UHGV virus genome: UHGV-0149956
DNA from: a virus
Length of the DNA: 64,000 nt
Reading direction: 5' to 3' (one strand)
Part shown: piece by piece, positions 1 through 64,000 of the stretch
Numbering within the stretch: the stretch's first letter is position 1
Layout of the letters: every line of letters begins with the position of its first letter
Position numbers and translations under genes: made by a program
The notes under the pieces: generated by a model
Told to the model about the DNA's origin: nothing
The model's database searches: none
What the model saw: the letters and a program-made list of their open reading frames with translations, nothing else

Positions 1-21828: not shown

Positions 21829-22508
21829 CAATTGACTATCAGGTACTGCGCGAGGCGGCGGAACAGGCAACGCAAGATGAATGGGTAGCATATATTTTGC
21901 CGGGGCAAAACGGCACTTATCCTGCGCATACGTCTGAGGGTAGGCATTGCGGATACTTTATTGACTGGCCTGGCATTGATGGACAGAGAAACGCTGGTGC
22001 CAATGCCCGTTATATCGCGGCTATCCCACCCAAAGTTGTGCTGGCTCTACTGGATGAAATTAAGCGCCTGGAGGACACAAATATTGATGCTATGTGTCGA
22101 ATTGCAGAGCTTGAGACTAATCTCGCGGCGCTGGTGGCGGAGAATGTGGGGCTAAAGGCGATATGTGATGACCGTCGCAGGTTCATCATGAATGGGGTGC
22201 AGATGGGTTATATCAAGGTGCCAGCAGCGGAAACAGATCCAGACCTTGAGACAATTCGCATTGCTATATCACCACAAAAGCCCATTCCAGCCACTGATGC
22301 TTTCCTGTCTGAAGTGCGGGCGCAGGGGGTGGATGCTGCTATAGAAGCTGCAAAAAATCTGGTGGTCCAAGAATATGAGTATAAGGATTTCAAAGCGGCG
22401 CAGAGTGATTGCTGTATGCACCCTGGTTCAGACCTGGTAGGGAAGGTTGAAATGACTGAGTGGTTAGTTGACTTTGCTGCCCAGCTTCGCAAAGGAGGCA
22501 ACCAGTGA
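21825..22508 (+). CDS. hypothetical protein, paralogue family 1
   Basis: ATGA overlap; shares YQ.LREAAE and IVLALLDE segments with the next ORF. Confidence 0.45.
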   Translation: MTIDYQVLREAAEQATQDEWVAYILPGQNGTYPAHTSEGRHCGYFIDWPGIDGQRNAGANARYIAAIPPKVVLALLDEIKRLEDTNIDAMCRIAELETNLAALVAENVGLKAICDDRRRFIMNGVQMGYIKVPAAETDPDLETIRIAISPQKPIPATDAFLSEVRAQGVDAAIEAAKNLVVQEYEYKDFKAAQSDCCMHPGSDLVGKVEMTEWLVDFAAQLRKGGNQ

Positions 22509-23101
22509 GCGAAATTAATTACCAGGCACTGCGTGAGGCAGCACAGAACGCGAAAGATTTAGGTGAGATTAAGAATTACAAGCGAGGTGAGCAAGCTGTT
22601 GCCGAATTTGAGTCCTTAATAACGCCACGCATTGTGCTGGCGCTTCTGGATGAACGGGAAAGAAACCAGCAATACATCAAACGTCGCGACCAGGAGAACG
22701 AGGATATTGCGCTAACGGTAGGGAAACTGTTAATCGAAAACGGTCAGCTTGTTGCCGATACGCTACGCCACTTAGCTGATAACGAAATCGACTCTGATTA
22801 TTTTGCTATCACCTCAACGAATGAGAACGGTACTGAAATTGATCATGAGATGGCTATTACCGATTACGCACTGCAAGCTGCCGGAACTGTAGACGAATTG
22901 GTTGCAGCGCTGGAATCCGCAGAGAAGCGCATAGCAGAACTGTCTGCTAGCCACAGCAAATTGCGCGACACAATGGCTGGCATCCACAACACAATCCGAA
23001 TGGATGGCGGATATACGCCACTGACAGCAATCCTTAACGCTGCTAAACGCGCATATGAAGAATCAGCAAGCGCAGCTGGCATTCGCATCAAAGGAGAGTG
23101 A
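22505..23101 (+). CDS. hypothetical protein, paralogue family 1
   Basis: GTGA overlap; INYQALREAAQ and ITPRIVLALLDERER parallel the preceding gene. Confidence 0.45.
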   Translation: MSEINYQALREAAQNAKDLGEIKNYKRGEQAVAEFESLITPRIVLALLDERERNQQYIKRRDQENEDIALTVGKLLIENGQLVADTLRHLADNEIDSDYFAITSTNENGTEIDHEMAITDYALQAAGTVDELVAALESAEKRIAELSASHSKLRDTMAGIHNTIRMDGGYTPLTAILNAAKRAYEESASAAGIRIKGE

Positions 23102-23102
23102 T

Positions 23103-23618
23103 ATGGCGTTAACACACCGCGAACTCTGTCAGATTGCGTACAAGTTCCTTAAGCGCAACGGGTTCAAGGTTTGTTTTCATGACCGCTTTATAGCTGTAAC
23201 CAGTACCGGAGAACAGCCAGATGCTATGGGATTCAGAAATTCAGCATCATGCCTGATAGAGGCGAAATGTTCTCGTGCTGACTTGTTGGCAGATAGAAAA
23301 AAGCGTTTTCGTAAAAATCCGTCTCTTGGAATGGGAGACTGGCGATTCTTTATTAGTGAGCCGGGAATTATTTCAATTGAGGATTTACCACCTGGCTGGG
23401 GATTACTTCACGTTGTTAACGGAAGAGTACGGAAAGTACATGGGTGGCCCAAGGGTAATTGCTGTTGGGGTAATCCTGACGATAAGCCATTTACTGGAAA
23501 TAAGCAGGTTGAATGCGATTACATGTTATCTGCATTAAGGCGCATGGAGTTGAGAGGGCACCTTAATGAAATATATGACGGTGTAATTGTTAATAAGAAA
23601 GAAGGAAACGCGGCATGA
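23103..23618 (+). CDS. PD-(D/E)xK nuclease-like protein
   Basis: GEQPDAMGF...CLIEAKCSRAD fits a D...E-x-K restriction-endonuclease-like core. Confidence 0.4.
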   Translation: MALTHRELCQIAYKFLKRNGFKVCFHDRFIAVTSTGEQPDAMGFRNSASCLIEAKCSRADLLADRKKRFRKNPSLGMGDWRFFISEPGIISIEDLPPGWGLLHVVNGRVRKVHGWPKGNCCWGNPDDKPFTGNKQVECDYMLSALRRMELRGHLNEIYDGVIVNKKEGNAA

Positions 23619-24001
23619 TCACTATTACCAAAGAGCGACTGCTGACAATCAAGCAGTGGCGCGAAACATACGGACCGGGTAGCAACGTTGTACTGCCAGC
23701 AGAAGAAGCGGAAGAACTGGCACGAATTGCTCTGGCATCGCTGGAAGCAAAACCAATAGGTGCATTCCACATTGCAGAACAGCAAGTTGACGGCACAAGT
23801 GACTACATCAAGGATGGGGAGTGGCCTATTGATAATGGAATTATTGAGGTCTACGCCGCTCCCCCCGTTCCAGTAGTACCGGAAGAAAAACCAATGCCTA
23901 ATCCTCTTAGCATGTACGCGGTTGATGCTGTTGCCGCTATTGCAGAGGTAAGAGGCTGGAATGCCTGCCGCGCGGCTATGCTTCATGGGAAAGGAAAGTG
24001 A
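23615..24001 (+). CDS. hypothetical protein, paralogue family 2
   Basis: ARIALASLEAKPIGAF and VYAAPPVPVVPEE segments recur in the ORF at 24434. Confidence 0.45.
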   Translation: MITITKERLLTIKQWRETYGPGSNVVLPAEEAEELARIALASLEAKPIGAFHIAEQQVDGTSDYIKDGEWPIDNGIIEVYAAPPVPVVPEEKPMPNPLSMYAVDAVAAIAEVRGWNACRAAMLHGKGK

Positions 24002-24002
24002 T

Positions 24003-24224
24003 ATGGCTAACTCATTACTTGAAACCTGCAACAACTGGCAGATTCAGAGGGCGGAGATTTTATCTCGCAATCCAGATATGGCAATGACAATTGATAATCT
24101 GGACACGCTAATTGAACGGACCGTGCGTTCTGCAATTGATATAGCACATCGAGTGGATTGGGATTTCAGAGAAGCGGAGCGGCTTGCTAAAGAGCAGGAG
24201 AAAGCAGCGGGTAAAGGAGACTGA
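24003..24224 (+). CDS. hypothetical small protein
   Basis: ATG 24003 with GGAAAGGAAAG RBS; 73 aa. Confidence 0.35.
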   Translation: MANSLLETCNNWQIQRAEILSRNPDMAMTIDNLDTLIERTVRSAIDIAHRVDWDFREAERLAKEQEKAAGKGD

Positions 24225-24225
24225 T

Positions 24226-24423
24226 ATGGATAAAAACACCACTGCTTACTGGAATCTGTCACTTGATACCGAATGCCCAAAATGCGGTCACAATTTCGAT
24301 CTGCTTTGTGATCCAGATTTCTGGGAATTTTCTGGAGCAAAACAGGCATGTGAAGAAATAAAAGGTTACGAAACATGCTGTCCAGAATGTAACCATGAAT
24401 TTAAAACAGATTTTGTGTATTGA
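24226..24423 (+). CDS. zinc-ribbon small protein
   Basis: CPKCGHNF...CCPECNHEF double CxxC; AAGGAG RBS. Confidence 0.45.
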   Translation: MDKNTTAYWNLSLDTECPKCGHNFDLLCDPDFWEFSGAKQACEEIKGYETCCPECNHEFKTDFVY

Positions 24424-24433
24424 GGCATAACGA

Positions 24434-25705
24434 ATGACCACTTTTACTAAAGAACAATTAATAGAGATGATTAAGCGCAATATAACGATTATGGATCGTT
24501 ATCCTGATTTAGTAACTGCACAAATGGATCTGGAAGTATACAAAATTGCGCTGGCATCACTGGAAGCAGAACCAGTTGCTTATATTTTCAAACATCCGGC
24601 CGGGAAATTATTCTGGGCTTTAACGGATGAAAGCAATAAAGAGCAAGCGGACGTTATTCCTGTTTATGCTGCCGCGCCTGCGTCGGTTGTGCCGGATAAT
24701 GCATCAGAGCCTCTTGCTTATGCTTACAAAGAGCTTACGCCTGAGATTATGCGCAACCATTTAGCTGTATTCGAGCGATATGGAATAGCCCCAAACGATA
24801 GCTCTACCACAATTCAGGCACTGCGAATCGCGCTGGATGGTATAGAGCGGAGCGACGCCATGCTTCAGTCCGGAAACTTTCGGAAAAACAAGAATTCGTC
24901 AACCAATAATTTTCGGGAAATCGCGGAAACGTCAACCAACTATCCGGTAATTCCTAGTGAGGTGTTGTCCGCAATCCTGAAGGTTGCCAAGATTCGTGCC
25001 GATTTCGATGATTTTGACGGTGACAGGCGAGGTATCGATGATTGTCTGGATGAGGCTGAGCAAGAGCTTATCGTTACCATTAACAAATATGCCAGTCAGT
25101 TGGCAGCAGAACCGATAGCGACTAATGACGTTCGAGAGCAAACAGCCGTTCCGCCAGTTCCGGTAATACAGGCTGATGTCGCGCAGGCAATTGAAAAACT
25201 CAAACGGAAATTAGTGGAATGCAATCGCTATAACTACTGCGCAGATGCAGTTAAAGGCGTTGAGGATGCCTGCCGTGCTGTTAGCTATAGCCATGCCGAC
25301 AATCAACCAGCATCTGGCAACCAGGCAGCCGAATCCAATCGCGGTAATGAGTGGACCGGCAATCCTGATATTGATAACGCCATCATCATGCTCGATCGCA
25401 TAGATACGCTGGAAAGTTGCGATGATGACCGTATTGAGGCTGTTAAGGCTGTTTTGCGTAGACTAGCTGGCAACTCTCCGGTAACTCCGGATGGTTGGAT
25501 AAGCTGTAGTGAGCGAATGCCGGATACCAAAACAGCCGTTCTTGTTGCCGTGGAGTTTGACAGGAAAGGTGACTGGCGAATGAAATGGGCTACTTACATC
25601 CCGGGGCATCCTGACGCTAATGATGGGTGGATAATTCCTGGTGCGTCGTGGAAACCGTCACACTGGATGCCGCTACCAGAACCGCCGCAGGAGGTGAATC
25701 AATGA
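24434..25705 (+). CDS. hypothetical protein, paralogue family 2 (long form)
   Basis: 423 aa; N-terminal YKIALASLEAEPVAYIF and PVYAAAPASVVPD parallel the ORF at 23615. Confidence 0.5.
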   Translation: MTTFTKEQLIEMIKRNITIMDRYPDLVTAQMDLEVYKIALASLEAEPVAYIFKHPAGKLFWALTDESNKEQADVIPVYAAAPASVVPDNASEPLAYAYKELTPEIMRNHLAVFERYGIAPNDSSTTIQALRIALDGIERSDAMLQSGNFRKNKNSSTNNFREIAETSTNYPVIPSEVLSAILKVAKIRADFDDFDGDRRGIDDCLDEAEQELIVTINKYASQLAAEPIATNDVREQTAVPPVPVIQADVAQAIEKLKRKLVECNRYNYCADAVKGVEDACRAVSYSHADNQPASGNQAAESNRGNEWTGNPDIDNAIIMLDRIDTLESCDDDRIEAVKAVLRRLAGNSPVTPDGWISCSERMPDTKTAVLVAVEFDRKGDWRMKWATYIPGHPDANDGWIIPGASWKPSHWMPLPEPPQEVNQ

Positions 25706-25785
25706 GCTGGCCTGAAGCATTCACCACGGTAGGAATTGTGATGGCGGCAGCACTGGGTTTGTATTCAATTTGTCGCTGGTGGTAA
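25702..25785 (+). CDS. candidate small hydrophobic peptide (27 aa)
   Basis: MSWPEAFTTVGIVMAAALGLYSICRWW; ATGA overlap with upstream stop and AGGAGGTG RBS. Confidence 0.3.
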   Translation: MSWPEAFTTVGIVMAAALGLYSICRWW

Positions 25786-25787
25786 CG

Positions 25788-26021
25788 ATGGGAAAAATAA
25801 CTTTTGTAGTCGAATTTGAGGATGGTAAAGAGCCACCTGTTAGCGCCAATCTTGATGTTGCTGGTGGCAGGCTTGTTTCGGTTCTATTTGGTGACTACCG
25901 AGATGATTTCTTCCAACCAGAAGAAGTTGATGTGGTGCGAGAGGCATTAAACGAGTTAAGTGTTGATAACGATGATGCTCATGCGGAAATCATCCAAAAA
26001 ATGGAGCTGCTAACTCACTAA
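25788..26021 (+). CDS. hypothetical small protein
   Basis: 77-aa ORF. Confidence 0.3.
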   Translation: MGKITFVVEFEDGKEPPVSANLDVAGGRLVSVLFGDYRDDFFQPEEVDVVREALNELSVDNDDAHAEIIQKMELLTH

Positions 26022-26069
26022 ATTATCAATTATGGTGCTATCACCTACGACACCGAGAGAAAATTTATA

Positions 26070-26492
26070 ATGTCAAAAGTAAATGTTTTGATTTTTCAGC
26101 AATTGTTGGCTTTGGTTTTACTGCCGGAGTGCAGATTTATATTACGTGGGAAAAAATCATCAACTACGCATGGAGTTGTTTTATTAAGTGAGGTAAGTAT
26201 GTGGAGAGGTAATAGTCATGGCAAAAGCCAGATGATACTTACCGAATATCAGCTCGACCACAAAACCAATAAATCACGTTCAGTATATTTGCTTCGCCAC
26301 AATAGCCGCGTAAGGAATACCGTACTGGAGCAAAATCTGACCGTTGAAATGGATAATTACGGGGGCTTCAAGCCAACAATATCGCTTGATGATTTTCCTC
26401 GTGGTTTAAGCGAAAGAGAAGCAATGCTGAAATTAGCAGAATGGCTACAAAGATTAAGCATTGCTATTGAAGATAACTGGTCTGAACCTTAA
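26070..26492 (+). CDS. hypothetical protein in low-GC module
   Basis: 140-aa ORF in a visibly AT-rich stretch. Confidence 0.4.
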   Translation: MSKVNVLIFQQLLALVLLPECRFILRGKKSSTTHGVVLLSEVSMWRGNSHGKSQMILTEYQLDHKTNKSRSVYLLRHNSRVRNTVLEQNLTVEMDNYGGFKPTISLDDFPRGLSEREAMLKLAEWLQRLSIAIEDNWSEP

Positions 26493-26498
26493 ATTAAT

Positions 26499-26873
26499 AT
26501 GATGACACTAAAACATTTTCTTGACCGCCCATTATGGGCGGCAGCCGCAGGCTATGACTTTAATTATATGGATTGCATGTCTTATACTGCCAATGCATAC
26601 GACCATTCGTTCAGCCTGCTGTTTAATTCTTTAAGAATATTGCCGGAAACAGAAGTTGGAGAGCTTCATTTATGGATATTGGGCTTTATCGCGGCTGTCG
26701 TTGGTATTGCTGTATGGCCTTTTATTTTCTGGCTGGTGGCTGTTGTAGTGTGGTTTAAGTGCAAGACATACCGGAGAAAGTATTTCTTAGGTGATGGAAT
26801 GACTGATATTGCCAAAATGAACATTGAAAAATGGACTAAGGAATGTGAAAAGAAATGGCGCAAAAAGAAATGA
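26499..26873 (+). CDS. membrane protein in low-GC module
   Basis: 124 aa; long hydrophobic span LWILGFIAAVVGIAVWPFIFWLVAVVVWF then K/R-rich tail. Confidence 0.45.
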   Translation: MMTLKHFLDRPLWAAAAGYDFNYMDCMSYTANAYDHSFSLLFNSLRILPETEVGELHLWILGFIAAVVGIAVWPFIFWLVAVVVWFKCKTYRRKYFLGDGMTDIAKMNIEKWTKECEKKWRKKK

Positions 26874-27793
26874 CCAGAATCACTGAAGAGCGTATATCAG
26901 AGATTATTTCCCGTATCGAAATGTATGGTCACGGTGCTGGATATACGGCAGATGAAGTATTGGCACTTGCCCAAATGGCTTTGGCGGCTTGCAAAGATGA
27001 TAAAAAAATGAAGCTTATCGACTTGTTAGTGAAGGAGCTGCCTAAGTGCGGCGGGTGGCCTGATGGAATGAGTTATTGTTACCTACCCAGTGTCAATTTA
27101 ATGGCACCATGCGCGACTTTTGCTTTTGGCTCAGACCACAAAAAAGACACTTTCTTTGGGCGCAATTTTTGTTGTGAGATTGAGCTTCCAATTGGTGACC
27201 TTGATAGCGATGAATACCAGTCAGTTGTCACTCGCGAACAATACGAATCAGCTCTCATAGCGTCGCAGAAAGTCGAGTTCAATGGTGATGAACCTGAAAG
27301 TAAGACTTACAGGTTGGATTTTGGGCAATGGCTGGAACAGCAACGCGGAAAGATCGATGTGGACTGTGGTTGTGTGTCCACTGAAACATTCATGCACTGG
27401 CTGCGGGTAGCTTACGAGGCTGGCAACTATCCGGATATTCCGGATAGTTCGGTGTCAGCGCCAGGAAAGGGCGTCACCGGTGGACGTATCCGCATTAAGC
27501 CGCATGTTTATCGCGAACTGGTTAACCGTCTCCACGATACAGCGATCAAGTGTGCTGGCACCCAGCAATTACGAGAAAGAATTAGCCGTGTTTTGGGCGA
27601 CGTTATTACGCCAGATCATCATAAACAAGCCGAGAAAAGTGGCTTGGAAAGGTGTCACCTTGAGGCGGCATTAAACATTAAGCCGGGGCATACGCTTGGC
27701 ATTATTGATGCACTATTGGTTCATAAGATGGCCAGGGCTTTATTGCCGCTGGTGGCTGAAAAGCATGAGGCGGACCATGCCAACGAAAGCTGA
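26855..27793 (+). CDS. hypothetical protein
   Basis: 312-aa ORF overlapping upstream gene end. Confidence 0.45.
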   Translation: MAQKEMTRITEERISEIISRIEMYGHGAGYTADEVLALAQMALAACKDDKKMKLIDLLVKELPKCGGWPDGMSYCYLPSVNLMAPCATFAFGSDHKKDTFFGRNFCCEIELPIGDLDSDEYQSVVTREQYESALIASQKVEFNGDEPESKTYRLDFGQWLEQQRGKIDVDCGCVSTETFMHWLRVAYEAGNYPDIPDSSVSAPGKGVTGGRIRIKPHVYRELVNRLHDTAIKCAGTQQLRERISRVLGDVITPDHHKQAEKSGLERCHLEAALNIKPGHTLGIIDALLVHKMARALLPLVAEKHEADHANES

Positions 27794-28061
27794 GTTACAG
27801 GCGCGCATAGAGATTCTTGAAAAAGAGAATGCGAGTCTAAAAGGAATGCTGGCGCGGGCGGAAAGGGAATTATCAGGCAAATTATTGCCAGAAGAGCTGC
27901 CACCAGCAGATATACCTGATCGAGTGTCCTGGTGGATGAAGTATTTCCGTGCACCGTGGGAGGCGTTTTGGTGCTACGACCATCGCAGATGGTGTGATGA
28001 GCTTGATAGCAGTTTCCCCTATTTTGCGGAAGGGAACTCTTGCCCTGAATGTAGGAGTTAA
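27777..28061 (+). CDS. zinc-ribbon small protein, paralogue family 3
   Basis: C-terminus WMKYFRAPWEAFWCYDHRRWCDELDSSFPYFAEGNSCPECR parallels the next ORF. Confidence 0.45.
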   Translation: MPTKAELQARIEILEKENASLKGMLARAERELSGKLLPEELPPADIPDRVSWWMKYFRAPWEAFWCYDHRRWCDELDSSFPYFAEGNSCPECRS

Positions 28062-28366
28062 TGATGACCGGCGAGCTTTATTTTAAAATGGCACGGGAGC
28101 GGCGTGTGCATCTGGATCGGATATTTCATCTCCAGAAGAGAGTAGAAGAACTGGAACGTCGTCTGAACTGTTATCCTGTTGATATGGTGTCTGCAATACC
28201 GCCGATTCCAATAGAAATGCAGATCCGCCTATGGATGGAAGAATATGGAATGCCGTGGGAGATATTTTTCTGCTTCGACCATAAACAGTGGGTAGATGAG
28301 CTGGATAATAGTTTCCCATATTTCACAGAGAACACATGCCCAGTATGCAGGAAGAACGGAATATGA
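28061..28366 (+). CDS. zinc-ribbon small protein, paralogue family 3
   Basis: WMEEYGMPWEIFFCFDHKQWVDELDNSFPYFTENTCPVCR. Confidence 0.45.
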   Translation: MMTGELYFKMARERRVHLDRIFHLQKRVEELERRLNCYPVDMVSAIPPIPIEMQIRLWMEEYGMPWEIFFCFDHKQWVDELDNSFPYFTENTCPVCRKNGI

Positions 28367-28887
28367 CAAAATTTGGAAAGCTGGAAGCTCATTTGCTAAC
28401 TCGTAACTACCGCCATGATATACACCCATATAGACAGTGGATCGATGAAAGCGAAGGAGTAGTTACATTCCCTCTATACAGGTTTGATGGGATGTTGGCT
28501 GGGTATCAGACATATAGACCAGGTGCTCATAAGCAGCATAGCAATCCGAAGATGGCCCGGTATTTCACGCGATCACACGGCAGACAGTTACTTTGGGGAA
28601 CCTATCTTCCTTTAAAAGATGGCCCAATATGGATAACTGAGTCTATTTTTAAGAGCGCAGCTGTACACAACGCGGGCGGCAATTCGTGGGCGCTGTTAGG
28701 TTCGACTTTCTCCGCAGGATTACGCCGTCAACTTGCGATGCTGCCGTATGACTTTCGTGTAATAGGTGACAATGATGCGGCTGGTGAATTACTTGTGAAG
28801 TCTTTCGGAAAAGGTTTTGTGGCCCCGGATCTTGACGAGCTACAACCACATGAAGTGTCTCATTTGATTTTTAGCCATAGCCAATAA
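28363..28887 (+). CDS. Toprim-domain protein
   Basis: WITESIF (conserved Glu) and VIGDNDAAGE (DxD) form a Toprim signature; ATGA overlap with upstream stop. Confidence 0.45.
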   Translation: MTKFGKLEAHLLTRNYRHDIHPYRQWIDESEGVVTFPLYRFDGMLAGYQTYRPGAHKQHSNPKMARYFTRSHGRQLLWGTYLPLKDGPIWITESIFKSAAVHNAGGNSWALLGSTFSAGLRRQLAMLPYDFRVIGDNDAAGELLVKSFGKGFVAPDLDELQPHEVSHLIFSHSQ

Positions 28888-28903
28888 GCATCTCTCCCCT
28901 TTG

Positions 28904-28922
28904 AGGCCACAACTAGTGGCCT
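28904..28922. terminator. hairpin at convergent gene junction
   Basis: AGGCCAC-AACTA-GTGGCCT perfect 7-bp stem between the end of the plus-strand operon and minus-strand genes. Confidence 0.4.
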
Positions 28923-29009
28923 TAAACAATTTGTTTTCTACGTTTTCTTATTTGAGAAAATCACGTTGTTGGCAGCTCATAGGCTCGTTGTTATACATGG
29001 CTGTATAGA

Positions 29010-29366
29010 TTATGAGCGTAAATTATTAGCGGATTTTAAGCCATATTCACCGTTGTAGAAATTACTCATGTTCCATTCATTGGGAAGCTCTTTTCTGTCC
29101 AATGTATAGTGGCGCACGATATAACGATCTTCATCTTCTTCGATGGACAGGCGGACATAGCCAATGTGGATCACCGATACGGGCGGTGTTCGTATTGCAT
29201 AGATGTCGCGGAGATATACCGGTAGCTCGACAAATGCATCAGGTGCATCTGTGATGCTCGTTTTTTCACAGTATTCATATAACGCATCGTTGATATCGTT
29301 AAGAGATTCATGATCGTATATTTCCAGGTAATTACCGCGATCGCGATGGTACTCGATTTTAGCCAT
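29010..29366 (-). CDS. hypothetical protein
   Basis: 118-aa ORF, last gene of the divergent minus-strand pair. Confidence 0.4.
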   Translation of the reverse strand: MAKIEYHRDRGNYLEIYDHESLNDINDALYEYCEKTSITDAPDAFVELPVYLRDIYAIRTPPVSVIHIGYVRLSIEEDEDRYIVRHYTLDRKELPNEWNMSNFYNGEYGLKSANNLRS

Positions 29367-29951
29367 TCAAAATCCCCTGTTATCGTTTTGCATTTCTCTA
29401 ATCCGGTTCAGAACTACTTCATGCTGGGCTTGGATAGCGGCTTTTTCGTTTTCAAGTCGGGCAATAGACATCTCTAATTCTTTGCTGTACCAGGCGAGTT
29501 GGGCCAGGTTCATCCGGTTGTGGTCGAGAGTTGGAGACACTTCGACGCGATCCCTTTCTTCCTGCTTTAATGAGAAGAGATTCATCTCATCCCTAGAGGA
29601 AAATTCAGCAACAATTTCTTGTTGATGATCCGGTCGCTGCGGCATCCTCGCCAGTATAAATGGCGGTTCTTTTGAAAACATGAATGTCGGTTCAGACCGT
29701 GTTTTTACCCAGCTTGCCTGCTGTCTTTCGGCAAGTTCACAGGCTTCATCATAGTTATCTGCCAAACAAAGCACGGATGGACGGTCCCACGCCCCACCAT
29801 TCAGACAATAAACTACAATTTTCCCGTCAGGTTGTGTAACCCCATATGGATGGTCCCACCAGGCGTCCAGCTGAGCTTTAGAGCGTTTCTCGTTAGGAGT
29901 GCAGTCAAAATTTTTGGGCAATACAGGAGCGAGAGGAATGCGATTAGGCAT
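29367..29951 (-). CDS. hypothetical protein divergent from humD, candidate LexA-regulated gene
   Basis: 194-aa ORF; shares the LexA-box intergenic region with humD; position matches P1 lxr as I recall it. Confidence 0.45.
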   Translation of the reverse strand: MPNRIPLAPVLPKNFDCTPNEKRSKAQLDAWWDHPYGVTQPDGKIVVYCLNGGAWDRPSVLCLADNYDEACELAERQQASWVKTRSEPTFMFSKEPPFILARMPQRPDHQQEIVAEFSSRDEMNLFSLKQEERDRVEVSPTLDHNRMNLAQLAWYSKELEMSIARLENEKAAIQAQHEVVLNRIREMQNDNRGF

Positions 29952-30086
29952 AGCTAATTCCTTATTAACTGATTGGCAACGAGGTTACGCTGATCCGTTG
30001 GTGATGAATAGTAGCAAAGAGCACAAAATCATCAGCGGTGGTTGATGTACGTAACGCGTTTGCACCAAAGGTGTCTCTTTAATGTA

Positions 30087-30106
30087 TACTGTATAAATGA
30101 ACAGTA
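30087..30106. promoter_or_regulatory. LexA (SOS) box
   Basis: TACTGTATAAATGAACAGTA, a perfect CTGT-N8-ACAG palindrome, 20 nt upstream of humD. Confidence 0.75.
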
Positions 30107-30125
30107 TTATTGAGGTGAAAACGCT

Positions 30126-30515
30126 ATGGGCTTCCCTTCTCCTGCGGCGGATTATGTTGAAAGCCGAATTTCTCTTGATCAGCAACTAATCAGGCATCCA
30201 TCAGCAACCTACTTCATGCGGGCAGCTGATAGCCATCACCGTGAGGGAATATTGCAGGGTGCTTTGCTGGTGGTTGATTCCTCGCTTACTCCGGTTGATG
30301 GTTCTCTGCTTGTGTGCGCTATGGAGGGTGAATATCGCATAAAGAGATACAGGAAGTATCCGCGCCAGCACCTGGAGGATTTAAGCACCGGGAAGAAAGA
30401 GGCGTTACCAGTAGATGACGATGGATACACGGGCAGTAATGCTGTTTTTGGTGTGATCACTCATGTCATCAATGATGCCCGAAGTGGGGAATTTGATGAT
30501 TGTCCGGTTATTTAA
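30126..30515 (+). CDS. humD: UmuD-prime-like translesion synthesis accessory protein
   Basis: Starts GFPSPAADYVE, exactly at the UmuD self-cleavage site; retains the Ser (AADSH) and Lys (EYRIKRY) dyad positions. Confidence 0.85.
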   Translation: MGFPSPAADYVESRISLDQQLIRHPSATYFMRAADSHHREGILQGALLVVDSSLTPVDGSLLVCAMEGEYRIKRYRKYPRQHLEDLSTGKKEALPVDDDGYTGSNAVFGVITHVINDARSGEFDDCPVI

Positions 30516-30587
30516 GCTGCAAAGTGCTGGTGCTTTATGCCTGTGAAGTTTATAATTGTGTACACATAACGAGTACACGAGGTGTTT

Positions 30588-30809
30588 ATGCAATCCATTA
30601 ACTTCCGTACCGCGCGTGGCAACCTTTCTGAAGTGCTCAACAATGTTGAAGCCGGGGAAGAGGTTGAAATCACCCGCAGAGGCCGTGAGCCAGCAGTAAT
30701 TGTCAGCAAGGCTACTTTCGAAGCCTACAAAAAAGCGGCGCTGGATGCTGAATTTGCATCCCTGTTTGACACCCTGGACTCCACCAACAAGGAACTGGTT
30801 AACCGATAA
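30588..30809 (+). CDS. phd: antitoxin Phd
   Basis: 73 aa [39 protein letters not shown]; GAGGTG RBS; stop overlaps doc start. Confidence 0.9.
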
Positions 30810-31189
30810 TGAGGCATATATCACCGGAAGAACTTATTGCGCTTCATGATGCGAATATAAGCCGCTACGGCGGCCTGCCGGGAATGTCAGATCCGGGTAG
30901 GGCAGAGGCCATTATCGGGAGAGTTCAGGCCAGAGTTGCCTACGAAGAGATCACCGACCTTTTCGAAGTCTCCGCCACCTACCTGGTGGCTACAGCGAGA
31001 GGGCATATATTCAATGATGCCAATAAGCGTACCGCGCTAAACAGTGCGCTGCTATTTCTACGCCGTAACGGGGTGCAGGTATTTGATTCACCTGAACTGG
31101 CAGACCTTACTGTAGGCGCTGCGACTGGCGAGATATCTGTATCTTCTGTCGCCGACACGTTACGTAGATTGTATGGTTCTGCGGAGTAG
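30809..31189 (+). CDS. doc: toxin Doc (Fic-fold kinase)
   Basis: 126 aa; Fic-like [10 protein letters not shown] motif; TAATG overlap with phd. Confidence 0.9.
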
Positions 31190-31193
31190 ATTA

Positions 31194-31373
31194 ATGGCAC
31201 GCAAATACAACAAATTGTCCCGTGAAGCGTTAAAGATGCTTCTTGATGGCGTGAGTCGCCGCAAGGTAAAGCAATACCTGGTTGGTAAGCAAATTGGAGT
31301 CAGGACCGCTATTGCTGTGTTATGCCGTCAGGAAATGGTTGTGCTTAAACAGAGAATGCCGGGCAGCAGATAA
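31194..31373 (+). CDS. hypothetical small basic protein downstream of doc
   Basis: 59 aa from ATG 31194 with GCGGAG RBS. Confidence 0.35.
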   Translation: MARKYNKLSREALKMLLDGVSRRKVKQYLVGKQIGVRTAIAVLCRQEMVVLKQRMPGSR

Positions 31374-31400
31374 AGCCCAATCAGTGATGAAAGGTGTGAT

Positions 31401-32444
31401 GTGAAAGCCGTAATTACTCCCTTTGTACAAAAAGAGCTTGGCGTCGCCACATTCAAAGTGGATCAGGAAGTCAGAAAGCTGGTGGAGGCTGGCCGTAAAT
31501 TTATTATGGAGCCGGTGCCGCGTGAGTTAATCGAGCACATGGAAGACGGCCTCGTTGTTACCGAGCAAACCATGGCAACAAATGAGGCGTTGCAGCCGTT
31601 TTTTAACAGCGATGAACTGTTTCGCCGTATTGGTGGAATTGACTCGCTGGTGGCGTGGTTGCGCAGGAAAGAGGGGCAATGCCAGGCCGCAGATCGTAGC
31701 TGGTGTGACAACCATATTGTCCACGCAGAACGAGACAATAGCGCGGTGTTGTTGTGCTGGCATCACGATAACCATTACCGGATGCGTGGTTTTAATGAGC
31801 TGAAAGAAACGCTGCACAATAATCGCGTTAACTGGATACTGGATGTCGCCCGTCAGGAAATGGGCCTTTCAAATAGCCATGATTTAAGTATTCAGGAGCT
31901 GTGCTGGTGGGCTTTCATGCGCAACATGATGCACCTGATGCCGGAAGAAGTCTGCCGCATATCAATAAATAAGATGAAGGCTACTCCGCAGGATAGCGGA
32001 CCTCTGAAAGAGGCGGATATTCGCCCGTATGACGATCGCGCTACAGCATATGTTCAGATGATGGAAGAACGCGCCGCGCCGATGCGTGCAAAAGTATGCC
32101 CTGTGGATGTTGACTCCGACCCAGGTATGGCGCATTTCAAAATACCAAAACTTCAATCGCTAAAATTGCCCGAGTACATGGACTTTGTGGCTTCCCGTCC
32201 ATGCTGTGGCTGTGGAGCTGCGGGAGCTGGCGCTCACATTACGCCTTATATCGTTCGTCATAGTCGATTATGCGCGCATGACATTTATGCTATTCCTCTG
32301 TGCCAGTCATGCCAGCGTGATATTGAGCGTGACCGCGATAATTGGGAGAAGACGCACGGTAGGCTGGCGATGCATCAACGATTGTTCTTTGATTACGCGC
32401 TTGGAGTCGGCGCTATCACAAGTCACTCGTCGAGCGTTAGATAA
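31401..32444 (+). CDS. hypothetical Cys/His-rich protein
   Basis: 347 aa; multiple Cys/His clusters ([33 protein letters not shown]); position matches P1 pdcB as I recall it. Confidence 0.5.
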
Positions 32445-32445
32445 A

Positions 32446-32462
32446 ATTGCTCTAATGTATTG
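32446..32462 (+). promoter_or_regulatory. C1 operator-like site upstream of late-activator gene
   Basis: ATTGCTCTAATGTATTG immediately after the preceding stop. Confidence 0.4.
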
Positions 32463-32532
32463 CTATTTCTTTAATCGAGGGTATTATATCCGACGTTGAT
32501 TAGTTGACATGGGCTAATCAGTAGGTGACAGG

Positions 32533-32985
32533 ATGTTACTTAACTGGCAGGGACGCCACTTCATGGAAATAAATCACTCACGAATAACATCGTACGAGAT
32601 TGCGGATTACATGATCCGCACTAAATCTCTTCTATCAGCGAAAGAACTCGCAGCAATTCTTGAAAAGGAATACCCGCATCTGGATGTCGATAAGCGCGAT
32701 GTTTATCTGCGCTTAAAGGCTATCGCTGTGTCTAAGTATTCGTCTGTTTTGATTGATGACAGTACACGCCCACGTAGATTTCAGATCCACTCTCTGAATC
32801 CTGAATTCTTTCGCCGCAGCCGCGCTCCGCGCCGGTTTGATGAAAAACTCCAGAACGAACTCTATATGACGCAGGACGAAAAGGAACGCCGGGAGCACCA
32901 GCCTTGGGTGATGGCGCGTCAACTTTTCAATAAGGTGGTCCGTCAGCACCGTCATTACGGTAATGCCACATCCGCACGTATCTGA
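32533..32985 (+). CDS. lpa: late promoter activator-like protein
   Basis: 150-aa ORF directly upstream of pacA with a C1 operator in front; assignment by synteny and size. Confidence 0.55.
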   Translation: MLLNWQGRHFMEINHSRITSYEIADYMIRTKSLLSAKELAAILEKEYPHLDVDKRDVYLRLKAIAVSKYSSVLIDDSTRPRRFQIHSLNPEFFRRSRAPRRFDEKLQNELYMTQDEKERREHQPWVMARQLFNKVVRQHRHYGNATSARI

Positions 32986-33071
32986 TTGATTGCTTGCCCG
33001 TTCCGGGCCTTTTGACATGTGACTTTCGTTACCCTCGCGTCAAAAAGAGTTTTATACGAAAGGAAGCATAA

Positions 33072-34265
33072 GTGACCTGGGACGATCACAAGAAGAATTT
33101 TGCTCGCCTGGCGCGAGATGGTGGTTACACCATCGCACAATATGCCGCCGAGTTTAATCTCAACCCAAACACCGCACGTCGTTATCTCCGTGCATTCAAA
33201 GAAGACACCGGAACAGCGGACAGCCGTAAGCCAAATAAGCCTGTCAGAAAACCACTAAAAAGCATGATCATTGATCACGCTAATGATCAACGTGCAGGTG
33301 ATCATATTGTGGCTGAAATGGCTGAAAAACAAAGAGTTAATGCTGTTGTCAGTGCCGCAGTCGAGAACGCGAAGCGCCAGAATAAGCGCATAAATGATCG
33401 TTCTGATGATCATGACGTGATCACCCGCGCCCACCGGACCTTACGTGATCGCCTGGAACGCGACACCCTGGATGATGATGGTGAACGCTTTGAATTCGAA
33501 GCTGGCGATTACCTGATAGATAACGTTGAAGCGCGGAAGGCCGCGCGCGCTATGTTGCGTCGGTCCGGGGCCGATGTTCTGGAAACCACTCTTCTGGAAA
33601 AGTCTCTTTCTCATCTCCTTATGCTGGAGAACGCCAGGGATACGTGTATTCGTCTGGTGCAGGAAATGCGCGATCAGCAAAAAGACGATGATGAAGGGAC
33701 TCCGCCTGAATATCGTATCGCGAGCATGCTAAACAGCTGTTCCGCGCAGATAAGCAGCCTGATCAACACCATTTACAGCATCCGGAATAACTATCGAAAA
33801 GAAAGCCGGGAGGCGGAAAAGCACGCTTTATCTATGGGGCAAGCTGGCATTGTTAAGCTGGCATACGAACGAAAGCGTGAAAATAACTGGTCAGTGCTGG
33901 AAGCAGCTGAATTCATCGAGGCGCATGGCGGAAAAGTGCCGCCCCTGATGCTGGAGCAAATCAAAGCCGATCTGCGTGCTCCTAAGACCAATACCGATGA
34001 TGAGGAAAGGCAAACAGCCGTCGGTGGCCCTTCTCTTGAAGATCTGGACAAAGTTGCGCGAGAACGGGCCGCCAACCGCCGCGCCGATGCCGCATTGTGG
34101 ATTGAGCAGCGTAGGGAAGAAATCGCCGATATCGTTGATACAGGCGGTTATGGAGATGTTGATACTGAAGGTGTATCAAACGACCCATGGCTGGAACAAG
34201 ACCTGGACGAAGACGAGGAGGAAGATGAAGAAGTTACCCGCAAGCTATACGGGGATGATGATTAA
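33072..34265 (+). CDS. pacA: terminase small subunit PacA (contains pac site)
   Basis: 397 aa; contains the 4+3 TGATC(A/G) hexamer array characteristic of P1 pac; acidic C-terminus. Confidence 0.85.
33265..33423 (+). other. pac packaging site (seven TGATC(A/G) hexamers, 4 + 3)
   Basis: TGATCA at 33265, 33272, 33284, 33299; TGATCG at 33395; TGATCA at 33407, 33418; each carries a Dam GATC. Confidence 0.8.
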
Positions 34266-35749
34266 TGGCCAGAAGTTGCGTAACGGATCCACGTTGGCGC
34301 GAGCTGGTGGCGCTATATCGTTATGACTGGATTGCTGCCGCTGATGTTTTGTTCGGCAAAACACCTACCTGGCAGCAGGATCTGATTATTGAGTCTGTGC
34401 AGGAACAGGGTAGCAAGACATCTGTTTCGTCTGGTCACGGTACCGGGAAATCAGACATGACTTCTATCATGATCATGTTGTTCATAATCATGTATCCCGG
34501 TGCCCGCGCCATTATCGTTGCGAACAAAATTCAGCAGGTAATGACCGGTATATTCAAGTACATCAAGATAAACTGGGCTACTGCCACCAGCCGTTTTCCA
34601 TGGCTTGCTGATTATTTTGTTCTGACAGAAACCGCTTTCTATGAGGTTACTGGTAAAGGTGTATGGACTGTAGTACCGAAGGGCTTTCGTCTGGGAAGTG
34701 AAGAAGCTCTCGCCGGTGAACACGCAGATCATCTTCTGTATATTATCGATGAAGCCTCCGGTGTCAGTGATAGAGCTTTCGGTATCATCACCGGTGCTCT
34801 TACCGGACAGGATAACCGCATCTTATTACTGTCACAGCCTACACGCCCAAGCGGCTATTTCTACGATACTCACCATAAACTGGCCAAGCGTCCTGGTAAC
34901 CCTGATGGCGTTTATACGGCGATCACGCTTAACAGTGAGGAATCACCGCTGGTAACTCCAGCATTTATCAAAATGAAGCTGGCGGAGTACGGCGGGCGTG
35001 ATAACCCTATGTACATGATTAAGGTACGCGGACTATTCCCTAAATCACAGGATGGCTTCCTTCTTGGACGTGATGAGGTTGAACGTGCGACGCGGCGGAA
35101 AGTCAAGATTGCCAAAGGATGGGGCTGGCTTGCATGTGTGGACGTTGCTGGTGGTACGGGACGGGATAAGTCCGTTATCAATATCATGATGGTGTCCGGC
35201 CAGAGAAATAAACGCCGTGTAATCAACTATCGAATGCTGGAATACACAGACGTTACAGAAACGCAGCTTGCCGCCAAAATTTTCGCAGAATGTAATCCTG
35301 AGCGATTCCCAAATATCACCATAGCGATAGACGGCGATGGCCTGGGTAAAGCAACGGCGGATCTGATGTACGAGTATTATGGTATTACCGTACAGCGTAT
35401 ACGCTGGGGTAAAAAGATGCATAGCCGTGAAGATAAGAGCCTGTACTTTGATAAGCGTGCTTATGCCAACGTTCAAGCCGCAGAGGCCGTAAAATCAGGT
35501 CGTATGAGACTGGATAAGGGTAATGAAACTATTGAGGAAGCGTCGAAAATCCCTGTAGGGATTAACTCCGCAGGTCAATGGAAGGTGATGAGTAAGGAGG
35601 ATATGAAGAAAAAACTCAACCTGCACTCACCAGACCATTGGGATACATATTGTTTCGCTATGCTGGCGGATTATGTTCCCCAGGATGAAGTGCTTAGCGT
35701 CGAAGACGAAGCGCAGGTTGATGAAGCTCTGGCATGGCTTAATGAATAA
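34265..35749 (+). CDS. pacB: terminase large subunit PacB
   Basis: 494 aa; Walker A-like [10 protein letters not shown]; TAATG overlap with pacA. Confidence 0.8.
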
Positions 35750-35773
35750 CTCATTGACCATGCCGGATAGAAA

Positions 35774-36625
35774 CTATTGCGCGCTTTCGGGGTTGTCGTT
35801 TACTGGCTGCCCCTTCTTAGTTTTACGGCTGCGCGTAACTGATGCGGCTGATTTGACCTTTTTCTCTTCGCGAGTGATGGCAATTTGTTTTTTTACATTT
35901 TCAATATCTGCCAGGCGATATATTTTTGCCTGCGGCCAGCGGTCGCAGATGATCGGTTCTATAGAGTCATAAAGGCTAAATTTTGCTTTCTCGAATTCAC
36001 CGTTGATGATGATTCCATCACGGAGAGTTTCATCGCAGATAAACACACCACACAGCGGCACATGGTAACTAACTGATTTACCATCATTGTAGTTAGGGCT
36101 ACTGGAAATGTAATGGACGCGCAGCATTGTTTCGCTAAAGCCGTGTACACGCATACGGAATTTTTCATCCTCCGGGTACTGCTTCATTAGCTCTTTTGTT
36201 GCTTCCAGGTTCTCTATGTATTTCGCACTGTGCTCATTGATCCCCGCGCTTTTCTGGATGCGAATGTCCTTATCAATCAGATGAATAATGCGGCCAGCGG
36301 TCATGTTGACGCTGTTCACAGCTTCTGTCTGATAAGTTGTAACCTTACGCACACCGCGAAGGATGTTAGGCACTGGATATAAAATAGTCTTTGGGATATT
36401 GAGGTCTGGGTACTGTTCCAGTTCCCGCGCCATTAAAGTCCATTTATCAATTTCAGCCTGAATGCTGTCCGTTTCTTTGAACGGCAGAACGACAACCGGG
36501 CGAACAGGACGACCGTCGCTGGCGGCATCAACGTGTTGGGCGCGTGCAACAGCTTTTTTTAGAAAGAGATCCCTGAAGCTGACGAACTCCTGGTACAGTT
36601 GTTCGCCGTAGACATAATTTATCAT
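35774..36625 (-). CDS. c1: C1 master repressor
   Basis: 283-aa ORF recalled as P1 C1; followed upstream by coi and operator sites. Confidence 0.85.
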   Translation of the reverse strand: MINYVYGEQLYQEFVSFRDLFLKKAVARAQHVDAASDGRPVRPVVVLPFKETDSIQAEIDKWTLMARELEQYPDLNIPKTILYPVPNILRGVRKVTTYQTEAVNSVNMTAGRIIHLIDKDIRIQKSAGINEHSAKYIENLEATKELMKQYPEDEKFRMRVHGFSETMLRVHYISSSPNYNDGKSVSYHVPLCGVFICDETLRDGIIINGEFEKAKFSLYDSIEPIICDRWPQAKIYRLADIENVKKQIAITREEKKVKSAASVTRSRKTKKGQPVNDNPESAQ

Positions 36626-36719
36626 TGATCCTCCTCCAGAATTGACATGGCCAACAACTCACAGCGGATTACACTGGGAGTTGTTGGCCACCATTATAGA
36701 AGGATCCAACGAAAATAAT

Positions 36720-36736
36720 AGATTTATTAGTGCATT
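36720..36736 (-). promoter_or_regulatory. C1 operator-like site between coi and c1
   Basis: Reverse complement AATGCACTAATAAATCT, 14/17 to consensus. Confidence 0.4.
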
Positions 36737-36945
36737 TATTGTGAGTCTGGCTGGTTAGTGGCCATGAGATATTCGATTGTGTCAGTGAGATCATCCAGGT
36801 CGTCTTGGGTGATGCGGTACTCCTGATTGGATATCTTTGAGTAGTGTTCAGCAATGGCGCGGGCAGCGTCGGTTTCGGCGGGGTCTACAGATAAAGCGTT
36901 AGAGCAATGTCTAACGTCGTCGATGGTTGGTGGAATGAAAGCCAT
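36736..36945 (-). CDS. coi: C1 inactivator Coi
   Basis: 69-aa ORF directly upstream of c1 on the same strand. Confidence 0.75.
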   Translation of the reverse strand: MAFIPPTIDDVRHCSNALSVDPAETDAARAIAEHYSKISNQEYRITQDDLDDLTDTIEYLMATNQPDSQ

Positions 36946-37183
36946 AATTATGCCTCACTGTATTGACAACACAGAGCCTGAAGCTCTGACCTACTGTTTC
37001 ACCCATGATCCATGCTGGGGTAATCTAACAACATTGCGCTGTGTGTAAGATGAGCAATGCATAGCTGTAATGCCGTTGTATAAGGTTTCCCTGTTTGCTC
37101 ATTTCCTTCTGAGCCGCTCTACAACGCTGAAGACACATTAAATAGTGAATCCAAAGTCGTATTACGAAACGGCGGCAAAACTA

Positions 37184-37200
37184 TAATTTATTAGAGCAAT
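37184..37200 (-). promoter_or_regulatory. C1 operator
   Basis: Reverse complement ATTGCTCTAATAAATTA, 16/17. Confidence 0.55.
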
Positions 37201-37266
37201 TGTCAAACAACTATGAAAAACAATCCAGTTTTTGGCTGGTGGAGTGGGATTTTTCTCTCAAAATTT

Positions 37267-37283
37267 ATTGCTCTAATAATTCT
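37267..37283 (+). promoter_or_regulatory. C1 operator
   Basis: ATTGCTCTAATAATTCT. Confidence 0.5.
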
Positions 37284-37326
37284 TGATTTTTATGCGCAGC
37301 TGGACGTAAACTCCTCTTCAGACCTA

Positions 37327-37360
37327 ATAACTTCGTATAGCATACATTATACGAAGTTAT
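37327..37360 (+). other. loxP site-specific recombination site
   Basis: ATAACTTCGTATA-GCATACAT-TATACGAAGTTAT, exact 34-bp loxP. Confidence 0.97.
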
Positions 37361-37432
37361 ATTAAGGGTTATTGAACATGATCAATTTACCTGTAAATCC
37401 ATACAGTTCAATACCTTATCAGGTCAAATAGT

Positions 37433-37452
37433 GATCACTTGATCATTTGATC
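37433..37452. promoter_or_regulatory. cluster of three Dam GATC sites in the cre promoter region
   Basis: GTGATCACTTGATCATTTGATCAAG, three GATC within 20 bp between loxP and cre. Confidence 0.6.
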
Positions 37453-37549
37453 AAGTTTGCGCTACGTAAAATCTGTGAAAAGTTGGCAGTGTTAGTGCTC
37501 CAGATTTCGCGTAGCGCACTTAGCACCACCAATCAATCAGAGGTGAAAA

Positions 37550-37771
37550 ATGGGATATTCAGCTGCTAAAGTGTCCACTCATCTTGAGCTTGAGAAAAAC
37601 CGTGGTTACTGGCGGGCAAAAGGGTTTGATCGTGATAGTTGTCAACTGTCATTATCGCGCGGTGAAGAGAAAATAGAACGCACGCGCGGTCGCTGGCGTT
37701 TCTATGACGAGAACCATAAACAGGTAAAGGCAGAGCCGATCCTGTACACTTTACTTAAAACCATTATCTGA
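37550..37771 (+). CDS. candidate small ORF between loxP and cre
   Basis: 73 aa with GAGGTG RBS 6 nt upstream of the ATG; no motif. Confidence 0.3.
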   Translation: MGYSAAKVSTHLELEKNRGYWRAKGFDRDSCQLSLSRGEEKIERTRGRWRFYDENHKQVKAEPILYTLLKTII

Positions 37772-37778
37772 GTGTTAA

Positions 37779-38810
37779 ATGTCCAATTTACTGACCGTAC
37801 ACCAAAATTTGCCTGCATTACCGGTCGATGCAACGAGTGATGAGGTTCGCAAGAACCTGATGGACATGTTCAGGGATCGCCAGGCGTTTTCTGAGCATAC
37901 CTGGAAAATGCTTCTGTCCGTTTGCCGGTCGTGGGCGGCATGGTGCAAGTTGAATAACCGGAAGTGGTTTCCCGCAGAACCTGAAGATGTTCGCGATTAT
38001 CTTCTATATCTTCAGGCGCGTGGTCTGGCAGTGAAAACTATCCAGCAACATTTGGGCCAGCTAAATATGCTTCATCGTCGGTCCGGTCTGCCACGACCAA
38101 GTGACAGCAATGCTGTTTCACTGGTCATGCGACGGATCCGAAAAGAAAACGTTGATGCCGGTGAACGTGCAAAACAGGCACTGGCGTTCGAACGCACTGA
38201 TTTCGACCAGGTTCGTTCACTCATGGAAAATAGCGATCGCTGCCAGGATATACGTAATCTGGCATTTCTGGGGATTGCTTATAACACCCTGTTACGTATA
38301 GCCGAAATTTCCAGGATCAGGGTTAAAGATATCTCACGTACTGACGGTGGGAGAATGTTAATCCATATTGGCAGAACGAAAACGCTGGTTAGCACCGCTG
38401 GTGTAGAGAAGGCACTTAGCCTGGGGGTAACTAAACTGGTTGAGCGATGGATTTCTGTCTCTGGTGTAGCTGATGATCCGAATAACTACCTGTTTTGCCG
38501 CGTCAGAAAAAATGGTGTTGCCGCGCCATCATCCACCAGCCAGCTATCAACTCGCGCCCTGGAAGGGATTTTTGAAGCAACTCACCGATTGATTTACGGG
38601 GCAAAAGATGACTCTGGTCAGCGATACCTGGCCTGGTCTGGACATAGTGCCCGTGTCGGTGCCGCGCGAGATATGGCCCGCGCCGGAGTTTCTATACCGG
38701 AGATCATGCAAGCTGGCGGCTGGACCAACGTAAATATTGTCATGAACTACATTCGTAACCTGGATAGTGAAACGGGGGCAATGGTGCGCCTGCTGGAAGA
38801 TGGCGATTAG
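37779..38810 (+). CDS. cre: Cre tyrosine recombinase
   Basis: 343 aa MSNLLTVHQNLPALPVDATSDEVRKNLMDMFRDRQAFSEHTWKMLLSVCRSW..., recalled as Cre; adjacent to loxP. Confidence 0.97.
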   Translation: MSNLLTVHQNLPALPVDATSDEVRKNLMDMFRDRQAFSEHTWKMLLSVCRSWAAWCKLNNRKWFPAEPEDVRDYLLYLQARGLAVKTIQQHLGQLNMLHRRSGLPRPSDSNAVSLVMRRIRKENVDAGERAKQALAFERTDFDQVRSLMENSDRCQDIRNLAFLGIAYNTLLRIAEISRIRVKDISRTDGGRMLIHIGRTKTLVSTAGVEKALSLGVTKLVERWISVSGVADDPNNYLFCRVRKNGVAAPSSTSQLSTRALEGIFEATHRLIYGAKDDSGQRYLAWSGHSARVGAARDMARAGVSIPEIMQAGGWTNVNIVMNYIRNLDSETGAMVRLLEDGD

Positions 38811-38827
38811 CCGTTCATTTGCGCTTG

Positions 38828-38844
38828 ATTGCTCTAATTATTTG
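38828..38844 (+). promoter_or_regulatory. C1 operator-like site
   Basis: ATTGCTCTAATTATTTG between cre and the next gene. Confidence 0.45.
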
Positions 38845-38860
38845 ATATTTATGGTGACAC

Positions 38861-39172
38861 ATGCGGAAGGATTTCAAAATAGACGGAAAATATGTGGTGC
38901 TGTCTGTAAGCTCTCAAATTCAGTCACCATCTGTCATTGTCACCGTAAAGTTGAGCGATAGGATGCCTGATATCGACTCGATATCTGTTGCGTTCCCCGT
39001 TAAAAGCATGCGGAGTGCTGAACATTTTGTGATGAATGCAACGGAGGAGGAAGCGCGGCGCGGGCTTACTAGAGTGATGGGGGAATTTGGCGAACTCCTG
39101 GGTAAGGTAAACAATGCCCTTTCAATCAGTTCAGCAAGATCCAAAGCGTTAACAGCTTCCATGATGAAATAA
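38861..39172 (+). CDS. cra: hypothetical protein downstream of cre
   Basis: 103-aa ORF; named by synteny only. Confidence 0.45.
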   Translation: MRKDFKIDGKYVVLSVSSQIQSPSVIVTVKLSDRMPDIDSISVAFPVKSMRSAEHFVMNATEEEARRGLTRVMGEFGELLGKVNNALSISSARSKALTASMMK

Positions 39173-39303
39173 AAAAAGCCTGGCAAGGAGCCAGGCTGCA
39201 CAAAAGAGCGGGTTTGTATTCCGCATCCAATCAATCAAGAAGGAGTATAGCACACAGGTACTGAAGTGAAAAAATGTGATTCGCGATTAACAAAATACCT
39301 ACC

Positions 39304-39333
39304 ATTGCTCTAATTGATTGCTATAATTAAGCC
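39304..39333 (+). promoter_or_regulatory. two overlapping C1 operators with embedded -10 (ref promoter)
   Basis: ATTGCTCTAATTGATTG and ATTGCTATAATTAAGCC; TATAAT at 39323. Confidence 0.55.
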
Positions 39334-39387
39334 GCAGTTTTTGTCAACTACGAAGACGTTGCCATTACTTAACTCCTTGACATCATT

Positions 39388-39414
39388 GGCGGCCATTAGG
39401 CCGCCTTTTTTTTT
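39388..39414 (+). terminator. terminator-like hairpin in the ref leader
   Basis: GGCGGCC-ATTA-GGCCGCC followed by nine T, ending 5 nt before the ref ATG. Confidence 0.5.
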
Positions 39415-39419
39415 GCCAT

Positions 39420-39980
39420 ATGAAAACAATCGAACAAAAACTTGAACAGCGCCGCGAGTGGCAGAAGGCAGCCAGAGAACGAGCGATCGCTCGGCAACGG
39501 GAAAAGTTGGCTGACCCCGCCTGGCGAGAATCGCAATATCAGAAAATGCGGGATTCTATCGACCGCCGTATCGCTAAACAGAAAGAGCGCCCACCAGCCA
39601 GCAAAACGCGGAAAAGTGCGGTAAAGATAAAATCTCGTGGCTTGAAGGGGCGAACATCGACAGCGGAGGAACGGAGCATCGCCAATGCTCTTGGCGCTCT
39701 CCCCTGCATTGCCTGCTACATGCATGGAGTAATATCTGAAGAGGTATCTCTGCACCATATCTCCGGTCGTACCGCGCCGGGTTGTCACAAAAAGCAATTG
39801 CCCCTTTGTAGATGGCACCACCAGCATGCAGCACCGGCTGAAGTAAGAGAAAAATACCCCTGGCTGGTCCCTGTTCATGCCGATGGTGTGGTTGGAGGCA
39901 AGAAAGAATTCACCTTGCTGAACAAGTCAGAGATGGAGTTGCTGGCTGACGCCTATGAGATGGCAAACATCATGCACTAA
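39420..39980 (+). CDS. ref: Ref recombination enhancement protein (HNH nuclease)
   Basis: 186 aa; basic N-terminus; HNH-like core CIACYMHG...SLHHISGR...CRWHH. Confidence 0.85.
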   Translation: MKTIEQKLEQRREWQKAARERAIARQREKLADPAWRESQYQKMRDSIDRRIAKQKERPPASKTRKSAVKIKSRGLKGRTSTAEERSIANALGALPCIACYMHGVISEEVSLHHISGRTAPGCHKKQLPLCRWHHQHAAPAEVREKYPWLVPVHADGVVGGKKEFTLLNKSEMELLADAYEMANIMH

Positions 39981-40168
39981 TAAATATATTATTTTTAATC
40001 TTAAATGATTGACAACTGACAAGTGACTTGAGTCAGAATCATCACACGCCCGGTACGGATGGATCCCTTTTCAAATATTCCATGGACGGCACAGTCTGAG
40101 TACCGGGCGCTACCTTCAGTTGTATTGCTAAGCCGCCGCTGGTGGCTTTTCTTTTTTGTAGGGGCGCT

Positions 40169-40810
40169 ATGGATAAGAAAATATGCGTTGTTTCGATGAG
40201 CGTCGGCAAACCGGCGTCAATGACTGCTGCATGGATCAACAACGAGCTGATAATGGCTGAGCGGACCAGCTACCCTGAACGCCGCCGCGACATGGAACTC
40301 CAGCTGCTGCGCGAATTGCGAGAAAAAGAGGAAAAGGGTTTTATCGTGCTGGTGGAAGAGGAAAACAGCTTTATTACTGGTCGAGTTGGCCAGCGTGTAA
40401 GGTTGCGCGATCCCTTCATGAACGGCAGGCCGGTACTGATTGAAGCAATGCAGATTTACAAGGAGCTGGAACGCCAGAAAGCGATCAAGTTACCGCGCAA
40501 GGAATCCGGCAAATACATCCTCCACCAAAGCATCTTCGATTCCGAACACGATAAAAAAGGCGATGAATTTTTCAACATCAACTGGAGCGAAATAACGACA
40601 GAGCATGTTCTGACGTTACTATGTTGCTTTGCGACGGAATACAACAACGTTGCCAGCGCCGACTACATCAGGGCAATGGCTGGAGAAGTTGAAGCCCGCC
40701 AGGAACCATCGTTACTAAGTCCACTTATTAACATAATTCTGGGTACCCAGACACTGGAACAAAAAAAAGTGCCGAAAGGGGTATTAACAGGCAAGCATAA
40801 TTATTTCTAA
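40169..40810 (+). CDS. mat: hypothetical protein downstream of ref
   Basis: Start set at ATG 40169 because a GC stem plus T-run lies inside the longer track ORF (40142); named by synteny. Confidence 0.45.
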   Translation: MDKKICVVSMSVGKPASMTAAWINNELIMAERTSYPERRRDMELQLLRELREKEEKGFIVLVEEENSFITGRVGQRVRLRDPFMNGRPVLIEAMQIYKELERQKAIKLPRKESGKYILHQSIFDSEHDKKGDEFFNINWSEITTEHVLTLLCCFATEYNNVASADYIRAMAGEVEARQEPSLLSPLINIILGTQTLEQKKVPKGVLTGKHNYF

Positions 40811-40977
40811 TAATTTATAGTGGGGACTTTTGATGGTGTAAAACCCCATGAATTATTATTTTTTAGTTTTTTGATTCTATTTTTTTTTGCATTACTCGTC
40901 ATAAAAATGAGCTTGCTTACATAATAGAAAATTATTTTATCAACACTATTACAACAAACGATTATCACTGATAACAT

Positions 40978-41001
40978 GAGTCCTTTGAAAACAAAGGACT
41001 C
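40978..41001 (+). promoter_or_regulatory. hairpin sequestering the ribosome-binding site of the GNAT gene
   Basis: GAGTCCTTTG-AAAAC-AAAGGACTC perfect 10-bp stem whose 3' arm contains AAGGA, ending 8 nt before ATG 41010. Confidence 0.45.
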
Positions 41002-41009
41002 ACCATACT

Positions 41010-41618
41010 ATGTCTAATACCTCGGCAAATGAAATTGTACCGCACTTACCGCTAATTTTCGAAAATGAAGCTAATGGGATTCTTCAGGATCTGGCCTATA
41101 CTCCATCGCTTATGGGGTTGATGATGTTCCCGACAGAAGAGGAGCTGAAAGCAGCGAGAAGCTACATAATTAACGTTTTTGAAGAGTGTTACCGAGCCGG
41201 TCATTTGCGCATTATGGGCTTTACTAATGAAGAAAACTTGTTCGGATACGCCTTAATCTTCGGACATCCATCGGGAAATTTTCCGTTGTACTGTCATAAA
41301 ATATATGTATATGAGCAATATCGTGGTAATGGACTTGGAAGTAATATACTGGCAGAAATACTTGCATTTCCAAATGAGGTCGCTTTGATTTGCCAGTCTG
41401 ATTTGGTTCCTTTTTATGAATCAGCCGGAATGCACTTTAAAGGAAATTACACCACTCCATCAGTCGCCAATTTCAAAAAAACTCGCGGCATGTATGAGGG
41501 GCTTTGTTTGATGAGCACTGAAAAAAATGCAAACTCTAATGGTGTACCTATATTCATGCTGAACGATAACGATATTGATAACATCATACAGGCTATCGCA
41601 TCATCGGCACCACGATAA
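41010..41618 (+). CDS. GNAT-family N-acetyltransferase
   Basis: Motif A YVYEQYRGNGLGSNILAEIL (R-x-x-G-x-G) and motif B NEVALICQSDLVPFYESAGMHF; low-GC gene preceded by a 200-bp AT-rich tract. Confidence 0.6.
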   Translation: MSNTSANEIVPHLPLIFENEANGILQDLAYTPSLMGLMMFPTEEELKAARSYIINVFEECYRAGHLRIMGFTNEENLFGYALIFGHPSGNFPLYCHKIYVYEQYRGNGLGSNILAEILAFPNEVALICQSDLVPFYESAGMHFKGNYTTPSVANFKKTRGMYEGLCLMSTEKNANSNGVPIFMLNDNDIDNIIQAIASSAPR

Positions 41619-41700
41619 TATTAATAATTCATCTCGCCGCAGGAACTACAAACCAGTTGATTGTTTGTGAAACGCCCGGTGCAAACCGGGCCAACAAAAC

Positions 41701-41949
41701 TCAATCAGCATTGAGAAGCAATGCATTATCTATGATGATCTGCTCCCATTCTTCGAATGCCCGGTCGCGGACGCCCTGGGGAACACTGTTTGTTTTGAAA
41801 TCGACGACTGTACGCCATTTCCCGTCCGGACGGTACATGCGCAGAGCTTTACTTCCCCCTTCCCTGCGCACCTCAACGTTATGCTTGTCAGCAAACTCTT
41901 GTAATGCTCGTAGCGTCCCATGCTTTACTGTGTAGTATCGCTTTTTCAA
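41701..41949 (-). CDS. lxc: small protein at the end of the ulx-darB transcription unit
   Basis: 82 aa, overlaps the upstream stop; named by synteny and size. Confidence 0.45.
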   Translation of the reverse strand: MKKRYYTVKHGTLRALQEFADKHNVEVRREGGSKALRMYRPDGKWRTVVDFKTNSVPQGVRDRAFEEWEQIIIDNALLLNAD

Positions 41950-42386
41950 GTTTTCTCTCCAGCCTGTGCCAAGGCTTCAACTTCCAAATCGTAAGACTCA
42001 AACTCATAGTCCTGGTCGTCAACTTCTTCAGGCACTGGCAGTAAATGCCAGGCTGAGTATATCTGACCATTATCAAAACGCTCCTGGCTGTAGAGCGTCG
42101 CGGCTATGAGTGTTAGCGCCGGGCGGTCATAACGGTAAATTTTGCGAACGTCACGGTCAACGAGACGACCGAAATTACCATAACCGCGCTCCAGTAATAA
42201 TTTTTTAATTTCCGGCCAGTATGGACCATAGCTGCGGTACAGGCGGGGATTTTTCAGTAATCGCCCGCGTAGCCCTGACAGGAAGAAATCAACGTATTCG
42301 TCTTCTGTCTTTCCTAACAACGCTGTACGGAGTACCGCCTCAAGATATGTTTTATTCGGTTTTATTGTATCAGATAGTGTGGCCAT
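41946..42386 (-). CDS. ulx: small protein downstream of darB
   Basis: 146-aa ORF immediately 3' of darB on the same strand; named by synteny. Confidence 0.45.
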   Translation of the reverse strand: MATLSDTIKPNKTYLEAVLRTALLGKTEDEYVDFFLSGLRGRLLKNPRLYRSYGPYWPEIKKLLLERGYGNFGRLVDRDVRKIYRYDRPALTLIAATLYSQERFDNGQIYSAWHLLPVPEEVDDQDYEFESYDLEVEALAQAGEKT

Positions 42387-42419
42387 ATTATGCGACGCCC
42401 GGCGAACCGGGCGCTCCTG

Positions 42420-45400
42420 TTATGCGTATTGTTGGATGACGGCCAGAACGTCCGCCACGTTGTGTTTTGTCTCGATAATCCACCAGTTACCTGGGAAGTC
42501 GCTGTTCTTCGCCTTCGCTGGCAACCAGCGAGCGCCGAATTTCGCCTTGATTGCGTCTTTCGCACGGAAAAGAACCCCTTTCATGCCGGAGGCTTCCTGA
42601 AGCCCAAATACCTCGCCAGCGGCGAATTTTGGTGCGTACATCATCTTCAGGTCGGCGGTGGATACGCGATAATTCAGACCAAGAGACTGAGCTATGCTGG
42701 TGGCATCACCCTGTATTGATGATAACTCTTCTTGTTTCTCGTTTCTGGCAGCAATTTCTTCCTCCGTGATGTTGCCAAGGGCCAGGTTTATCCGATCAGC
42801 GTCTGCCTGTTTCTCTTCATCGGTGCGCCCGGCAAGTACCGTGTTAATTCTGTGCAATATCTCCACATGATTCTTGCGCATGCTGAGCAATTCCGGCGTA
42901 ACCTCGTTAAGGTCCACCAGCCCAAGGATGGCAAGGTCGGTAAACATTGATACCAGGTTGTAGGTCATGCGATAGCTGAGTTGCCCATAGGCTGATGGCA
43001 ACTGCACCGCATCCATTTTATAGGCATCCATAAATTTAGAGCCGTCGTTTACGACATCCGCAATTGCCGGTGTGATTTTTCCTGTGGTGGCGGCCTCCCT
43101 GATTGCTGTTACCCACGATTGAGTCAGCGCGGCGACTGCATGATTCAGATTGACTTTCCGTTCTGCTGCAATGCGCGCGCTTGCTGCGTCCATTGCCTGC
43201 TTGATCTCGTCTTTATTGCTGTAAATGCCAATGGTGCCAAACTGTGCTGTGGTGATCTCATAATCTGACGCCCGGAACTCATTGGTACCGAAAATGGCAT
43301 TGGTGACTTCAAGTTCAGAATCCCCGTTACGAGTAGCCCCCTGGCTTGTTTTCTCCGGCATTCTGGCGATCGCATCCGCTATTTTCTCCTGAATTGCTTC
43401 AGGGGATAGCATATCTCCGTATGACGCGATTACATCGCCATAATTGGAGCCAAACAGTTCAACCAGGAATGCTTCTGCCGAACGGATCTGGCGGTTATTC
43501 CCTTCCGACATCATACCAAGCACCCATTTTGCAATTGACGACTTCAGCGCGCCGTCACGGCGATCCGGGTAAACCGCATGCTTCAGTGGGTCCGTATAGG
43601 TACCAACAAAATCAATGCTATAGCCTGACTCTGTAGTCTGAACGCCGTATGAGTCAGTGATTTTGATCATGCCGCGCTGCTGGAAACGGTAGAAATCGTC
43701 ACAGGAAACGATGTCGTTAATCCCGGCGATGGAGACGCCACCACTGATTTTCTGCATAACAGCATCTTCATCGGGAGTTACATCAACCTGTTTATCCAGC
43801 GTCTTCACATCCCAGTTACCAGATTTGGTGCCTTTGAAGGTGAAGATGATCTCCACGTCTGCGCGCTGGCTGTCGAAGTCCAGCGACTTAATGCGAACGA
43901 TATCACCGGCACAATCGTAGTATTGGCCTACACGCCATGAGCGATCGCCGATAACAAGGAACTCACTCGCATGGTTAACCAGGTCAGGATCAACATCCAG
44001 AATGCCTTTATTTAATGCATCCTCCACCAGCGGGCGCAGGCGTTTGATATCCGTCGCGGCCTTCTGAGTACGGTTCAATAATTTCTCATAGCGGGAGATG
44101 GCTTGAGAGATATTAGCCTTGCGCTGAATGGCGCTTTTCAACGACGCGCGATACTGTGCTAACAACATACGGTCTGTGTGATGGACACTCCCCCAGCGTG
44201 CCTTCCAGTCTGCGTTATCCGCTGCCTTGGCCATTGCCGCCTGTTTGAATTTAGCTACCTCGGCGGTGGTCTTTTCAAGTTCCGCTTTGCTTCGCTCTAA
44301 TTCAGCGGTAAGCACCTCCACATCCTCACCAGCTGCGTGCTGCGCCTTGATGTAGTTCTGAAGGTCGATAGTAGCCTGTTCTTTCTGGCGAGCGCGTTGC
44401 GCGGCTTTCGCCTTATCCATTTGAACCTGCATCATTGCCAGACGTTCGCCATCATCCTTAGCGGTATACATCTGCATTTCGATCATATCGTTGGCGTCGG
44501 CGTTCTCCATTTCTGACTTATCTGAACGGAGGATATCGGAGATCCAGCCTGCTTTACGCTTCAGCGTCTTCAGTCGGTATTCATCGAAAGAACCCTTGCC
44601 GCAGTAGTAGTGAACGCGAACGCTTGCACGGTTGGAGCCAACTCGGGCACCGCGACCGTTTCGTTGCGCAATACTGGCTGGAGTCCATGGCAACGTCAGA
44701 TGATGGATGTCAGTCGTTCCTCGATGCAGGTTGATACCCACCTCTGCCTTTTTGTTGCAGATGATGATCGGAGTCCGGCCCTCCTGGAAGTCGGCTGCAA
44801 TCTTTTCCAGACCGCCCAACGACATTTCATTTTGCTGCGCGATATAGGCGTCATACAGAGCCATTTGCTCGTTGTATTTCGCTATCTGTGCATCTGTTGG
44901 TTCATCCGGTAACTCTTTCGGCGGTTTAACCGCTTTCAGTTTCTTACCGGTTTTACCTGCCTCGGCAACCGTCTGAGCATTCAGTATCCCCACCTTTGAA
45001 GGTTCAAGGTTAAGAGCATTGCAGATAATGCGCTTGAGCTTCTGGTGCTGCGTTTTTTCATCGGTGAAGATGATTTGCTTACCTTCCGGGAAAAACTCCT
45101 TCAGCGTGGCAATCAGCTTCGCGTATTTGGGCGTAACGGGGTGAGTTACGGTCTGTTCGTCAATGCCAAACCTGGCCAGGCGCTTATTCACTTCCTGCTC
45201 GAACGCTTCCGGAACCTGCAACTGAATAAACTCGCCCTTATCTATCAGGGAGTATTGCGATTGCTGCGTGATTGAATCATCACTGTCGTCGTCTTCGCTG
45301 GTGGCTTGTTTAGGCAAACTGTCCGCCAGCTGCTGCACCGCATCGGCGTACTCCGGCAGGAAACGATAGGTGATCCGGCGATAGTACAGGTCCATGTCAG

Positions 45401-48400
45401 TACATACGCGGTCCATATCCCTGATTATTGAGAAGATCGGACGGGCTTTCTCGTGCTCAATCACGCCGTCTTCATTGACCGAGGTCGTTACGCCATTGTT
45501 GGCTTTGGCCGCCGCTTCCGCCTGCTGACGCAATTCTTCATACGCCGCCAGTTGTTCTTCAGTAAGTGGTGCATCCTGCTGGTGTTCGTCCAGCTCCGGG
45601 ATCTCCACGGTATCCTTAACGTCTTCCGCCGTTTTAAGCGTTACCCAGCGATGGAATATACCGCGCAGCGCATCAAGGTTTTCAAAGCCCACCAGCGCCA
45701 TTTTTTCTTCAACTTCACCGCTGATTTTCTGTACCGTTTCCAGCCTGGTCTTGCCGAAGAATTTAACGAAGTCATCAGGACCGTAGATCCCCATCTTCTG
45801 CCAGTATTCCTTCGGCAGAACATGAGAAAGCATGTTGTATGCATCGATCGGGGTGTTAACGACTGGCGTTGCAGTCAGGAGAACCGGCCCGCGCCCACCA
45901 TTCTTTTTCATCAGGTACGCGTTTTTAATTGCCATATCTCGCGCCGATTGCGCCACCGCGCTGGTGGGCAGATAGGCCAGTTGTGACGCTTCGCGACCAT
46001 TTTTATAGCTATTGCGGTAGTTGTGACCTTCGTCAGCGATCACACTATCGAAGCCCATATCCTCAAAGTACGGATACTTCTCTGCTTTTTCGGTGCCGGT
46101 ATCTGAATACTCCGACAATACCCGGCGACGCGCGGCCTCTTTGCGGTGGGAGTCGGAGTCCATTGCGCTGGCTACGCGCCCGGCGGCAACGAAGTCATAA
46201 AGCATGTCTTGTGCATGCTCATCTACGGTGTCATCACGTAGCGGAATGCGGGCGTATTGTTCTTTGGTAAACACGACTGCACGGTAGTTTGAGTGCGGGA
46301 TCGCGTTCATCCGCGCCGTGATAGTGGCTTCATCTGCCAGCTTAAGAGCATCGCGCATAACTGGAGTGCCATCAGTACCAAGAACAGGTTTACCGTTCTC
46401 ATTGAGCACCGGCACCTGGCGAATCTGATCGCCATCCATCAGCACATCAAGACCGACGAACAAGTAGTTACTGAATGCCTCTTCACTCAGGAATTCTTTT
46501 GCTTCGTAATACCAATTTTCCAGCACTGATTTAGGCACTACATACGCAGTACGGGTAGAGCGACCGTTCTCATAGTTGAACGCCTCAAGCGCCAGCGCGG
46601 TCGTGGTTTTACCCAGCCCGGTGCCGAAGCCCAGGATGCCGCGCCCATCTTCGGACAGTCGGCGCACCTCGCTATTCTGGTAATCAAATGGCTGGCGCTT
46701 ACCGCTTAATCCCTTCAACCCAAGCGGATCGCCAGAGTGTTCATACGGGATATTGCTATTGAACACATCGTTGTATTTGGCAACCAGCTCATCGTAGCGA
46801 TCGTGCGTCTTGATCCACTTATTGAACTGGTCCTCAAGCAGTGCCATCTGCTCGCGGTAGCCGTTCGCCGTCGCGCTATCTTTGCCACCGATACGCGCAC
46901 CATTGAGATACTTTTCCAGCTGTGCCGGGAACCCGGTCGCGTTTTCACCCGATTTACGGTCCCACTCGTAGCGGATCTCGCCTGTTTCTTTATCCTTGCG
47001 CTGGACGACACCGTATCGGTGCCCGACGAACAGACCATCACCACCGTGATAGGTGTCAGAAACCATTTCGTCGCCTTCCAACTGCACTGACTGCACATAG
47101 CGCAGATCCGGATAGCCGTTTTCCTGCAAAAATTCCAGAATGACGGAACGGTCGAACCAACGGCTATTGAGCTTAAACCGGATATTCTCTGCTGGCGTCT
47201 TGATGCGCTTCTCTTCGATAGCTGCCAGCTGATTAAGGACGTTGTTCTTTACTGGACCGTCGGGGAGTGTGGCGAGGAATTCCTGTTTTGGAGCCACTAT
47301 CTCGTTAATGTCGCCGCTGGTGGCGCGGGCGAACGGAACAATCCCGCCATACGGTGAAACCGCAATACCAGGGGTGCTGGCCAATAAATTAAGCAACTCT
47401 TCATCACTGGCTGGCAGTTCGCCGGTAAACGCAAGGCGGAAATCATCGAGCTGGATTGGATCGCGGGTGAGATCGCTATAGAGATAACGCAGGGTGTCCT
47501 GATAGCTGGTGGAGTCATAACTTGCGCTGGAATCATGCGTAACCAGCTTCCCTGTCAGCTCGTCAGAAATAGTGCCATCCAGCTTAATTGCACCACGGAA
47601 AGCAAACCAGGCGCGCGCACCGCTCCCCGACAATTTCGCTATCGGACCGCGACCGGGGTTACCAAAACGGTCAATCTCTGCCTGCAAACGGGATACCAGA
47701 GAAAGGCGCTGCTGTTCGATTTGTTCAGCACTATGCCCGGCGGCCTTCATGTCCTGATATTCAATTAACATCCGGCCAATCATCGCCCCGCGATACAAGC
47801 GTTCACGGTATTTTTCAGGCTGGCTGTTAATCCAGTCCACTAGCTGCACCATATCGTCGCTGATTGATGTGGTGTACTTATCGCGGACATTTGCCATCTG
47901 GGTAAATGTCATACCGAGACGGCCTTCTGTTGTAGTCAGGTTACGCTGAAGAGCCTCCCAGCTGTCCGCGCCATAACTGGCAACATCAATCTTCAGCTCC
48001 TTCCCTGCATCAGATTCAATCCAGCGACCACCAGCATATTTTTGCCATACGCCATTAATCAGGCGCATTTCCCCTTCATCAACAACATCTGCGGTCGGTG
48101 ACGGTTCAGCCATATCGAGCAAAGACCAGTCGATACGACTTTCGAAACGATGAATCAGCTTCGCTTTAAGAGCCTGGTTATCAATCTGCCCGTCGGCACG
48201 AACCTCAATACGCCCCTGGAAGCCCTTTTCCTGGGTACCATGAACAAACCGGCGGCCGTCCTTTTCAAACCACTTGCCAGAAATAAACGTTGGCCAAAGC
48301 ACATTTGCCGATTCAAGAGTGCTTTCATCCACCAGGGGGATTTTCTCAGCCATCTCTGCCGGATGTTTGCGCATCAGCACCACATCAACGACTGTACTGG

Positions 48401-49187
48401 TCCCGTTTGCGTCAAAAGTACCGGTAGGCAAGCGGTGAGCGCCAAGAAATTCAGCTTTACGGGATAGGCGCAGGCGTAACCGCTTCATGTTTGAACCTGA
48501 AACAATGGACGGCGGCACAATCACGCACATGAATCCGCCTGGCTTTATCTTGTCCAGCATGCGGAGCATGAAGTAAGAACCCATGTCCGTTTCTTCTGCG
48601 TAAGGCTTATCGATGTTGCGTGTGTTATCACGACCACCGAACGGAACGTTACCCACAACATGGTCGAATGAATCGTTAGGCGTGCTTACAGCCAGCTGTT
48701 CGAACGGGGAAATCTGTACGCTGTCTTCCGGGTGTAACAGCTGGTTTATACGACCGGAAACACTGCTGATCTCAGTCGCAGTCATCACCGTACCAACCGG
48801 TTTTGTCTCATTAAAAACGCCGGTGCCCGCCGATGGTTCCAGAGTGTTACCTACGTCCGCGCCGTAGAGCTTCATGATCTCCCAGACACCTTCAGCGATC
48901 GGCTTTGGTGTGTAATATTCGGAGACGGACCCGCCAATGCCGCCTTCACCGGTGTACCCAGCCAGGATCTGGCGCTGTTCATCTGTCAGTGTCGCGCCGT
49001 CCACCAGCGAATTAAGCAAATCTATCGCCTTCTGATTCGCCTCCCGGCGCAGTCGGTCATAGCTTTTGCCTTCCACCTTTTCCACGCCGTATTTAATCGG
49101 CGCTCGGTGAGATGTTATTGCCCTAATGTATTTCAATATTTCGCTGACACTTGAACAGCGAAACACCCCCATAGATAGCTTGTTCAT
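42420..49187 (-). CDS. darB: DarB antirestriction protein (methyltransferase-helicase fusion)
   Basis: 2255 aa; N-terminal N6-MTase-like NVPFGGRD; helicase Walker A GFGTGLGKTT and DEGHNYRN box; helicase C-terminal motif IAQRNGRGAR. Confidence 0.85.
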   Translation of the reverse strand: MNKLSMGVFRCSSVSEILKYIRAITSHRAPIKYGVEKVEGKSYDRLRREANQKAIDLLNSLVDGATLTDEQRQILAGYTGEGGIGGSVSEYYTPKPIAEGVWEIMKLYGADVGNTLEPSAGTGVFNETKPVGTVMTATEISSVSGRINQLLHPEDSVQISPFEQLAVSTPNDSFDHVVGNVPFGGRDNTRNIDKPYAEETDMGSYFMLRMLDKIKPGGFMCVIVPPSIVSGSNMKRLRLRLSRKAEFLGAHRLPTGTFDANGTSTVVDVVLMRKHPAEMAEKIPLVDESTLESANVLWPTFISGKWFEKDGRRFVHGTQEKGFQGRIEVRADGQIDNQALKAKLIHRFESRIDWSLLDMAEPSPTADVVDEGEMRLINGVWQKYAGGRWIESDAGKELKIDVASYGADSWEALQRNLTTTEGRLGMTFTQMANVRDKYTTSISDDMVQLVDWINSQPEKYRERLYRGAMIGRMLIEYQDMKAAGHSAEQIEQQRLSLVSRLQAEIDRFGNPGRGPIAKLSGSGARAWFAFRGAIKLDGTISDELTGKLVTHDSSASYDSTSYQDTLRYLYSDLTRDPIQLDDFRLAFTGELPASDEELLNLLASTPGIAVSPYGGIVPFARATSGDINEIVAPKQEFLATLPDGPVKNNVLNQLAAIEEKRIKTPAENIRFKLNSRWFDRSVILEFLQENGYPDLRYVQSVQLEGDEMVSDTYHGGDGLFVGHRYGVVQRKDKETGEIRYEWDRKSGENATGFPAQLEKYLNGARIGGKDSATANGYREQMALLEDQFNKWIKTHDRYDELVAKYNDVFNSNIPYEHSGDPLGLKGLSGKRQPFDYQNSEVRRLSEDGRGILGFGTGLGKTTTALALEAFNYENGRSTRTAYVVPKSVLENWYYEAKEFLSEEAFSNYLFVGLDVLMDGDQIRQVPVLNENGKPVLGTDGTPVMRDALKLADEATITARMNAIPHSNYRAVVFTKEQYARIPLRDDTVDEHAQDMLYDFVAAGRVASAMDSDSHRKEAARRRVLSEYSDTGTEKAEKYPYFEDMGFDSVIADEGHNYRNSYKNGREASQLAYLPTSAVAQSARDMAIKNAYLMKKNGGRGPVLLTATPVVNTPIDAYNMLSHVLPKEYWQKMGIYGPDDFVKFFGKTRLETVQKISGEVEEKMALVGFENLDALRGIFHRWVTLKTAEDVKDTVEIPELDEHQQDAPLTEEQLAAYEELRQQAEAAAKANNGVTTSVNEDGVIEHEKARPIFSIIRDMDRVCTDMDLYYRRITYRFLPEYADAVQQLADSLPKQATSEDDDSDDSITQQSQYSLIDKGEFIQLQVPEAFEQEVNKRLARFGIDEQTVTHPVTPKYAKLIATLKEFFPEGKQIIFTDEKTQHQKLKRIICNALNLEPSKVGILNAQTVAEAGKTGKKLKAVKPPKELPDEPTDAQIAKYNEQMALYDAYIAQQNEMSLGGLEKIAADFQEGRTPIIICNKKAEVGINLHRGTTDIHHLTLPWTPASIAQRNGRGARVGSNRASVRVHYYCGKGSFDEYRLKTLKRKAGWISDILRSDKSEMENADANDMIEMQMYTAKDDGERLAMMQVQMDKAKAAQRARQKEQATIDLQNYIKAQHAAGEDVEVLTAELERSKAELEKTTAEVAKFKQAAMAKAADNADWKARWGSVHHTDRMLLAQYRASLKSAIQRKANISQAISRYEKLLNRTQKAATDIKRLRPLVEDALNKGILDVDPDLVNHASEFLVIGDRSWRVGQYYDCAGDIVRIKSLDFDSQRADVEIIFTFKGTKSGNWDVKTLDKQVDVTPDEDAVMQKISGGVSIAGINDIVSCDDFYRFQQRGMIKITDSYGVQTTESGYSIDFVGTYTDPLKHAVYPDRRDGALKSSIAKWVLGMMSEGNNRQIRSAEAFLVELFGSNYGDVIASYGDMLSPEAIQEKIADAIARMPEKTSQGATRNGDSELEVTNAIFGTNEFRASDYEITTAQFGTIGIYSNKDEIKQAMDAASARIAAERKVNLNHAVAALTQSWVTAIREAATTGKITPAIADVVNDGSKFMDAYKMDAVQLPSAYGQLSYRMTYNLVSMFTDLAILGLVDLNEVTPELLSMRKNHVEILHRINTVLAGRTDEEKQADADRINLALGNITEEEIAARNEKQEELSSIQGDATSIAQSLGLNYRVSTADLKMMYAPKFAAGEVFGLQEASGMKGVLFRAKDAIKAKFGARWLPAKAKNSDFPGNWWIIETKHNVADVLAVIQQYA

Positions 49188-49253
49188 TGGTAATCCTTAA
49201 CAAGTGACTAGTGTTAAATTCCGTTCAAACACGATGTGAATTATTCTAATTAA

Positions 49254-51984
<2,731 letters not shown>

Positions 51985-52275
51985 CCACCAAAAATAACCC
52001 CGGCAGCTGCCGGGGTTCTCGTTAACTATTATCGCCTTCGCCTGCGTGCCATATATTTGCGCACCGCGCGGCGTGGACAATCTGAAGCGGTTTCTTTCTG
52101 CTGCATCAATCTCGCAGCCATGCTCAAAAATGTCAGGCACAGCCGAAGCCCGGCATACAATAGCGGTTCCAGTGGCCACGTCTCATTGAGCACATATACC
52201 GCCATGAAAATCGAGTCAAAAACTATCGCCGCCAGCGATAACTTCATTGTCGAAAGTCGGCGGAGCTGCCGGAGT

Positions 52276-52833
52276 TTATTCATTGACAAGCCCCGTCAGG
52301 CAAAGCTGGCGTTCTTCTTCACGGCGAATCTTTAACCCGGGCAGGGGGACGCCGTTACTGTTCACGAAATCAGGGAGATGGTTACACATATTCACCCATT
52401 CCCCTTTCTGCGCCCACTTGTGGATGGACGTTTCGACTCGCATGCCTCGCGCTTTGCTGTAGTAGGTCCGTAAACTATTGCATCCCATATTGAATGCCGC
52501 GCTTGTCATTGCGCTGAAGGCATTATCGGGCATGTCTTTGCCCCGGAAGTGCTGGTTAATACAGCGTTCAGCGATCAGGATATTCTTTTCCCAATCAGCG
52601 GCGATTTGCTGGTCTGTTTTTCGCACACCCGGCGTTACCCCGTGTGTATTACCGATCCCGTCAGTCCATACCCCCGCCGGGCACATGTATGGATCACGTC
52701 GGCAACCTTCAGCGTTACCAATCAGCTCAAGCCCCGCCTGGTTGGTTCGCACATTGCCATTACCCATCACGATGGTAATCATCACCGCGATAGCGCAAAT
52801 TGCACCGCCTCCTGCGGCTGTTTTTCCCTTCAT
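52276..52833 (-). CDS. lyz: SAR endolysin (T4-lysozyme fold with signal-anchor)
   Basis: 185 aa from MKGKTAAGGGAICAIAVMITIVMG (signal-anchor), then lysozyme core LELIGNAEGCRRDPY...GVWTDGIGNTHG. Confidence 0.85.
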   Translation of the reverse strand: MKGKTAAGGGAICAIAVMITIVMGNGNVRTNQAGLELIGNAEGCRRDPYMCPAGVWTDGIGNTHGVTPGVRKTDQQIAADWEKNILIAERCINQHFRGKDMPDNAFSAMTSAAFNMGCNSLRTYYSKARGMRVETSIHKWAQKGEWVNMCNHLPDFVNSNGVPLPGLKIRREEERQLCLTGLVNE

Positions 52834-52966
52834 AAAGACCTCATAAGCGAATTTTTTACGCTCCAGGACAAACACCCATTCACAGCCAATACCGACTGAC
52901 TCGATCCCTTTAGAAGGCACAGGATAATGCAAATCACTTGTTAGCTACGTTTCAAAGATATACATT

Positions 52967-52983
52967 ATTGCTCTAATTAATTT
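52967..52983 (+). promoter_or_regulatory. C1 operator between lyz and ssb
   Basis: ATTGCTCTAATTAATTT, 16/17. Confidence 0.55.
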
Positions 52984-53002
52984 ATTTTATTAGGTAAGAT
53001 AA

Positions 53003-53491
53003 GTGGCACAACGCGGTGTAAACAAAGTCATCCTGATTGGTACCCTGGGGCAAGACCCGGAGATCAGGTATATACCAAATGGCGGAGCGGTCGGAAGACT
53101 CAGCATCGCAACGAATGAATCATGGCGCGACAAGCAAACGGGCCAACAGAAAGAGCAAACAGAATGGCATAAAGTCGTTTTGTTCGGAAAACTTGCTGAA
53201 ATTGCGAGTGAATATTTACGAAAAGGTTCTCAGGTCTACATCGAAGGGAAACTTAAAACCCGTAAGTGGACAGATGACGCCGGTGTAGAACGTTACACGA
53301 CGGAAATTATCGTCAGCCAGGGCGGCACCATGCAAATGATCGGCGCTCTCCGTGACGATTCACAGTCCTCAAATGGCTGGGGGCAATCAAACCAACCTCA
53401 AAACCACCAGCAATACAGCGGTGGCGGTAAACCTCAGAGCAACGCCAATAACGAACCTCCAATGGACTTTGACGACGATATTCCGTTTTAA
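53003..53491 (+). CDS. ssb: single-stranded DNA-binding protein
   Basis: GTG start; N-terminal OB fold near-identical to E. coli SSB ([53 protein letters not shown]); C-terminal MDFDDDIPF tail. Confidence 0.95.
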
Positions 53492-53590
53492 CGAATAGCT
53501 CCCCCCCCGAGATATTGCTTTCGCTGGTGGGAAAACATTCCTGACCCACCTGAAGGCGCAATACATCAGGTTTTAAGCAGAGGAAAGGCT

Positions 53591-54241
53591 ATGAATAACA
53601 TGACAACGAAAGAGCTTTTTAAATTCCTTCCCAAATACAAAGCTCACAAAAACGTTAGTGCATCGAAAATCAAAAATGTTGTTATTTTCGGAGTAACTGA
53701 TGCCCCACTTTGGGGCTGCATCGAACTCGTTGAACCAAAAGGGGCAACAGTTTGTGTTGACGCAATGTTTTTACAAAAACACCGACCAAAAACTGGCGGG
53801 TATCTGATCGTTTATGAAAACGGTTATCTGTTCTATGCCCCGGAGAAACCATTTGAGCAATGCTATGGCCTGGTTAACGACGCCTCCGAAAATGGAACCA
53901 CGGTCATCATTACGGATGACAACGGCGTGATGATTAATCTTACCGGGAGCGTAACTATTTCTGCTGGTGGCATCACCACCCAGCAAGAAGAAATCGACCT
54001 TGAAGCAGCCGACTTCTCTGACGCGCTAATGTGGTTGAAGGAAGGCAAGAAAGTTGCCCGACGCGAGTGGAAAGGCGAAAAGCAATTCTGCTGGTTAGTT
54101 CTCGCTGGAAGCGTCAATTTACACGACATTCAGGTTCCTTATGGTGACCATTTTGTATTGAAAGATGCACAAAATATGGACAGCGTTTGGTTGCCGTCTG
54201 TGGATGATTTACTGGCCTGTGACTGGTTTGTAGTGGAGTGA
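53591..54241 (+). CDS. two-domain protein with C-terminal DUF2829-like domain
   Basis: C-terminal 75 aa DFSDALMWLKEGKKVARREWKG...WLPSVDDLLACDWFVVE matches the DUF2829 pattern from memory. Confidence 0.5.
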   Translation: MNNMTTKELFKFLPKYKAHKNVSASKIKNVVIFGVTDAPLWGCIELVEPKGATVCVDAMFLQKHRPKTGGYLIVYENGYLFYAPEKPFEQCYGLVNDASENGTTVIITDDNGVMINLTGSVTISAGGITTQQEEIDLEAADFSDALMWLKEGKKVARREWKGEKQFCWLVLAGSVNLHDIQVPYGDHFVLKDAQNMDSVWLPSVDDLLACDWFVVE

Positions 54242-54247
54242 TTTAAC

Positions 54248-55030
54248 GTGGAAAATACTAAAGCAATTCAATACCGCCTGCGTAATGGTCAGAGTGTCGA
54301 AGTGACCATCAATAATGATGGTGTGCCTGGCGAAAAGGTTTCGATCTCTGATCTGGCTATCGAAAAAACCATCATGTGCCACCTTGGCTTTACTGAAGAA
54401 GTGAGCAAAAAGCATGGTGTAGCAATCTGGAGCGCAATGGATACTGGTATGCGCAGATTCATTACTGCTCGTACCCCAGGGATGACCATGATGGACCTCA
54501 TGCAGATTGCACCGCTGTTTGAATGTGAGCCTTTAGATGTATTCAGCAATCCAGCTATCTGCCAGCAGCTATATGGTGAGATGAAACTCGCGGTTACCCC
54601 CATTGTGCTGCATGAAGGATCGCTTGCTGGCGTGTGGAAAGTGGAGCGTATTTCAAGCTACATGCCTTTCCATGTCAACGGCGTAATCACTGGTGAAAAT
54701 CAACCTGTTTCCGTTATAAAGTCAGACCTCAAGCGCGCAATTCTTGAAGCAAGTTGTCGAGTTGTCGGCCTGGGCAAACAGTCTTATGTTTCCTTCCCGG
54801 CTGGCCCTGAAGGCCCGGCAGAAATTCTGATTATGGATGCCGATCTGCTCTGGCAAATACAGTTTCTGATTGGCAAAAGCATCATCCGCGCTGAAGAACT
54901 CGATCAGTACATTACCTGCACGATGACGGATGAAGTCAAAAGTGTGGCTATAGCCAATGCCCGTAACCTATGTCGTGCTGCATTAACAGAACTGCAAGAA
55001 AACACCACGGAAGAAGTGGAAAGCGATTAA
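54248..55030 (+). CDS. hypothetical protein
   Basis: 260-aa ORF with acidic C-terminus. Confidence 0.45.
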   Translation: MENTKAIQYRLRNGQSVEVTINNDGVPGEKVSISDLAIEKTIMCHLGFTEEVSKKHGVAIWSAMDTGMRRFITARTPGMTMMDLMQIAPLFECEPLDVFSNPAICQQLYGEMKLAVTPIVLHEGSLAGVWKVERISSYMPFHVNGVITGENQPVSVIKSDLKRAILEASCRVVGLGKQSYVSFPAGPEGPAEILIMDADLLWQIQFLIGKSIIRAEELDQYITCTMTDEVKSVAIANARNLCRAALTELQENTTEEVESD

Positions 55031-55059
55031 AAAAAATCCCGCCGACTGGCGGGATTTCT

Positions 55060-55371
55060 TCAATATACGATCTGGTCTACATGATCACCAAAATCATCGT
55101 CGTCGTCGTCCTCATCGCCACCATCTACTGCTGGCCAATCAACAAACCAGCCAGCGTAAAGATGCAGCGTTCGGAGAACATCACTTGCGGGAGCATCAAG
55201 GGTGTTAACGAATCCCATATAGCTATTGGGATTTGCCCCAGCTATGGCTTCAGCGATCATGTCCTCGGTAATGTCACCGGAGATAATGCTTAAACGCCCG
55301 GAAACTTCTTCATTATCATCAAATTCGATAATGGCATCTCCACCTAATGGCGCTGCGATTTTAATCTGCAT
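55060..55371 (-). CDS. hxr: small acidic protein at the end of the darA operon
   Basis: 103 aa with poly-Asp tail (GGDEDDDDDDFGD); named by synteny. Confidence 0.4.
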   Translation of the reverse strand: MQIKIAAPLGGDAIIEFDDNEEVSGRLSIISGDITEDMIAEAIAGANPNSYMGFVNTLDAPASDVLRTLHLYAGWFVDWPAVDGGDEDDDDDDFGDHVDQIVY

Positions 55372-58348
55372 TATTTAGCTCCTTTGCCACACCTAATAAC
55401 AGTTCCAGCAATCCGTCACCATTCATCAGTGATGCGGCAGCGGCCTCTTTGTCATGATACAACTGAAGAGCCATAGAGAATACTTCCGTTGCTGACGTTT
55501 TGGAAATAGTCGGAGATTTCTGCCGAATTTTCCCGGTGTTACTTACTGAGGCTGGCGGGTATACCTTCGCCATATAAATATTACTCAATCGAGATCTGAA
55601 GCACCATTCAGGCTTGCCACGCCCACCGATATTGACGAAAGATGGCTTATCCCCTTCAACATTGGCCTTCAGGAATGACCGGGCTTTCTCTAACAAACCA
55701 GGGTTACTGTACTCAAGATGATGACCCAGCTCGTGCCACAGTGCACTTGCATTTTCATCGTTCAAATTGACAGCAACAACACCATTAAGATTTGCGTATG
55801 CCCTTCCCTGGTGGTGAACTACCTTTGATAAGGTCGATATTTTCCCGCCGGTCAGGCGATAAATATCAGCAAGTTCCTTGCGCAGGTCTATCCCACCATT
55901 CTGTCCAGCGCGGACTTCTTCCACTTCTTCTGTGATAAAAGAGTCGGCCCACTCAAGAGCTTTTTCTTCAGATACGGATGAGTTTGCGATCGCACTGTTC
56001 ATGGCAGATAACACTTTCTCGTGGACCGAACCCATACTTCGCTGATTCATTTGCCAGCGTATCTGCGGGTTATATGAGAATCGCTTAAGTAGTTGGTCAA
56101 GCTGCTCAAGTTCTTCTTCACTGACATACTTTTTAGCCTCACCAATAATGCCAGGGAGAATATTGCCGTTAGGATTAAACGCTCGCGAAAGGAAGAGTTT
56201 CAGCGCCCCCATGCCCTCCGATGCTTCAATATCACCAATAACCCGGTTAACAATGGCCGCACTCTTCGGATTAGCATCCGCCAACGCTCTGGCTACGATT
56301 TGCAGGGACGATACGACCTCACGCTGCATATCAGTCCTGATCTCATCAATAAACTCTGGCGTTATGCCGTGCTCTTTAAGAATATCCCGGCCTTCCGCCG
56401 TTACCCCATCGATATCACCGACATGTTTATTAACACGACTTTGCAATGCCTTAAATGCCTTCAGAATTCCACGGGCATCATCCGCTTTACTAACGGCCTT
56501 CCTGAATGCTGGCAAGAAGTCTGAGTTAACCTCATTTTGTTGATCGGCCCACTGAATGGAGGCTTCTTTCATCTCGTCCAGAGTCAGATCACCCAACGCG
56601 GTATGGTCTGTGAATATGAGCGACAACCTCTGAACCATTTCTGCCAATGGTGATGCCGAATGCGCCGCGCTAAGGAATGCTTTCACCCTGGTTGGGCGAA
56701 TGGAAAACCAGTCAATAGCTGGTGGCATATCTCCGTTTTTTATCGCCTGCGCTATCTCGTCAAAGCCATCGCGCCCAAGGGAGGATGCGTGATTTAACAA
56801 GCCGCGAAGTAACGAATTGCTGATACCGAATAATCGGCACCATTTTTTCACGTCGGCAACAGGCATTCGAACAAAATGCGCAAGCACTTGTACAAGCTGT
56901 TCATCCTGGGGATCTGTGCGGGAAAGCAGCCTGATCAGATGAATAATGTCTTTGATGCCGGATGCCCGATGTAATAGCAAACTGGTATACGGAGCAACAC
57001 CGTTGTAACTACCGCCGGAAACGGACTCGAAAAGACCGCCGGATATCCCTTGCATGCCTTCGTTTTCCAGTTCCTGAGACACCTGGCGAAGGATATCCTG
57101 TAACGACACATCGCCGCCGCCAAACATATCCCCCAGCGCCTGGCCCTGGTGCTGTAACTCATCATTGATACGTTGAGCCATCAACTTAAAGGCGGTGGCC
57201 ATACGCTTCGCGCTACGGTTATTCGCGACGATGAACAACGCGAGTGCTTTCACTTCCGGGGCCGTTTCGCTGAACATATCCCCCTGAGCAATAACATCGG
57301 TAATATGCTGGCCTGACTCCTTCGATTGCCTTACCAGGTCTACCGCATCTTTCAATGCCGCCAGCGCCTTTTTATCGAGGCTATCTGCTGTCTCAATGCC
57401 ATCAACAATAGTTGTCACAGCCTGCTTGTGCGCTTCTCCTGATAAAGCCTGCATCTGGACAAAATCATTGGCTGCCGCATTAAGCGCCGTCAGAACATTA
57501 CGCATATCCGGATCAGGTTCTTCTGCAACCATCCTTACCAGGCGCGCATCCTTATATGCCTTGGCAAAGATCGCGTTTTGTATACGGTCAACAAGTTGCC
57601 GCGTTGGTCGCCCATCTTCCGTTACAAGGCCAGCCGCCTGTGTGGCACCAACTTGCGTCATAAATCCGCGAATAAACGCGTCATTACTGCGGCTAAGCAG
57701 ATCTCCGCTTTCTGACGGGTTAAAAAGCGCCATCATCGCCGGTGTTATGCTGTCGGCATCAACAAAAGCCTTTTCACTGGCTGCCATTTCCTGGAGATCA
57801 GAAATATTTGAGTCCTTGGCAAACTGAACACGGTCAACCTTCGTTAACCGGCGGCGCACCAGTACCGGAGCCGTCATTGATTCAACCTTTTCAGGCCGTA
57901 TGCCGAATTCGGTCGCATGTTCAATCAGGTACTCCCGATACCGATCCGCATTACCGTCCTGATAGGCTTTAATGATCCCCATGGTCCGCCCATTACCTGA
58001 CTCAACGGCATTGTCCTCACCAATTATTGGCGCACCATGGCTGGATAAACCGGAATCAGTAAGCTGAGCTGGCCGCAAATCTTTGGATATCTGGTTAACC
58101 TGAAGAAGGCTGGATGCGCGGGTCCGGTCGCGCGGCTGAAGTTCCTGGGGATAGTCAGGATTAATTTTCCCATCCAGAGTATTGGATACCAAAAGAGCTG
58201 AGGCATCGACGATATCAAACGCTGTTTTTACCTCGTCTCCCTTCGCTGTCACCACATACGAAACCCGCCCATAATCGGGCAGGTTCTTTAGCAGCTCGAT
58301 CAGCGTTTCTATGCTGGTGGCCATTACCACCTGATCGCTTAAGCTCAT
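55361..58348 (-). CDS. ddrB: Dar-operon large virion protein
   Basis: 995 aa; placement 3' of ddrA/darA; named by synteny and size. Confidence 0.6.
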   Translation of the reverse strand: MSLSDQVVMATSIETLIELLKNLPDYGRVSYVVTAKGDEVKTAFDIVDASALLVSNTLDGKINPDYPQELQPRDRTRASSLLQVNQISKDLRPAQLTDSGLSSHGAPIIGEDNAVESGNGRTMGIIKAYQDGNADRYREYLIEHATEFGIRPEKVESMTAPVLVRRRLTKVDRVQFAKDSNISDLQEMAASEKAFVDADSITPAMMALFNPSESGDLLSRSNDAFIRGFMTQVGATQAAGLVTEDGRPTRQLVDRIQNAIFAKAYKDARLVRMVAEEPDPDMRNVLTALNAAANDFVQMQALSGEAHKQAVTTIVDGIETADSLDKKALAALKDAVDLVRQSKESGQHITDVIAQGDMFSETAPEVKALALFIVANNRSAKRMATAFKLMAQRINDELQHQGQALGDMFGGGDVSLQDILRQVSQELENEGMQGISGGLFESVSGGSYNGVAPYTSLLLHRASGIKDIIHLIRLLSRTDPQDEQLVQVLAHFVRMPVADVKKWCRLFGISNSLLRGLLNHASSLGRDGFDEIAQAIKNGDMPPAIDWFSIRPTRVKAFLSAAHSASPLAEMVQRLSLIFTDHTALGDLTLDEMKEASIQWADQQNEVNSDFLPAFRKAVSKADDARGILKAFKALQSRVNKHVGDIDGVTAEGRDILKEHGITPEFIDEIRTDMQREVVSSLQIVARALADANPKSAAIVNRVIGDIEASEGMGALKLFLSRAFNPNGNILPGIIGEAKKYVSEEELEQLDQLLKRFSYNPQIRWQMNQRSMGSVHEKVLSAMNSAIANSSVSEEKALEWADSFITEEVEEVRAGQNGGIDLRKELADIYRLTGGKISTLSKVVHHQGRAYANLNGVVAVNLNDENASALWHELGHHLEYSNPGLLEKARSFLKANVEGDKPSFVNIGGRGKPEWCFRSRLSNIYMAKVYPPASVSNTGKIRQKSPTISKTSATEVFSMALQLYHDKEAAAASLMNGDGLLELLLGVAKELNNAD

Positions 58349-58360
58349 CCCTGTTACGCC

Positions 58361-58726
58361 TTATGCTGCCTCTTTAATGTTGGCGGCTATCCATGCCGCA
58401 GTGTGCTGTTTAACCTGGTCCAGGTCGATGTATGTGCCAACATATTGACTCAAATCCTGCAAGGTACCGATAAATGCATCGGTGCTCTGATCGACGAATT
58501 TATCAGCCAGGAAATCAGCAACCAGTTTTGGCACACCATCATGTTCCGAAGGTTGTTTTTCCTCGCCACTACCACCGCCGGACGCGCCGTACCCCATCTG
58601 TTGCATGATCTGGTCAATTTCATCGCTGATATCCAGCAACTCCATGCCACTCGCGGTCGCCGCTTTGGACATCAGAGCATCCAACTTATCGCTGAGATCC
58701 ATTAACTCAATAGCTGATAGTGTCAT
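58361..58726 (-). CDS. ddrA: Dar-operon small protein
   Basis: 121 aa between darA and ddrB. Confidence 0.55.
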   Translation of the reverse strand: MTLSAIELMDLSDKLDALMSKAATASGMELLDISDEIDQIMQQMGYGASGGGSGEEKQPSEHDGVPKLVADFLADKFVDQSTDAFIGTLQDLSQYVGTYIDLDQVKQHTAAWIAANIKEAA

Positions 58727-60642
58727 GCCGCTACCCCCGCTTTCTGGATTGCTACCAACAGATCAGCCAGGTGGCGAGCTGCGCCGTTAACCAGCTCTTC
58801 GTTTTCCTCAAAACGTCCGGCAGCCTGAAGGGCTGCAATCGCTTCCCGGACATTGCCCCGGGCGTTACGGATCTCCGCCATGTCAGTGCTTTGCATATCC
58901 ATCACGTTATTGAGATATTCAATGGCTTTATTAGCCTCTGCATCTGCTTCGCTAACCGTTTCATCAGGCTGTGCCGGGGCAGGTTCTGGCTGAGTAATCT
59001 CACCGACTTCGGCCTGCAATGCATTGATCATGCTCTGCACCATTTTCTCGGTGCCAGCGCCCCCCGGAAACGCAATATTGGGGAAAGTTTTTTGAAACTG
59101 AGTTTTCAGCATTACGCGGAACTCGTCTGGTGAGCTGGTGGCCAGCTCCAGAGCTTTTTGTGCATATTTGCCAAACGGACCATTAGTAAGTGTCTTCGCC
59201 AGGAAGTCGAAAGAATCCTCGCGAGGCAATAACTTCAGGTCGTACTCACTCATTTGCTGATCAGAAAGCGGGGTATCGTAAGTAGCAATGCCGTAGCGTG
59301 CATATTCATAATACGGGTCACCTTCATCAGGGCGCGGCAGAATTGCTTTGTTACCTTCAGGTATTGCGCCAGGGGCCGCCGGACGCATTTGCAGGGCATA
59401 TCGATATGCACCTACAGAGACTTCTGGTTCAGGCGAAGAGCTACCGGTATCCTCCGCTGGTTCAGGTTCGACGTTTTCCGGTTTATGTTCTTCTGGTTGG
59501 ACCAGGTATTCCGATACATTACCCGCTTTATAGGCTTTAAACAGCTTGCCGATCGCATCTGCCATGTCCACACCCTGTATGGATTTAGCCTTGATCATGT
59601 ACACGCTGCCATCCGAATCGGTTAACTGGATATACCCTTCGCCGTCCTCAATGAATTGCTTCATTGATGCACCATTACTGAGCGTCACTTCCCCGTTCAT
59701 ATGCATACGATTTTTGATACTGGCAAGGCGATCCGTCATCGCGCGAGAGTGTCCACCAGTCATCCCCGCAGGAGCAATGGTATCGCGCCCACCAGTGCGA
59801 TTGAGCTGATCAATCTCCGTCTGCAAACGCTCATTCTCTTCATAAAGAGAATCCGCTTCCGATGCAACAGCGTTAATTTTCTGCTCCAGATCTACCTTCT
59901 GCCCTTCTACCGCTGCCACCTGATCCACGAGGTCGCTCATGGCATCCTCTTTCTGGTCACTGTCAGCCTGTAGTTGGGTTATTTCATCAACAAGGGCTTT
60001 TTTCTTCTTCTGCGCACGCTGAAATTTTGCCGAGTTTTTCTCTGCAAGGTTGGCAAGTTTCATGGTGACCTGCGCCAGCGTCATATCACGTCCACTCATC
60101 GGAGCAACGGTGTGAGTAACGTCTTTTTTATTCAGTAAGAACTGGAAAGCAACCAGCGTATCGCTATTGGTGATCCGGTTTTCCGCTGTCGGGCTATGAA
60201 ACAGAATGCTGATAGTCTGACCATCACTGAGCGGAATAATGGCTGGCAGGACCGGCAGCCCGTTAACGTTACGTGCCCGGCCAATTTCAGCACCGCCGAT
60301 CGCGCGCGCGCCGCTCTGGGCCACATCCCCCGTTTTATCACTCCCCGCAGAGATTCCGGTACCATTCAGCTTCTGGTTCAATGCCCGGACAAATGCCTGC
60401 ATGGTCCGGTGTAACTGCAAACGAGTAGAACTAATCGCCTCCAGTAAATCCGTAGCACACCAGTGGATCGGCGTGTCATAGAAGAACGTAGCCTCGATTT
60501 CCTCCAGGGTGTTGGATTCCGTCATCAGATAGCGGTCCTCACCGGCCATTAATGCGCGATATTCATCATCAGTCACTGGCGGGGGAAGCACGTCAAGCCC
60601 AGGCTTGATCGTCACCCCTTTATTGATATTGAACTGTTCCAT
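58723..60642 (-). CDS. darA: DarA antirestriction head protein
   Basis: 639 aa; the upstream hdf product shares local similarity with it (DGQ.I...NSAKFQ). Confidence 0.65.
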   Translation of the reverse strand: MEQFNINKGVTIKPGLDVLPPPVTDDEYRALMAGEDRYLMTESNTLEEIEATFFYDTPIHWCATDLLEAISSTRLQLHRTMQAFVRALNQKLNGTGISAGSDKTGDVAQSGARAIGGAEIGRARNVNGLPVLPAIIPLSDGQTISILFHSPTAENRITNSDTLVAFQFLLNKKDVTHTVAPMSGRDMTLAQVTMKLANLAEKNSAKFQRAQKKKKALVDEITQLQADSDQKEDAMSDLVDQVAAVEGQKVDLEQKINAVASEADSLYEENERLQTEIDQLNRTGGRDTIAPAGMTGGHSRAMTDRLASIKNRMHMNGEVTLSNGASMKQFIEDGEGYIQLTDSDGSVYMIKAKSIQGVDMADAIGKLFKAYKAGNVSEYLVQPEEHKPENVEPEPAEDTGSSSPEPEVSVGAYRYALQMRPAAPGAIPEGNKAILPRPDEGDPYYEYARYGIATYDTPLSDQQMSEYDLKLLPREDSFDFLAKTLTNGPFGKYAQKALELATSSPDEFRVMLKTQFQKTFPNIAFPGGAGTEKMVQSMINALQAEVGEITQPEPAPAQPDETVSEADAEANKAIEYLNNVMDMQSTDMAEIRNARGNVREAIAALQAAGRFEENEELVNGAARHLADLLVAIQKAGVAA

Positions 60643-60643
60643 G

Positions 60644-61255
60644 TTAATTTCCTGCTTTCAGTTGCTTAAGACGGCGTTTGAGTTCGCCATTTCGGGCCTT
60701 TTCGTTATTGAGTCGGCCTGTCTCCTTATCCAGCTTCGCCCGCAAATCAGTGATCTGCTGTTGATTGAAAGACACCGAGTTCTGCGCTGATTTATAAGCG
60801 GCAACCACCTGAGCATTCCGCTGTTTTGCCTCTTGCAGGCGCTGAAAGTTGGATTTTACTGCCGGTTTCTTGTCTACCGGATTGGCAACACGTTTCGCTT
60901 TGGCGATCAGTGATTTCTGGAATTTTGCGGAGTTTTTGCGGGCCGCTTGCCCCATGACGGTACCAAGCGTCTTGATATCCGGCGACTGAGCGTTAGGAAT
61001 AGCTTTTCCATTCAGCCTCACAGACGATATATCGCCAGTATCGTTTACCTGTATGGCAAGAATTTGTCCGTCGTTAAGAACCAGCTTTGCGGTTTTAACT
61101 TTAACGCCATCTTTCGTTGTTGCGCGGTTGCTGGAGTCAACCTCAATTACCGTAACACCGGTTTTATTGATCGCCGCGATAAGGGATTTCAGCCCCTTTT
61201 CATTAACCTGGTCAAAATCGACCGTTGCATACTTATTTTTCGTCATCTGACACAT
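60644..61255 (-). CDS. hdf: DarA-fragment homologue
   Basis: 203 aa; KNSAKFQKSLIAKAK and DGQILAIQV echo darA segments. Confidence 0.55.
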   Translation of the reverse strand: MCQMTKNKYATVDFDQVNEKGLKSLIAAINKTGVTVIEVDSSNRATTKDGVKVKTAKLVLNDGQILAIQVNDTGDISSVRLNGKAIPNAQSPDIKTLGTVMGQAARKNSAKFQKSLIAKAKRVANPVDKKPAVKSNFQRLQEAKQRNAQVVAAYKSAQNSVSFNQQQITDLRAKLDKETGRLNNEKARNGELKRRLKQLKAGN

Positions 61256-61676
61256 CCTGTGCGAGATTTATTACGTAACTTCTGCGGATTTGCTGAGTAA
61301 CAGGGAAAATCCGATACAACGGGTTAATGAACGAGTCGCCATGCGTAACCATGACGTTGAAATGCCACAGTCGCTCTCCTTTACCCATATATTCAGTGGG
61401 TATGTACAACCATTCACTGTTTTCGCCCTGTTCAGCCGACGTCAAACAACGTTGTTCGCCTTCAATCACTGTCGTCGGCTTCTGAACATCGCGGATCCAA
61501 TATCTGACCGTTGCGCCGCGCAAAAACGGGAATTTAGACCGGTATTTGAACGGCACCCGGATGAAACCCGGTTTAATTTCCACATCACCAAGTTCTAAAT
61601 GCGTGATGTCCTTGCGTTTTAGCAAATAGCGATCGGCTAAGGCTAACGCAAGAACGCATACACCCCAGCCAATCAT
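61233..61676 (-). CDS. lydB: lysis regulator (putative antiholin)
   Basis: 147-aa ORF downstream of the holin gene; named by synteny. Confidence 0.45.
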   Translation of the reverse strand: MIGWGVCVLALALADRYLLKRKDITHLELGDVEIKPGFIRVPFKYRSKFPFLRGATVRYWIRDVQKPTTVIEGEQRCLTSAEQGENSEWLYIPTEYMGKGERLWHFNVMVTHGDSFINPLYRIFPVTQQIRRSYVINLAQDVSDDEK

Positions 61677-62002
61677 TTCCCGCCTCCCTTTTTCACCAAA
61701 CTTGTAAGAACATTCAGAATGCTATCGATATTCACTCGTTTCATCCCTGAAATCACCTCATGACCGTTATTGCTGGCTATCGTTACCATTAAGTACGTAA
61801 TTGATAACTCCCAGCCCTCGTGTTGCCCCAATAGGTACGCCACCGCGCCAGCTGTCACTGCAACAAAGATCTCCGTAACCAATCCCAACAAATTGCCAGA
61901 CTGGCGACCGTCTCGGACATCCATCAGGAACGTGCCTATCCCACCAATTACTGAAAGCAGGAGCGCAATAGCAACTGGAGCTAATTCCTGTGTGTCAAGC
62001 AC
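61673..62002 (-). CDS. lydA: holin
   Basis: 109 aa with two or three TM helices (VAIALLLSVIGGIGTFL, VTEIFVAVTAGAVAYLL) and charged C-terminus. Confidence 0.6.
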   Translation of the reverse strand: MLDTQELAPVAIALLLSVIGGIGTFLMDVRDGRQSGNLLGLVTEIFVAVTAGAVAYLLGQHEGWELSITYLMVTIASNNGHEVISGMKRVNIDSILNVLTSLVKKGGGK

Positions 62003-62076
62003 AAGTTCCCTCCTACGTTGTCAGGAGGTAATGGTATGCAAAGTAACTTCTCAACCGGTTATGTTGCATAAGAGAC

Positions 62077-62340
62077 TTACCTATTCAACCGACTTTTGGA
62101 ACCTTCAATAATAAGCCTGCTATTGGCGCTGAAAATAAGAACCATGCAGCTCTGAAGGCTTTCATTCATGTCCTTATATTCCGCGAGATACATGCCAATA
62201 AAGCCAGCAAGTACGGCGGAAATACATTCGGCCAGCAATTTCTTGCATGAAGACTCGTAACGGTTTTCACATAGCCCACTCAAATACGAATACACCCCAC
62301 CAAGAAGGGATAACATCACGATATGTACATAAAATGTCAT
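62077..62340 (-). CDS. small membrane protein, holin-like
   Basis: 87 aa, two hydrophobic segments; first gene of the lysis/dar strand. Confidence 0.4.
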   Translation of the reverse strand: MTFYVHIVMLSLLGGVYSYLSGLCENRYESSCKKLLAECISAVLAGFIGMYLAEYKDMNESLQSCMVLIFSANSRLIIEGSKSRLNR

Positions 62341-62467
62341 TTTTTACCTATACAACAGTAAGTTGAACAACATTTGAGAACGGTATGCACTTTGTGATTT
62401 CCACACACACTGGTTTTGTTAATTAAAACCTGTAGCTTGCAATAAATAACGATAGTGGGCAGAAAAT

Positions 62468-62660
62468 ATGCTAATAGGCTATGTACGCATATAGACAAAT
62501 GAACAAAACACAGCTATGCAGTGAAAAGCACTTGAAAGCGCAGGATGTGAGCTAATTTTTGCGAATAAGGCGAGCAGCAAAAAAGCTGGGCACCCTGGGT
62601 TAAAAAAGGTTCTGCGTATGCTTTCCAGAGGTGATACCCTAGTCTCGGACTAGGGACAAC
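62468..62660 (+). pseudogene. decayed N-terminal remnant of a Cin-type DNA invertase gene
   Basis: Translates as MLIGYVRI*TNEQNTAMQ*KALESAGCELIFANKASSKKAGHPGLKKVLRMLSRGDTL, about 85 percent identical to the Cin N-terminus as I recall it but with two in-frame stops, ending after 64 codons. Confidence 0.7.
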
Positions 62661-62775
62661 ATTTCGAGAACAGTTTTCATTAGCGGTCAGCAGGCGCTAG
62701 ATACATCGAATTGATGTGCCGCGCGATAAATGTACCTATTCTATCAAGATAAATTACACCGACGCGGCATTAGAA

Positions 62776-63348
62776 TTACAGCTCAGATTGAGTTTGGCGC
62801 TTCTCTACAGGATGATAACGATAAATCGTCGATACACCGATATCGTAAATAATTGCCAACTGTTTCCTGCTGTAGCCATTTTCGATCAACCTCGCTATTT
62901 GCTCATGTTGTTCTTTTGTCAACTTCGGGCGACGTCCGCCAATGCGTCCCTGTTCGCGTGCAGCTGCCAGTCCGGCCAGTGTTCTCTCAACAATTAATTC
63001 ACGTTCCATTTCTGCTAAAGCACCCATGACATGAAAAAAGAAACGCCCCATGGGTGTTGATGTGTCAATACTGTCTGTCAGACTACGGAAATTAACACCT
63101 TTTTCCCGCAACTCCTCTATAAGCGTGATAAGGTGTTTCATACTTCTGCCAAGCCTATCCAGCTTCCAGACAACCAGCGTATCTCCTTCTGATAACGTTC
63201 TGAGCAGCTTTTTCAAGCCTGGTCTGGCTGACTTTGTTCCGCTTATTTTATCTTCAAAAATCAGTTCACATCCTGCGCAGTTCAGTGCATTTCTTTGTAA
63301 ATCTGTGTTTTGGTCATTTGTTGACACACGAATGTAGCCAATTTGCAT
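62776..63348 (-). CDS. cin: Cin/Gin/Hin-family serine DNA invertase
   Basis: MQIGYIRVSTNDQNTDLQRNAL (catalytic Ser), VVWKLDRLGRSMKHL, C-terminal HTH (KQLAIIYDIGVSTIYRY); start set at ATG 63348. Confidence 0.9.
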   Translation of the reverse strand: MQIGYIRVSTNDQNTDLQRNALNCAGCELIFEDKISGTKSARPGLKKLLRTLSEGDTLVVWKLDRLGRSMKHLITLIEELREKGVNFRSLTDSIDTSTPMGRFFFHVMGALAEMERELIVERTLAGLAAAREQGRIGGRRPKLTKEQHEQIARLIENGYSRKQLAIIYDIGVSTIYRYHPVEKRQTQSEL

Positions 63349-63404
63349 GAAAAACAACCTCTTTGTTTAGTTAAAAATACATCGTTGGTATAGGTAGGGA
63401 TTAA

Positions 63405-63430
63405 GACTAAAACGTTGGTTTAGGGGAAGG
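63405..63430. other. cix-like crossover site 1
   Basis: Reverse complement CTTCCCCTAAACCAACGTTTTAGTC resembles cix/hix/gix sites; sits at the start of cassette 1. Confidence 0.45.
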
Positions 63431-63848
63431 CTCGGCGCTGCCCGTTGGTGTACCTGTTCCATGGCCCTCCGCCACACCACCAACGGGGTGGCTGAAATGT
63501 AACGGAGCAGCATTTTCTTCTGAAAAGTACCCAAATCTGGCAAAGGTTTACCCCACTAATAAATTGCCGGATCTACGGGGCGAATTTATTCGAGGTTGGG
63601 ATGATGGACGAGGTGTGGACAATGGGCGAGCATTATTAAGCAGCCAAGAGGCTACAAACTTTTCTCAGCGTGCCGGAAATATAGGCGATGGTGCAGGGCA
63701 CGCAATTAATTTTCATGATGGCATCGTCGGAAATCAGCCAGGATTTTCACGATTTAATTTCACCAGTAACTCTGTAGGTGATGGTATAAATTTTGTTGCT
63801 GTCAGGCCGCGAAATATCGCATTTAATTACATCGTAAGGGCGGCATAA
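63411..63848 (+). other. tail-fibre C-terminal variable cassette 1 (promoterless in this orientation)
   Basis: Open frame from the cix site: ...PTGWLKCNGAAFSSEKYPNLAKVYPTNKLPDLRGEFIRGWDDGRGVD... typical of phage tail-fibre C-termini. Confidence 0.7.
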
Positions 63849-63869
63849 AAACGTTGGTTTGGGGGAAGG
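63844..63869. other. cix-like crossover site 2
   Basis: CATAAAAACGTTGGTTTGGGGGAAGG, second copy of the cix-like sequence in the same orientation. Confidence 0.45.
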
Positions 63870-64000
63870 CTCAGCATTGCCCGTTGGCGTGCCCGTTCCG
63901 TGGCCCTTAGAAACACCGCCAACGGGGTGGCTGAAATGTAACGGAGCAGCATTTTCTTCTGAAATGTATCCCAAACTGGCAAAGGCCTACCCCACCAATA
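63850..64000 (+). other. tail-fibre C-terminal variable cassette 2 (partial, runs off window)
   Basis: Translates NVGLGEGSALPVGVPVPWPLETPPTGWLKCNGAAFSSEMYPKLAKAYPTN, about 90 percent identical to the first 50 codons of cassette 1. Confidence 0.65.

Follow-up and report, generated by a model that had tools for sequence, protein, structure and literature searches.

The ref gene of this P1-type phage is probably expressed through a control region in which a promoter gated by the C1 repressor (P2ref) is followed by an attenuating terminator in the leader and by a start codon that lacks a Shine-Dalgarno sequence and would be poorly translated. To judge from the title of Windle, Laufer & Hays 1988 (J Bacteriol 170:4881), which speaks of 'attenuator-antiterminator control', a ref control region with a repressor-controlled promoter and a stop signal was published for P1 in that year, so ours is a re-discovery of something already known. 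That region is also annotated in the reference genome, and what is new here is comparative support: the terminator is under selection for its structure in two clades, the proposed second operator lacks conservation, and both the missing Shine-Dalgarno sequence and the predicted internal promoter belong to the P1 clade alone. The question of how ref mRNA is made and translated is thereby sharpened, but no new kind of system is described.

By the window we mean the whole stretch of DNA that was analysed, 64,000 nucleotides of virus genome UHGV-0149956. Between 39150 and 40000 its identity to phage RCS47 is 99.8% and that to phage P1 96%; its Ref protein matches RCS47 Ref at 100% identity and P1 Ref at 94.6%. 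The 17-bp asymmetric consensus of the P1 C1 operator, ATTGCTCTAATAAATTT, has 15 matches in the window against 0.27 expected, which identifies the window as a P1-type genome using the P1 repressor system. The gene order at the locus, cre-c8-ref, is that of P1, and the P1 record AF234172 (Lobocka et al.) annotates P2ref, Oref, a predicted P1ref and the ref start at homologous positions. The features that matter for the argument are the following.

37779-38810: cre, upstream of c8
38861-39172, plus strand: c8, an open reading frame of 103 aa, counterpart of c8 in P1 AF234172 and the gene preceding ref
39299-39304, plus strand: weak -35 of P2ref, CTACCA, at a position homologous to the annotated P1 P2ref -35
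39304-39320, plus strand: C1 operator Oref, ATTGCTCTAATTGATTG, 14 of 17 consensus positions, 19.3 bits
39317-39333, plus strand: operator-like second repeat copy, ATTGCTATAATTAAGCC, overlapping the first site by 4 nt
39319-39320 and 39322-39327, plus strand: TG and TATAAT of the extended -10 of P2ref, whose -10 is annotated in P1
39334-39387, plus strand: leader between the predicted P2ref start (about 39334) and the hairpin
39359-39386, plus strand: predicted promoter P1ref (TTGCCA, 16 nt, TG-A-CATCAT), found by promoter scan and labelled 'predicted' in the P1 annotation
39388-39405, plus strand: terminator stem-loop GGCGGCC-ATTA-GGCCGCC, all seven pairs G-C, 4-nt loop
39406-39414, plus strand: U-tract T9, a terminator element that might also serve the ribosome as an S1 or standby site
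39415-39419, plus strand: spacer GCCAT between T9 and the ATG at 39420, with no Shine-Dalgarno sequence
39420-39980, plus strand: ref, an open reading frame of 186 aa encoding a RecA-dependent HNH nuclease
39971-39987, plus strand: operator-like CATGCACTAATAAATAT, 16.6 bits, covering the ref stop codon at the place of Omat (former Op2/Op2b)

The last of these corresponds to Omat of the P1 annotation, which lies at 2628-2645, at the 3' end of ref.

A sequence-only reading of this locus had placed two overlapping C1 operators with an embedded TATAAT in front of ref. The TATAAT is there, at 39322-39327, and the first operator stands: it is the 15th best 17-mer of the 127,968 in the window, and it fills the spacer and the TG of TGnTATAAT, so that operator and promoter overlap. 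The second operator does not survive. It shares 12 of the 17 consensus positions and, with 12.8 bits, ranks 19th, where operator-grade sites score at least 19.3 bits, and its position 7 is A, whereas all 15 operator-grade sites have C there. Among 51 distinct related leaders its core takes the forms ATTGCT, ATTGTT, ATTGAT, ATCGCT, ATTTCT and GGAGGT; the ATAAT that follows the core is kept in the 51, but it formed part of the search pattern and its constancy is partly by construction. The sister-clade leaders (those of JK004 and of Salmonella plasmids, described below) have no second ATTGC, and the P1 record lists Oref, formerly Op1/Op2a, as a monovalent operator. The weak score, the variable core, the absence from the sister clade and the P1 annotation together speak against a bivalent C1 site. 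First and second site are copies of a 13-bp tandem repeat, ATTGCTCTAATTG followed directly by ATTGCTATAATTA, of which a Shigella plasmid has one copy only. The repeat seems better read, and most simply, as one operator plus an extended -10 promoter, TG-C-TATAAT.

Downstream of this promoter, the 7-bp GC hairpin and nine T reported at 39388-39414 proved exact in their coordinates, ending 5 nt before the ref ATG. A terminator scan reports the hairpin, whose predicted fold is worth -16.2 kcal/mol; the T9 begins at the first base past the stem on the plus strand, and the minus strand has no T-run. The palindrome occurs once in the window, and among about ten terminators on both strands of the 64 kb it is the sole one with a perfect all-GC stem. 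The preceding gene, c8, has no plus-strand T-run terminator of its own, as the hairpin past its stop codon carries a T-run on the minus strand only.

Absence of the hairpin from functional relatives was what the sequence-only reading had itself named as a refutation; within the operator-controlled lineages the outcome favours that reading. We gathered Ref homologues from phage records, plasmids and IMG/VR contigs; a contig search with the Ref protein of the window alone returned only near-identical loci. Wherever an operator is followed by a Ref-type start within 150 nt, the hairpin is present (83 of 83 loci), with compensatory changes in the stem. In an alignment of 51 distinct leaders every one of the 357 stem cells is paired. 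The clades differ at pairs 2 and 6, which change from G-C to A-U and from C-G to U-A, and five sequences carry G-U and U-G wobble intermediates, one of them (L114) lying between both stem types. Stem pairing or covariation at the observed level was reached by none of 500 shuffles. The loop is free to vary (ATTA, ATCA, TAAA, GAAA, TTCG, TTAG). Full pairing, compensatory changes and a free loop indicate that the stem is selected as a structure. By stem, loop, U-tract and covariation, the hairpin and U9 would class as a canonical strong intrinsic terminator. The T-run has 6 to 10 residues in relatives, with a mode of 8, and the spacer between it and the start codon in ref-bearing relatives of the P1 clade is GCCAT in 57 loci, GACCAT in 17 and ACCTT in 2. 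Outside the hairpin the leaders of the two clades have little sequence in common and no conserved structure; a predicted hairpin at the 5' end of the leader (39334-39362) is confined to the P1 clade.

The hairpin is not a general feature of Ref genes, being absent upstream of the Ref genes of D6, D6-like, Vibrio and Alteromonas genomes, and no P1-type operator was seen in the upstream 200 nt of any of these. The D6 and D6-like genes have a Shine-Dalgarno sequence, AAGAGG; the Vibrio gene has TAAGGTG before its start and a terminator 100 nt upstream; and the Alteromonas gene is closely preceded by an upstream open reading frame.

More informative are the loci of a sister clade, which consists of Cronobacter phage JK004, Salmonella P1-like plasmids and three IMG/VR contigs. 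Their Ref is only about 65% identical to that of the P1 clade and their upstream genes are unrelated to cre and c8. Their order of parts is that of the window: an operator, here ATTGCTCTAATAATTAT, comes first, the TATAAT lies 18 nt from the start of that operator, and a leader, a hairpin of 7 bp and the homologous start codon follow. Their hairpin is GACGGTC-TTCG-GACCGTC followed by T7-8, and two compensatory pairs distinguish it from the P1-clade stem. The sister clade differs in having a 77-nt leader (counted from the -10 through the last T of the T-run, a distance of 86-87 nt in ref-bearing P1-clade leaders), no 5' hairpin, no P1ref and a spacer of 10-13 nt with GGAG or GGGA. After the U-tract, two of its starts have a usable Shine-Dalgarno sequence (GGAGATAAACA-GTG at -6.4 kcal/mol and GGGATAAACA-GTG at -4.0 kcal/mol), and that of JK004, GGGCCAATCAATC-ATG, is weak, at -2.4 kcal/mol. 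The Salmonella Shine-Dalgarno sequence is predicted to pair with a UCUCC/AUCCU segment just upstream of the hairpin, and in JK004 a GGGC is predicted to pair with an upstream GCCU. Since most of the sister clade has a usable Shine-Dalgarno sequence, its absence is a derived trait of the P1 clade, not a conserved design. In the sister clade the stretch from the operator promoter to the hairpin holds no further predicted promoter, so ref would have to be expressed there by read-through, and as no equivalent of P1ref is predicted in those leaders, read-through of the terminator would be the ancestral route to ref mRNA.

It is nevertheless possible that the P1 clade has found a way around its terminator. 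Ref mRNA might come mainly from the internal promoter P1ref, with the hairpin stopping only the cre, c8 and P2ref transcripts and serving as an insulator; we think this unlikely. We are equally doubtful of the corollary that P1ref transcripts start in the 5' arm or the loop, cannot form the terminator and carry a U-rich 5' UTR of about 25 nt. P1ref scores 9 of 12 in the promoter scan with an extended TG, is a predicted promoter in the P1 annotation, and would start at about 39391-39395, inside the hairpin; this predicted start bears on the second refuting condition named in the sequence-only reading, which concerned where transcription begins relative to the hairpin. Its TG-A-(C/A)ATCAT is kept across P1-clade leaders, divergent E. 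albertii ones included, and its -10 lies within an 11-nt stretch found only in this clade, which gained those 11 nt and lost the Shine-Dalgarno sequence. Ronayne et al. describe occlusion of 'one of the ref promoters' by C1, and P1 lysogens show ref-dependent phenotypes; both fit a second promoter. Yet P1ref is a prediction, and C1 at Oref, which does not cover it, would not repress it, although ref behaves as a C1-controlled lytic gene. The sister clade, moreover, has the operator-hairpin module without P1ref, so a bypass cannot be the ancestral logic of the region.

We prefer to see the terminator as an attenuator of P2ref transcripts, which raises the question of whether read-through is regulated. 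A specific antiterminator, either an alternative structure of the leader RNA or an induced phage factor, might relieve termination, a possibility that we hold to be rather improbable. The 1988 title names an antiterminator, and when C1 is inactivated ref mRNA rises to a lower level than that of ssb, dmt and kilA and peaks slightly later than these other C1-controlled genes (Ronayne et al.). As long as the 3' arm has yet to be made, the 5' arm is also predicted to pair with an upstream segment, which reads GUUGCCA in the window and ACUGUCA in sister-clade leaders. This alternative pairing, however, is matched or bettered by 56, 226, 410, 108 and 19 of 500 shuffles in the five leaders compared; in four of the five it does no better than shuffled sequence, and we see in it no support for an RNA antiterminator. 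The ref leader has no credible leader peptide. The one candidate, a 43-codon open reading frame with a TTG start at 39314-39445, begins before the predicted transcript start and has no Shine-Dalgarno sequence, and the T6-T10 polymorphism breaks its frame relative to ref; we rejected it both as a leader peptide and as a means of translational coupling. Nor did a search of Rfam yield a family that reaches threshold, the only matches being sub-threshold and driven by the terminator, and a known RNA family was rejected. We know of no N- or Q-type antiterminator described for P1.

The same module also occurs without ref. At least 45 PLSDB plasmids match the ref-less junction at 80% coverage or more, and in the examples that we read, operator, leader, hairpin and a T6 directly abut a convergent KilAC gene; this KilAC junction is absent from the window. 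Operator, promoter, leader and terminator could on this evidence be an independent gene that C1 represses and whose product is an RNA of about 80 nt, with ref expression a by-product of read-through, and a CUCC-type pyrimidine motif is found upstream of the hairpin in both clades (CUCC at 39374-39377 in the window). We consider this very improbable. Against it stand the poor conservation between clades of the leader beyond the hairpin and its lack of a conserved structure, as well as the decay of the ref-less copies in the stem (an A-C mismatch in L019), in the T-run (T6) and in the CUCC motif; retention of the ref-less unit would also be explained by recombination at a module boundary. Slightly less improbable, but still a long shot, is a mobile module with two outputs, a C1-repressed RNA of about 80 nt with an anti-Shine-Dalgarno-like CUCC and a trickle of read-through, in which the P1-clade U-tract would have replaced the Shine-Dalgarno sequence as the sole recruiter of ribosomes. 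If true, one and the same sequence would be both the signal to stop transcription and the signal to start translation in the P1 clade.

That the ref start lacks a Shine-Dalgarno sequence, as the sequence-only reading had noticed, is borne out by calculation: the 18 nt before the ATG score +1.9 kcal/mol against the anti-Shine-Dalgarno sequence, which ranks ref 61st among the 63 open reading frames of at least 120 aa, whose median is -4.7. The ATG at 39420 is the true start: no earlier start codon follows the in-frame stop that precedes it, and the N-terminus it gives, MKTIEQK, aligns with MELTEQQ and MILTEQQ and with Vibrio MAKTIEEK; and because the T-run varies between 6 and 10 residues in relatives, there is no coding sequence upstream of it. 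The U9 lies at -14 to -6 relative to this AUG. A U8 tract adjoining a ribosome binding site raised expression of a reporter about 3-fold (PMC3575828), and ribosomal protein S1 binds A/U-rich leaders (PMC2176067). By analogy with these cases the unstructured U-rich surroundings are a plausible and obvious candidate aid to ref translation.

Taken together, the elements suggest the following course of events. In the lysogen, C1 bound at Oref (39304-39320) would block P2ref (TG-C-TATAAT, 39319-39327). Once C1 is inactivated, transcription would run from about 39334 through the 54-nt leader into the terminator, and most transcripts would stop at the hairpin and U9 as RNAs of about 80 nt; as ref would then be present only on transcripts that read through, the terminator would act as an attenuator. 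It may also shield ref from cre and c8 transcripts, given that the only T-run at the hairpin behind c8 is on the minus strand. On the read-through mRNA, initiation at the AUG would presumably depend on S1 or standby binding to the unstructured U-rich and A-rich surroundings and would be inefficient. The combined effect would be to keep the level of a RecA-dependent nuclease that damages the host very low and to restrict it to lytic growth. What the sequences themselves show is the set of elements, their near-identity to those of P1 and a hairpin conserved with compensatory changes. In this scheme we infer the efficiency of termination, the route of read-through (passive or factor-assisted) and S1-dependent initiation, whereas control by C1 and induction of ref upon C1 inactivation are taken from the literature.

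That literature is in keeping with the scheme. Ronayne et al. found that ref mRNA goes up when C1 is inactivated and that Ref lowers lysogenisation, a further paper places ref transcription under c1 control, and H-NS also binds the ref control region. The clear induction of ref mRNA upon C1 inactivation means that the terminator is leakier than it looks, or that RNA polymerase is helped through it. We found no transcription start mapping or Term-seq data for P1 in the literature, and an RNA-seq paper on P1vir makes no mention of ref. The double gating by C1 and an attenuator-like leader terminator that had been proposed from the letters of the window agrees, as far as the wording of the 1988 title goes, with what was described for P1. 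Because Ref harms the host and lowers lysogenisation, tight control in several layers makes biological sense.

How does the region compare with known systems? The closest is P1 itself, whose ref leader is 98% identical and has the same operator, -10, hairpin and start codon. It differs from the window by a T8 in place of the T9 and by four substitutions, and the H-NS motif CGATAAA of P1 reads CGATTAA here. Like the trp and pyrBI attenuators, the ref region places an intrinsic terminator between a promoter and the first codon of the regulated gene; it differs from them in lacking a leader peptide, and its predicted antiterminator helix does not exceed chance in four of five leaders. Another likeness is to E. 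coli rnd, whose K-12 sequence we read: a hairpin, ACGCCGG-TTAAT-CCGGCGT, followed by T8 stands in its 5' UTR, so that both genes have a GC hairpin and a U-tract upstream of a poorly signalled start. The U-tract reportedly has a role in rnd translation. Unlike ref, rnd is not under a repressor operator. The translational analogy is loose, since rnd has a 24-nt spacer with a weak Shine-Dalgarno sequence (AAGAG) and a UUG start, whereas ref, with its AUG, has a 5-nt spacer free of purine runs, and its U-tract, only 5 nt from that AUG, occupies the usual place of a Shine-Dalgarno sequence.

On the minus strand of the spacer between c8 and ref, the sequence at 39168-39272 resembles a small-RNA transcription unit, in which about 65 nt separate a promoter-like element from a terminator:

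39272 to 39244, minus strand: promoter-like TTTTCA, 17 nt, TG-C-TATACT.
39197 to 39177, minus strand: perfect terminator AGCCTGGC-TCCTT-GCCAGGCT with T7, adjoining the c8 stop.

The putative unit folds at -23.2 kcal/mol (z = -3.2), and the window and P1 agree throughout it but for one additional A, located in the A-run directly after the c8 stop. The P1 record (AF234172) carries no annotation at this position, and Rfam returned sub-threshold matches only.

The leader of ref also occurs where the gene itself is missing. Some P1-like plasmids without ref still have the operator, leader, hairpin and a T6 run (L019, 680-810; L020, 700-810), and the ref-less junction is matched in at least 45 PLSDB plasmids. 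P1 homology in the ref-less plasmids stops exactly behind the T-run, at the end of a convergent KilAC antirepressor gene. In L019, the hairpin stem contains an A-C mismatch and the 13-bp repeat is present in one copy only. Another T-run of T6 only is seen in the leader of phage vB_EcoM-673R5 (L004). The record of this phage has no annotated ref CDS, and tblastn gives a 77% match across 147 aa; the locus (1388-1940) is possibly a ref gene in decay.

The sister clade's Salmonella sequences carry a Shine-Dalgarno (GGAGA or GGGAU) 3' of the U-tract, and immediately upstream of the terminator lies a partner, UCUCC or AUCCU, with which it is predicted to pair (L016, 1140-1200; L015 and L017 alike). 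The hairpin would then sit inside an outer helix, which would conceal the Shine-Dalgarno on read-through transcripts. Cronobacter phage JK004 differs from the Salmonella sequences, in that its GGGC is predicted to pair instead with a GCCU farther away.

Outside the ref leader lie an operator-grade C1 site and an operator-like sequence:

38828-38844: operator-grade C1 site ATTGCTCTAATTATTTG, 22.7 bits, ending 16 nt upstream of the c8 ATG.
39971-39987, plus strand: operator-like site CATGCACTAATAAATAT, 16.6 bits, spanning the ref stop codon.

The P1 counterpart of the first is ATTGCTATAATTATTTG, where no operator is annotated in the P1 record; C7 has become A, thereby creating a TATAAT, and this C/A toggle is the same as that in the second repeat at ref. 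The second is the counterpart of Omat (formerly Op2b), which is annotated on the minus strand in P1, whereas the window site scores on the plus strand. Upstream of ref, P1 has a reported H-NS motif, CGATAAA (Ronayne 2016), where the window reads CGATTAA (39283-39289).

Follow-up and report, generated by a model that had tools for sequence, protein, structure and literature searches.

Organization and cargo of the mat-lxc interval

The DNA analysed here (the window) is a 64,000 nt stretch of virus genome UHGV-0149956, a P1-like phage-plasmid. Its gene order places cre (37779-38810), ref (39420-39980) and mat (40169-40810) on the plus strand, facing lxc (bof; 41701-41949), ulx (41946-42386) and darB (42420-49187) on the minus strand. 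The maturation control gene, mat, follows the RefSeq CDS of the 100%-identical plasmid pMUB-MIN10-2 and has its counterpart at the matching position in the P1 record (AF234172), while lxc was also placed by comparison with P1. These two convergent genes form the conserved left and right flanks of a slot in which the sole substantial ORF specifies a protein of 202 aa (41010-41618). The first-pass annotation had pointed out that restriction and modification genes are absent here, and the gene order across 40810-41701 bears this out: no res or mod is found between the end of mat (40810) and that of lxc (41701), and the 202-aa ORF is present instead. It had also placed the res-mod genes of P1 at this site, and in AF234172 both do sit between mat and lxc.

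The ORF is part of a low-GC (38%), one-gene cargo cassette on the plus strand, extending approximately from 40821 to 41696. In BLAST comparisons with P1-like plasmids and phages that do not carry the gene, only query positions 1-120 and 998/1004-1051 are covered, similarity with other P1-like elements stops about 10 nt past the mat stop codon, and empty sites, when compared, point to the same boundaries. The ORF itself is 40.4% GC, against 48% for mat, for lxc-ulx and for the window as a whole. Upstream of it is the AT-rich tract of about 200 bp described earlier (40811-41009, plus strand), which at 27.6% GC is presumed to hold the promoter and leader. It contains two weak sigma-70-like matches on the plus strand (40830-40859 and 40896-40925) and no C1 operator, although the rest of the window has 15 matches to that operator. 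Its one small ORF (56 aa, minus strand) lies within non-conserved AT-rich DNA, and the corresponding tract of an 85% allele is not homologous to 40811-41009. At the other end of the cassette, beside the lxc stop codon, the sequence GCCCGGT-GCAA-ACCGGGC (41674-41691, no strand assigned) can be read as a GC-rich hairpin, likely a terminator between the convergent genes. A similar GC hairpin borders lxc in all cargo classes, and at empty sites a GCCCGG...CCGGGC hairpin is the entire mat-lxc content.

To survey the slot, 80 P1-like loci from IMG/VR were inspected, and the 74 that retained both flanks were counted. Each is either empty (10/74) or carries one of about ten mutually exclusive alternatives. 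The most frequent is a SIR2_2 protein (PADLOC PDC-S25/ThsA-like; 14 loci), followed by CapRel^SJ46 (11 loci; PDB 7ztb, E = 1.6e-250), the GNAT gene described below (10 loci, class size 878-921 bp), a DUF2971 protein (PDC-S31; 9 loci), type III res/mod (8 loci) and a PIN_12 protein (PDC-S34; 5 loci). An antirepressor with HTH and JukA proteins and a pair consisting of YaaC and a deoxyribosyltransferase-like protein were found three times each, and a 135-aa protein once. All substantial cargoes have a GC content of 35-43%, or 35-38% if the 3.57-kb class is left aside. The survey, the empty-site comparison and the P1 record agree with the earlier proposal of a cargo swap at an accessory hotspot, and show the slot to be a swap site where the majority of cargoes are anti-phage systems, whether validated or candidate. 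Not all of its content is defensive, since the antirepressor, the YaaC pair (unannotated) and the 135-aa protein also occupy it. The hotspot itself is already in the literature, where the res-mod region is the low-GC "highly variable region 1" of P1-like phage-plasmids (PMC9603915) and where the anti-phage activity of CapRel^SJ46, from phage SJ46, has been validated by experiment (PMC9712102), and the GNAT gene is a further occupant of a known kind of locus. The full interval is present in 19 of 286 P1-like plasmids (PLSDB) and in 12 of the 293 E. coli genomes having a match, and in none of 50,697 phage records.

The GNAT protein and its family

The 202-aa ORF (41010-41618, plus strand) codes for a 22-kDa GNAT N-acetyltransferase (WP_000072647.1), an assignment made previously from its motifs and now supported by profiles, motif A and model fold. 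It passes the Pfam cut-offs for Acetyltransf_10 (27.3 bits, cut-off 23.6) and Acetyltransf_1 (25.6 bits, cut-off 20.7), and falls slightly under that for Acetyltransf_7 (25.3 bits, cut-off 27). An AlphaFold model built from an alignment (pLDDT 88) displays the GNAT alpha/beta fold, and the only additions to the core are N-terminal helices and one C-terminal helix; these, including the conserved L-N-D-x-D motif of the C-terminal helix, are specific to this family. Residues 31-232 of a crystal structure, PDB 9s30, are identical to the protein. A literature search found no paper on the protein, on 9s30 or on WP_000072647; iLund4u, a UK survey of phage-plasmids, the PANGU preprint and Goldfinder proved to have no bearing on it, and the structure of the Mu Mom paper is a different entry, 8BV8.

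The acetyl-CoA pyrophosphate-binding motif A (Q/R-x-x-G-x-G/A) is present as R105-G-N-G108-L-G110, with R105, G108 and G110 kept in 91%, 98% and 88% of 43 family members, and conservation over these positions together with F135, Y136 and G140 is 81-98% in the same set. In addition, H96 aligns with H122 of arylalkylamine N-acetyltransferase (AANAT) and Y136 with its Y168, the catalytic His and Tyr of that enzyme. As judged from the alignment, both the acetyl-CoA motif and the AANAT-like catalytic positions are intact. The protein is acidic (pI 4.95, net charge -9).

After 9s30 itself, the best matches in a profile search of PDB were AANAT (E = 5.5e-5, over about 76 residues and with partial coverage) and diamine acetyltransferases, and fold searches with the model returned generic GNAT neighbours only. 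Among the NCBIfam equivalogs for resistance and housekeeping acetyltransferases (AAC, ArsN1, RimI, ElaA and others), the best scores were 13.4 bits (cut-off 171), 12.4 bits (cut-off 170) and 12.5 bits (cut-off 86.4), and no PADLOC-DB v2 family matched at E ≤ 1. The protein is without a match to a known defence, toxin, resistance or Mom family. Likewise, profile and structure searches gave no well-characterised acetyltransferase as a match, and the mat-lxc survey showed that the locus is not conserved across P1-like phages.

The family is small: 5.8 billion proteins yielded only 23 clusters, and 1.84 billion yielded 57 representatives at E ≤ 1e-10. Its full-length members have one domain and measure about 190-215 aa. 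Besides the P1-like slot, family members were seen in Serratia both on a phage-plasmid and on an integrative element, in the latter next to a restriction-modification pair (methylase/DUF4928). In Klebsiella the gene lies on an IncFII plasmid, not far from McrBC (IncFII copies adjoin repA); in Raoultella it is a moron on the opposite strand of a lambdoid prophage; and in a Pseudomonas locus a SIR2 protein is encoded directly downstream of it. The DNA shared between contexts reaches from about -45 to -120 upstream to at most 40 nt downstream of the gene, and across eight kinds of context there is no conserved neighbour gene; nor did the contexts seen include a transposon or integron association. 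A GNAT-SIR2 operon was ruled out, as the SIR2 neighbour is found in the one Pseudomonas locus only, and the 95-aa ORF found upstream in the Serratia element does not accompany the cassette elsewhere. These distributions show that the family is confined to mobile elements, and that the gene is a lone cassette moving among phage-plasmids, conjugative plasmids, prophages and integrative elements. The dN/dS of the gene is 0.13-0.35, indicating purifying selection, and diversifying selection was not detected in any of its four segments.

Leader hairpin and Shine-Dalgarno element

Just upstream of the gene is a perfect 11-bp hairpin with an AAAA loop (40977-41002, plus strand), in which TGAGTCCTTTG (40977-40987) pairs with CAAAGGACTCA (40992-41002). 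It had been noted before as a 10-bp structure at 40978-41001, so the hairpin stands but its length and coordinates are revised. Perfect hairpins with loops of 3-8 nt are expected 0.07 times per shuffled window at 11 bp or more and 0.3 times at 10 bp or more, and because eight loci of at least 10 bp are observed (the others include loxP and terminators) the hairpin is above chance. On its own it has a folding energy of -15.5 kcal/mol at 37 °C, and the 91-nt context has a fold z of -4.4. Since the stem still has -9 kcal/mol at 60 °C, an RNA thermometer was ruled out; an intrinsic terminator at 40977-41002 was also ruled out, there being no U-tract and a negative terminator scan.

The Shine-Dalgarno (SD)-like element AAGGA (40994-40998, plus strand) is, as had been claimed, the single such word between -40 and -1, and it lies entirely inside the 3' arm with an unusually long spacer of 11 nt to the ATG. 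The mean unpaired probability over -16 to -5 is 0.26, compared to a median of 0.50 for 58 plasmid genes, although among these 58 genes of the matching plasmid the initiation region of the GNAT gene is only the sixth to seventh most structured. In this allele, the ribosome-binding site is shown to be locked within a stable hairpin. The wider claim of structured translational control is borne out in form only, by sequestration of the SD in one allele group, and no sign of a regulated switch was seen, be it an Rfam family, thermometer-like melting or a Com-like partner.

The hairpin is found in all 100% alleles, and is 12 bp long in a 97% allele (L020), but neither the 85% alleles nor the more distant homologues have it. 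Being limited to one allele group, it is without independent evolutionary support, and its absence from other alleles means that a strong hairpin is not essential for gene function. The leader common to enterobacterial family members starts with a conserved, near-palindromic motif, CTGATAACATGAG (40968-40980, plus strand), close to where DNA homology between contexts begins (about -45), and the form CTG(A/C)TAA(C/T)AT(C/G)AG precedes the gene in E. coli, E. albertii, Serratia, Klebsiella and Raoultella copies.

It is improbable, in our estimation, that the hairpin is instead a palindromic DNA site for a regulator, or a signal for RNA processing or stability, with the SD overlap being incidental. 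The window's remaining perfect palindromes are either DNA sites, loxP and the C1 operator pairs for instance, or terminators, and the hairpin adjoins the near-palindrome CTGATAACATGAG. If transcription began inside the 5' arm, there would be no hairpin in the mRNA. Against the alternative, the only SD is exactly covered by the 3' arm, in the 85% alleles the SD is paired as well, with another upstream anti-SD (CTCCTTC, -16 kcal/mol), and copies from Serratia, Klebsiella and Raoultella have the SD in a weak stem. The hairpin is also without a U-tract, and a search of 40600-41800 on both strands found no Rfam match at E ≤ 1.

Possible roles, and comparison with known systems

The first-pass annotation offered a toxin-like acetyltransferase, an anti-defence factor and a small-molecule resistance gene as alternatives; anti-phage defence was absent from the three, yet is the reading most favoured by the slot content. 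Because related elements have anti-phage immunity genes in the same slot, the GNAT is a plausible, as yet unproven, candidate for a new one-gene defence factor. Our preferred reading, held tentatively and short of even confidence, is that it is a lysogen-expressed anti-phage or mobile-element conflict factor whose translation is kept low. The defence part of this would be an assignment through guilt by association. The gene is probably expressed in the lysogen, independently of the C1 repressor, consistent with the negative search for C1 operators upstream, and the SD-sequestering hairpin may hold translation low. The protein would then serve in conflicts among mobile elements, and its likeliest function would be that of an anti-phage or superinfection-exclusion factor consisting of one protein. 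It would N-acetylate an amine group of some cationic target, either a small molecule or a basic protein, and presumably not a nucleic acid. It is possible, at a lower level of confidence, that it represents a new single-protein immune effector with a mechanism unlike the catalogued systems, in which acetyl-CoA-dependent acetylation of a phage or host amine blocks superinfecting phages and the SD-sequestering leader sets the dose. Some observations tell against a defence role: a 22-kDa GNAT leaves little room for a phage sensor, PADLOC gave no match, and the slot cargo is partly non-defensive.

Rather doubtful, though the foremost of the alternatives, is a lysogenic-conversion fitness gene that benefits the host by inactivating a cationic small molecule from the environment, with no anti-phage role; candidate substrates are a polyamine, a biogenic arylalkylamine, an aminoglycoside- or streptothricin-like antibiotic, or an aminoacyl-nucleotide toxin. 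The nearest relatives in sequence and fold are small-amine acetyltransferases (AANAT, SSAT1/2, NATA1, SpeG, PaiA and tabtoxin- and streptothricin-type enzymes), and an acidic protein suits cationic substrates. Like resistance genes, the gene is alone and partnerless, and it also occurs on IncFII plasmids. However, the known resistance acetyltransferase families do not match, the best NCBIfam equivalog reaching 13.4 bits of the 171 needed, which weakens the earlier suggestion of a resistance gene. [quoted passage not shown]

An anti-defence factor, in which the GNAT would inactivate a host immune protein or signal and so aid establishment in new hosts, is unlikely. Such a role would complement the neighbouring Dar anti-restriction genes, but the gene is on the strand opposite to the dar operon, and the cargoes of the slot are defence rather than anti-defence systems. 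A buried SD and an 11-nt spacer are ill-suited to a protein needed quickly and in abundance on entry. The GNAT-fold anti-CRISPR AcrVA5 acetylates Cas12a, but similarity to it is not specific. The IncFII copies lie by repA, outside the leading region where plasmid anti-defence genes cluster (PMC11541004).

A toxin of the AtaT/TacT/KacT type, perhaps fused or orphaned, that acetylates aminoacyl-tRNA to bring about abortive infection or plasmid addiction and has its dose limited by the hairpin, is very improbable: tight SD occlusion is seen in toxic genes such as Mu mom, and CapRel^SJ46, a fused toxin-antitoxin targeting tRNA, occupies the same slot, but the GNAT has no antitoxin partner in eight genomic contexts (the shared DNA being the gene and a leader of at most 120 nt), is acidic (pI 4.95) without a basic tRNA-binding surface, and is as near to other GNATs as to the tRNA-acetylating toxins.

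If the preferred reading of a defence or conflict factor is correct, acetylation by a minimal GNAT would join the known immune chemistries, and the P1 mat-lxc slot could be mined in the way of the P2/P4 hotspots, with two more unannotated cargoes there. E. coli and Salmonella of clinical and animal origin often carry P1-like phage-plasmids; the cargo of these shapes phage susceptibility, which bears on phage therapy and P1-based tools. Were the protein a small-molecule detoxifier, it would be an unrecognised resistance or fitness determinant moving among phage-plasmids, IncF plasmids and prophages. Either reading is directly testable, and the 9s30 crystal structure exists.

Among known systems, arylalkylamine (serotonin) and spermidine/spermine (diamine) N-acetyltransferases match the GNAT over about 76 residues (motifs A and B) with marginal significance, whereas the N-terminal helices and the C-terminal L-N-D-x-D helix are the family's own. 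The toxins AtaT, TacT, KacT and ItaT of type II toxin-antitoxin systems are also small GNAT enzymes on mobile elements whose expression has to be limited, but differ in that the GNAT has no adjacent antitoxin, no special closeness in sequence or fold, and an acidic surface. AcrVA5 is no nearer to it than dozens of unrelated GNATs are, and its setting is a defence slot, not an anti-CRISPR locus. Mu Mom is likewise a phage-borne enzyme of GNAT fold (PMC13219725) with its translation-initiation region in a stem-loop, and the Mu record annotates Com as its translational activator. Homology was ruled out by comparing the family profile with Mu Mom (hhalign probability 0.3%, E = 0.2), and whereas Mom uses Gly-tRNA (PMC13219725), the GNAT has an intact acetyl-CoA motif, lacks a com-like partner, and is acidic and not nucleic-acid-binding. 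Finally, the GNAT is unlike restriction-modification enzymes, toxSAS proteins or any PADLOC model, and its defence role is putative; with the type III EcoP1I res-mod genes of P1 and the CapRel^SJ46 of SJ46 it shares the mat-lxc slot, a low GC content and a GC hairpin border next to lxc.

Gene order and alternative cargoes between mat and lxc

The window is a P1-like phage-plasmid in which cre (37779-38810), a cra-like ORF, ref (39420-39980) and mat (40169-40810) lie on the plus strand, followed by lxc (41701-41949), ulx (41946-42386) and darB (42420-49187) on the minus strand. The sole real ORF between mat and lxc codes for a 202-aa GNAT protein (41010-41618, plus strand). GC content is 27.6% in the 199-nt tract before this ORF, 40.4% within it, and 48% in the flanking genes and the window as a whole. 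The mat-lxc interval is 100% identical to that of pMUB-MIN10-2 (E. coli O126:H45), where the gene is annotated "GNAT family N-acetyltransferase" (WP_000072647.1). Among annotated collections, 19 of the 286 plasmids that matched and 12 of the 293 matching E. coli genomes contain the interval in full; a set of 50,697 phage records yielded no such case. pMUB-MIN10-2 also carries a phd/doc module and, within its P1 backbone, two genes for InsQ/TnpB-family RNA-guided endonucleases (16708-17883 and 45274-46482).

The gene order in the P1 record AF234172 is mat, res, mod, lxc, ulx, darB, confirming the statement of the first-pass annotation that P1 has res-mod at this position (the slot). To compare slot contents, 80 P1-like loci were retrieved from IMG/VR with Mat as the query and mat and lxc were located in each; the counts given here rest on the 74 loci with both flanks present. 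The interval sorts into discrete classes of size and content: an empty site (35-45 bp, 10 loci), the GNAT gene (878-921 bp, 10 loci), a 434/435-aa SIR2_2 protein (PADLOC PDC-S25/ThsA-like; 1408-1421 bp, 14 loci), a 378/379-aa RelA/SpoT protein (1272-1277 bp, 11 loci), a 346-aa DUF2971 protein (PDC-S31; 1202 bp, 9 loci), type III res/mod with two mod alleles (about 5.09 kb, 8 loci), a 316-aa PIN_12 protein (PDC-S34; 1050-1060 bp, 5 loci), a KilAC antirepressor with HTH and JukA (about 3.57 kb, 3 loci), a YaaC and nucleoside-deoxyribosyltransferase-like pair (1704 bp, 3 loci), and a 135-aa protein without a match (593 bp, 1 locus). Along its whole length, the RelA/SpoT cargo aligns with PDB 7ztb (E = 1.6e-250), an entry named CapRel^SJ46 in a preprint; CapRel^SJ46 is a fused toxin-antitoxin of temperate phage SJ46 with an experimentally validated anti-phage role (PMC9712102).

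At empty sites, nothing but a GCCCGG...CCGGGC hairpin separates the stop codons of mat and lxc, and a comparable GC hairpin beside lxc is retained with every cargo (41674-41691 in the window). The substantial cargoes have 35-43% GC, and 35-38% in every class but the 3.57-kb one. The final ~10 codons of mat vary by cargo class (window 40780-40810 compared with loci L016-L095), and the mat 3' end of the window is one base off that of one CapRel class (L018), which is consistent with cargo exchange through flanking recombination and suggests that the breakpoints lie within the 3' end of mat. The cargo swap at an accessory hotspot proposed in the first-pass annotation is thus correct, and was already known in outline, as a published account names the res-mod region of P1-like phage-plasmids "highly variable region 1" and links it to low GC (PMC9603915); what the survey contributes is that the slot acts as a hotspot for defence genes. 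Two other cargoes carry no defence annotation, the YaaC-like protein (PF14175) with its nucleoside 2-deoxyribosyltransferase-like partner (L060:7109-8658) and the 135-aa protein (L093:10768-11175), and these are, as with the GNAT gene, candidate uncharacterised conflict genes.

The GNAT protein and its homologues

The protein scores above the Pfam threshold for the GNAT superfamily, and its exact PHROGs family (phrog_10454) is annotated as unknown function. No PADLOC profile matched it, and no NCBIfam equivalog came near (top score 13.4 bits, cut-off 171). It is identical to residues 31-232 of PDB chain 9s30_A, titled only "GNAT family N-acetyltransferase"; the entry is missing from a Foldseek PDB copy running to 8 April 2026, so was probably released later, and our literature search found no paper mentioning this protein. 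The family is small, with 23 clusters among 5.8 billion proteins and 57 representatives (E <= 1e-10) among 1.84 billion; members of full length have one domain and about 190-215 aa.

After 9s30, the top solved relatives by sequence profile are serotonin N-acetyltransferase (AANAT; E = 5.5e-5) and then diamine acetyltransferases. H122 and Y168 of AANAT have catalytic roles, and in pairwise alignment these stand opposite H96, of the family Y-C-H-K motif, and Y136, respectively. Of 43 members, 81-98% conserve motif A (R105-x-x-G108-x-G110), F135, Y136, G140 and an L-N-D186-x-D188 motif, and dN/dS between alleles is 0.13-0.35. The GNAT is rare, restricted to mobile elements and under purifying selection, with its catalytic motifs intact, and we conclude that it is probably an active enzyme. 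It is acidic (pI 4.95, net charge -9; family median pI 5.3), and a cationic amine or a basic protein would be a likelier substrate than a nucleic acid.

Homologues occur in a Serratia phage-plasmid with C1 and Lpa, Klebsiella IncFII plasmids (adjoining repA, with McrBC nearby), a Raoultella lambdoid prophage (as a moron on the opposite strand), a P. aeruginosa island with HipBA, a Serratia integrative element (adjoining a C5-methylase/DUF4928 pair), a Serratia chromosomal site following a MuF-C/LPD38 polyvalent-protein gene, and a Pseudomonas locus directly upstream of a gene for a 907-aa SIR2 protein. No neighbouring gene is conserved across these contexts, and DNA homology runs from 45-120 nt upstream of the ATG to no more than about 40 nt past the stop codon, a pattern that marks the gene as a self-contained single-gene cassette of the variable regions in mobile elements. 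At the Pseudomonas locus (sp. ERMR1:02, L098:5956-9332), the homologue is 45% identical and lies 60 nt upstream of the SIR2_2 gene, a pairing absent from other Pseudomonas copies.

The leader of the GNAT ORF

Just upstream of the start codon, TGAGTCCTTTG (40977-40987) is perfectly paired with CAAAGGACTCA (40992-41002) across an AAAA loop. The first-pass annotation had described a 10-bp hairpin at 40978-41001; the hairpin exists and is slightly longer. Its placing of the only Shine-Dalgarno (SD)-like AAGGA in the 3' arm was accurate: at 40994-40998, 11 nt from the start codon, it lies wholly inside that arm and is the sole such word within 40 nt before the ATG. The hairpin alone has a predicted energy of -15.5 kcal/mol and its 91-nt context folds with z = -4.4; in the window allele the SD is sequestered within this predicted structure. 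Among 58 annotated pMUB-MIN10-2 genes, the initiation region comes 7th in folding energy and 6th in SD accessibility, and so is structured, not extreme. Rfam holds no family matching the hairpin or leader, no U-tract is present at the hairpin, and an RNA thermometer was ruled out by the stability of the stem.

Perfect hairpins (stem of at least 10 bp, loop 3-8 nt) occur at 8 loci in the window against 0.3 expected from dinucleotide shuffles (0.07 where the stem reaches 11 bp or more); chance does not account for them. The others include terminator-like stems and a canonical loxP (37327-37360; 13-bp inverted repeats, 8-bp spacer), which lies ~420 bp upstream of cre and is the longest perfect hairpin-type repeat of the window. 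Apart from loxP and the hairpin of the GNAT leader, the remaining six are at 1617-1640, 9028-9054, 17527-17554, 19084-19112, 27425-27449 and 55034-55057, some resembling bidirectional terminators (e.g. AGAAAAGCCCG...CGGGCTTTTCT at 9028).

The hairpin is present in all 100%-identical copies; the 97% allele (L020) has a 12-bp version, owing to a substitution immediately 3' of the stem. The 85% alleles of other P1-like plasmids (L002, L003 and five IMG/VR loci, including L070 and L074-L077) are without the extra bases that create the stem, and their SD, at 7 nt from the ATG, is a canonical AAGGAG. In a 75-nt fold (-16 kcal/mol; L002:3940-4005), an upstream CTCCTTC pairs with the GAAGGAG SD around a CTGATAACATCAG mini-hairpin, a predicted architecture for masking the SD that differs from that of the window. 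Copies in Serratia, Klebsiella and Raoultella have a weak 6-bp stem only, SD included, and no covariation supporting the strong perfect hairpin was found among the alleles and homologues compared. By this comparison, SD pairing of some kind recurs, and the strong hairpin is lineage-specific. A near-palindrome, CTG(A/C)TAA(C/T)AT(C/G)AG (40968-40980), some 30-45 nt before the ATG, is kept in all enterobacterial family members (L002-L004, L007, L013 and L097 equivalents); it marks the start of the homology between contexts and may be a -10 region or operator.

Matches (<=3 mismatches) to ATTGCTCTAATAAATTT, the operator consensus of the P1 prophage repressor C1, number 15 in the window (212-52983), against 0.27 expected. 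Examples are 3734-3750, 37184-37200, 38828-38844 and 39304-39320, and sites before the cra-like ORF and ref are included. None lies in the AT-rich tract before the GNAT ORF, suggesting that its expression is independent of the repressor. Only weak sigma-70-like matches (40830-40859 and 40896-40925) were seen in this tract.

Possible roles and comparison with known systems

The GNAT gene is cargo of a known variable slot filled mostly by anti-phage systems, and may specify a conflict factor that is expressed in the lysogen with its dose kept low. A role in anti-phage defence is the leading, if tentative, possibility, argued from the slot association and from neighbours elsewhere (restriction-modification, SIR2 and McrBC). 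A gene for small-molecule detoxification or fitness would accord with the AANAT/SSAT/SpeG-like affinities of the protein and with its acidic charge, and we regard this as somewhat doubtful. That it counters host defences, as an anti-defence factor, seems unlikely, and a toxin is very improbable, as homology limited to a single gene with no conserved neighbour argues against a two-gene toxin-antitoxin module.

For the defence reading, a one-protein acetyltransferase system would, if true, be a new mechanism. Existing records cover the gene, its family (phrog_10454), the variable region and even a crystal structure, but no function, and the GNAT gene is an uncharacterised cargo of a known kind of locus, a phage defence hotspot. 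The mom gene of phage Mu also specifies a GNAT-fold enzyme and has a sequestered start site, which is activated by Com; the GNAT ORF has no Com-like partner gene, and with an hhalign probability of 0.3% between Mom and the GNAT family, the likeness is one of analogy only.

Follow-up and report, generated by a model that had tools for sequence, protein, structure and literature searches.

The Dar system of phage P1 is defined as six proteins, Hdf, DarA, DdrA, DdrB, Ulx and DarB (PMC9024508, PMC12810830). All six were detected in P1 virions, into which they are incorporated in a stepwise manner, and DarB carries an N-terminal packaging signal (PMC9024508). Ulx, itself found in virions (PMC9024508), helps to package DarB. 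The structure and the protection spectrum of P1 Dar have been described; 55 Hdf/DarA pairs are located at the penton-hexon junctions of the capsid, and DarA is processed by the Pro protease (PMC12810830). Protection is exerted in cis (PMC12707154). DarA_N and DdrB-ParB, like the SNF2 helicase and the zincin peptidase, count among the modules listed for the polyvalent effector class (Iyer et al. 2017, PMC5512222). Polyvalent effectors and the internal proteins of T4 (IPI*), being large proteins of several domains or internal head proteins, are likewise packaged in the capsid, injected together with the DNA and directed against restriction; the likeness to Dar is one of function alone. T4 IPI* has no sequence relation to Dar and blocks its target, a type IV enzyme, by binding to it directly.

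The stretch of DNA analyzed here, 64 kb long and referred to as the window, is identified by its sequence as part of a P1-like (Punavirus) phage-plasmid. It is colinear with P1 from coordinate ~64.9 kb through lox to ~31.8 kb, and the 20-kb stretch carrying the dar genes shows ~98% nucleotide identity to P1 and P1-like phages. About 30 kb of the ~95-kb element, corresponding to P1 ~32-65 kb, falls outside the window; by P1 coordinates, the tail genes and gene 23, the major capsid gene, belong to this part. Compared with P1, the backbone has a mosaic makeup in which several variable regions are replaced.

Organization of the dar genes compared with P1

All six dar genes of P1 (AF234172 / NC_005856) are shared by the element, together with their order, orientation and overlaps (Table 1). 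The encoded proteins are 98.0-99.0% identical to those of P1 with 2 to 23 amino-acid substitutions each, are full-length without indels or stops, and have the same domain content. An earlier note on this DNA had described a complete Dar complement in the span 42420-61255, made of DarB and of an hdf-darA-ddrA-ddrB operon. The 2255-aa darB ORF was indeed found at 42420-49187 on the minus strand, and the alignments to P1 DarB and DarA that the note had called for are full-length and gap-free (98.98% and 98.0% identity, respectively). The five listed genes are all full-length and lie within the span; however, the sixth, ulx, had been left out of the list although it is intact just outside the span (41946-42386), and ~6 kb of the span are taken up by genes unrelated to Dar (prt, pro, lysis genes, ssb, a Tad2-like gene and an isaA-like gene).

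Table 1. Coordinates in the window of the dar genes and associated features
Feature	Coordinates	Strand	Description
dmt	1479-3743		orphan Dam-type methyltransferase, still present
lpa	32533-32985	+	late promoter activator needed for LPdar; 150 aa, 99.3% identical to P1
replacement stretch	40811-41702	+	~0.9 kb in the mat-lxc slot, where P1 has res-mod
GNAT acetyltransferase gene	41010-41618		202 aa; Pfam GNAT domains
ulx	41946-42386	-	sixth Dar component; 146 aa, 98.6% identical to P1 Ulx
darB	42420-49187	-	2255 aa, 98.98% identical to P1 DarB; 23 substitutions, gap-free
PdarB	49243-49273	-	predicted sigma-70 promoter; exact match to P1-annotated PdarB
pro	50965-51984	+	prohead protease, not a Dar gene; 339 aa, 99.7% identical to P1 Pro
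hxr	55060-55371	-	closes the late operon; 97% identity to P1 Hxr
ddrB	55361-58348	-	995 aa, 98.99% identical to P1 DdrB
ddrA	58361-58726	-	121 aa, 98.3% identical to P1 DdrA
darA	58723-60642	-	internal head protein; 639 aa, 98.0% identical to P1 DarA
hdf	60644-61255	-	203 aa, 98.5% identical to P1 Hdf
lydB	61233-61676	-	antiholin; 98.6% identical to P1 LydB
lydA	61673-62002	-	holin; 100% identical to P1 LydA
LPdar	62031-62049	-	exact 19-bp match to P1-annotated LPdar, AAGTTACTTTGCATACCAT

The hdf, darA, ddrA and ddrB genes are tightly packed; the separate operon proposed earlier really begins with lydA-lydB and ends with hxr. The resulting order, lydA-lydB-hdf-darA-ddrA-ddrB-hxr, is that of P1, as are the overlaps, which amount to 4 bp for lydA/lydB, 23 bp for lydB/hdf and 11 bp between hxr and the end of ddrB. 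Hxr is Xre-like and possibly a repressor, and is not a known Dar component. The other two genes, darB and ulx, adjoin prt and lxc. The dar regions of SJ46, RCS47, JL22, P7 and pMUB-MIN10-2 (NZ_CP069679.1) are 98-99.5% identical at the nucleotide level to that of the present element. In SJ46 and pMUB-MIN10-2, an IS200/IS605-type TnpB insertion is located between ddrB and ddrA, whereas the operon described here is uninterrupted; similarly, darB is annotated as two pieces in SJ46 and is unbroken here.

Signals and partner machinery are conserved as well. LPdar, the late promoter from which the lydAB-dar operon is read, depends on Lpa, and LPpro is identical to that of P1, as is the whole 75 bp of the darB-prt intergenic region. 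In contrast, the P1-annotated P3lxc promoter, inside ulx, has no exact match in the present element. These promoter calls rest on identity to promoters annotated in P1; generic promoter and terminator scans of both dar clusters gave counts that did not exceed the shuffled expectation. Lpa, Pro and Prt share 99.3-99.7% identity with their P1 counterparts, and PacA/PacB and C1 are intact in the window.

Domains and motifs of the Dar proteins

DarB matches the Pfam families N6_Mtase, Eco57I, SNF2-rel_dom, ResIII and Helicase_C, and its sequence combines a domain resembling N6-adenine methyltransferases with a DExH helicase domain of the SF2/SNF2 type. The methyltransferase-like and DExH helicase motifs reported in the earlier note are kept in the alignment to P1, with no loss of motifs. 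Methyltransferase motif I reads LEPSAGTG (residues 116-123); motif IV reads NVPF (residues 180-183), is identical in P1 and aligns with NPPF of the EcoKI M protein. As the canonical form of motif IV is NPPF/Y, methyltransferase activity of DarB is not assured. In the helicase domain, motif I is GLGKT (residues ~857-861), motif II DEGH (1052-1055), motif III TAT (1105-1107) and motif VI QRNGRGAR (1507-1514). NVPF and GLGKT became apparent on inspection of the sequence and of HMMER alignments; a scan of DarB with the strict patterns NPPY/F/W and G..GK[TS] gave no match. None of the 23 substitutions relative to P1 affects a methyltransferase or helicase motif, 15 of them being located after residue 1650, and the capsid-targeting N-terminus (residues 1-30) is unchanged. 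Ulx matches PHROG 1629 'Ulx-like anti-restriction' (4.5e-66).

In the late operon, DarA carries DarA_N (3.8e-42) and DarA_C (5.7e-17) domains in Pfam searches, and matches 'Defense against restriction protein A' of the cryo-EM structures of the P1 virion, PDB 9ukm/9vz0, over its full length (9ukm chain I). The echo of DarA in Hdf, noticed earlier from the sequence, was recovered: DarA_N is also found in Hdf (1.5e-21), and a direct BLASTP comparison gave 31% identity over 90 aa (E = 8e-4). Hdf further matches PDB 9ukm chain H 'Hdf' over its full length, and both the Pfam and the structure match agree with a layout made of a DarA_N-type domain and a C-terminal helix domain. [quoted passage not shown] DarA has 13 substitutions relative to P1, one of which, P343S, sits in the loop 342-346 that touches the penton in the P1 structure (PMC12810830). 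DdrA matches PHROG 1855 'DdrA-like anti-restriction protein' (9.8e-58). In DdrB, a Pfam ddrB-ParB domain (1.9e-39) covers residues 36-167, and HELGH at residue 872 corresponds to the motif (HExxH) of a C-terminal zincin peptidase; both domains were defined in PMC5512222.

The mat-lxc slot and other variable regions

The present element differs from P1 by the absence of IS1 in the isaA region and of res-mod next to the dar genes. The claim that it lacks its own res-mod genes was borne out within the 64 kb, as EcoP1I Res/Mod was detected neither at the protein nor at the DNA level (tblastn with P1 Res, 970 aa, and with a 641-aa reconstruction of Mod; blastn with P1 3469-9749). The match to P1 ends with mat (40810) and picks up again at lxc (41703). 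The res-mod genes are known as 'variable region 1' of P1-like elements (PMC9603915). In PLSDB, dar genes were found in ~430-440 records and EcoP1I-like res in just 108, so that most P1-like plasmids have Dar and lack EcoP1I. Because this state is common in the family, Dar without EcoP1I does not distinguish the present element.

The stretch that occupies the slot encodes a single GNAT protein, which belongs to PHROG 10454 and has a near-identical structure in the PDB (9s30). Literature searches for the PDB code 9S30 and for GNAT in defence hotspots of P1-like elements returned no relevant paper. The mat-GNAT-lxc junction is shared with 21 PLSDB plasmids, among them pMUB-MIN10-2, which was used as the closest plasmid with this junction and as a proxy for the part of the element outside the window. 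In its annotation, taken from PLSDB gene tables that are incomplete, the only methylases are the Dam-type Dmt and DarB, and no restriction endonuclease is listed.

Elsewhere, the isaA/IS1 variable region encodes a protein of 216 aa (53591-54241) that ends in a Tad2 (anti-Thoeris) domain at its C-terminus. We considered and rejected the idea that the Tad2-like and isaA-like genes are paralogues, as BLASTP of both proteins shows no similarity; an 81% DNA match between the two genes was an artefact of a compared set that mixed P1 and SJ46. PADLOC and NCBIfam scans of the GNAT protein, the Tad2-like protein and the other non-P1 ORFs gave no match. For the variable region 20000-30000, no identical record was found, the best cover being 74% in PLSDB and 71% among complete E. 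coli genomes.

Proposed working of the system and its alternatives

Genes, their integrity and order, domains, motifs and promoters were observed directly in the window, and we are highly confident that the region is the complete six-protein Dar system of a P1-like phage-plasmid, most likely working as in P1. For packaging, ejection and protection, the scheme is drawn from experiments on P1. Late in lytic growth, Lpa would switch on LPdar. In the assembling capsid, Hdf and DarA would attach to the inner surface, and DarA would be trimmed by the Pro protease. DdrA would then be added, followed by DdrB and finally by Ulx and DarB, the latter being targeted to the capsid through its first 30 residues. 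Upon ejection, all six proteins would leave with the DNA and act on that DNA in cis. Type I enzymes of the EcoA family (EcoA/StySA) would be countered by DarA/Hdf/DdrA, and EcoB and EcoK by DarB with help from Ulx and DdrB. The 64 kb contain 7 EcoKI, 12 EcoBI and 1 EcoAI recognition sites, and the DNA of the element is thus a type I target.

We consider it unlikely that the element is a defective or cryptic plasmid prophage, forming infectious particles rarely or never and carrying intact dar genes unused. Such a state would fit the mosaic backbone with its replaced variable regions, and only 64 kb of the ~95-kb element are visible; some P1-like plasmids do not form plaques, as reported for at least one close relative, JL22, on MG1655 (PMC9603915). 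However, 23 changes in 2255 residues of DarB, and six genes without stop or frameshift, point to continued purifying selection. Moreover, full-length dar genes are retained in more than 400 sequenced plasmids, and the present element has kept its late promoters, Lpa, Pro, Prt, PacA/PacB and C1 intact.

The remaining alternatives concern DarB. Plasmid assays of darB are confounded by restriction alleviation mediated by DNA: EcoKI is inhibited even by darB plasmids with premature stops, provided that Chi and EcoKI sites are present (PMC11109961). With 10 Chi sites in darB, compared to 11 in P1, one could propose that Chi and type I sites trigger ClpXP-dependent restriction alleviation here and that the DarB protein has no role. 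This is very improbable, as darB of the present element contains no EcoKI site, the effect is known from resident multicopy plasmids and not from infecting phage, and P1 lacking darB or its packaging helpers becomes sensitive to EcoB and EcoK. The conservation of an intact 2255-aa ORF across hundreds of plasmids also argues for a function of the protein. It is scarcely credible, in turn, that DarB is the element's own modification enzyme, replacing the missing mod and methylating phage or host DNA without shielding incoming DNA. The N-terminal domain does match N6_Mtase, Eco57I-type methylases and the EcoKI M protein; yet these matches are weak (E 1e-8 to 1e-4), motif IV departs from the canonical form, no specificity subunit is encoded nearby, and P1 protection occurs only in cis and requires packaging (PMC12707154). 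The mechanism of DarB has been called undefined (PMC11109961).

The dar genes identified here are an ordinary and correct annotation of what was already known, not a discovery; the analysis confirms an intact, classic virion-delivered anti-restriction system and has little import beyond that annotation. What is loosely novel is confined to features other than the Dar genes, namely the GNAT slot and the Tad2-like protein. It is quite improbable, though conceivable, that GNAT provides a new single-gene exclusion or counter-defence function or that, for Dar, the clustered DarB changes after residue 1650 shift the type I families that are countered. If the former were true, virion-borne Dar would be paired in this element with two further conflict modules. 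P1-like phage-plasmids often carry resistance genes, and Dar helps such elements to move between E. coli and Salmonella strains that differ in type I restriction.

The Dar genes in a P1-like element

The whole window was mapped against Escherichia phage P1 (AF234172). The two are colinear over a P1 interval that begins at coordinate 64934, passes lox (94800/1) and ends near 31836, and eight stretches of the window lack a P1 match. The window therefore represents some two thirds of a phage-plasmid of the P1-like (Punavirus) type. By megablast of a phage collection, 17 records, among them P1, P7, SJ46, RCS47 and JL22, covered at least 80% of 42000-62000 at about 98% nucleotide identity.

The P1 reference annotation was translated and compared with the window ORFs. 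On the minus strand these include one of 2255 aa and, at 55060-62002, a series that abut one another. All six genes of the Dar (defence against restriction) system were present at full length, with no gap or stop relative to P1. An earlier note had described 42420-61255 as a complete Dar complement; five of the genes are indeed there, but ulx was omitted, lying 33 bp outside the start of that span. The span also contains genes unrelated to Dar, which lie between darB and ddrB: prt, pro, lydD, lyz, ssb, an isaA-like gene, hxr and a gene whose 216-aa product ends in a Tad2/DUF2829 domain. In P1, lydE is also annotated at the lydD position.

Coordinates of the Dar genes, of associated regulatory elements and of the gene found at the res-mod position
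Feature	Coordinates	Strand	Comparison and remarks
Lpa, late promoter activator	32533-32985		99.3% identity to P1
GNAT acetyltransferase gene, 202 aa	41010-41618	plus	within 0.9-kb non-P1 stretch 40811-41702
ulx	41946-42386	minus	98.6% protein identity to P1
darB	42420-49187	minus	98.98% protein identity to P1, 23 substitutions in 2255 residues
LPpro	49202-49220		exact match to P1 annotation
PdarB, predicted sigma-70 promoter	49243-49273		exact match to P1 annotation
ddrB	55361-58348	minus	98.99% protein identity to P1
ddrA	58361-58726	minus	98.3% protein identity to P1
darA	58723-60642	minus	98.0% protein identity to P1
hdf	60644-61255	minus	98.5% protein identity to P1
LPdar, late promoter annotated in P1	62031-62049		exact match

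The claim of a 2255-aa DarB with methyltransferase and helicase motifs was borne out, none of these motifs being lost on alignment. Pfam domains N6_Mtase, Eco57I, SNF2-rel_dom, ResIII and Helicase_C were found in DarB. Methyltransferase motif I is LEPSAGTG (residues 116-123) and motif IV is NVPF (180-183), aligned to NPPF of the EcoKI M protein; this non-canonical form is a feature of P1 DarB too and is not peculiar to the window copy. The helicase motifs are GLGKT (about 857-861), DEGH (1052-1055), TAT (1105-1107) and QRNGRGAR (1507-1514). No substitution relative to P1 falls in either set of motifs, 15 of the 23 lie after residue 1650, and residues 1-30, which by themselves direct a reporter to the P1 capsid (PMC9024508), are unchanged.

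The other Dar proteins were equally recognizable. Ulx and DdrA carry the PHROGs labels 'Ulx-like' and 'DdrA-like' anti-restriction proteins, and Pfam assigns ddrB-ParB to DdrB, DarA_N and DarA_C to DarA, and DarA_N to Hdf. DarA and Hdf are matched over their full length by chains of the P1 virion cryo-EM structures 9ukm and 9vz0; the DarA substitution P343S falls in a penton-contact loop. DdrB retains HELGH at residue 872, consistent with the zincin peptidase predicted at its C-terminus (PMC5512222). The sequence of this Dar copy gives no sign that it would behave differently from that of P1.

The hdf-darA-ddrA-ddrB operon reported in the note is real, but its boundaries were drawn too narrowly: these four genes form the interior of the unit lydA-lydB-hdf-darA-ddrA-ddrB-hxr, whose seven genes overlap their neighbours by up to 23 bp or are separated from them by up to 12 bp. 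Generic promoter and terminator consensus scans gave nothing beyond chance. Identity to P1 is 99.7% for the protease Pro and 99.5% for the portal Prt. A LydC-type holin homologue (62077-62340, minus strand) has 67% identity to P1 LydC, compared to 100% for its neighbour LydA, and beyond 62644 the P1 match weakens, with a cin/invertase-like region at 69% nucleotide identity. Elsewhere in the backbone, the terminase subunits PacB (34265-35749, plus strand; 88.7% identity to P1) and PacA (95.7%) are clearly more diverged than adjacent genes (98-99%), so that part of the packaging module may be a recombinant tract.

The res-mod position and other variable regions

In P1, res and mod of the type III system EcoP1I are located between mat and lxc. 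In the window, the P1 match stops at 40810 (the mat end) and restarts at 41703 (lxc), and the GNAT gene occupies this exact position. Neither tblastn with EcoP1I Res and Mod nor blastn with the 6.3-kb P1 segment gave a match within the 64-kb window. The claim that the element has no res-mod of its own thus stands for the 64 kb seen, about 30 kb of the element lying outside; the orphan methyltransferase Dmt is present. The GNAT protein is essentially identical to PDB 9s30_A (E = 8.7e-137), for which a literature search found no paper; it belongs to PHROG 10454, a family without assigned function, and had no PADLOC or NCBIfam match. Its junction is common to at least 21 PLSDB plasmids, and other PLSDB plasmids carry a RelA/SpoT-domain gene at this position.

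Most of the larger non-P1 stretches fall within published variable regions 1 (res-mod), 2 (isaA-IS1-isaB), 3 (lydC/cin/tail fibre) and 8 (pmgT-humD) of P1-like phage-plasmids (PMC9603915). Apart from the GNAT gene, their ORFs are Ead/Ea22-like, contain DUF551 or lack a family, and no ORF of the non-P1 stretches had a PADLOC match. In place of the P1 pmgT-to-hot/lxr region, 20533-29383 carries about 8.5 kb of non-P1 DNA. Two of its products are Ead/Ea22-like, a third (423 aa) ends in a DUF551 domain, and several ORFs belong to no family. Records in PLSDB and among the complete E. coli genomes cover at most 74% of 20000-30000, so that the mosaic looks unique within this set.

Within region 2, window 53490-54251 has no match in P1. 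The 216-aa protein encoded there (53591-54241, plus strand) ends in an 80-residue Tad2/DUF2829 (Thoeris anti-defence 2) domain (Pfam PF11195, 2.4e-18; PDB 9eib ModTad2 and 8v3e Tad2, about 2e-10), preceded by about 136 residues without assigned function; homologues are present in SJ46, D6 and pMUB-MIN10-2. The following 260-aa ORF (54248-55030, plus strand) corresponds to residues 60-320 of P1 IsaA at 94.6% identity. Given this two-gene arrangement here and in SJ46, the 320-aa isaA of P1 may be a fusion or rearrangement product beside its IS1.

Probable anti-restriction function and prevalence

In P1, the six Dar proteins are virion components, Ulx helping DarB localisation (PMC9024508, PMC12810830). 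Fifty-five DarA-Hdf pairs line the inner capsid surface at penton-hexon junctions, touching DNA; Pro removes roughly the first 69 residues of DarA; loss of DarA or Hdf yields particles without any of the other Dar proteins and shifts head size; and the remaining components join in order, all being thought to exit with the DNA (PMC12810830). Protection is in cis only (PMC12707154). DarA is required against EcoA and StySA, and DarB, Ulx and DdrB against EcoB and EcoK (PMC9024508, PMC12810830). Given their near-identity, the Dar proteins of the window would most likely be packaged, ejected and protective in cis as in P1. The window contains 7 EcoKI, 12 EcoBI and 1 EcoAI sites, which make its DNA a target of all three enzymes.

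In assays of darB carried on plasmids, restriction alleviation that depends on Chi is a confounder (PMC11109961). Counted on both strands, the window has 50 Chi sites (GCTGGTGG); darB accounts for 10 of these, compared to 11 in P1 darB, and has no EcoKI site; both observations are relevant to the DNA-mediated alleviation reported for darB plasmids (PMC11109961).

In PLSDB, darB was covered over at least 80% in 441 records and the lydAB-dar operon in 429, while an EcoP1I-like res was found in only 108, with an identity of at least 99% in 48. The 108 include several Klebsiella, Enterobacter or Raoultella plasmids of about 40 kb that are not P1-like. The presence of Dar without EcoP1I is not unusual. 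Combined, these results confirm the original observation and support its interpretation with three corrections, concerning ulx, the operon boundaries and the unrelated genes. The note correctly identified the Dar locus as an already known, well-characterised system, and the family to which this further member belongs is very well sampled.

Follow-up and report, generated by a model that had tools for sequence, protein, structure and literature searches.

A two-module Tad2-like protein with an altered ligand pocket encoded next to ssb in a P1-like phage-plasmid

Gene order at the ssb locus

The window, as we call the whole stretch of DNA analysed (64,000 nt), belongs to a P1-like element that is 94-98% identical to SJ46, P1 and many phage-plasmids of E. 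coli and Salmonella, which bears out the P1-like context given in the initial annotation. On the plus strand, where all the features described here are located, an unbroken open reading frame (ORF) with an ATG start (53591-54241) encodes a Tad2-like protein of 216 amino acids. The gene adjoins ssb (53003..53491), as had been noted initially, and this upstream neighbour encodes a genuine single-stranded DNA-binding protein (PF00436, E=6.9e-40) that is near-identical to that of P1. The promoter region of ssb (52938..53000) is identical to the annotated P1 promoters P2ssb/P1ssb and contains Ossb (ATTGCTCTAATTAATTT, 52967-52983), an operator of the C1 repressor that is the same as the monovalent C1 operator of P1. 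The consensus of the C1 operator has 15 matches in the window, compared with 0.27 expected by chance, and ssb is presumed to be the opening gene of an operon.

The spacer between the stop codon of ssb and the start of the Tad2-like ORF is 99 nt long (53492..53590), and the window's identity to P1 and SJ46 ends in the alignment exactly at the ssb stop codon. The spacer carries a run of eight C residues (53501-53508), an RBS-like sequence, gaggaaagg (53580-53588), and a start-codon-less remnant that corresponds to the 'leader' ORF of P1 and SJ46, the peptide of which is common to P1 IsaA and SJ46 gp048. Reading of the sequence from the ssb stop to 53591 revealed no in-frame ATG, GTG or TTG. The promoter and terminator scan detected no terminator-like sites between ssb, the Tad2-like gene and isaA, and the single promoter-like site that it returned, a weak one inside the Tad2-like gene, is fewer than in shuffled sequences and gives no evidence of a promoter of its own.

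The Tad2-like gene is followed by an isaA-like gene (54248..55030), the 260-amino-acid product of which shares 95% identity with P1 IsaA (residues 60-320). This protein matches phrog_2326, a family without assigned function, with E=1.5e-149, and searches of Pfam, PDB, NCBIfam and PADLOC gave no match for it. The isaA-like gene comes directly after the Tad2-like gene in all loci examined, including those of the relatives L002-L006. P1 IsaA itself consists of a 56-amino-acid leader and the counterpart of the downstream 260-amino-acid ORF of the window; the possibility that P1 IsaA is a divergent Tad2-like gene was considered and rejected, as there is no similarity between the two. The Dar/Ddr genes are also neighbours of the locus.

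The Tad2-like gene is missing in reference P1, present in SJ46, and found in about half of the P1-type plasmids. Its absence in P1 is apparently a clean deletion. According to a DefenseFinder survey in a 2025 preprint, Tad2 is carried by 56% of the phage-plasmids in the P1-like group and by 93% of those in the D6-like group.

The C-terminal domain is a member of the Tad2 family

The C-terminal domain (residues 138-216; 54002..54238) is a genuine member of the Tad2 family, and this is confirmed both by sequence and by fold. The initial annotation had recognised DUF2829 in the C-terminal ~75 residues, and the residues that it quoted (DFSDALMWLKEGKKVARREWKG ... WLPSVDDLLACDWFVVE) match the sequence exactly; residues 141-215 match the profile PF11195 'Tad2-like' with E=2.4e-18 and 66.8 bits (the gathering cut-off being 25 bits), covering profile positions 2-73 of 73. 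Solved Tad2 structures are found by sequence search alone, namely those of ModTad2 (9eib, E=2e-10; 8v3e, 3e-10) and SPO1 Tad2 (8sme, 7e-6), and there are direct sequence matches to SptTad2 and HgmTad2/AcrIIA7 as well. In the AlphaFold2 model the pLDDT is 81-90 across the domain (residues 141-216), and when the model was compared with the PDB by Foldseek, matches 1-24 were all Tad2 structures, with a target-normalised TM of 0.63-0.90, so the suspected resemblance to the fold of Tad2 holds. The top match is ModTad2 (target-normalised TM 0.90, 41% identity). The α1 helix, which forms the tetramer in relatives, is near-invariant among the homologs in an alignment of 33 sequences.

The domain call is not new: in RefSeq the gene carries the product name 'DUF2829 domain-containing protein', and for a homolog UniRef has 'Thoeris anti-defense Tad2 family'. 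What goes beyond the initial annotation is the altered pocket, the family identity of the N-terminal domain and the shuffling of the two domains. A published binding or plating test of any P1-type Tad2 was not found in the literature.

The ligand pocket

Four residues that contact the ligand in SPO1 Tad2, W25, W73, D79 and S76, are kept in the window protein as W160, W200, D206 and S203; in the 33-sequence alignment the first three are invariant and S203 is nearly so. A fifth contact is replaced. The Asn of the GWNG motif in the β1-β2 loop (N26 in SPO1 Tad2, N22 in HgmTad2) is known to contact the phosphates of the ligand, and the alignment with 8sme places Lys161 (codon AAA, 54071..54073) in this position, the loop reading EWKG instead of the canonical GWNG. 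Among 212 sampled domains of the family the position is occupied by Asn in 186, by Lys in 24 and by Pro in two. All 24 clusters with Lys are located in the P1/D6 clade, and outside this clade Asn is found in 186 of 188 domains. In the Lys161 clade the Lys co-varies with Asp or Ala at the position of T78 in SPO1 Tad2; the window protein has Asp205 there (Thr or Gly elsewhere), and Glu159 replaces Gly ahead of the conserved Trp.

The second aspect that distinguishes this 'WKG, short-insertion' allele is the insertion between β2 and β3, which has 16 residues here compared with 24 in SPO1 Tad2 (residues 36-59) and has no predicted helix; some natural homologs have insertions that are shorter still. 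In characterised members the insertion carries the α2 helix, through which the V-shaped dimer is formed; some members also have a second pocket formed by the insertion. Because the Asn that contacts the phosphates is replaced and the α2-containing insertion is shortened, the oligomer and the pocket could differ from those of the relatives or could be lost.

The N-terminal domain and linker

An N-terminal extension had been described as one unrelated domain of 140 amino acids. The extension is indeed present, but it is not a single domain: a folded part of ~97 amino acids (residues 1-97, 53591..53881; mean pLDDT about 90) is followed by a low-confidence β-rich linker of ~40 amino acids (residues 98-137, TTVIITDDNGVMINLTGSVTISAGGITTQQEEIDL; 53882..54001; pLDDT 50-56 in the monomer model). 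Nor is the folded part unrelated, for it belongs to an OB-fold family that is recurrently fused to sponge domains. This N-domain has an OB fold and is remotely related to the OB domain in Dec of phage L. Its family, which is not in Pfam, falls into at least 5,204 clusters when grouped at 50% identity; many members are stand-alone proteins of 83-130 amino acids without a stalk. The phrogs that match the N-domain (phrog_11049, phrog_872 and phrog_9467) have no assigned function, and Dec matches a different one, phrog_3018.

The Pfam domains that occur together with the N-domain in one chain were examined in its best 141 representatives. Sequestin (PF21825) was found in 19, Tad2 (PF11195) in 16, Acb4 (PF13876) in five and the Acb2/Tad1 hairpin (PF24729) in three, and the only other matches were two, each single and marginal. 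All four clearly significant partner families in these 141 representatives are thus sponge families. Relatives of the window protein combine the N-domain, Tad2 and Sequestin in one chain. Positions Y16, H19, K20, K26, K63, H64, Y71, Y75, D77, Y79, S81, S83, E89 and Y92 are near-invariant in the family. The N-domain of the window deviates from the family at near-invariant positions (C18A, D77N, S81F, S83A and G91C).

The linker gives a less uniform picture. Its alignment by HMMER reaches into the spike of Dec, whereas that by hhalign does not; a match to PF03406 is absent, and homology to tail-fibre repeats is not supported by Pfam or hhalign. Distant homologs carry unrelated linkers in place of residues 98-137.

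As its family is recurrently fused to sponge domains, the N-domain most likely serves a second function in the protein, in binding or in assembly. A bolder reading is that the N-domain family (~11-97) constitutes a new sponge or anti-signalling class, so that the window protein would be a double fusion in which the specificity of the Tad2 domain has been shifted by the Asn to Lys replacement; we regard this as a possibility worth naming, although a somewhat doubtful one. It is suggested by the fusion of the family to four independent sponge families and by its invariant basic and aromatic residues. Sequestin was discovered by the same fusion logic, although in a search that was confined to Pfam families and to which the N-domain could therefore not have been visible.

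Selection and recombination of the two modules

Between the window and its relative L005 the Tad2 domain has dS=0.32 and dN=0.026, that is dN/dS=0.08, and the Lys161-type domain is thus maintained by strong purifying selection. Decay to a pseudogene was rejected on the basis of this ratio. Another relative, L006, is truly frameshifted.

The N-domain evolves fast, with dN/dS of 0.43-0.91. This speed, together with the deviations at near-invariant positions, is more readily reconciled with a degenerating or protein-binding module than with a conserved pocket for small molecules, and it counts against the function proposed below.

The two modules have different histories. Tad2 domains of the window type and of the SJ46 type are separated by a dS of 0.67-0.73, and the relative L004 combines an N-domain and linker of SJ46 (dS 0.016) with a window-type Tad2 domain (dS 0.73 compared with SJ46). 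The N-domain and the Tad2 domain recombine independently among P1-like plasmids.

Proposed function

What could be the role of a protein that combines a remodelled member of a known sponge family with a rapidly evolving partner? We consider it fairly probable that the gene belongs to the accessory early genes of this P1-like phage-plasmid and encodes a two-module protein directed against immune signalling. Transcription would probably start at the C1-repressed promoter of ssb and include both genes, as no terminator is predicted between them. By analogy with the solved relatives, the Tad2 module would oligomerise through its conserved α1 helix, as a tetramer, and the pockets between the subunits would sequester a nucleotide-derived immune signal, leaving the effector of the host inactive. 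The remodelled pocket (Asn to Lys161, Gly to Glu159, Thr/Gly to Asp205 and the truncated insertion) may have shifted the ligand preference, and the OB-fold module would contribute the second function in binding or assembly proposed above.

The known ligands of the Tad2 family include at least 3'cADPR, His-ADPR, N7-cADPR, cyclic dinucleotides and cUMP/cCMP. As the pocket is altered and yet the domain is under strong purifying selection, the ligand may differ from those of the relatives; it is probably not identical to the 3'cADPR preferred by SPO1 Tad2, and it cannot be named from sequence. The initial annotation had proposed an anti-Thoeris protein or another signalling-molecule sponge. Lys161, the Gly to Glu and T78 to Asp changes and the short insertion stand in the way of a simple transfer of the anti-Thoeris label to this allele, and because the family binds many ligands, the second half of that proposal is the better one.

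The nearest alternative is that the protein is a plain type I Thoeris sponge that binds 3'cADPR like SPO1 Tad2, with Lys161 standing in for Asn and with the N-domain as a passenger, solubility or oligomerisation tag. The fold is the same, W160, W200, D206 and S203 are conserved, Lys could presumably contact phosphates too, and most of the Tad2 homologs assayed in the literature inhibit type I Thoeris. On the other hand, the predominance of Asn outside the clade argues that this residue cannot be exchanged at will, differences are also seen in the insertion and at two further positions of the pocket, and the nearest solved relative, ModTad2, acts on type II and not on type I Thoeris. A mere passenger would also be at odds with the association between the N-domain family and sponge domains. 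We therefore think this alternative unlikely.

Lower still we place the idea that the Tad2-like domain is not a sponge or has no role, being an AcrIIA7-like anti-CRISPR, an 'MW1434 family type I TA toxin', a regulator or a decaying remnant. One frameshifted homolog is labelled 'MW1434 family type I TA system toxin' in RefSeq, the protein weakly matches phrog_643 'transcriptional regulator' (E=1.3e-6), AcrIIA7 has the same domain, and the key Asn is lost here. However, a dN/dS of 0.08 excludes decay. The toxin name lacks HMM support, since NCBIfam scans of the labelled copy, the isolated Tad2 domain and the SJ46-type allele found no relevant match at E<=1. E. coli is not known to possess Cas9, which counts against an anti-CRISPR role. 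Scans of the full Tad2-like protein with NCBIfam (E<=0.1) and PADLOC gave no match and nothing that points to a defence system. AcrIIA7 itself has been demonstrated to act as a sponge of gcADPR and cyclic dinucleotides. A role of this kind is thus quite improbable.

That the protein is a Dec-like capsid decoration protein, whose OB fold and trimerising β-rich stalk would sit on the capsid and display Tad2 or carry it into the next cell, can hardly be maintained. It would fit the homology of the N-domain to Dec and the β-rich linker, for which the monomer prediction is poor and which HMMER aligns in part with the spike of Dec; that spike, a C-terminal trimeric β-helix required for capsid binding, is disordered in Dec monomers. 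It would also fit the packaging of other anti-defence proteins by P1, next to whose Dar/Ddr genes the locus lies. Against this, the gene is part of the early ssb operon under C1 control and has no late-promoter-like element in front of it, P1 virions have been reported to be without decoration proteins, hhalign stops short of the spike, the phrogs of the N-domain (phrog_11049 and phrog_872) are not that of Dec, and most members of the family are small stand-alone proteins with no stalk.

Returning to the two-module anti-signalling protein that we favour, clinical E. coli, Shigella and Salmonella commonly harbour phage-plasmids of the P1 type, about half of which carry the Tad2-like gene. Its pocket occurs among them in two or more sharply different alleles, which recombine as cassettes and provide a natural experiment on how the specificity of sponges follows the defences of the host. 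The Asn to Lys, short-insertion allele is a candidate for a new ligand specificity in an unusually versatile family. Should the N-domain prove to be a sponge or an accessory to one, a function could be assigned to thousands of phage proteins.

Comparison with known systems

The nearest protein in both sequence and structure is ModTad2 from a Myroides odoratus prophage (8v3e, 9eib; target-normalised TM 0.77-0.90, 37-41% identity), with which the window domain shares the fold of α1 and antiparallel sheet and the signature W...W.PS..D. ModTad2 is a sponge for His-ADPR, the signal of type II Thoeris, and for cUMP, and it blocks Thoeris of type II but leaves type I uninhibited. It is a stand-alone protein of 88 amino acids with GWNG and a longer β2-β3 insertion that forms a second pocket, whereas the window protein has EWKG, an insertion that is 8 residues shorter and an N-terminal extension of 137 amino acids.

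SPO1 Tad2 (gp34.65; 8sme/8smf/8smg), the founding 3'cADPR sponge directed against type I Thoeris, has the Pfam family, the fold and the four contact residues in common with the window domain. The changes from SPO1 to the window are N26 to K161, T78 to D205, H71 to S198, D67 to Q194 and T65 to D192; furthermore, the window protein is fused to an extra domain and comes from a temperate enterobacterial phage-plasmid, whereas SPO1 is a lytic Bacillus phage. In HgmTad2/AcrIIA7 the pocket for cyclic dinucleotides is made by an insertion of 35-41 residues between β2 and β5, compared with 16 in the window.

The SJ46-type Tad2 occupies the same locus between ssb and isaA and has the same two domains, with 60% identity overall and with an identical α1 helix and C-terminal strand. 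It keeps GWNG, has G where SPO1 Tad2 has T78, and its insertion, PEGQYPARMEAIKGYFPGD, is long; none of these features is found in the window type. The position beside ssb has a parallel in N4-like phages, in which anti-signalling genes cluster next to SSB.

For the N-domain, Dec of phage L (6e3c) offers the same order of secondary structures and the shared core motif P..GGY...G..Y....AFE..Y. Dec, however, belongs to phrog_3018, is made late as a component of the virion, has a trimeric spike and does not have the residues H19, K20, H64, D77, S81 and S83, which are near-invariant in the N-domain family. For the architecture as a whole, the closest parallels are the fusions of one sponge to another. 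In those known fusions both partners are proven sponges, whereas the partner in the window is the N-domain, which has no Pfam family. Acb4-Tad2 of Pasteurella phage Pm86 and Acb4-Sequestin of phage Ab09 are functional, and these fusions, like Tad2-Sequestin, unite a sponge with a second small phage domain in one chain, as the window protein does.

The Tad2-like gene and its locus

The gene next to ssb is an uninterrupted ORF of 216 codons (53591-54241, + strand), which opens with an ATG preceded by gaggaaagg and starts 99 nt 3' of the ssb stop codon in the same frame; no alternative start codon could be read in the sequence between that stop and 53591. The upstream neighbor is a genuine SSB gene (PF00436, E=7e-40), and beyond it, on the opposite strand, Pfam detects a phage lysozyme. 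Residues 141-215 match PF11195 'Tad2-like' far beyond chance (E=2.4e-18, 66.8 bits against a cut-off of 25 bits, profile positions 2-73 of 73), and phmmer against PDB sequences retrieved ModTad2 (9eib, E=2e-10), SPO1 Tad2 (8sme, E=7e-6), 8v3e, SptTad2 and HgmTad2/AcrIIA7. Therefore, the DUF2829 pattern that the initial annotation had assigned to the C-terminus of this gene was correct, as were the coordinates given for it. The AlphaFold2 model, based on an input alignment of 33 sequences (mean pLDDT 80.4), contains two confident domains, residues 11-97 (pLDDT ~90) and 141-216 (pLDDT 81-90), joined by a low-confidence segment, residues 98-137. All 24 Foldseek matches in the PDB at E<=0.001 are Tad2 structures (ModTad2, SPO1 Tad2 in the apo form or with 1''-3' or 1''-2' gcADPR, HgmTad2/AcrIIA7 and SptTad2), with target-normalised TM-scores of 0.63-0.90. 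The two outcomes that would have told against the initial annotation, no significant DUF2829 match and a fold unlike that of Tad2, were thus both absent.

The domain call is right and it is not new, since its RefSeq product name is already 'DUF2829 domain-containing protein', a homolog is listed in UniRef as 'Thoeris anti-defense Tad2 family protein', and a DefenseFinder survey of phage-plasmids (2025 preprint, 10.1101/2025.09.12.675607) reported 'Tad2 AcrIIA7 (anti-Thoeris)' in 56% of the P1-like and 93% of the D6-like ones. Our own counts agree with that survey: 228 of the ~500 PLSDB plasmids with a P1-type ssb have some match to the gene, as do 212 of 5,426 complete E. coli genomes, nearly all on plasmids. 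Only 17 PLSDB plasmids and 26 complete E. coli genomes have the allele of the window itself (>=80% coverage). Our reading of the literature turned up no experiment on a P1-type Tad2.

The P1-like nature of the phage is borne out by the region sharing 94-98% identity with Punavirus genomes, among them those of Salmonella phage SJ46 and P1, and also with many E. coli/Salmonella phage-plasmids, and by ORFs of the sizes of darB, prt, pro, lyz, ddrB and darA lying in P1 order. Ossb, the operator of the C1 repressor (52967-52983), and the promoters of ssb agree base for base with their annotated P1 counterparts, and a scan across ssb, the Tad2-like gene and the isaA-like ORF found no terminator-like site; thus early, C1-repressed co-transcription with ssb can reasonably be inferred from the sequence. 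The C1 operator consensus has 15 matches in the window (<=3 mismatches; 0.27 expected by chance), for example at 3734-3750, 19643-19659, 37184-37200 and 52967-52983, a pattern consistent with a complete P1-type immunity regulon that is distributed over the window.

Identity to P1 and SJ46 breaks exactly at the ssb stop codon. The Tad2-like gene is absent from reference P1, and P1 IsaA (320 aa), considered as a possible copy of it, has no similarity to it. In a comparison of P1 (NC_005856, 2122-3084), SJ46 (2122-2967) and the window (53492-55030), P1 IsaA proved to be a 56-aa leader joined directly to an isaA body that is 95% identical to the 260-aa ORF downstream in the window, and SJ46 gp048 is annotated as beginning with the same leader; so P1 seems to have lost the body of the Tad2 gene by a clean, precise deletion. 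The SJ46 DUF2829 protein is annotated as 281 aa with the leader included, and its start codon has probably been mis-called. In the window the leader start is lost, and therefore the ORF begins at an internal Met. A C8 run (53501-53508) lies in the 99-nt spacer, within the stretch found in place of the P1/SJ46 leader.

The isaA-like gene (54248-55030, 260 aa, phrog_2326) starts 6 nt past the Tad2-like stop codon, and the order is the same in every locus examined; it has no match in Pfam, PDB, NCBIfam or PADLOC. In the P1-like plasmid NZ_LR130557.1 (1-1994), Avs4 (AVAST type 4) and AbiGi-family genes lie just upstream of the Tad2-isaA pair, and therefore this position is a variable accessory spot, common to defense and anti-defense cargo. 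In D6-like plasmids, such as CP088573.1 (1992-3157), the gene immediately before the Tad2-like one encodes a dUTPase, and dUTPase-Tad2 fusions exist, such as the 241-aa single chain (P0066) of some E. coli records.

The altered binding pocket

On balance, we favor the view that the gene encodes an early, C1-repressed, accessory anti-immune-signaling protein, a Tad2 sponge with a remodeled pocket and an OB domain. The C-terminal domain would oligomerize and sequester a nucleotide immune signal, the pocket would have been remodeled in the window allele, and the N-terminal OB domain would add a second binding or assembly function.

In SPO1 Tad2, W25, W73, N26 and D79 hold 3'cADPR with the help of T78, S76, H71, D67, I63 and T65, and in HgmTad2 N22 and G23 of both protomers bind the diphosphate, a W21A/N22A mutant being without binding. 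When the window protein was aligned to the solved Tad2s, W25, W73, D79 and S76 were found to be kept (W160, W200, D206 and S203), and N26, the Gly before the Trp and T78 to be changed to K161, E159 and D205, respectively. The β2-β3 segment has 16 residues as opposed to 24 in SPO1 (residues 36-59), and no α2 helix is predicted there in the AlphaFold2 model. Among 212 tabulated Tad2 domains, which come from two database searches biased to the query's relatives and hence do not give family-wide frequencies, 186 have Asn at the position of N26, 24 have Lys and 2 have Pro. The 24 clusters with Lys all fall within the P1/D6 clade of the window protein, and in them the T78 position co-varies, with Asp in 20 and Ala in 3; the N-type proteins have Gly, Thr or Ser there. 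Between the window and the same allele in CP088573.1 the Tad2 domain has 13 synonymous and 5 non-synonymous differences (dS=0.32, dN=0.026), and the dN/dS of 0.08 shows that the allele is not in decay. The Asn-to-Lys, short-insertion pocket is thus a clade-specific trait kept under purifying selection. Between them, Tad2 homologs block CBASS, Pycsar and Thoeris of types I, II and IV (PMC12393519); given this published breadth of specificity, a changed ligand would be the most economical reading of the window pocket. An ordinary 3'cADPR sponge carrying a passenger domain appears improbable.

Two domains as separate cassettes

In the plasmid NZ_LR130557.1 the N-domain and linker are of the SJ46 type (dS 0.016, with zero differences in the linker), and the Tad2 domain is of the window type (dS 0.73 versus SJ46, 0.04 versus the window). 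The window-type N-domain is also joined to canonical GWNG Tad2 domains (homologs P0015 and P0019), and the exchange point between the halves is the invariant EEIDLEAADFSDALMWLK junction. Therefore, the N-domain and the Tad2 domain behave as separate cassettes. In NZ_CP031917.1 (2501-3155) the homolog is frameshifted, and RefSeq calls the remaining 179-aa ORF 'MW1434 family type I TA system toxin'; P0024 (306 aa, E. coli), which may be a recombinant or a mis-assembly, has an N-terminal tail-fiber repeat (PF03406) ahead of its Tad2-like domain. A role other than that of a sponge, or no function at all, is unlikely, and the toxin label that would point to such a role is unsupported, as no NCBIfam model matches that name on the homolog.

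The N-terminal domain

The N-terminal part of the protein is informative as well. When a profile built from this part of 18 homologs was searched against PDB sequences, one match was significant, phage L Dec (6e3c, E=5.2e-6; profile positions 13-120 to Dec 14-121). hhalign relates the N-domain to Dec with 93% probability (E=3.5e-7), but its alignment is confined to 79 columns of the OB fold and does not confirm a likeness between the β-rich linker and the Dec spike. Modeled on their own with AlphaFold, residues 1-105 (pLDDT 86.6) show the order β0-β1-β2-β3-α-β4-β5-α, which is that described for Dec. The kinship is distant, and a Dec-like capsid decoration protein is highly improbable, because the gene lies in an early operon, P1 is reported to be without decoration proteins, and the PHROG assignment differs (Dec is phrog_3018, 'head decoration protein'; the N-domain is phrog_11049, 872 and 9467, none with an assigned function).

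When 1.84 billion representative proteins were searched exhaustively with the HMM, 5,204 N-domain matches were obtained (E<=1e-3), 2,995 of them with E<=1e-10. The family thus numbers no fewer than 5,204 clusters (50% identity), and many members are stand-alone proteins of 83-130 aa without any Pfam match. The 141 best matches shorter than 500 aa include 45 of <=130 aa, 59 of 131-200 aa and 37 longer ones. When all 141 best representatives (P0102-P0244) were scanned with Pfam, six families appeared, four of them clearly significant: crAss001_48 (PF21825, the 'Sequestin' 3'cADPR sponge) in 19, Tad2-like (PF11195) in 16, Phage_gp49_66 (PF13876, the Acb4 family) in five and the Acb2/Tad1 hairpin (PF24729) in three. 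P68HR and DUF7130 make up the remainder, each with a single match near the E limit of 0.001. The four significant ones are sponge families, so the N-domain family is a candidate new anti-signaling family; homologs such as P0068 and P0115 combine N-domain, Tad2 and Sequestin in one chain. In BFVD, the structures closest to the N-domain come from phage proteins that are uncharacterised and from a single MazG fusion. The unusually invariant residues (P14, Y16, C18, H19, K20, V22, A24, K26, I27, K63, H64, P66, G69, G70, Y71, V73, Y75, D77, G78, Y79, S81, S83, P84, F88, E89, G91 and Y92 in window numbering) include many with basic or aromatic side chains, much like those of known sponge pockets. 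Against this reading count the bias of the top-150 list toward the query, the departures of the window from the consensus (C18A, D77N, S81F, S83A and G91C) and the fast evolution of the N-domain among P1-like alleles (dN ~0.25, dN/dS 0.43-0.91). That the family is a new sponge or anti-signaling module, a case of guilt by fusion, is possible but somewhat doubtful. Five giant proteins (P0099, P0100, P0101, P0104 and P0154; 2,182-4,559 aa) have 12-28 separate matches each to positions ~43-114 of the N-domain/linker profile and may be repeat proteins with a GGY/β-rich motif.

Comparison with known systems

Taken as stated, the initial finding of a Tad2-like domain is correct and ordinary. Three aspects rise above routine: first, the clade-specific pocket under purifying selection; second, the cassette-like shuffling of the two domains; third, the fusions that would place the N-domain in a very large, unrecognised anti-signaling family, which are a lead and not a result. 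Sequestin itself came to light through its fusion to Tad2 and to Acb4, when Pfam families alone were searched (PMC12265669). For N4-like phages, an anti-signaling hotspot next to SSB has been described (2026 preprint), to which the P1-like locus may be compared by analogy only.

What the first reader, a model, noticed from the sequence alone, without database searches (positions are those of the whole stretch)
62468..64000. Invertase locus rebuilt: decayed cin remnant beside a different intact invertase and tandem cix-bounded tail-fibre cassettes
Seen in sequence: at 62468-62660 on the plus strand there is a 64-codon remnant of a Cin-type invertase N-terminus with two in-frame stops. About 120 bp away on the opposite strand is an intact but clearly different Cin-family invertase (62776-63348). 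Beyond it, two tail-fibre C-terminal cassettes (63411 and 63850) each begin at a cix-like site, in direct orientation, and share a near-identical first 50 codons before diverging; cassette 1 is only 146 codons with no chaperone gene after it. Established knowledge: P1 has a single C segment with two alternative fibre ends, whereas the related plasmid p15B carries a multiple-inversion (Min) system with six crossover sites. Inference: an ancestral cin was displaced by a Min-type invertase plus multi-cassette module, so the element may express more than two host-range variants.
Basis: partly seen in the sequence, partly recalled or inferred. Interest (0 to 1): 0.7.

Follow-up and report, generated by a model that had tools for sequence, protein, structure and literature searches.

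The report
p15B-type Min tail-fibre shufflon

Summary
A truncated cin pseudogene covers 59 Cin-homologous codons (62468-62644), with stops at codons 9 and 19. An intact 190-aa serine invertase lies at 62776-63348 on the minus strand. Two directly oriented crossover sites have cores at 63415/16 and 63854/55, and each opens a Collar-domain tail-fibre tip cassette.

One linear mapping makes window 61493-63324 collinear with GenBank X62121. It reproduces every P1/p15B homology block noted in the P1 GenBank record. Each half of both 26-bp sites is identical to a half of a published p15B mix site.

The invertase is 82% identical to Pin, 74% to Cin and 72% to Gin. The remnant is Cin-type (83% to Cin, 63% to the neighbouring invertase).

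Close relatives (up to 99% identical) continue into 8-9 sites and nine cassette types, with a single tail-fibre assembly gene. The same cassettes occur in different orders and orientations between records, in patterns that inversion-only recombination predicts. The arrangement is present in 123 of 5,426 complete E. coli genomes.

Verdict: already known, low interest. The only mildly new point is the larger cassette repertoire in modern relatives.

The parts
62077..62340 (-). lydC holin gene. This is the last P1-backbone gene before the locus and is included for context.
   Evidence: ORF of 87 aa. Annotated as LydC or phage holin in relatives and in P1.
62379..62467 (+). Decayed cin promoter and leader region, homologous to the P1 P1cin/P2cin region.
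   Evidence: Part of the 262-nt block that is 89.7% identical, with 1 gap, to P1 31570-31832. The predicted -10 hexamers are altered. No promoter-like site was found by the scan.
62468..62644 (+). psi-cin: the first 59 codons of a Cin-type invertase. There are stops at codon 9 (the catalytic Ser position, 62492-62494) and codon 19 (62522-62524). The gene is truncated after GDTLV.
   Evidence: There are 20 nt differences from P1 cin in 177 nt, and 10 codons have a changed meaning. The sequence is identical in pLAO48 and p160070-MCR.
62637..62655 (.). Perfect 8+3+8 palindrome CCCTAGTC-TCG-GACTAGGG straddling the point where P1 homology ends (62644/62645).
   Evidence: Read directly from the sequence.
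62645..62775 (.). 131-bp spacer that shows no similarity to the P1, e14 or Mu regions compared. It contains a terminator-like hairpin just after the min stop codon (62770-62756, minus strand).
62776..63348 (-). min: an intact Din-family serine DNA invertase, 190 aa, with its ATG at 63348.
   Evidence: Resolvase and HTH_7 domains. It is 82% identical to PinE, 74% to Cin and 72% to Gin. The exact sequence is in UniRef100 cluster Q05517_ECOLX and was seen on at least 1000 contigs. It hits PHROG 125, DNA invertase, at E=1e-98.
63254..63324 (-). Homologue of the Fis-dependent recombinational enhancer that lies inside the 5' end of cin (min nt 25-95).
   Evidence: The enhancer is annotated in P1. 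The stretch is about 84% identical to the P1 enhancer, and it maps onto p15B nt 6463-6533, which the P1 record lists as 83% identical. Function here is inferred.
63371..63394 (+). Degenerate second copy of the outer site region (TTAAAAATACATCGTTGGTATAGG), 30 bp upstream of mix site 1.
   Evidence: the repeat finder family D1, 79% identity. Its significance is unknown.
63403..63428 (+). Outer mix site, core TT at 63415-63416. The reverse complement reads TTCCCCTAAACC AA CGTTTTAGTCTT.
   Evidence: The fixed half, CGTTTTAGTCTT, is identical to the L-flank half of the published p15B mix site. The other half is identical to that of other mix sites.
63411..63848 (+). Silent tail-fibre tip cassette 'A': 145 codons plus a stop, with no start codon of its own at the site. 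It is read only when joined to the constant fibre gene.
   Evidence: Collar domain. It aligns with the C-terminal end of tail-fibre PHROGs 3100 and 523 at E about 1e-64. It matches solved fibre tips 9cuy and 2xgf. The same cassette is found in other positions in other plasmids.
63842..63867 (+). Internal mix site, core TT at 63854-63855. The reverse complement reads TTCCCCCAAACC AA CGTTTTTATGCC. The stop codon of cassette A (63846-63848) lies inside it.
   Evidence: Both halves are identical to published p15B mix half-sites.
63850..64000 (+). Start of the second silent cassette, cut by the end of the window. It is type 'F' in relatives.
   Evidence: Collar domain at E=4e-10. It is 151/151 nt identical to the type-F cassette starts in L006, L008 and L009.

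Best explanation
This is the invertase-proximal end of a p15B-type Min multiple DNA-inversion system on a P1-like phage-plasmid.

The Din-family serine invertase Min, helped by host Fis bound to an enhancer inside the 5' end of min, recombines pairs of inverted 26-bp mix sites. Each site sits at the 5' edge of a promoterless cassette that encodes an alternative C-terminal tip of the tail-fibre protein S.

Cassettes on the min side all point away from min. That is why the two seen here are direct repeats. Cassettes on the fibre-gene side point the opposite way. Every inversion spans the point where the two sets converge, and swaps blocks of cassettes between the two sides. Whichever cassette lands on the constant part of S is expressed. 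One prophage can therefore produce virions with many different receptor-binding tips.

The psi-cin fragment is an inert scar. It marks the event in which a Pin/e14-like invertase-plus-cassette module replaced the Cin/C-segment of a P1-like ancestor.

Shown here: the gene identities, the site identities, collinearity with p15B, and cassette shuffling between related records. Inferred: activity in this particular element, the dependence on Fis and the enhancer, and the effect on host range.
For: **The window matches p15B**
- Each half of both sites is identical to a half of a published p15B mix site.
- One mapping, window = 69787 minus the X62121 coordinate, reproduces all four P1/p15B homology blocks recorded in the P1 GenBank entry, with matching identities. 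The values are 89.7% with 1 gap, 99.8%, 83.3% and about 84%, against the recorded 89% with 1 gap, 99%, 84% and 83%.

**The genes are what they appear to be**
- The invertase is intact and is 82% identical to Pin, 74% to Cin and 72% to Gin. Its exact sequence is widespread.
- The remnant is Cin-type, truncated at codon 59, and carries two stops.
- The e14 pix sites and e14 stfE/tfaE are 79-87% identical to the Min sites and cassettes.

**Relatives show the rest of the system**
- Relatives hold 8-9 sites and nine cassette types.
- The fibre-proximal junction in p160070-MCR is exactly the published mix site that carries the R (fibre-gene) flank.
- The same cassettes appear in different order and orientation between records. 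They obey the invariants of inversion-only recombination: all plus-strand cassettes lie on the min side, all minus-strand cassettes lie on the Sc side, and the C and D+tfa pair is always innermost.
- The model gives 240 isomers for six sites, which matches the figure I recall for p15B (the p15B number is from memory).
- Cassette A sits next to min in only 26 records, against many more whose match breaks after the conserved cassette start. A is also found elsewhere, so the outer site is used.

**Literature**
- PMC5786510 reports a relative's segment (pMCR_SCKP-LL83) as 99% identical to the p15B min region.
- PMC6109161 summarises Min function.
Against: - The window stops at 64000. Only two sites, both direct, are visible, so the inverted partners, the constant fibre gene and the chaperone gene are seen only in relatives.
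- No read-level evidence of inversion exists for this element.
- X62121 itself was not available for direct alignment. Identity with p15B rests on published site sequences and on coordinates quoted in the P1 record.
- I could not verify that UniRef Q05517 is the p15B min product.
Confidence: 0.93

Rival explanations
1. The locus has Min architecture but is frozen in this element, so inversion no longer occurs. The cause could be a lost partner site, an IS insertion, or a disrupted constant fibre gene beyond the window. The cassettes would then be silent relics.
For: Some relatives are damaged. pS13-1 has ISApl1-mcr-1 inserted in the central segment. pJIE250-3, pSvP1 and pTZ20_1P are described as having impaired switches (PMC6906374). 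Several records carry frameshifted cassettes. The window itself cannot show the partner sites.
Against: min is intact and identical to the widespread allele. Both visible sites match published mix half-sites perfectly. Cassette A has an open frame. Arrangements differ between close relatives, which indicates recent activity in the lineage.
Confidence: 0.05
2. The psi-cin fragment is not just a scar but has been kept for a function. It might act as a second Fis-binding enhancer, since it covers cin nt 19-90, the annotated Cin enhancer. Alternatively it might be a source of transcription running antisense into min.
For: The fragment spans the whole annotated Cin enhancer. It is identical in three independent records. 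It is convergent with min.
Against: It differs from the P1 enhancer at about 11 of 72 positions. The predicted cin promoters have altered -10 hexamers, and the scan finds no promoter-like site. Half of its changed codons are replacements or stops, as expected for neutral decay. Identity among relatives is no more than the flanking backbone shows. min has an enhancer homologue of its own.
Confidence: 0.05
3. The locus is a simple two-state switch like P1 Cin or Mu Gin, and the second cassette is only a local tandem duplication.
For: Only two sites are visible, and the starts of the two cassettes are 87% identical.
Against: The two sites are direct repeats, so they cannot bound an invertible segment. 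Cassette 2 is 100% identical to a distinct cassette type with a different core in relatives. The relatives examined that carry this arrangement have 5 or more sites.
Confidence: 0.01

Closest known systems
Min multiple-inversion system of E. coli 15T- plasmid p15B (GenBank X62121; Iida 1990; Sandmeier et al. 1990, 1991, 1992)
   Same: The gene order is the same: lydA, lydC, psi-cin, min (inverted), mix site, tandem tip cassettes. The spacing is identical over the roughly 1.8 kb that can be mapped. The 26-bp site halves are identical. The logic is the same: a constant fibre gene joined to alternative 3' cassettes.
   Different: Nothing in the visible part differs. Relatives of the window carry 8-9 sites and nine cassette types over about 5 kb, against six sites over 3.5 kb reported for p15B. 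Whether the window's own element has the larger set is unknown.
Pin system of the cryptic prophage e14 (pinE, pixL/pixR, stfP-tfaP / tfaE-stfE)
   Same: It has the closest invertase, at 82% identity. The site sequence is nearly the same: CATAAACG TT GGTTTGGGAGAAGG. In both, the 5' end of the invertase gene abuts the invertible DNA. The cassettes and the tfa gene are 79-87% identical at the DNA level.
   Different: e14 has two sites, one invertible segment, and a chaperone gene for each fibre end. Min has many sites, single-cassette segments, and only one tfa gene.
Cin / C-segment of phage P1
   Same: It occupies the same genomic slot, between lydC and the S-R tail-fibre operon. It belongs to the same invertase family and has the same purpose, host-range switching. 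psi-cin is 83% identical to the Cin N-terminus.
   Different: P1 has an intact cin transcribed toward the segment, two cix sites, and two long Sv cassettes, each with its own U chaperone. Here cin is a 59-codon pseudogene, and the cassettes are short Collar-domain tips.
R64-type shufflons (Rci) and the Rin shufflon of bifidophages
   Same: Both use multiple inversions among clustered sites to shuffle alternative C-terminal ends of one adhesin or receptor-binding gene.
   Different: Those systems use tyrosine recombinases (PMC6109161). This one uses a serine invertase.

Membership tests
Din-family serine DNA invertases (Hin/Gin/Cin/Pin/Min) | A protein of about 190 aa with an N-terminal resolvase catalytic domain, including the active-site serine in the VSTxxQ motif, and a C-terminal HTH. 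| tested here: met
   Resolvase E=2e-51 and HTH_7 E=3e-15. The protein is 190 aa and starts MQIGYIRVSTNDQ.
Din-family serine DNA invertases (Hin/Gin/Cin/Pin/Min) | High pairwise identity (about 60-80%) with characterised members. | tested here: met
   82% to PinE, 74% to Cin and 72% to Gin.
Din-family serine DNA invertases (Hin/Gin/Cin/Pin/Min) | 26-bp crossover sites with a 2-bp core and the dix consensus half-site TTC---AAAC-. | tested here: met
   The sites read TTCCCCTAAACC AA CGTTTTAGTCTT and TTCCCCCAAACC AA CGTTTTTATGCC.
Din-family serine DNA invertases (Hin/Gin/Cin/Pin/Min) | A Fis-dependent enhancer within the 5' part of the invertase gene. | tested here: inconclusive
   min nt 25-95 is about 84% identical to the annotated Cin enhancer. 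Fis binding cannot be tested with these tools.
Min system of p15B | mix site sequences as published for X62121. | tested here: met
   Each 12-nt half of both window sites is identical to a half of a published mix site, including the unique L-flank half CGTTTTAGTCTT.
Min system of p15B | Gene order lydA, lydC, cin-5' remnant, min, Min region, collinear with X62121. | tested here: met
   A single coordinate mapping reproduces four annotated homology blocks with matching identities.
Min system of p15B | An invertase identical or nearly identical to the Min protein. | tested here: inconclusive
   The sequence is an exact member of UniRef100 Q05517_ECOLX. I could not confirm that this accession is the X62121 min product. 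A related plasmid's invertase is reported as 98.5% identical to Min (PMC6906374).
Min system of p15B | More than two crossover sites, arranged as overlapping invertible segments. | tested here: inconclusive
   The window shows two direct sites, which implies that at least a third, inverted site exists. Relatives up to 99% identical have 8-9 sites. The window's own continuation is not available.
Min system of p15B | A constant 5' part of a tail-fibre gene ending at a mix site and joined to alternative 3' cassettes. | tested here: inconclusive
   This lies beyond the window. In p160070-MCR the junction ...SVLDYLGLGEGSALPVGV... lies at the exact mix site that carries the R (fibre-gene) flank.
Min system of p15B | Inversion actually occurs, so isomers exist. 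| tested here: inconclusive
   Related records carry the same cassettes in different legal arrangements. Isomers within a single population cannot be tested without reads.
Cin / C-segment system of P1 | An intact cin gene and two cix sites bounding one segment with Sv-U and Sv'-U'. | tested here: not met
   cin is reduced to 59 codons with two stops. There is no homology to the P1 C segment beyond 62644.
Rci-type shufflon | A tyrosine recombinase and asymmetric sfx sites. | tested here: not met
   The recombinase is a serine resolvase/invertase.

The most novel reading that the evidence does not exclude
The element in the window may carry an enlarged Min shufflon, as its closest relatives do, with eight or nine cassettes rather than the six of p15B. 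That would allow about 10,000-80,000 isomers. Only one cassette would be followed by a tail-fibre assembly gene, so most tips would have to fold without a dedicated, co-inverted chaperone. The cassette repertoire would also turn over between plasmids. In the open-access literature I could search, I found only a one-line mention that one relative's ~5-kb segment resembles the p15B min region.
Probability: 0.55. Interest if true: 0.3.

Novelty: already known. Interest (0 to 1): 0.15.

Why it matters
It matters little as a discovery, because the Min system, its substitution for a Cin-like system, and its role in tail-fibre variation were described for p15B in 1990-92.

It also points to a possible follow-up. 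Min-bearing P1-like phage-plasmids often carry mcr-1 or ESBL genes, and they carry up to nine alternative receptor-binding tips. That is relevant to how widely these resistance vectors can infect.

Tried and rejected
1. I tried to read the original p15B papers and reviews (PMC329034, PMC53420, PMC206102, PMC523184, PMC4384473). None is held. I therefore relied on the P1 GenBank annotation and on secondary papers that reproduce the mix sites.

2. In my first seven loci, cassette A always sat next to min, and I suspected that the outer site was inactive. I rejected this. The sample was biased by the query, and a targeted search shows other cassettes at that position in most records, with A found elsewhere.

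3. I considered that the residual cin promoters drive antisense transcription into min. The -10 hexamers are altered, and the promoter scan finds nothing. I kept this only as a low-probability rival.

4. An imperfect 17-19-nt direct repeat, CAACATTT(C)GAGAAC, flanks psi-cin. I estimated roughly a 4-10% probability of such a match by chance in a region this size, so I did not interpret it.

5. I searched for recent literature on Min in phage-plasmids and found nothing beyond one-line mentions.

6. Searches with 25-kb chunks of the window found no single source record. The best hits cover 90-93% at about 98% identity, which is a typical mosaic.

Full report
**What is in the sequence**

The last 9 kb of the window is P1 backbone. 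It runs ddrB, ddrA, darA, hdf, lydB, lydA and lydC, all on the minus strand, and is 96.5% identical to P1 up to position 62644.

From 62379 the sequence matches the cin promoter region of P1. From 62468 it matches the cin coding sequence. The reading frame carries TAG at codon 9, which is the position of the catalytic serine, and TGA at codon 19. Homology stops after codon 59, at ...GDTLV. The 59 codons are 83% identical to Cin but only 63% identical to the neighbouring invertase. They hit Pfam Resolvase at E=2.8e-9. Of the 17 changed codons, 10 are replacements or stops, which fits neutral decay.

After a 131-bp spacer comes an intact 190-aa invertase on the opposite strand (62776-63348). It has Resolvase and HTH_7 domains.

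Sixty-seven bp beyond its ATG lies a 26-bp crossover site with its core at 63415/16. A second copy in the same orientation lies 439 bp further on, with its core at 63854/55. No match is expected by chance.

Each site opens an in-frame cassette that starts NVGLGEGSALPVGVPVPWP... and has a Phage Tail Collar domain. Cassette 1 is 145 codons. It ends ...RPRNIAFNYIVRAA, and its stop codon lies inside the next site. It matches the C-terminal ends of tail-fibre families and solved fibre tips.

The two cassette starts are 45/50 aa and 131/151 nt identical. The Cin-derived part of the remnant is 59 codons, not 64. The divergence of cassette 2 lies beyond the end of the window.

**What it is**

The 26-bp sites settle the identity. 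The six p15B mix sites are reproduced in PMC3241671, Table 3.

- Read on the other strand, window site 1 is TTCCCCTAAACC AA CGTTTTAGTCTT. Its fixed half is identical to the unique L-flank half of the published outer mix site.
- Window site 2 is TTCCCCCAAACC AA CGTTTTTATGCC. Both halves are published mix halves.

The P1 GenBank record lists which stretches of P1 are homologous to p15B (locus ECP15BG, X62121), with coordinates. A single mapping, window = 69787 minus the p15B coordinate, places all four stretches on the window with matching identities:

| Stretch | Window vs P1 | Recorded for p15B vs P1 |
|---|---|---|
| cin promoter and 5' end | 89.7%, 1 gap | 89%, 1 gap |
| lydA/lydB | 99.8% | 99% |
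| lydC | 83.3% | 84% |
| enhancer region inside the invertase gene | about 84% | 83% |

The window is therefore collinear with X62121 from lydB through min without any length change. The cin remnant was already present in p15B.

The invertase is 82% identical to PinE of e14, 74% to Cin and 72% to Gin. Its exact sequence belongs to UniRef100 cluster Q05517_ECOLX and occurs on at least 1000 contigs. I believe that accession derives from the p15B entry, but I could not verify it.

The e14 pix sites, and e14 stfE/tfaE, are 79-87% identical to the Min sites and cassettes. In both elements the 5' end of the invertase gene abuts the invertible DNA. This agrees with the published view, recalled from the 1992 J. 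Bacteriol. abstract, that Min is a Pin-like module substituted into a P1-like genome.

**What lies beyond the window, from relatives**

The locus is common. 106 plasmid records and 123 of 5,426 complete E. coli genomes hold the whole 1.7-kb query.

I fetched seven relatives that are 92-99% identical. They show 5 to 9 mix sites in a single locus. One further record, discussed below, has the block duplicated.

p160070-MCR has nine sites and nine cassette types, which I labelled A to I. They are 145-170 codons long. Each has a conserved Collar-domain start of about 70 aa, a variable core of 60-90 aa, and the conserved end ...TRPRN(I/V)AFNYIVRA-stop. The fibre-proximal junction there is exactly the published mix site that carries the R (fibre-gene) flank, TTCCCCCAAACC AA GGTAATCAAGAA.

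Only cassette D is followed by a tail-fibre assembly gene (PHROG 105, E=1e-92). Cassette C faces that gene, so D-tfa-C forms one central segment, like the single segment of e14.

P1 homology resumes in the constant fibre gene about 300 bp before the fibre-proximal site. The substituted block therefore runs from cin codon 59 to that point.

The window's cassette 1 is type A. The visible 151 nt of its cassette 2 are 100% identical to type F, the same A-F order as in pPE15-92K.

**Evidence that the system shuffles**

The same cassettes occur in different order and orientation in different records:

- p160070-MCR: +A +I +B +F +E +D-tfa | -C -H -G-Sc
- pLAO48: +A +B +C | -D-tfa -E -F -G -H-Sc
- pNR329_1: +A +I +G +E +C | -D-tfa -B -F ...

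If recombination occurs only between inverted sites, three things must always hold:

- All cassettes on the min side point away from min.
- All cassettes on the fibre side point the other way.
- The C and D-tfa pair always stays innermost.

A breadth-first enumeration confirms these invariants, and every locus obeys them. The same model gives 240 configurations for six sites, the number I recall being reported for p15B. It gives 10,080 for eight sites.

This also explains why the two sites in the window are direct repeats: they sit on the min side.

A targeted search shows that cassette A sits next to min in only 26 plasmid records. Most other min-bearing records break after the conserved cassette start, and A occurs elsewhere. 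So the outer site takes part in recombination.

**How it most likely works**

By analogy with Hin, Gin and Cin (established knowledge), Min dimers bind two inverted mix sites. They assemble with Fis at the enhancer inside min, whose homologue lies at 63254-63324, about 90 bp from the outer site. They then exchange strands at the 2-bp core. Deletion between direct sites is disfavoured.

Each inversion that involves the fibre-proximal site puts a new cassette in frame with the constant part of S, and this changes the receptor-binding tip.

- Shown here: the parts, the site identities, and shuffling at the lineage level.
- Inferred: activity in this element, the dependence on Fis, the host-range consequences, and how tips other than D fold. 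The tfa gene is co-oriented with the expressed cassette in only half of the configurations.

**Rivals**

- A frozen relic is possible, because some relatives are damaged. pS13-1 has ISApl1-mcr-1 in the central segment, and impaired switches are described in PMC6906374. However, min and both visible sites are intact.
- A retained function for psi-cin, as a second enhancer or as a source of antisense transcription, is not excluded but has no support. Its promoters have decayed, the scan finds none, and its substitutions look neutral.
- A two-site switch is excluded by the direct orientation of the sites and by the distinct identity of cassette 2.

**Comparison and novelty**

This is a member of the p15B Min system. 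It is neither a variant nor a new rebuild. The literature already notes that one relative's putative invertible segment (pMCR_SCKP-LL83) is 99% identical to the p15B min region (PMC5786510). It also describes Min as a serine-recombinase shufflon that gives variable tail fibres (PMC6109161).

The only mildly new point is that present-day relatives carry more cassettes than the six reported for p15B. I could not find this discussed. It cannot be checked for the window itself.

Verdict: observation confirmed, interpretation supported, already known, interest about 0.15.

Noticed in passing
window 62637-62655: A perfect 8+3+8 palindrome, CCCTAGTC-TCG-GACTAGGG, sits exactly where P1/cin homology ends (62644/62645). 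The first 8 nt after the loop are the reverse complement of the last 8 cin-derived nt. This could be the signature of a fold-back or template-switch event at the ancient breakpoint. It is conserved in pLAO48 and p160070-MCR.
   Followed up: partly
window 62368-62385 and 62652-62670: An imperfect direct repeat, CAACATTTGAGAACGGT and CAACATTTCGAGAACAGT, brackets the whole cin promoter-plus-remnant block of about 283 bp. By my rough estimate the chance probability is only about 4-10%, so it may be meaningless.
   Followed up: partly
window 63371-63394: A degenerate second copy of the outer mix-site region, 79% identical over 24 nt, lies 30 bp upstream of the real site, between the min ATG and the invertible DNA. 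It could be a relic site or part of the min promoter or regulatory region.
   Followed up: no
L009 9112-14045 (p160070-MCR), L001 13112-17602 (pLAO48), L010 (pNR329_1): Relatives carry 8-9 mix sites and nine cassette types over about 5 kb, against the six sites over 3.5 kb reported for p15B. The cassette sets differ between plasmids: pLAO48, for example, lacks type I, and pNR329_1 encodes different protein variants of several cassettes. Only one cassette (D) has a tail-fibre assembly gene after it.
   Followed up: partly
L006 13718-16513 (pS13-1, CP047090.1): ISApl1 and mcr-1.1 are inserted at the convergence point of the shufflon, just after the tfa gene in the central D-tfa-C segment. The colistin-resistance module therefore sits inside DNA that the invertase flips.
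   Followed up: no
L007 8477-9049 and 12280-12852 (NZ_LR882977.1): The block from lydB through lydA, lydC and psi-cin to min and cassette A appears twice in this record, with 12 site matches in all. This is either a real duplication or a misassembly of a mixed population of inversion isomers.
   Followed up: no
L002 12475-13046 (phage vB_EcoM-673R5, ON470615.2) and L001 16599-17602: In the phage record, min is annotated as two genes, 'Hin1' and 'Hin2', and several cassettes are frameshifted at G-runs inside the mix sites. pLAO48 shows similar single-G losses, in two sites and in the constant fibre gene. These look like homopolymer sequencing errors rather than biology.
   Followed up: partly
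window 1-50000: No single plasmid record covers more than about 93% of either 25-kb chunk, at about 98% identity and in 2-7 pieces. The element is therefore a mosaic P1-like phage-plasmid rather than a copy of any deposited one.
   Followed up: partly
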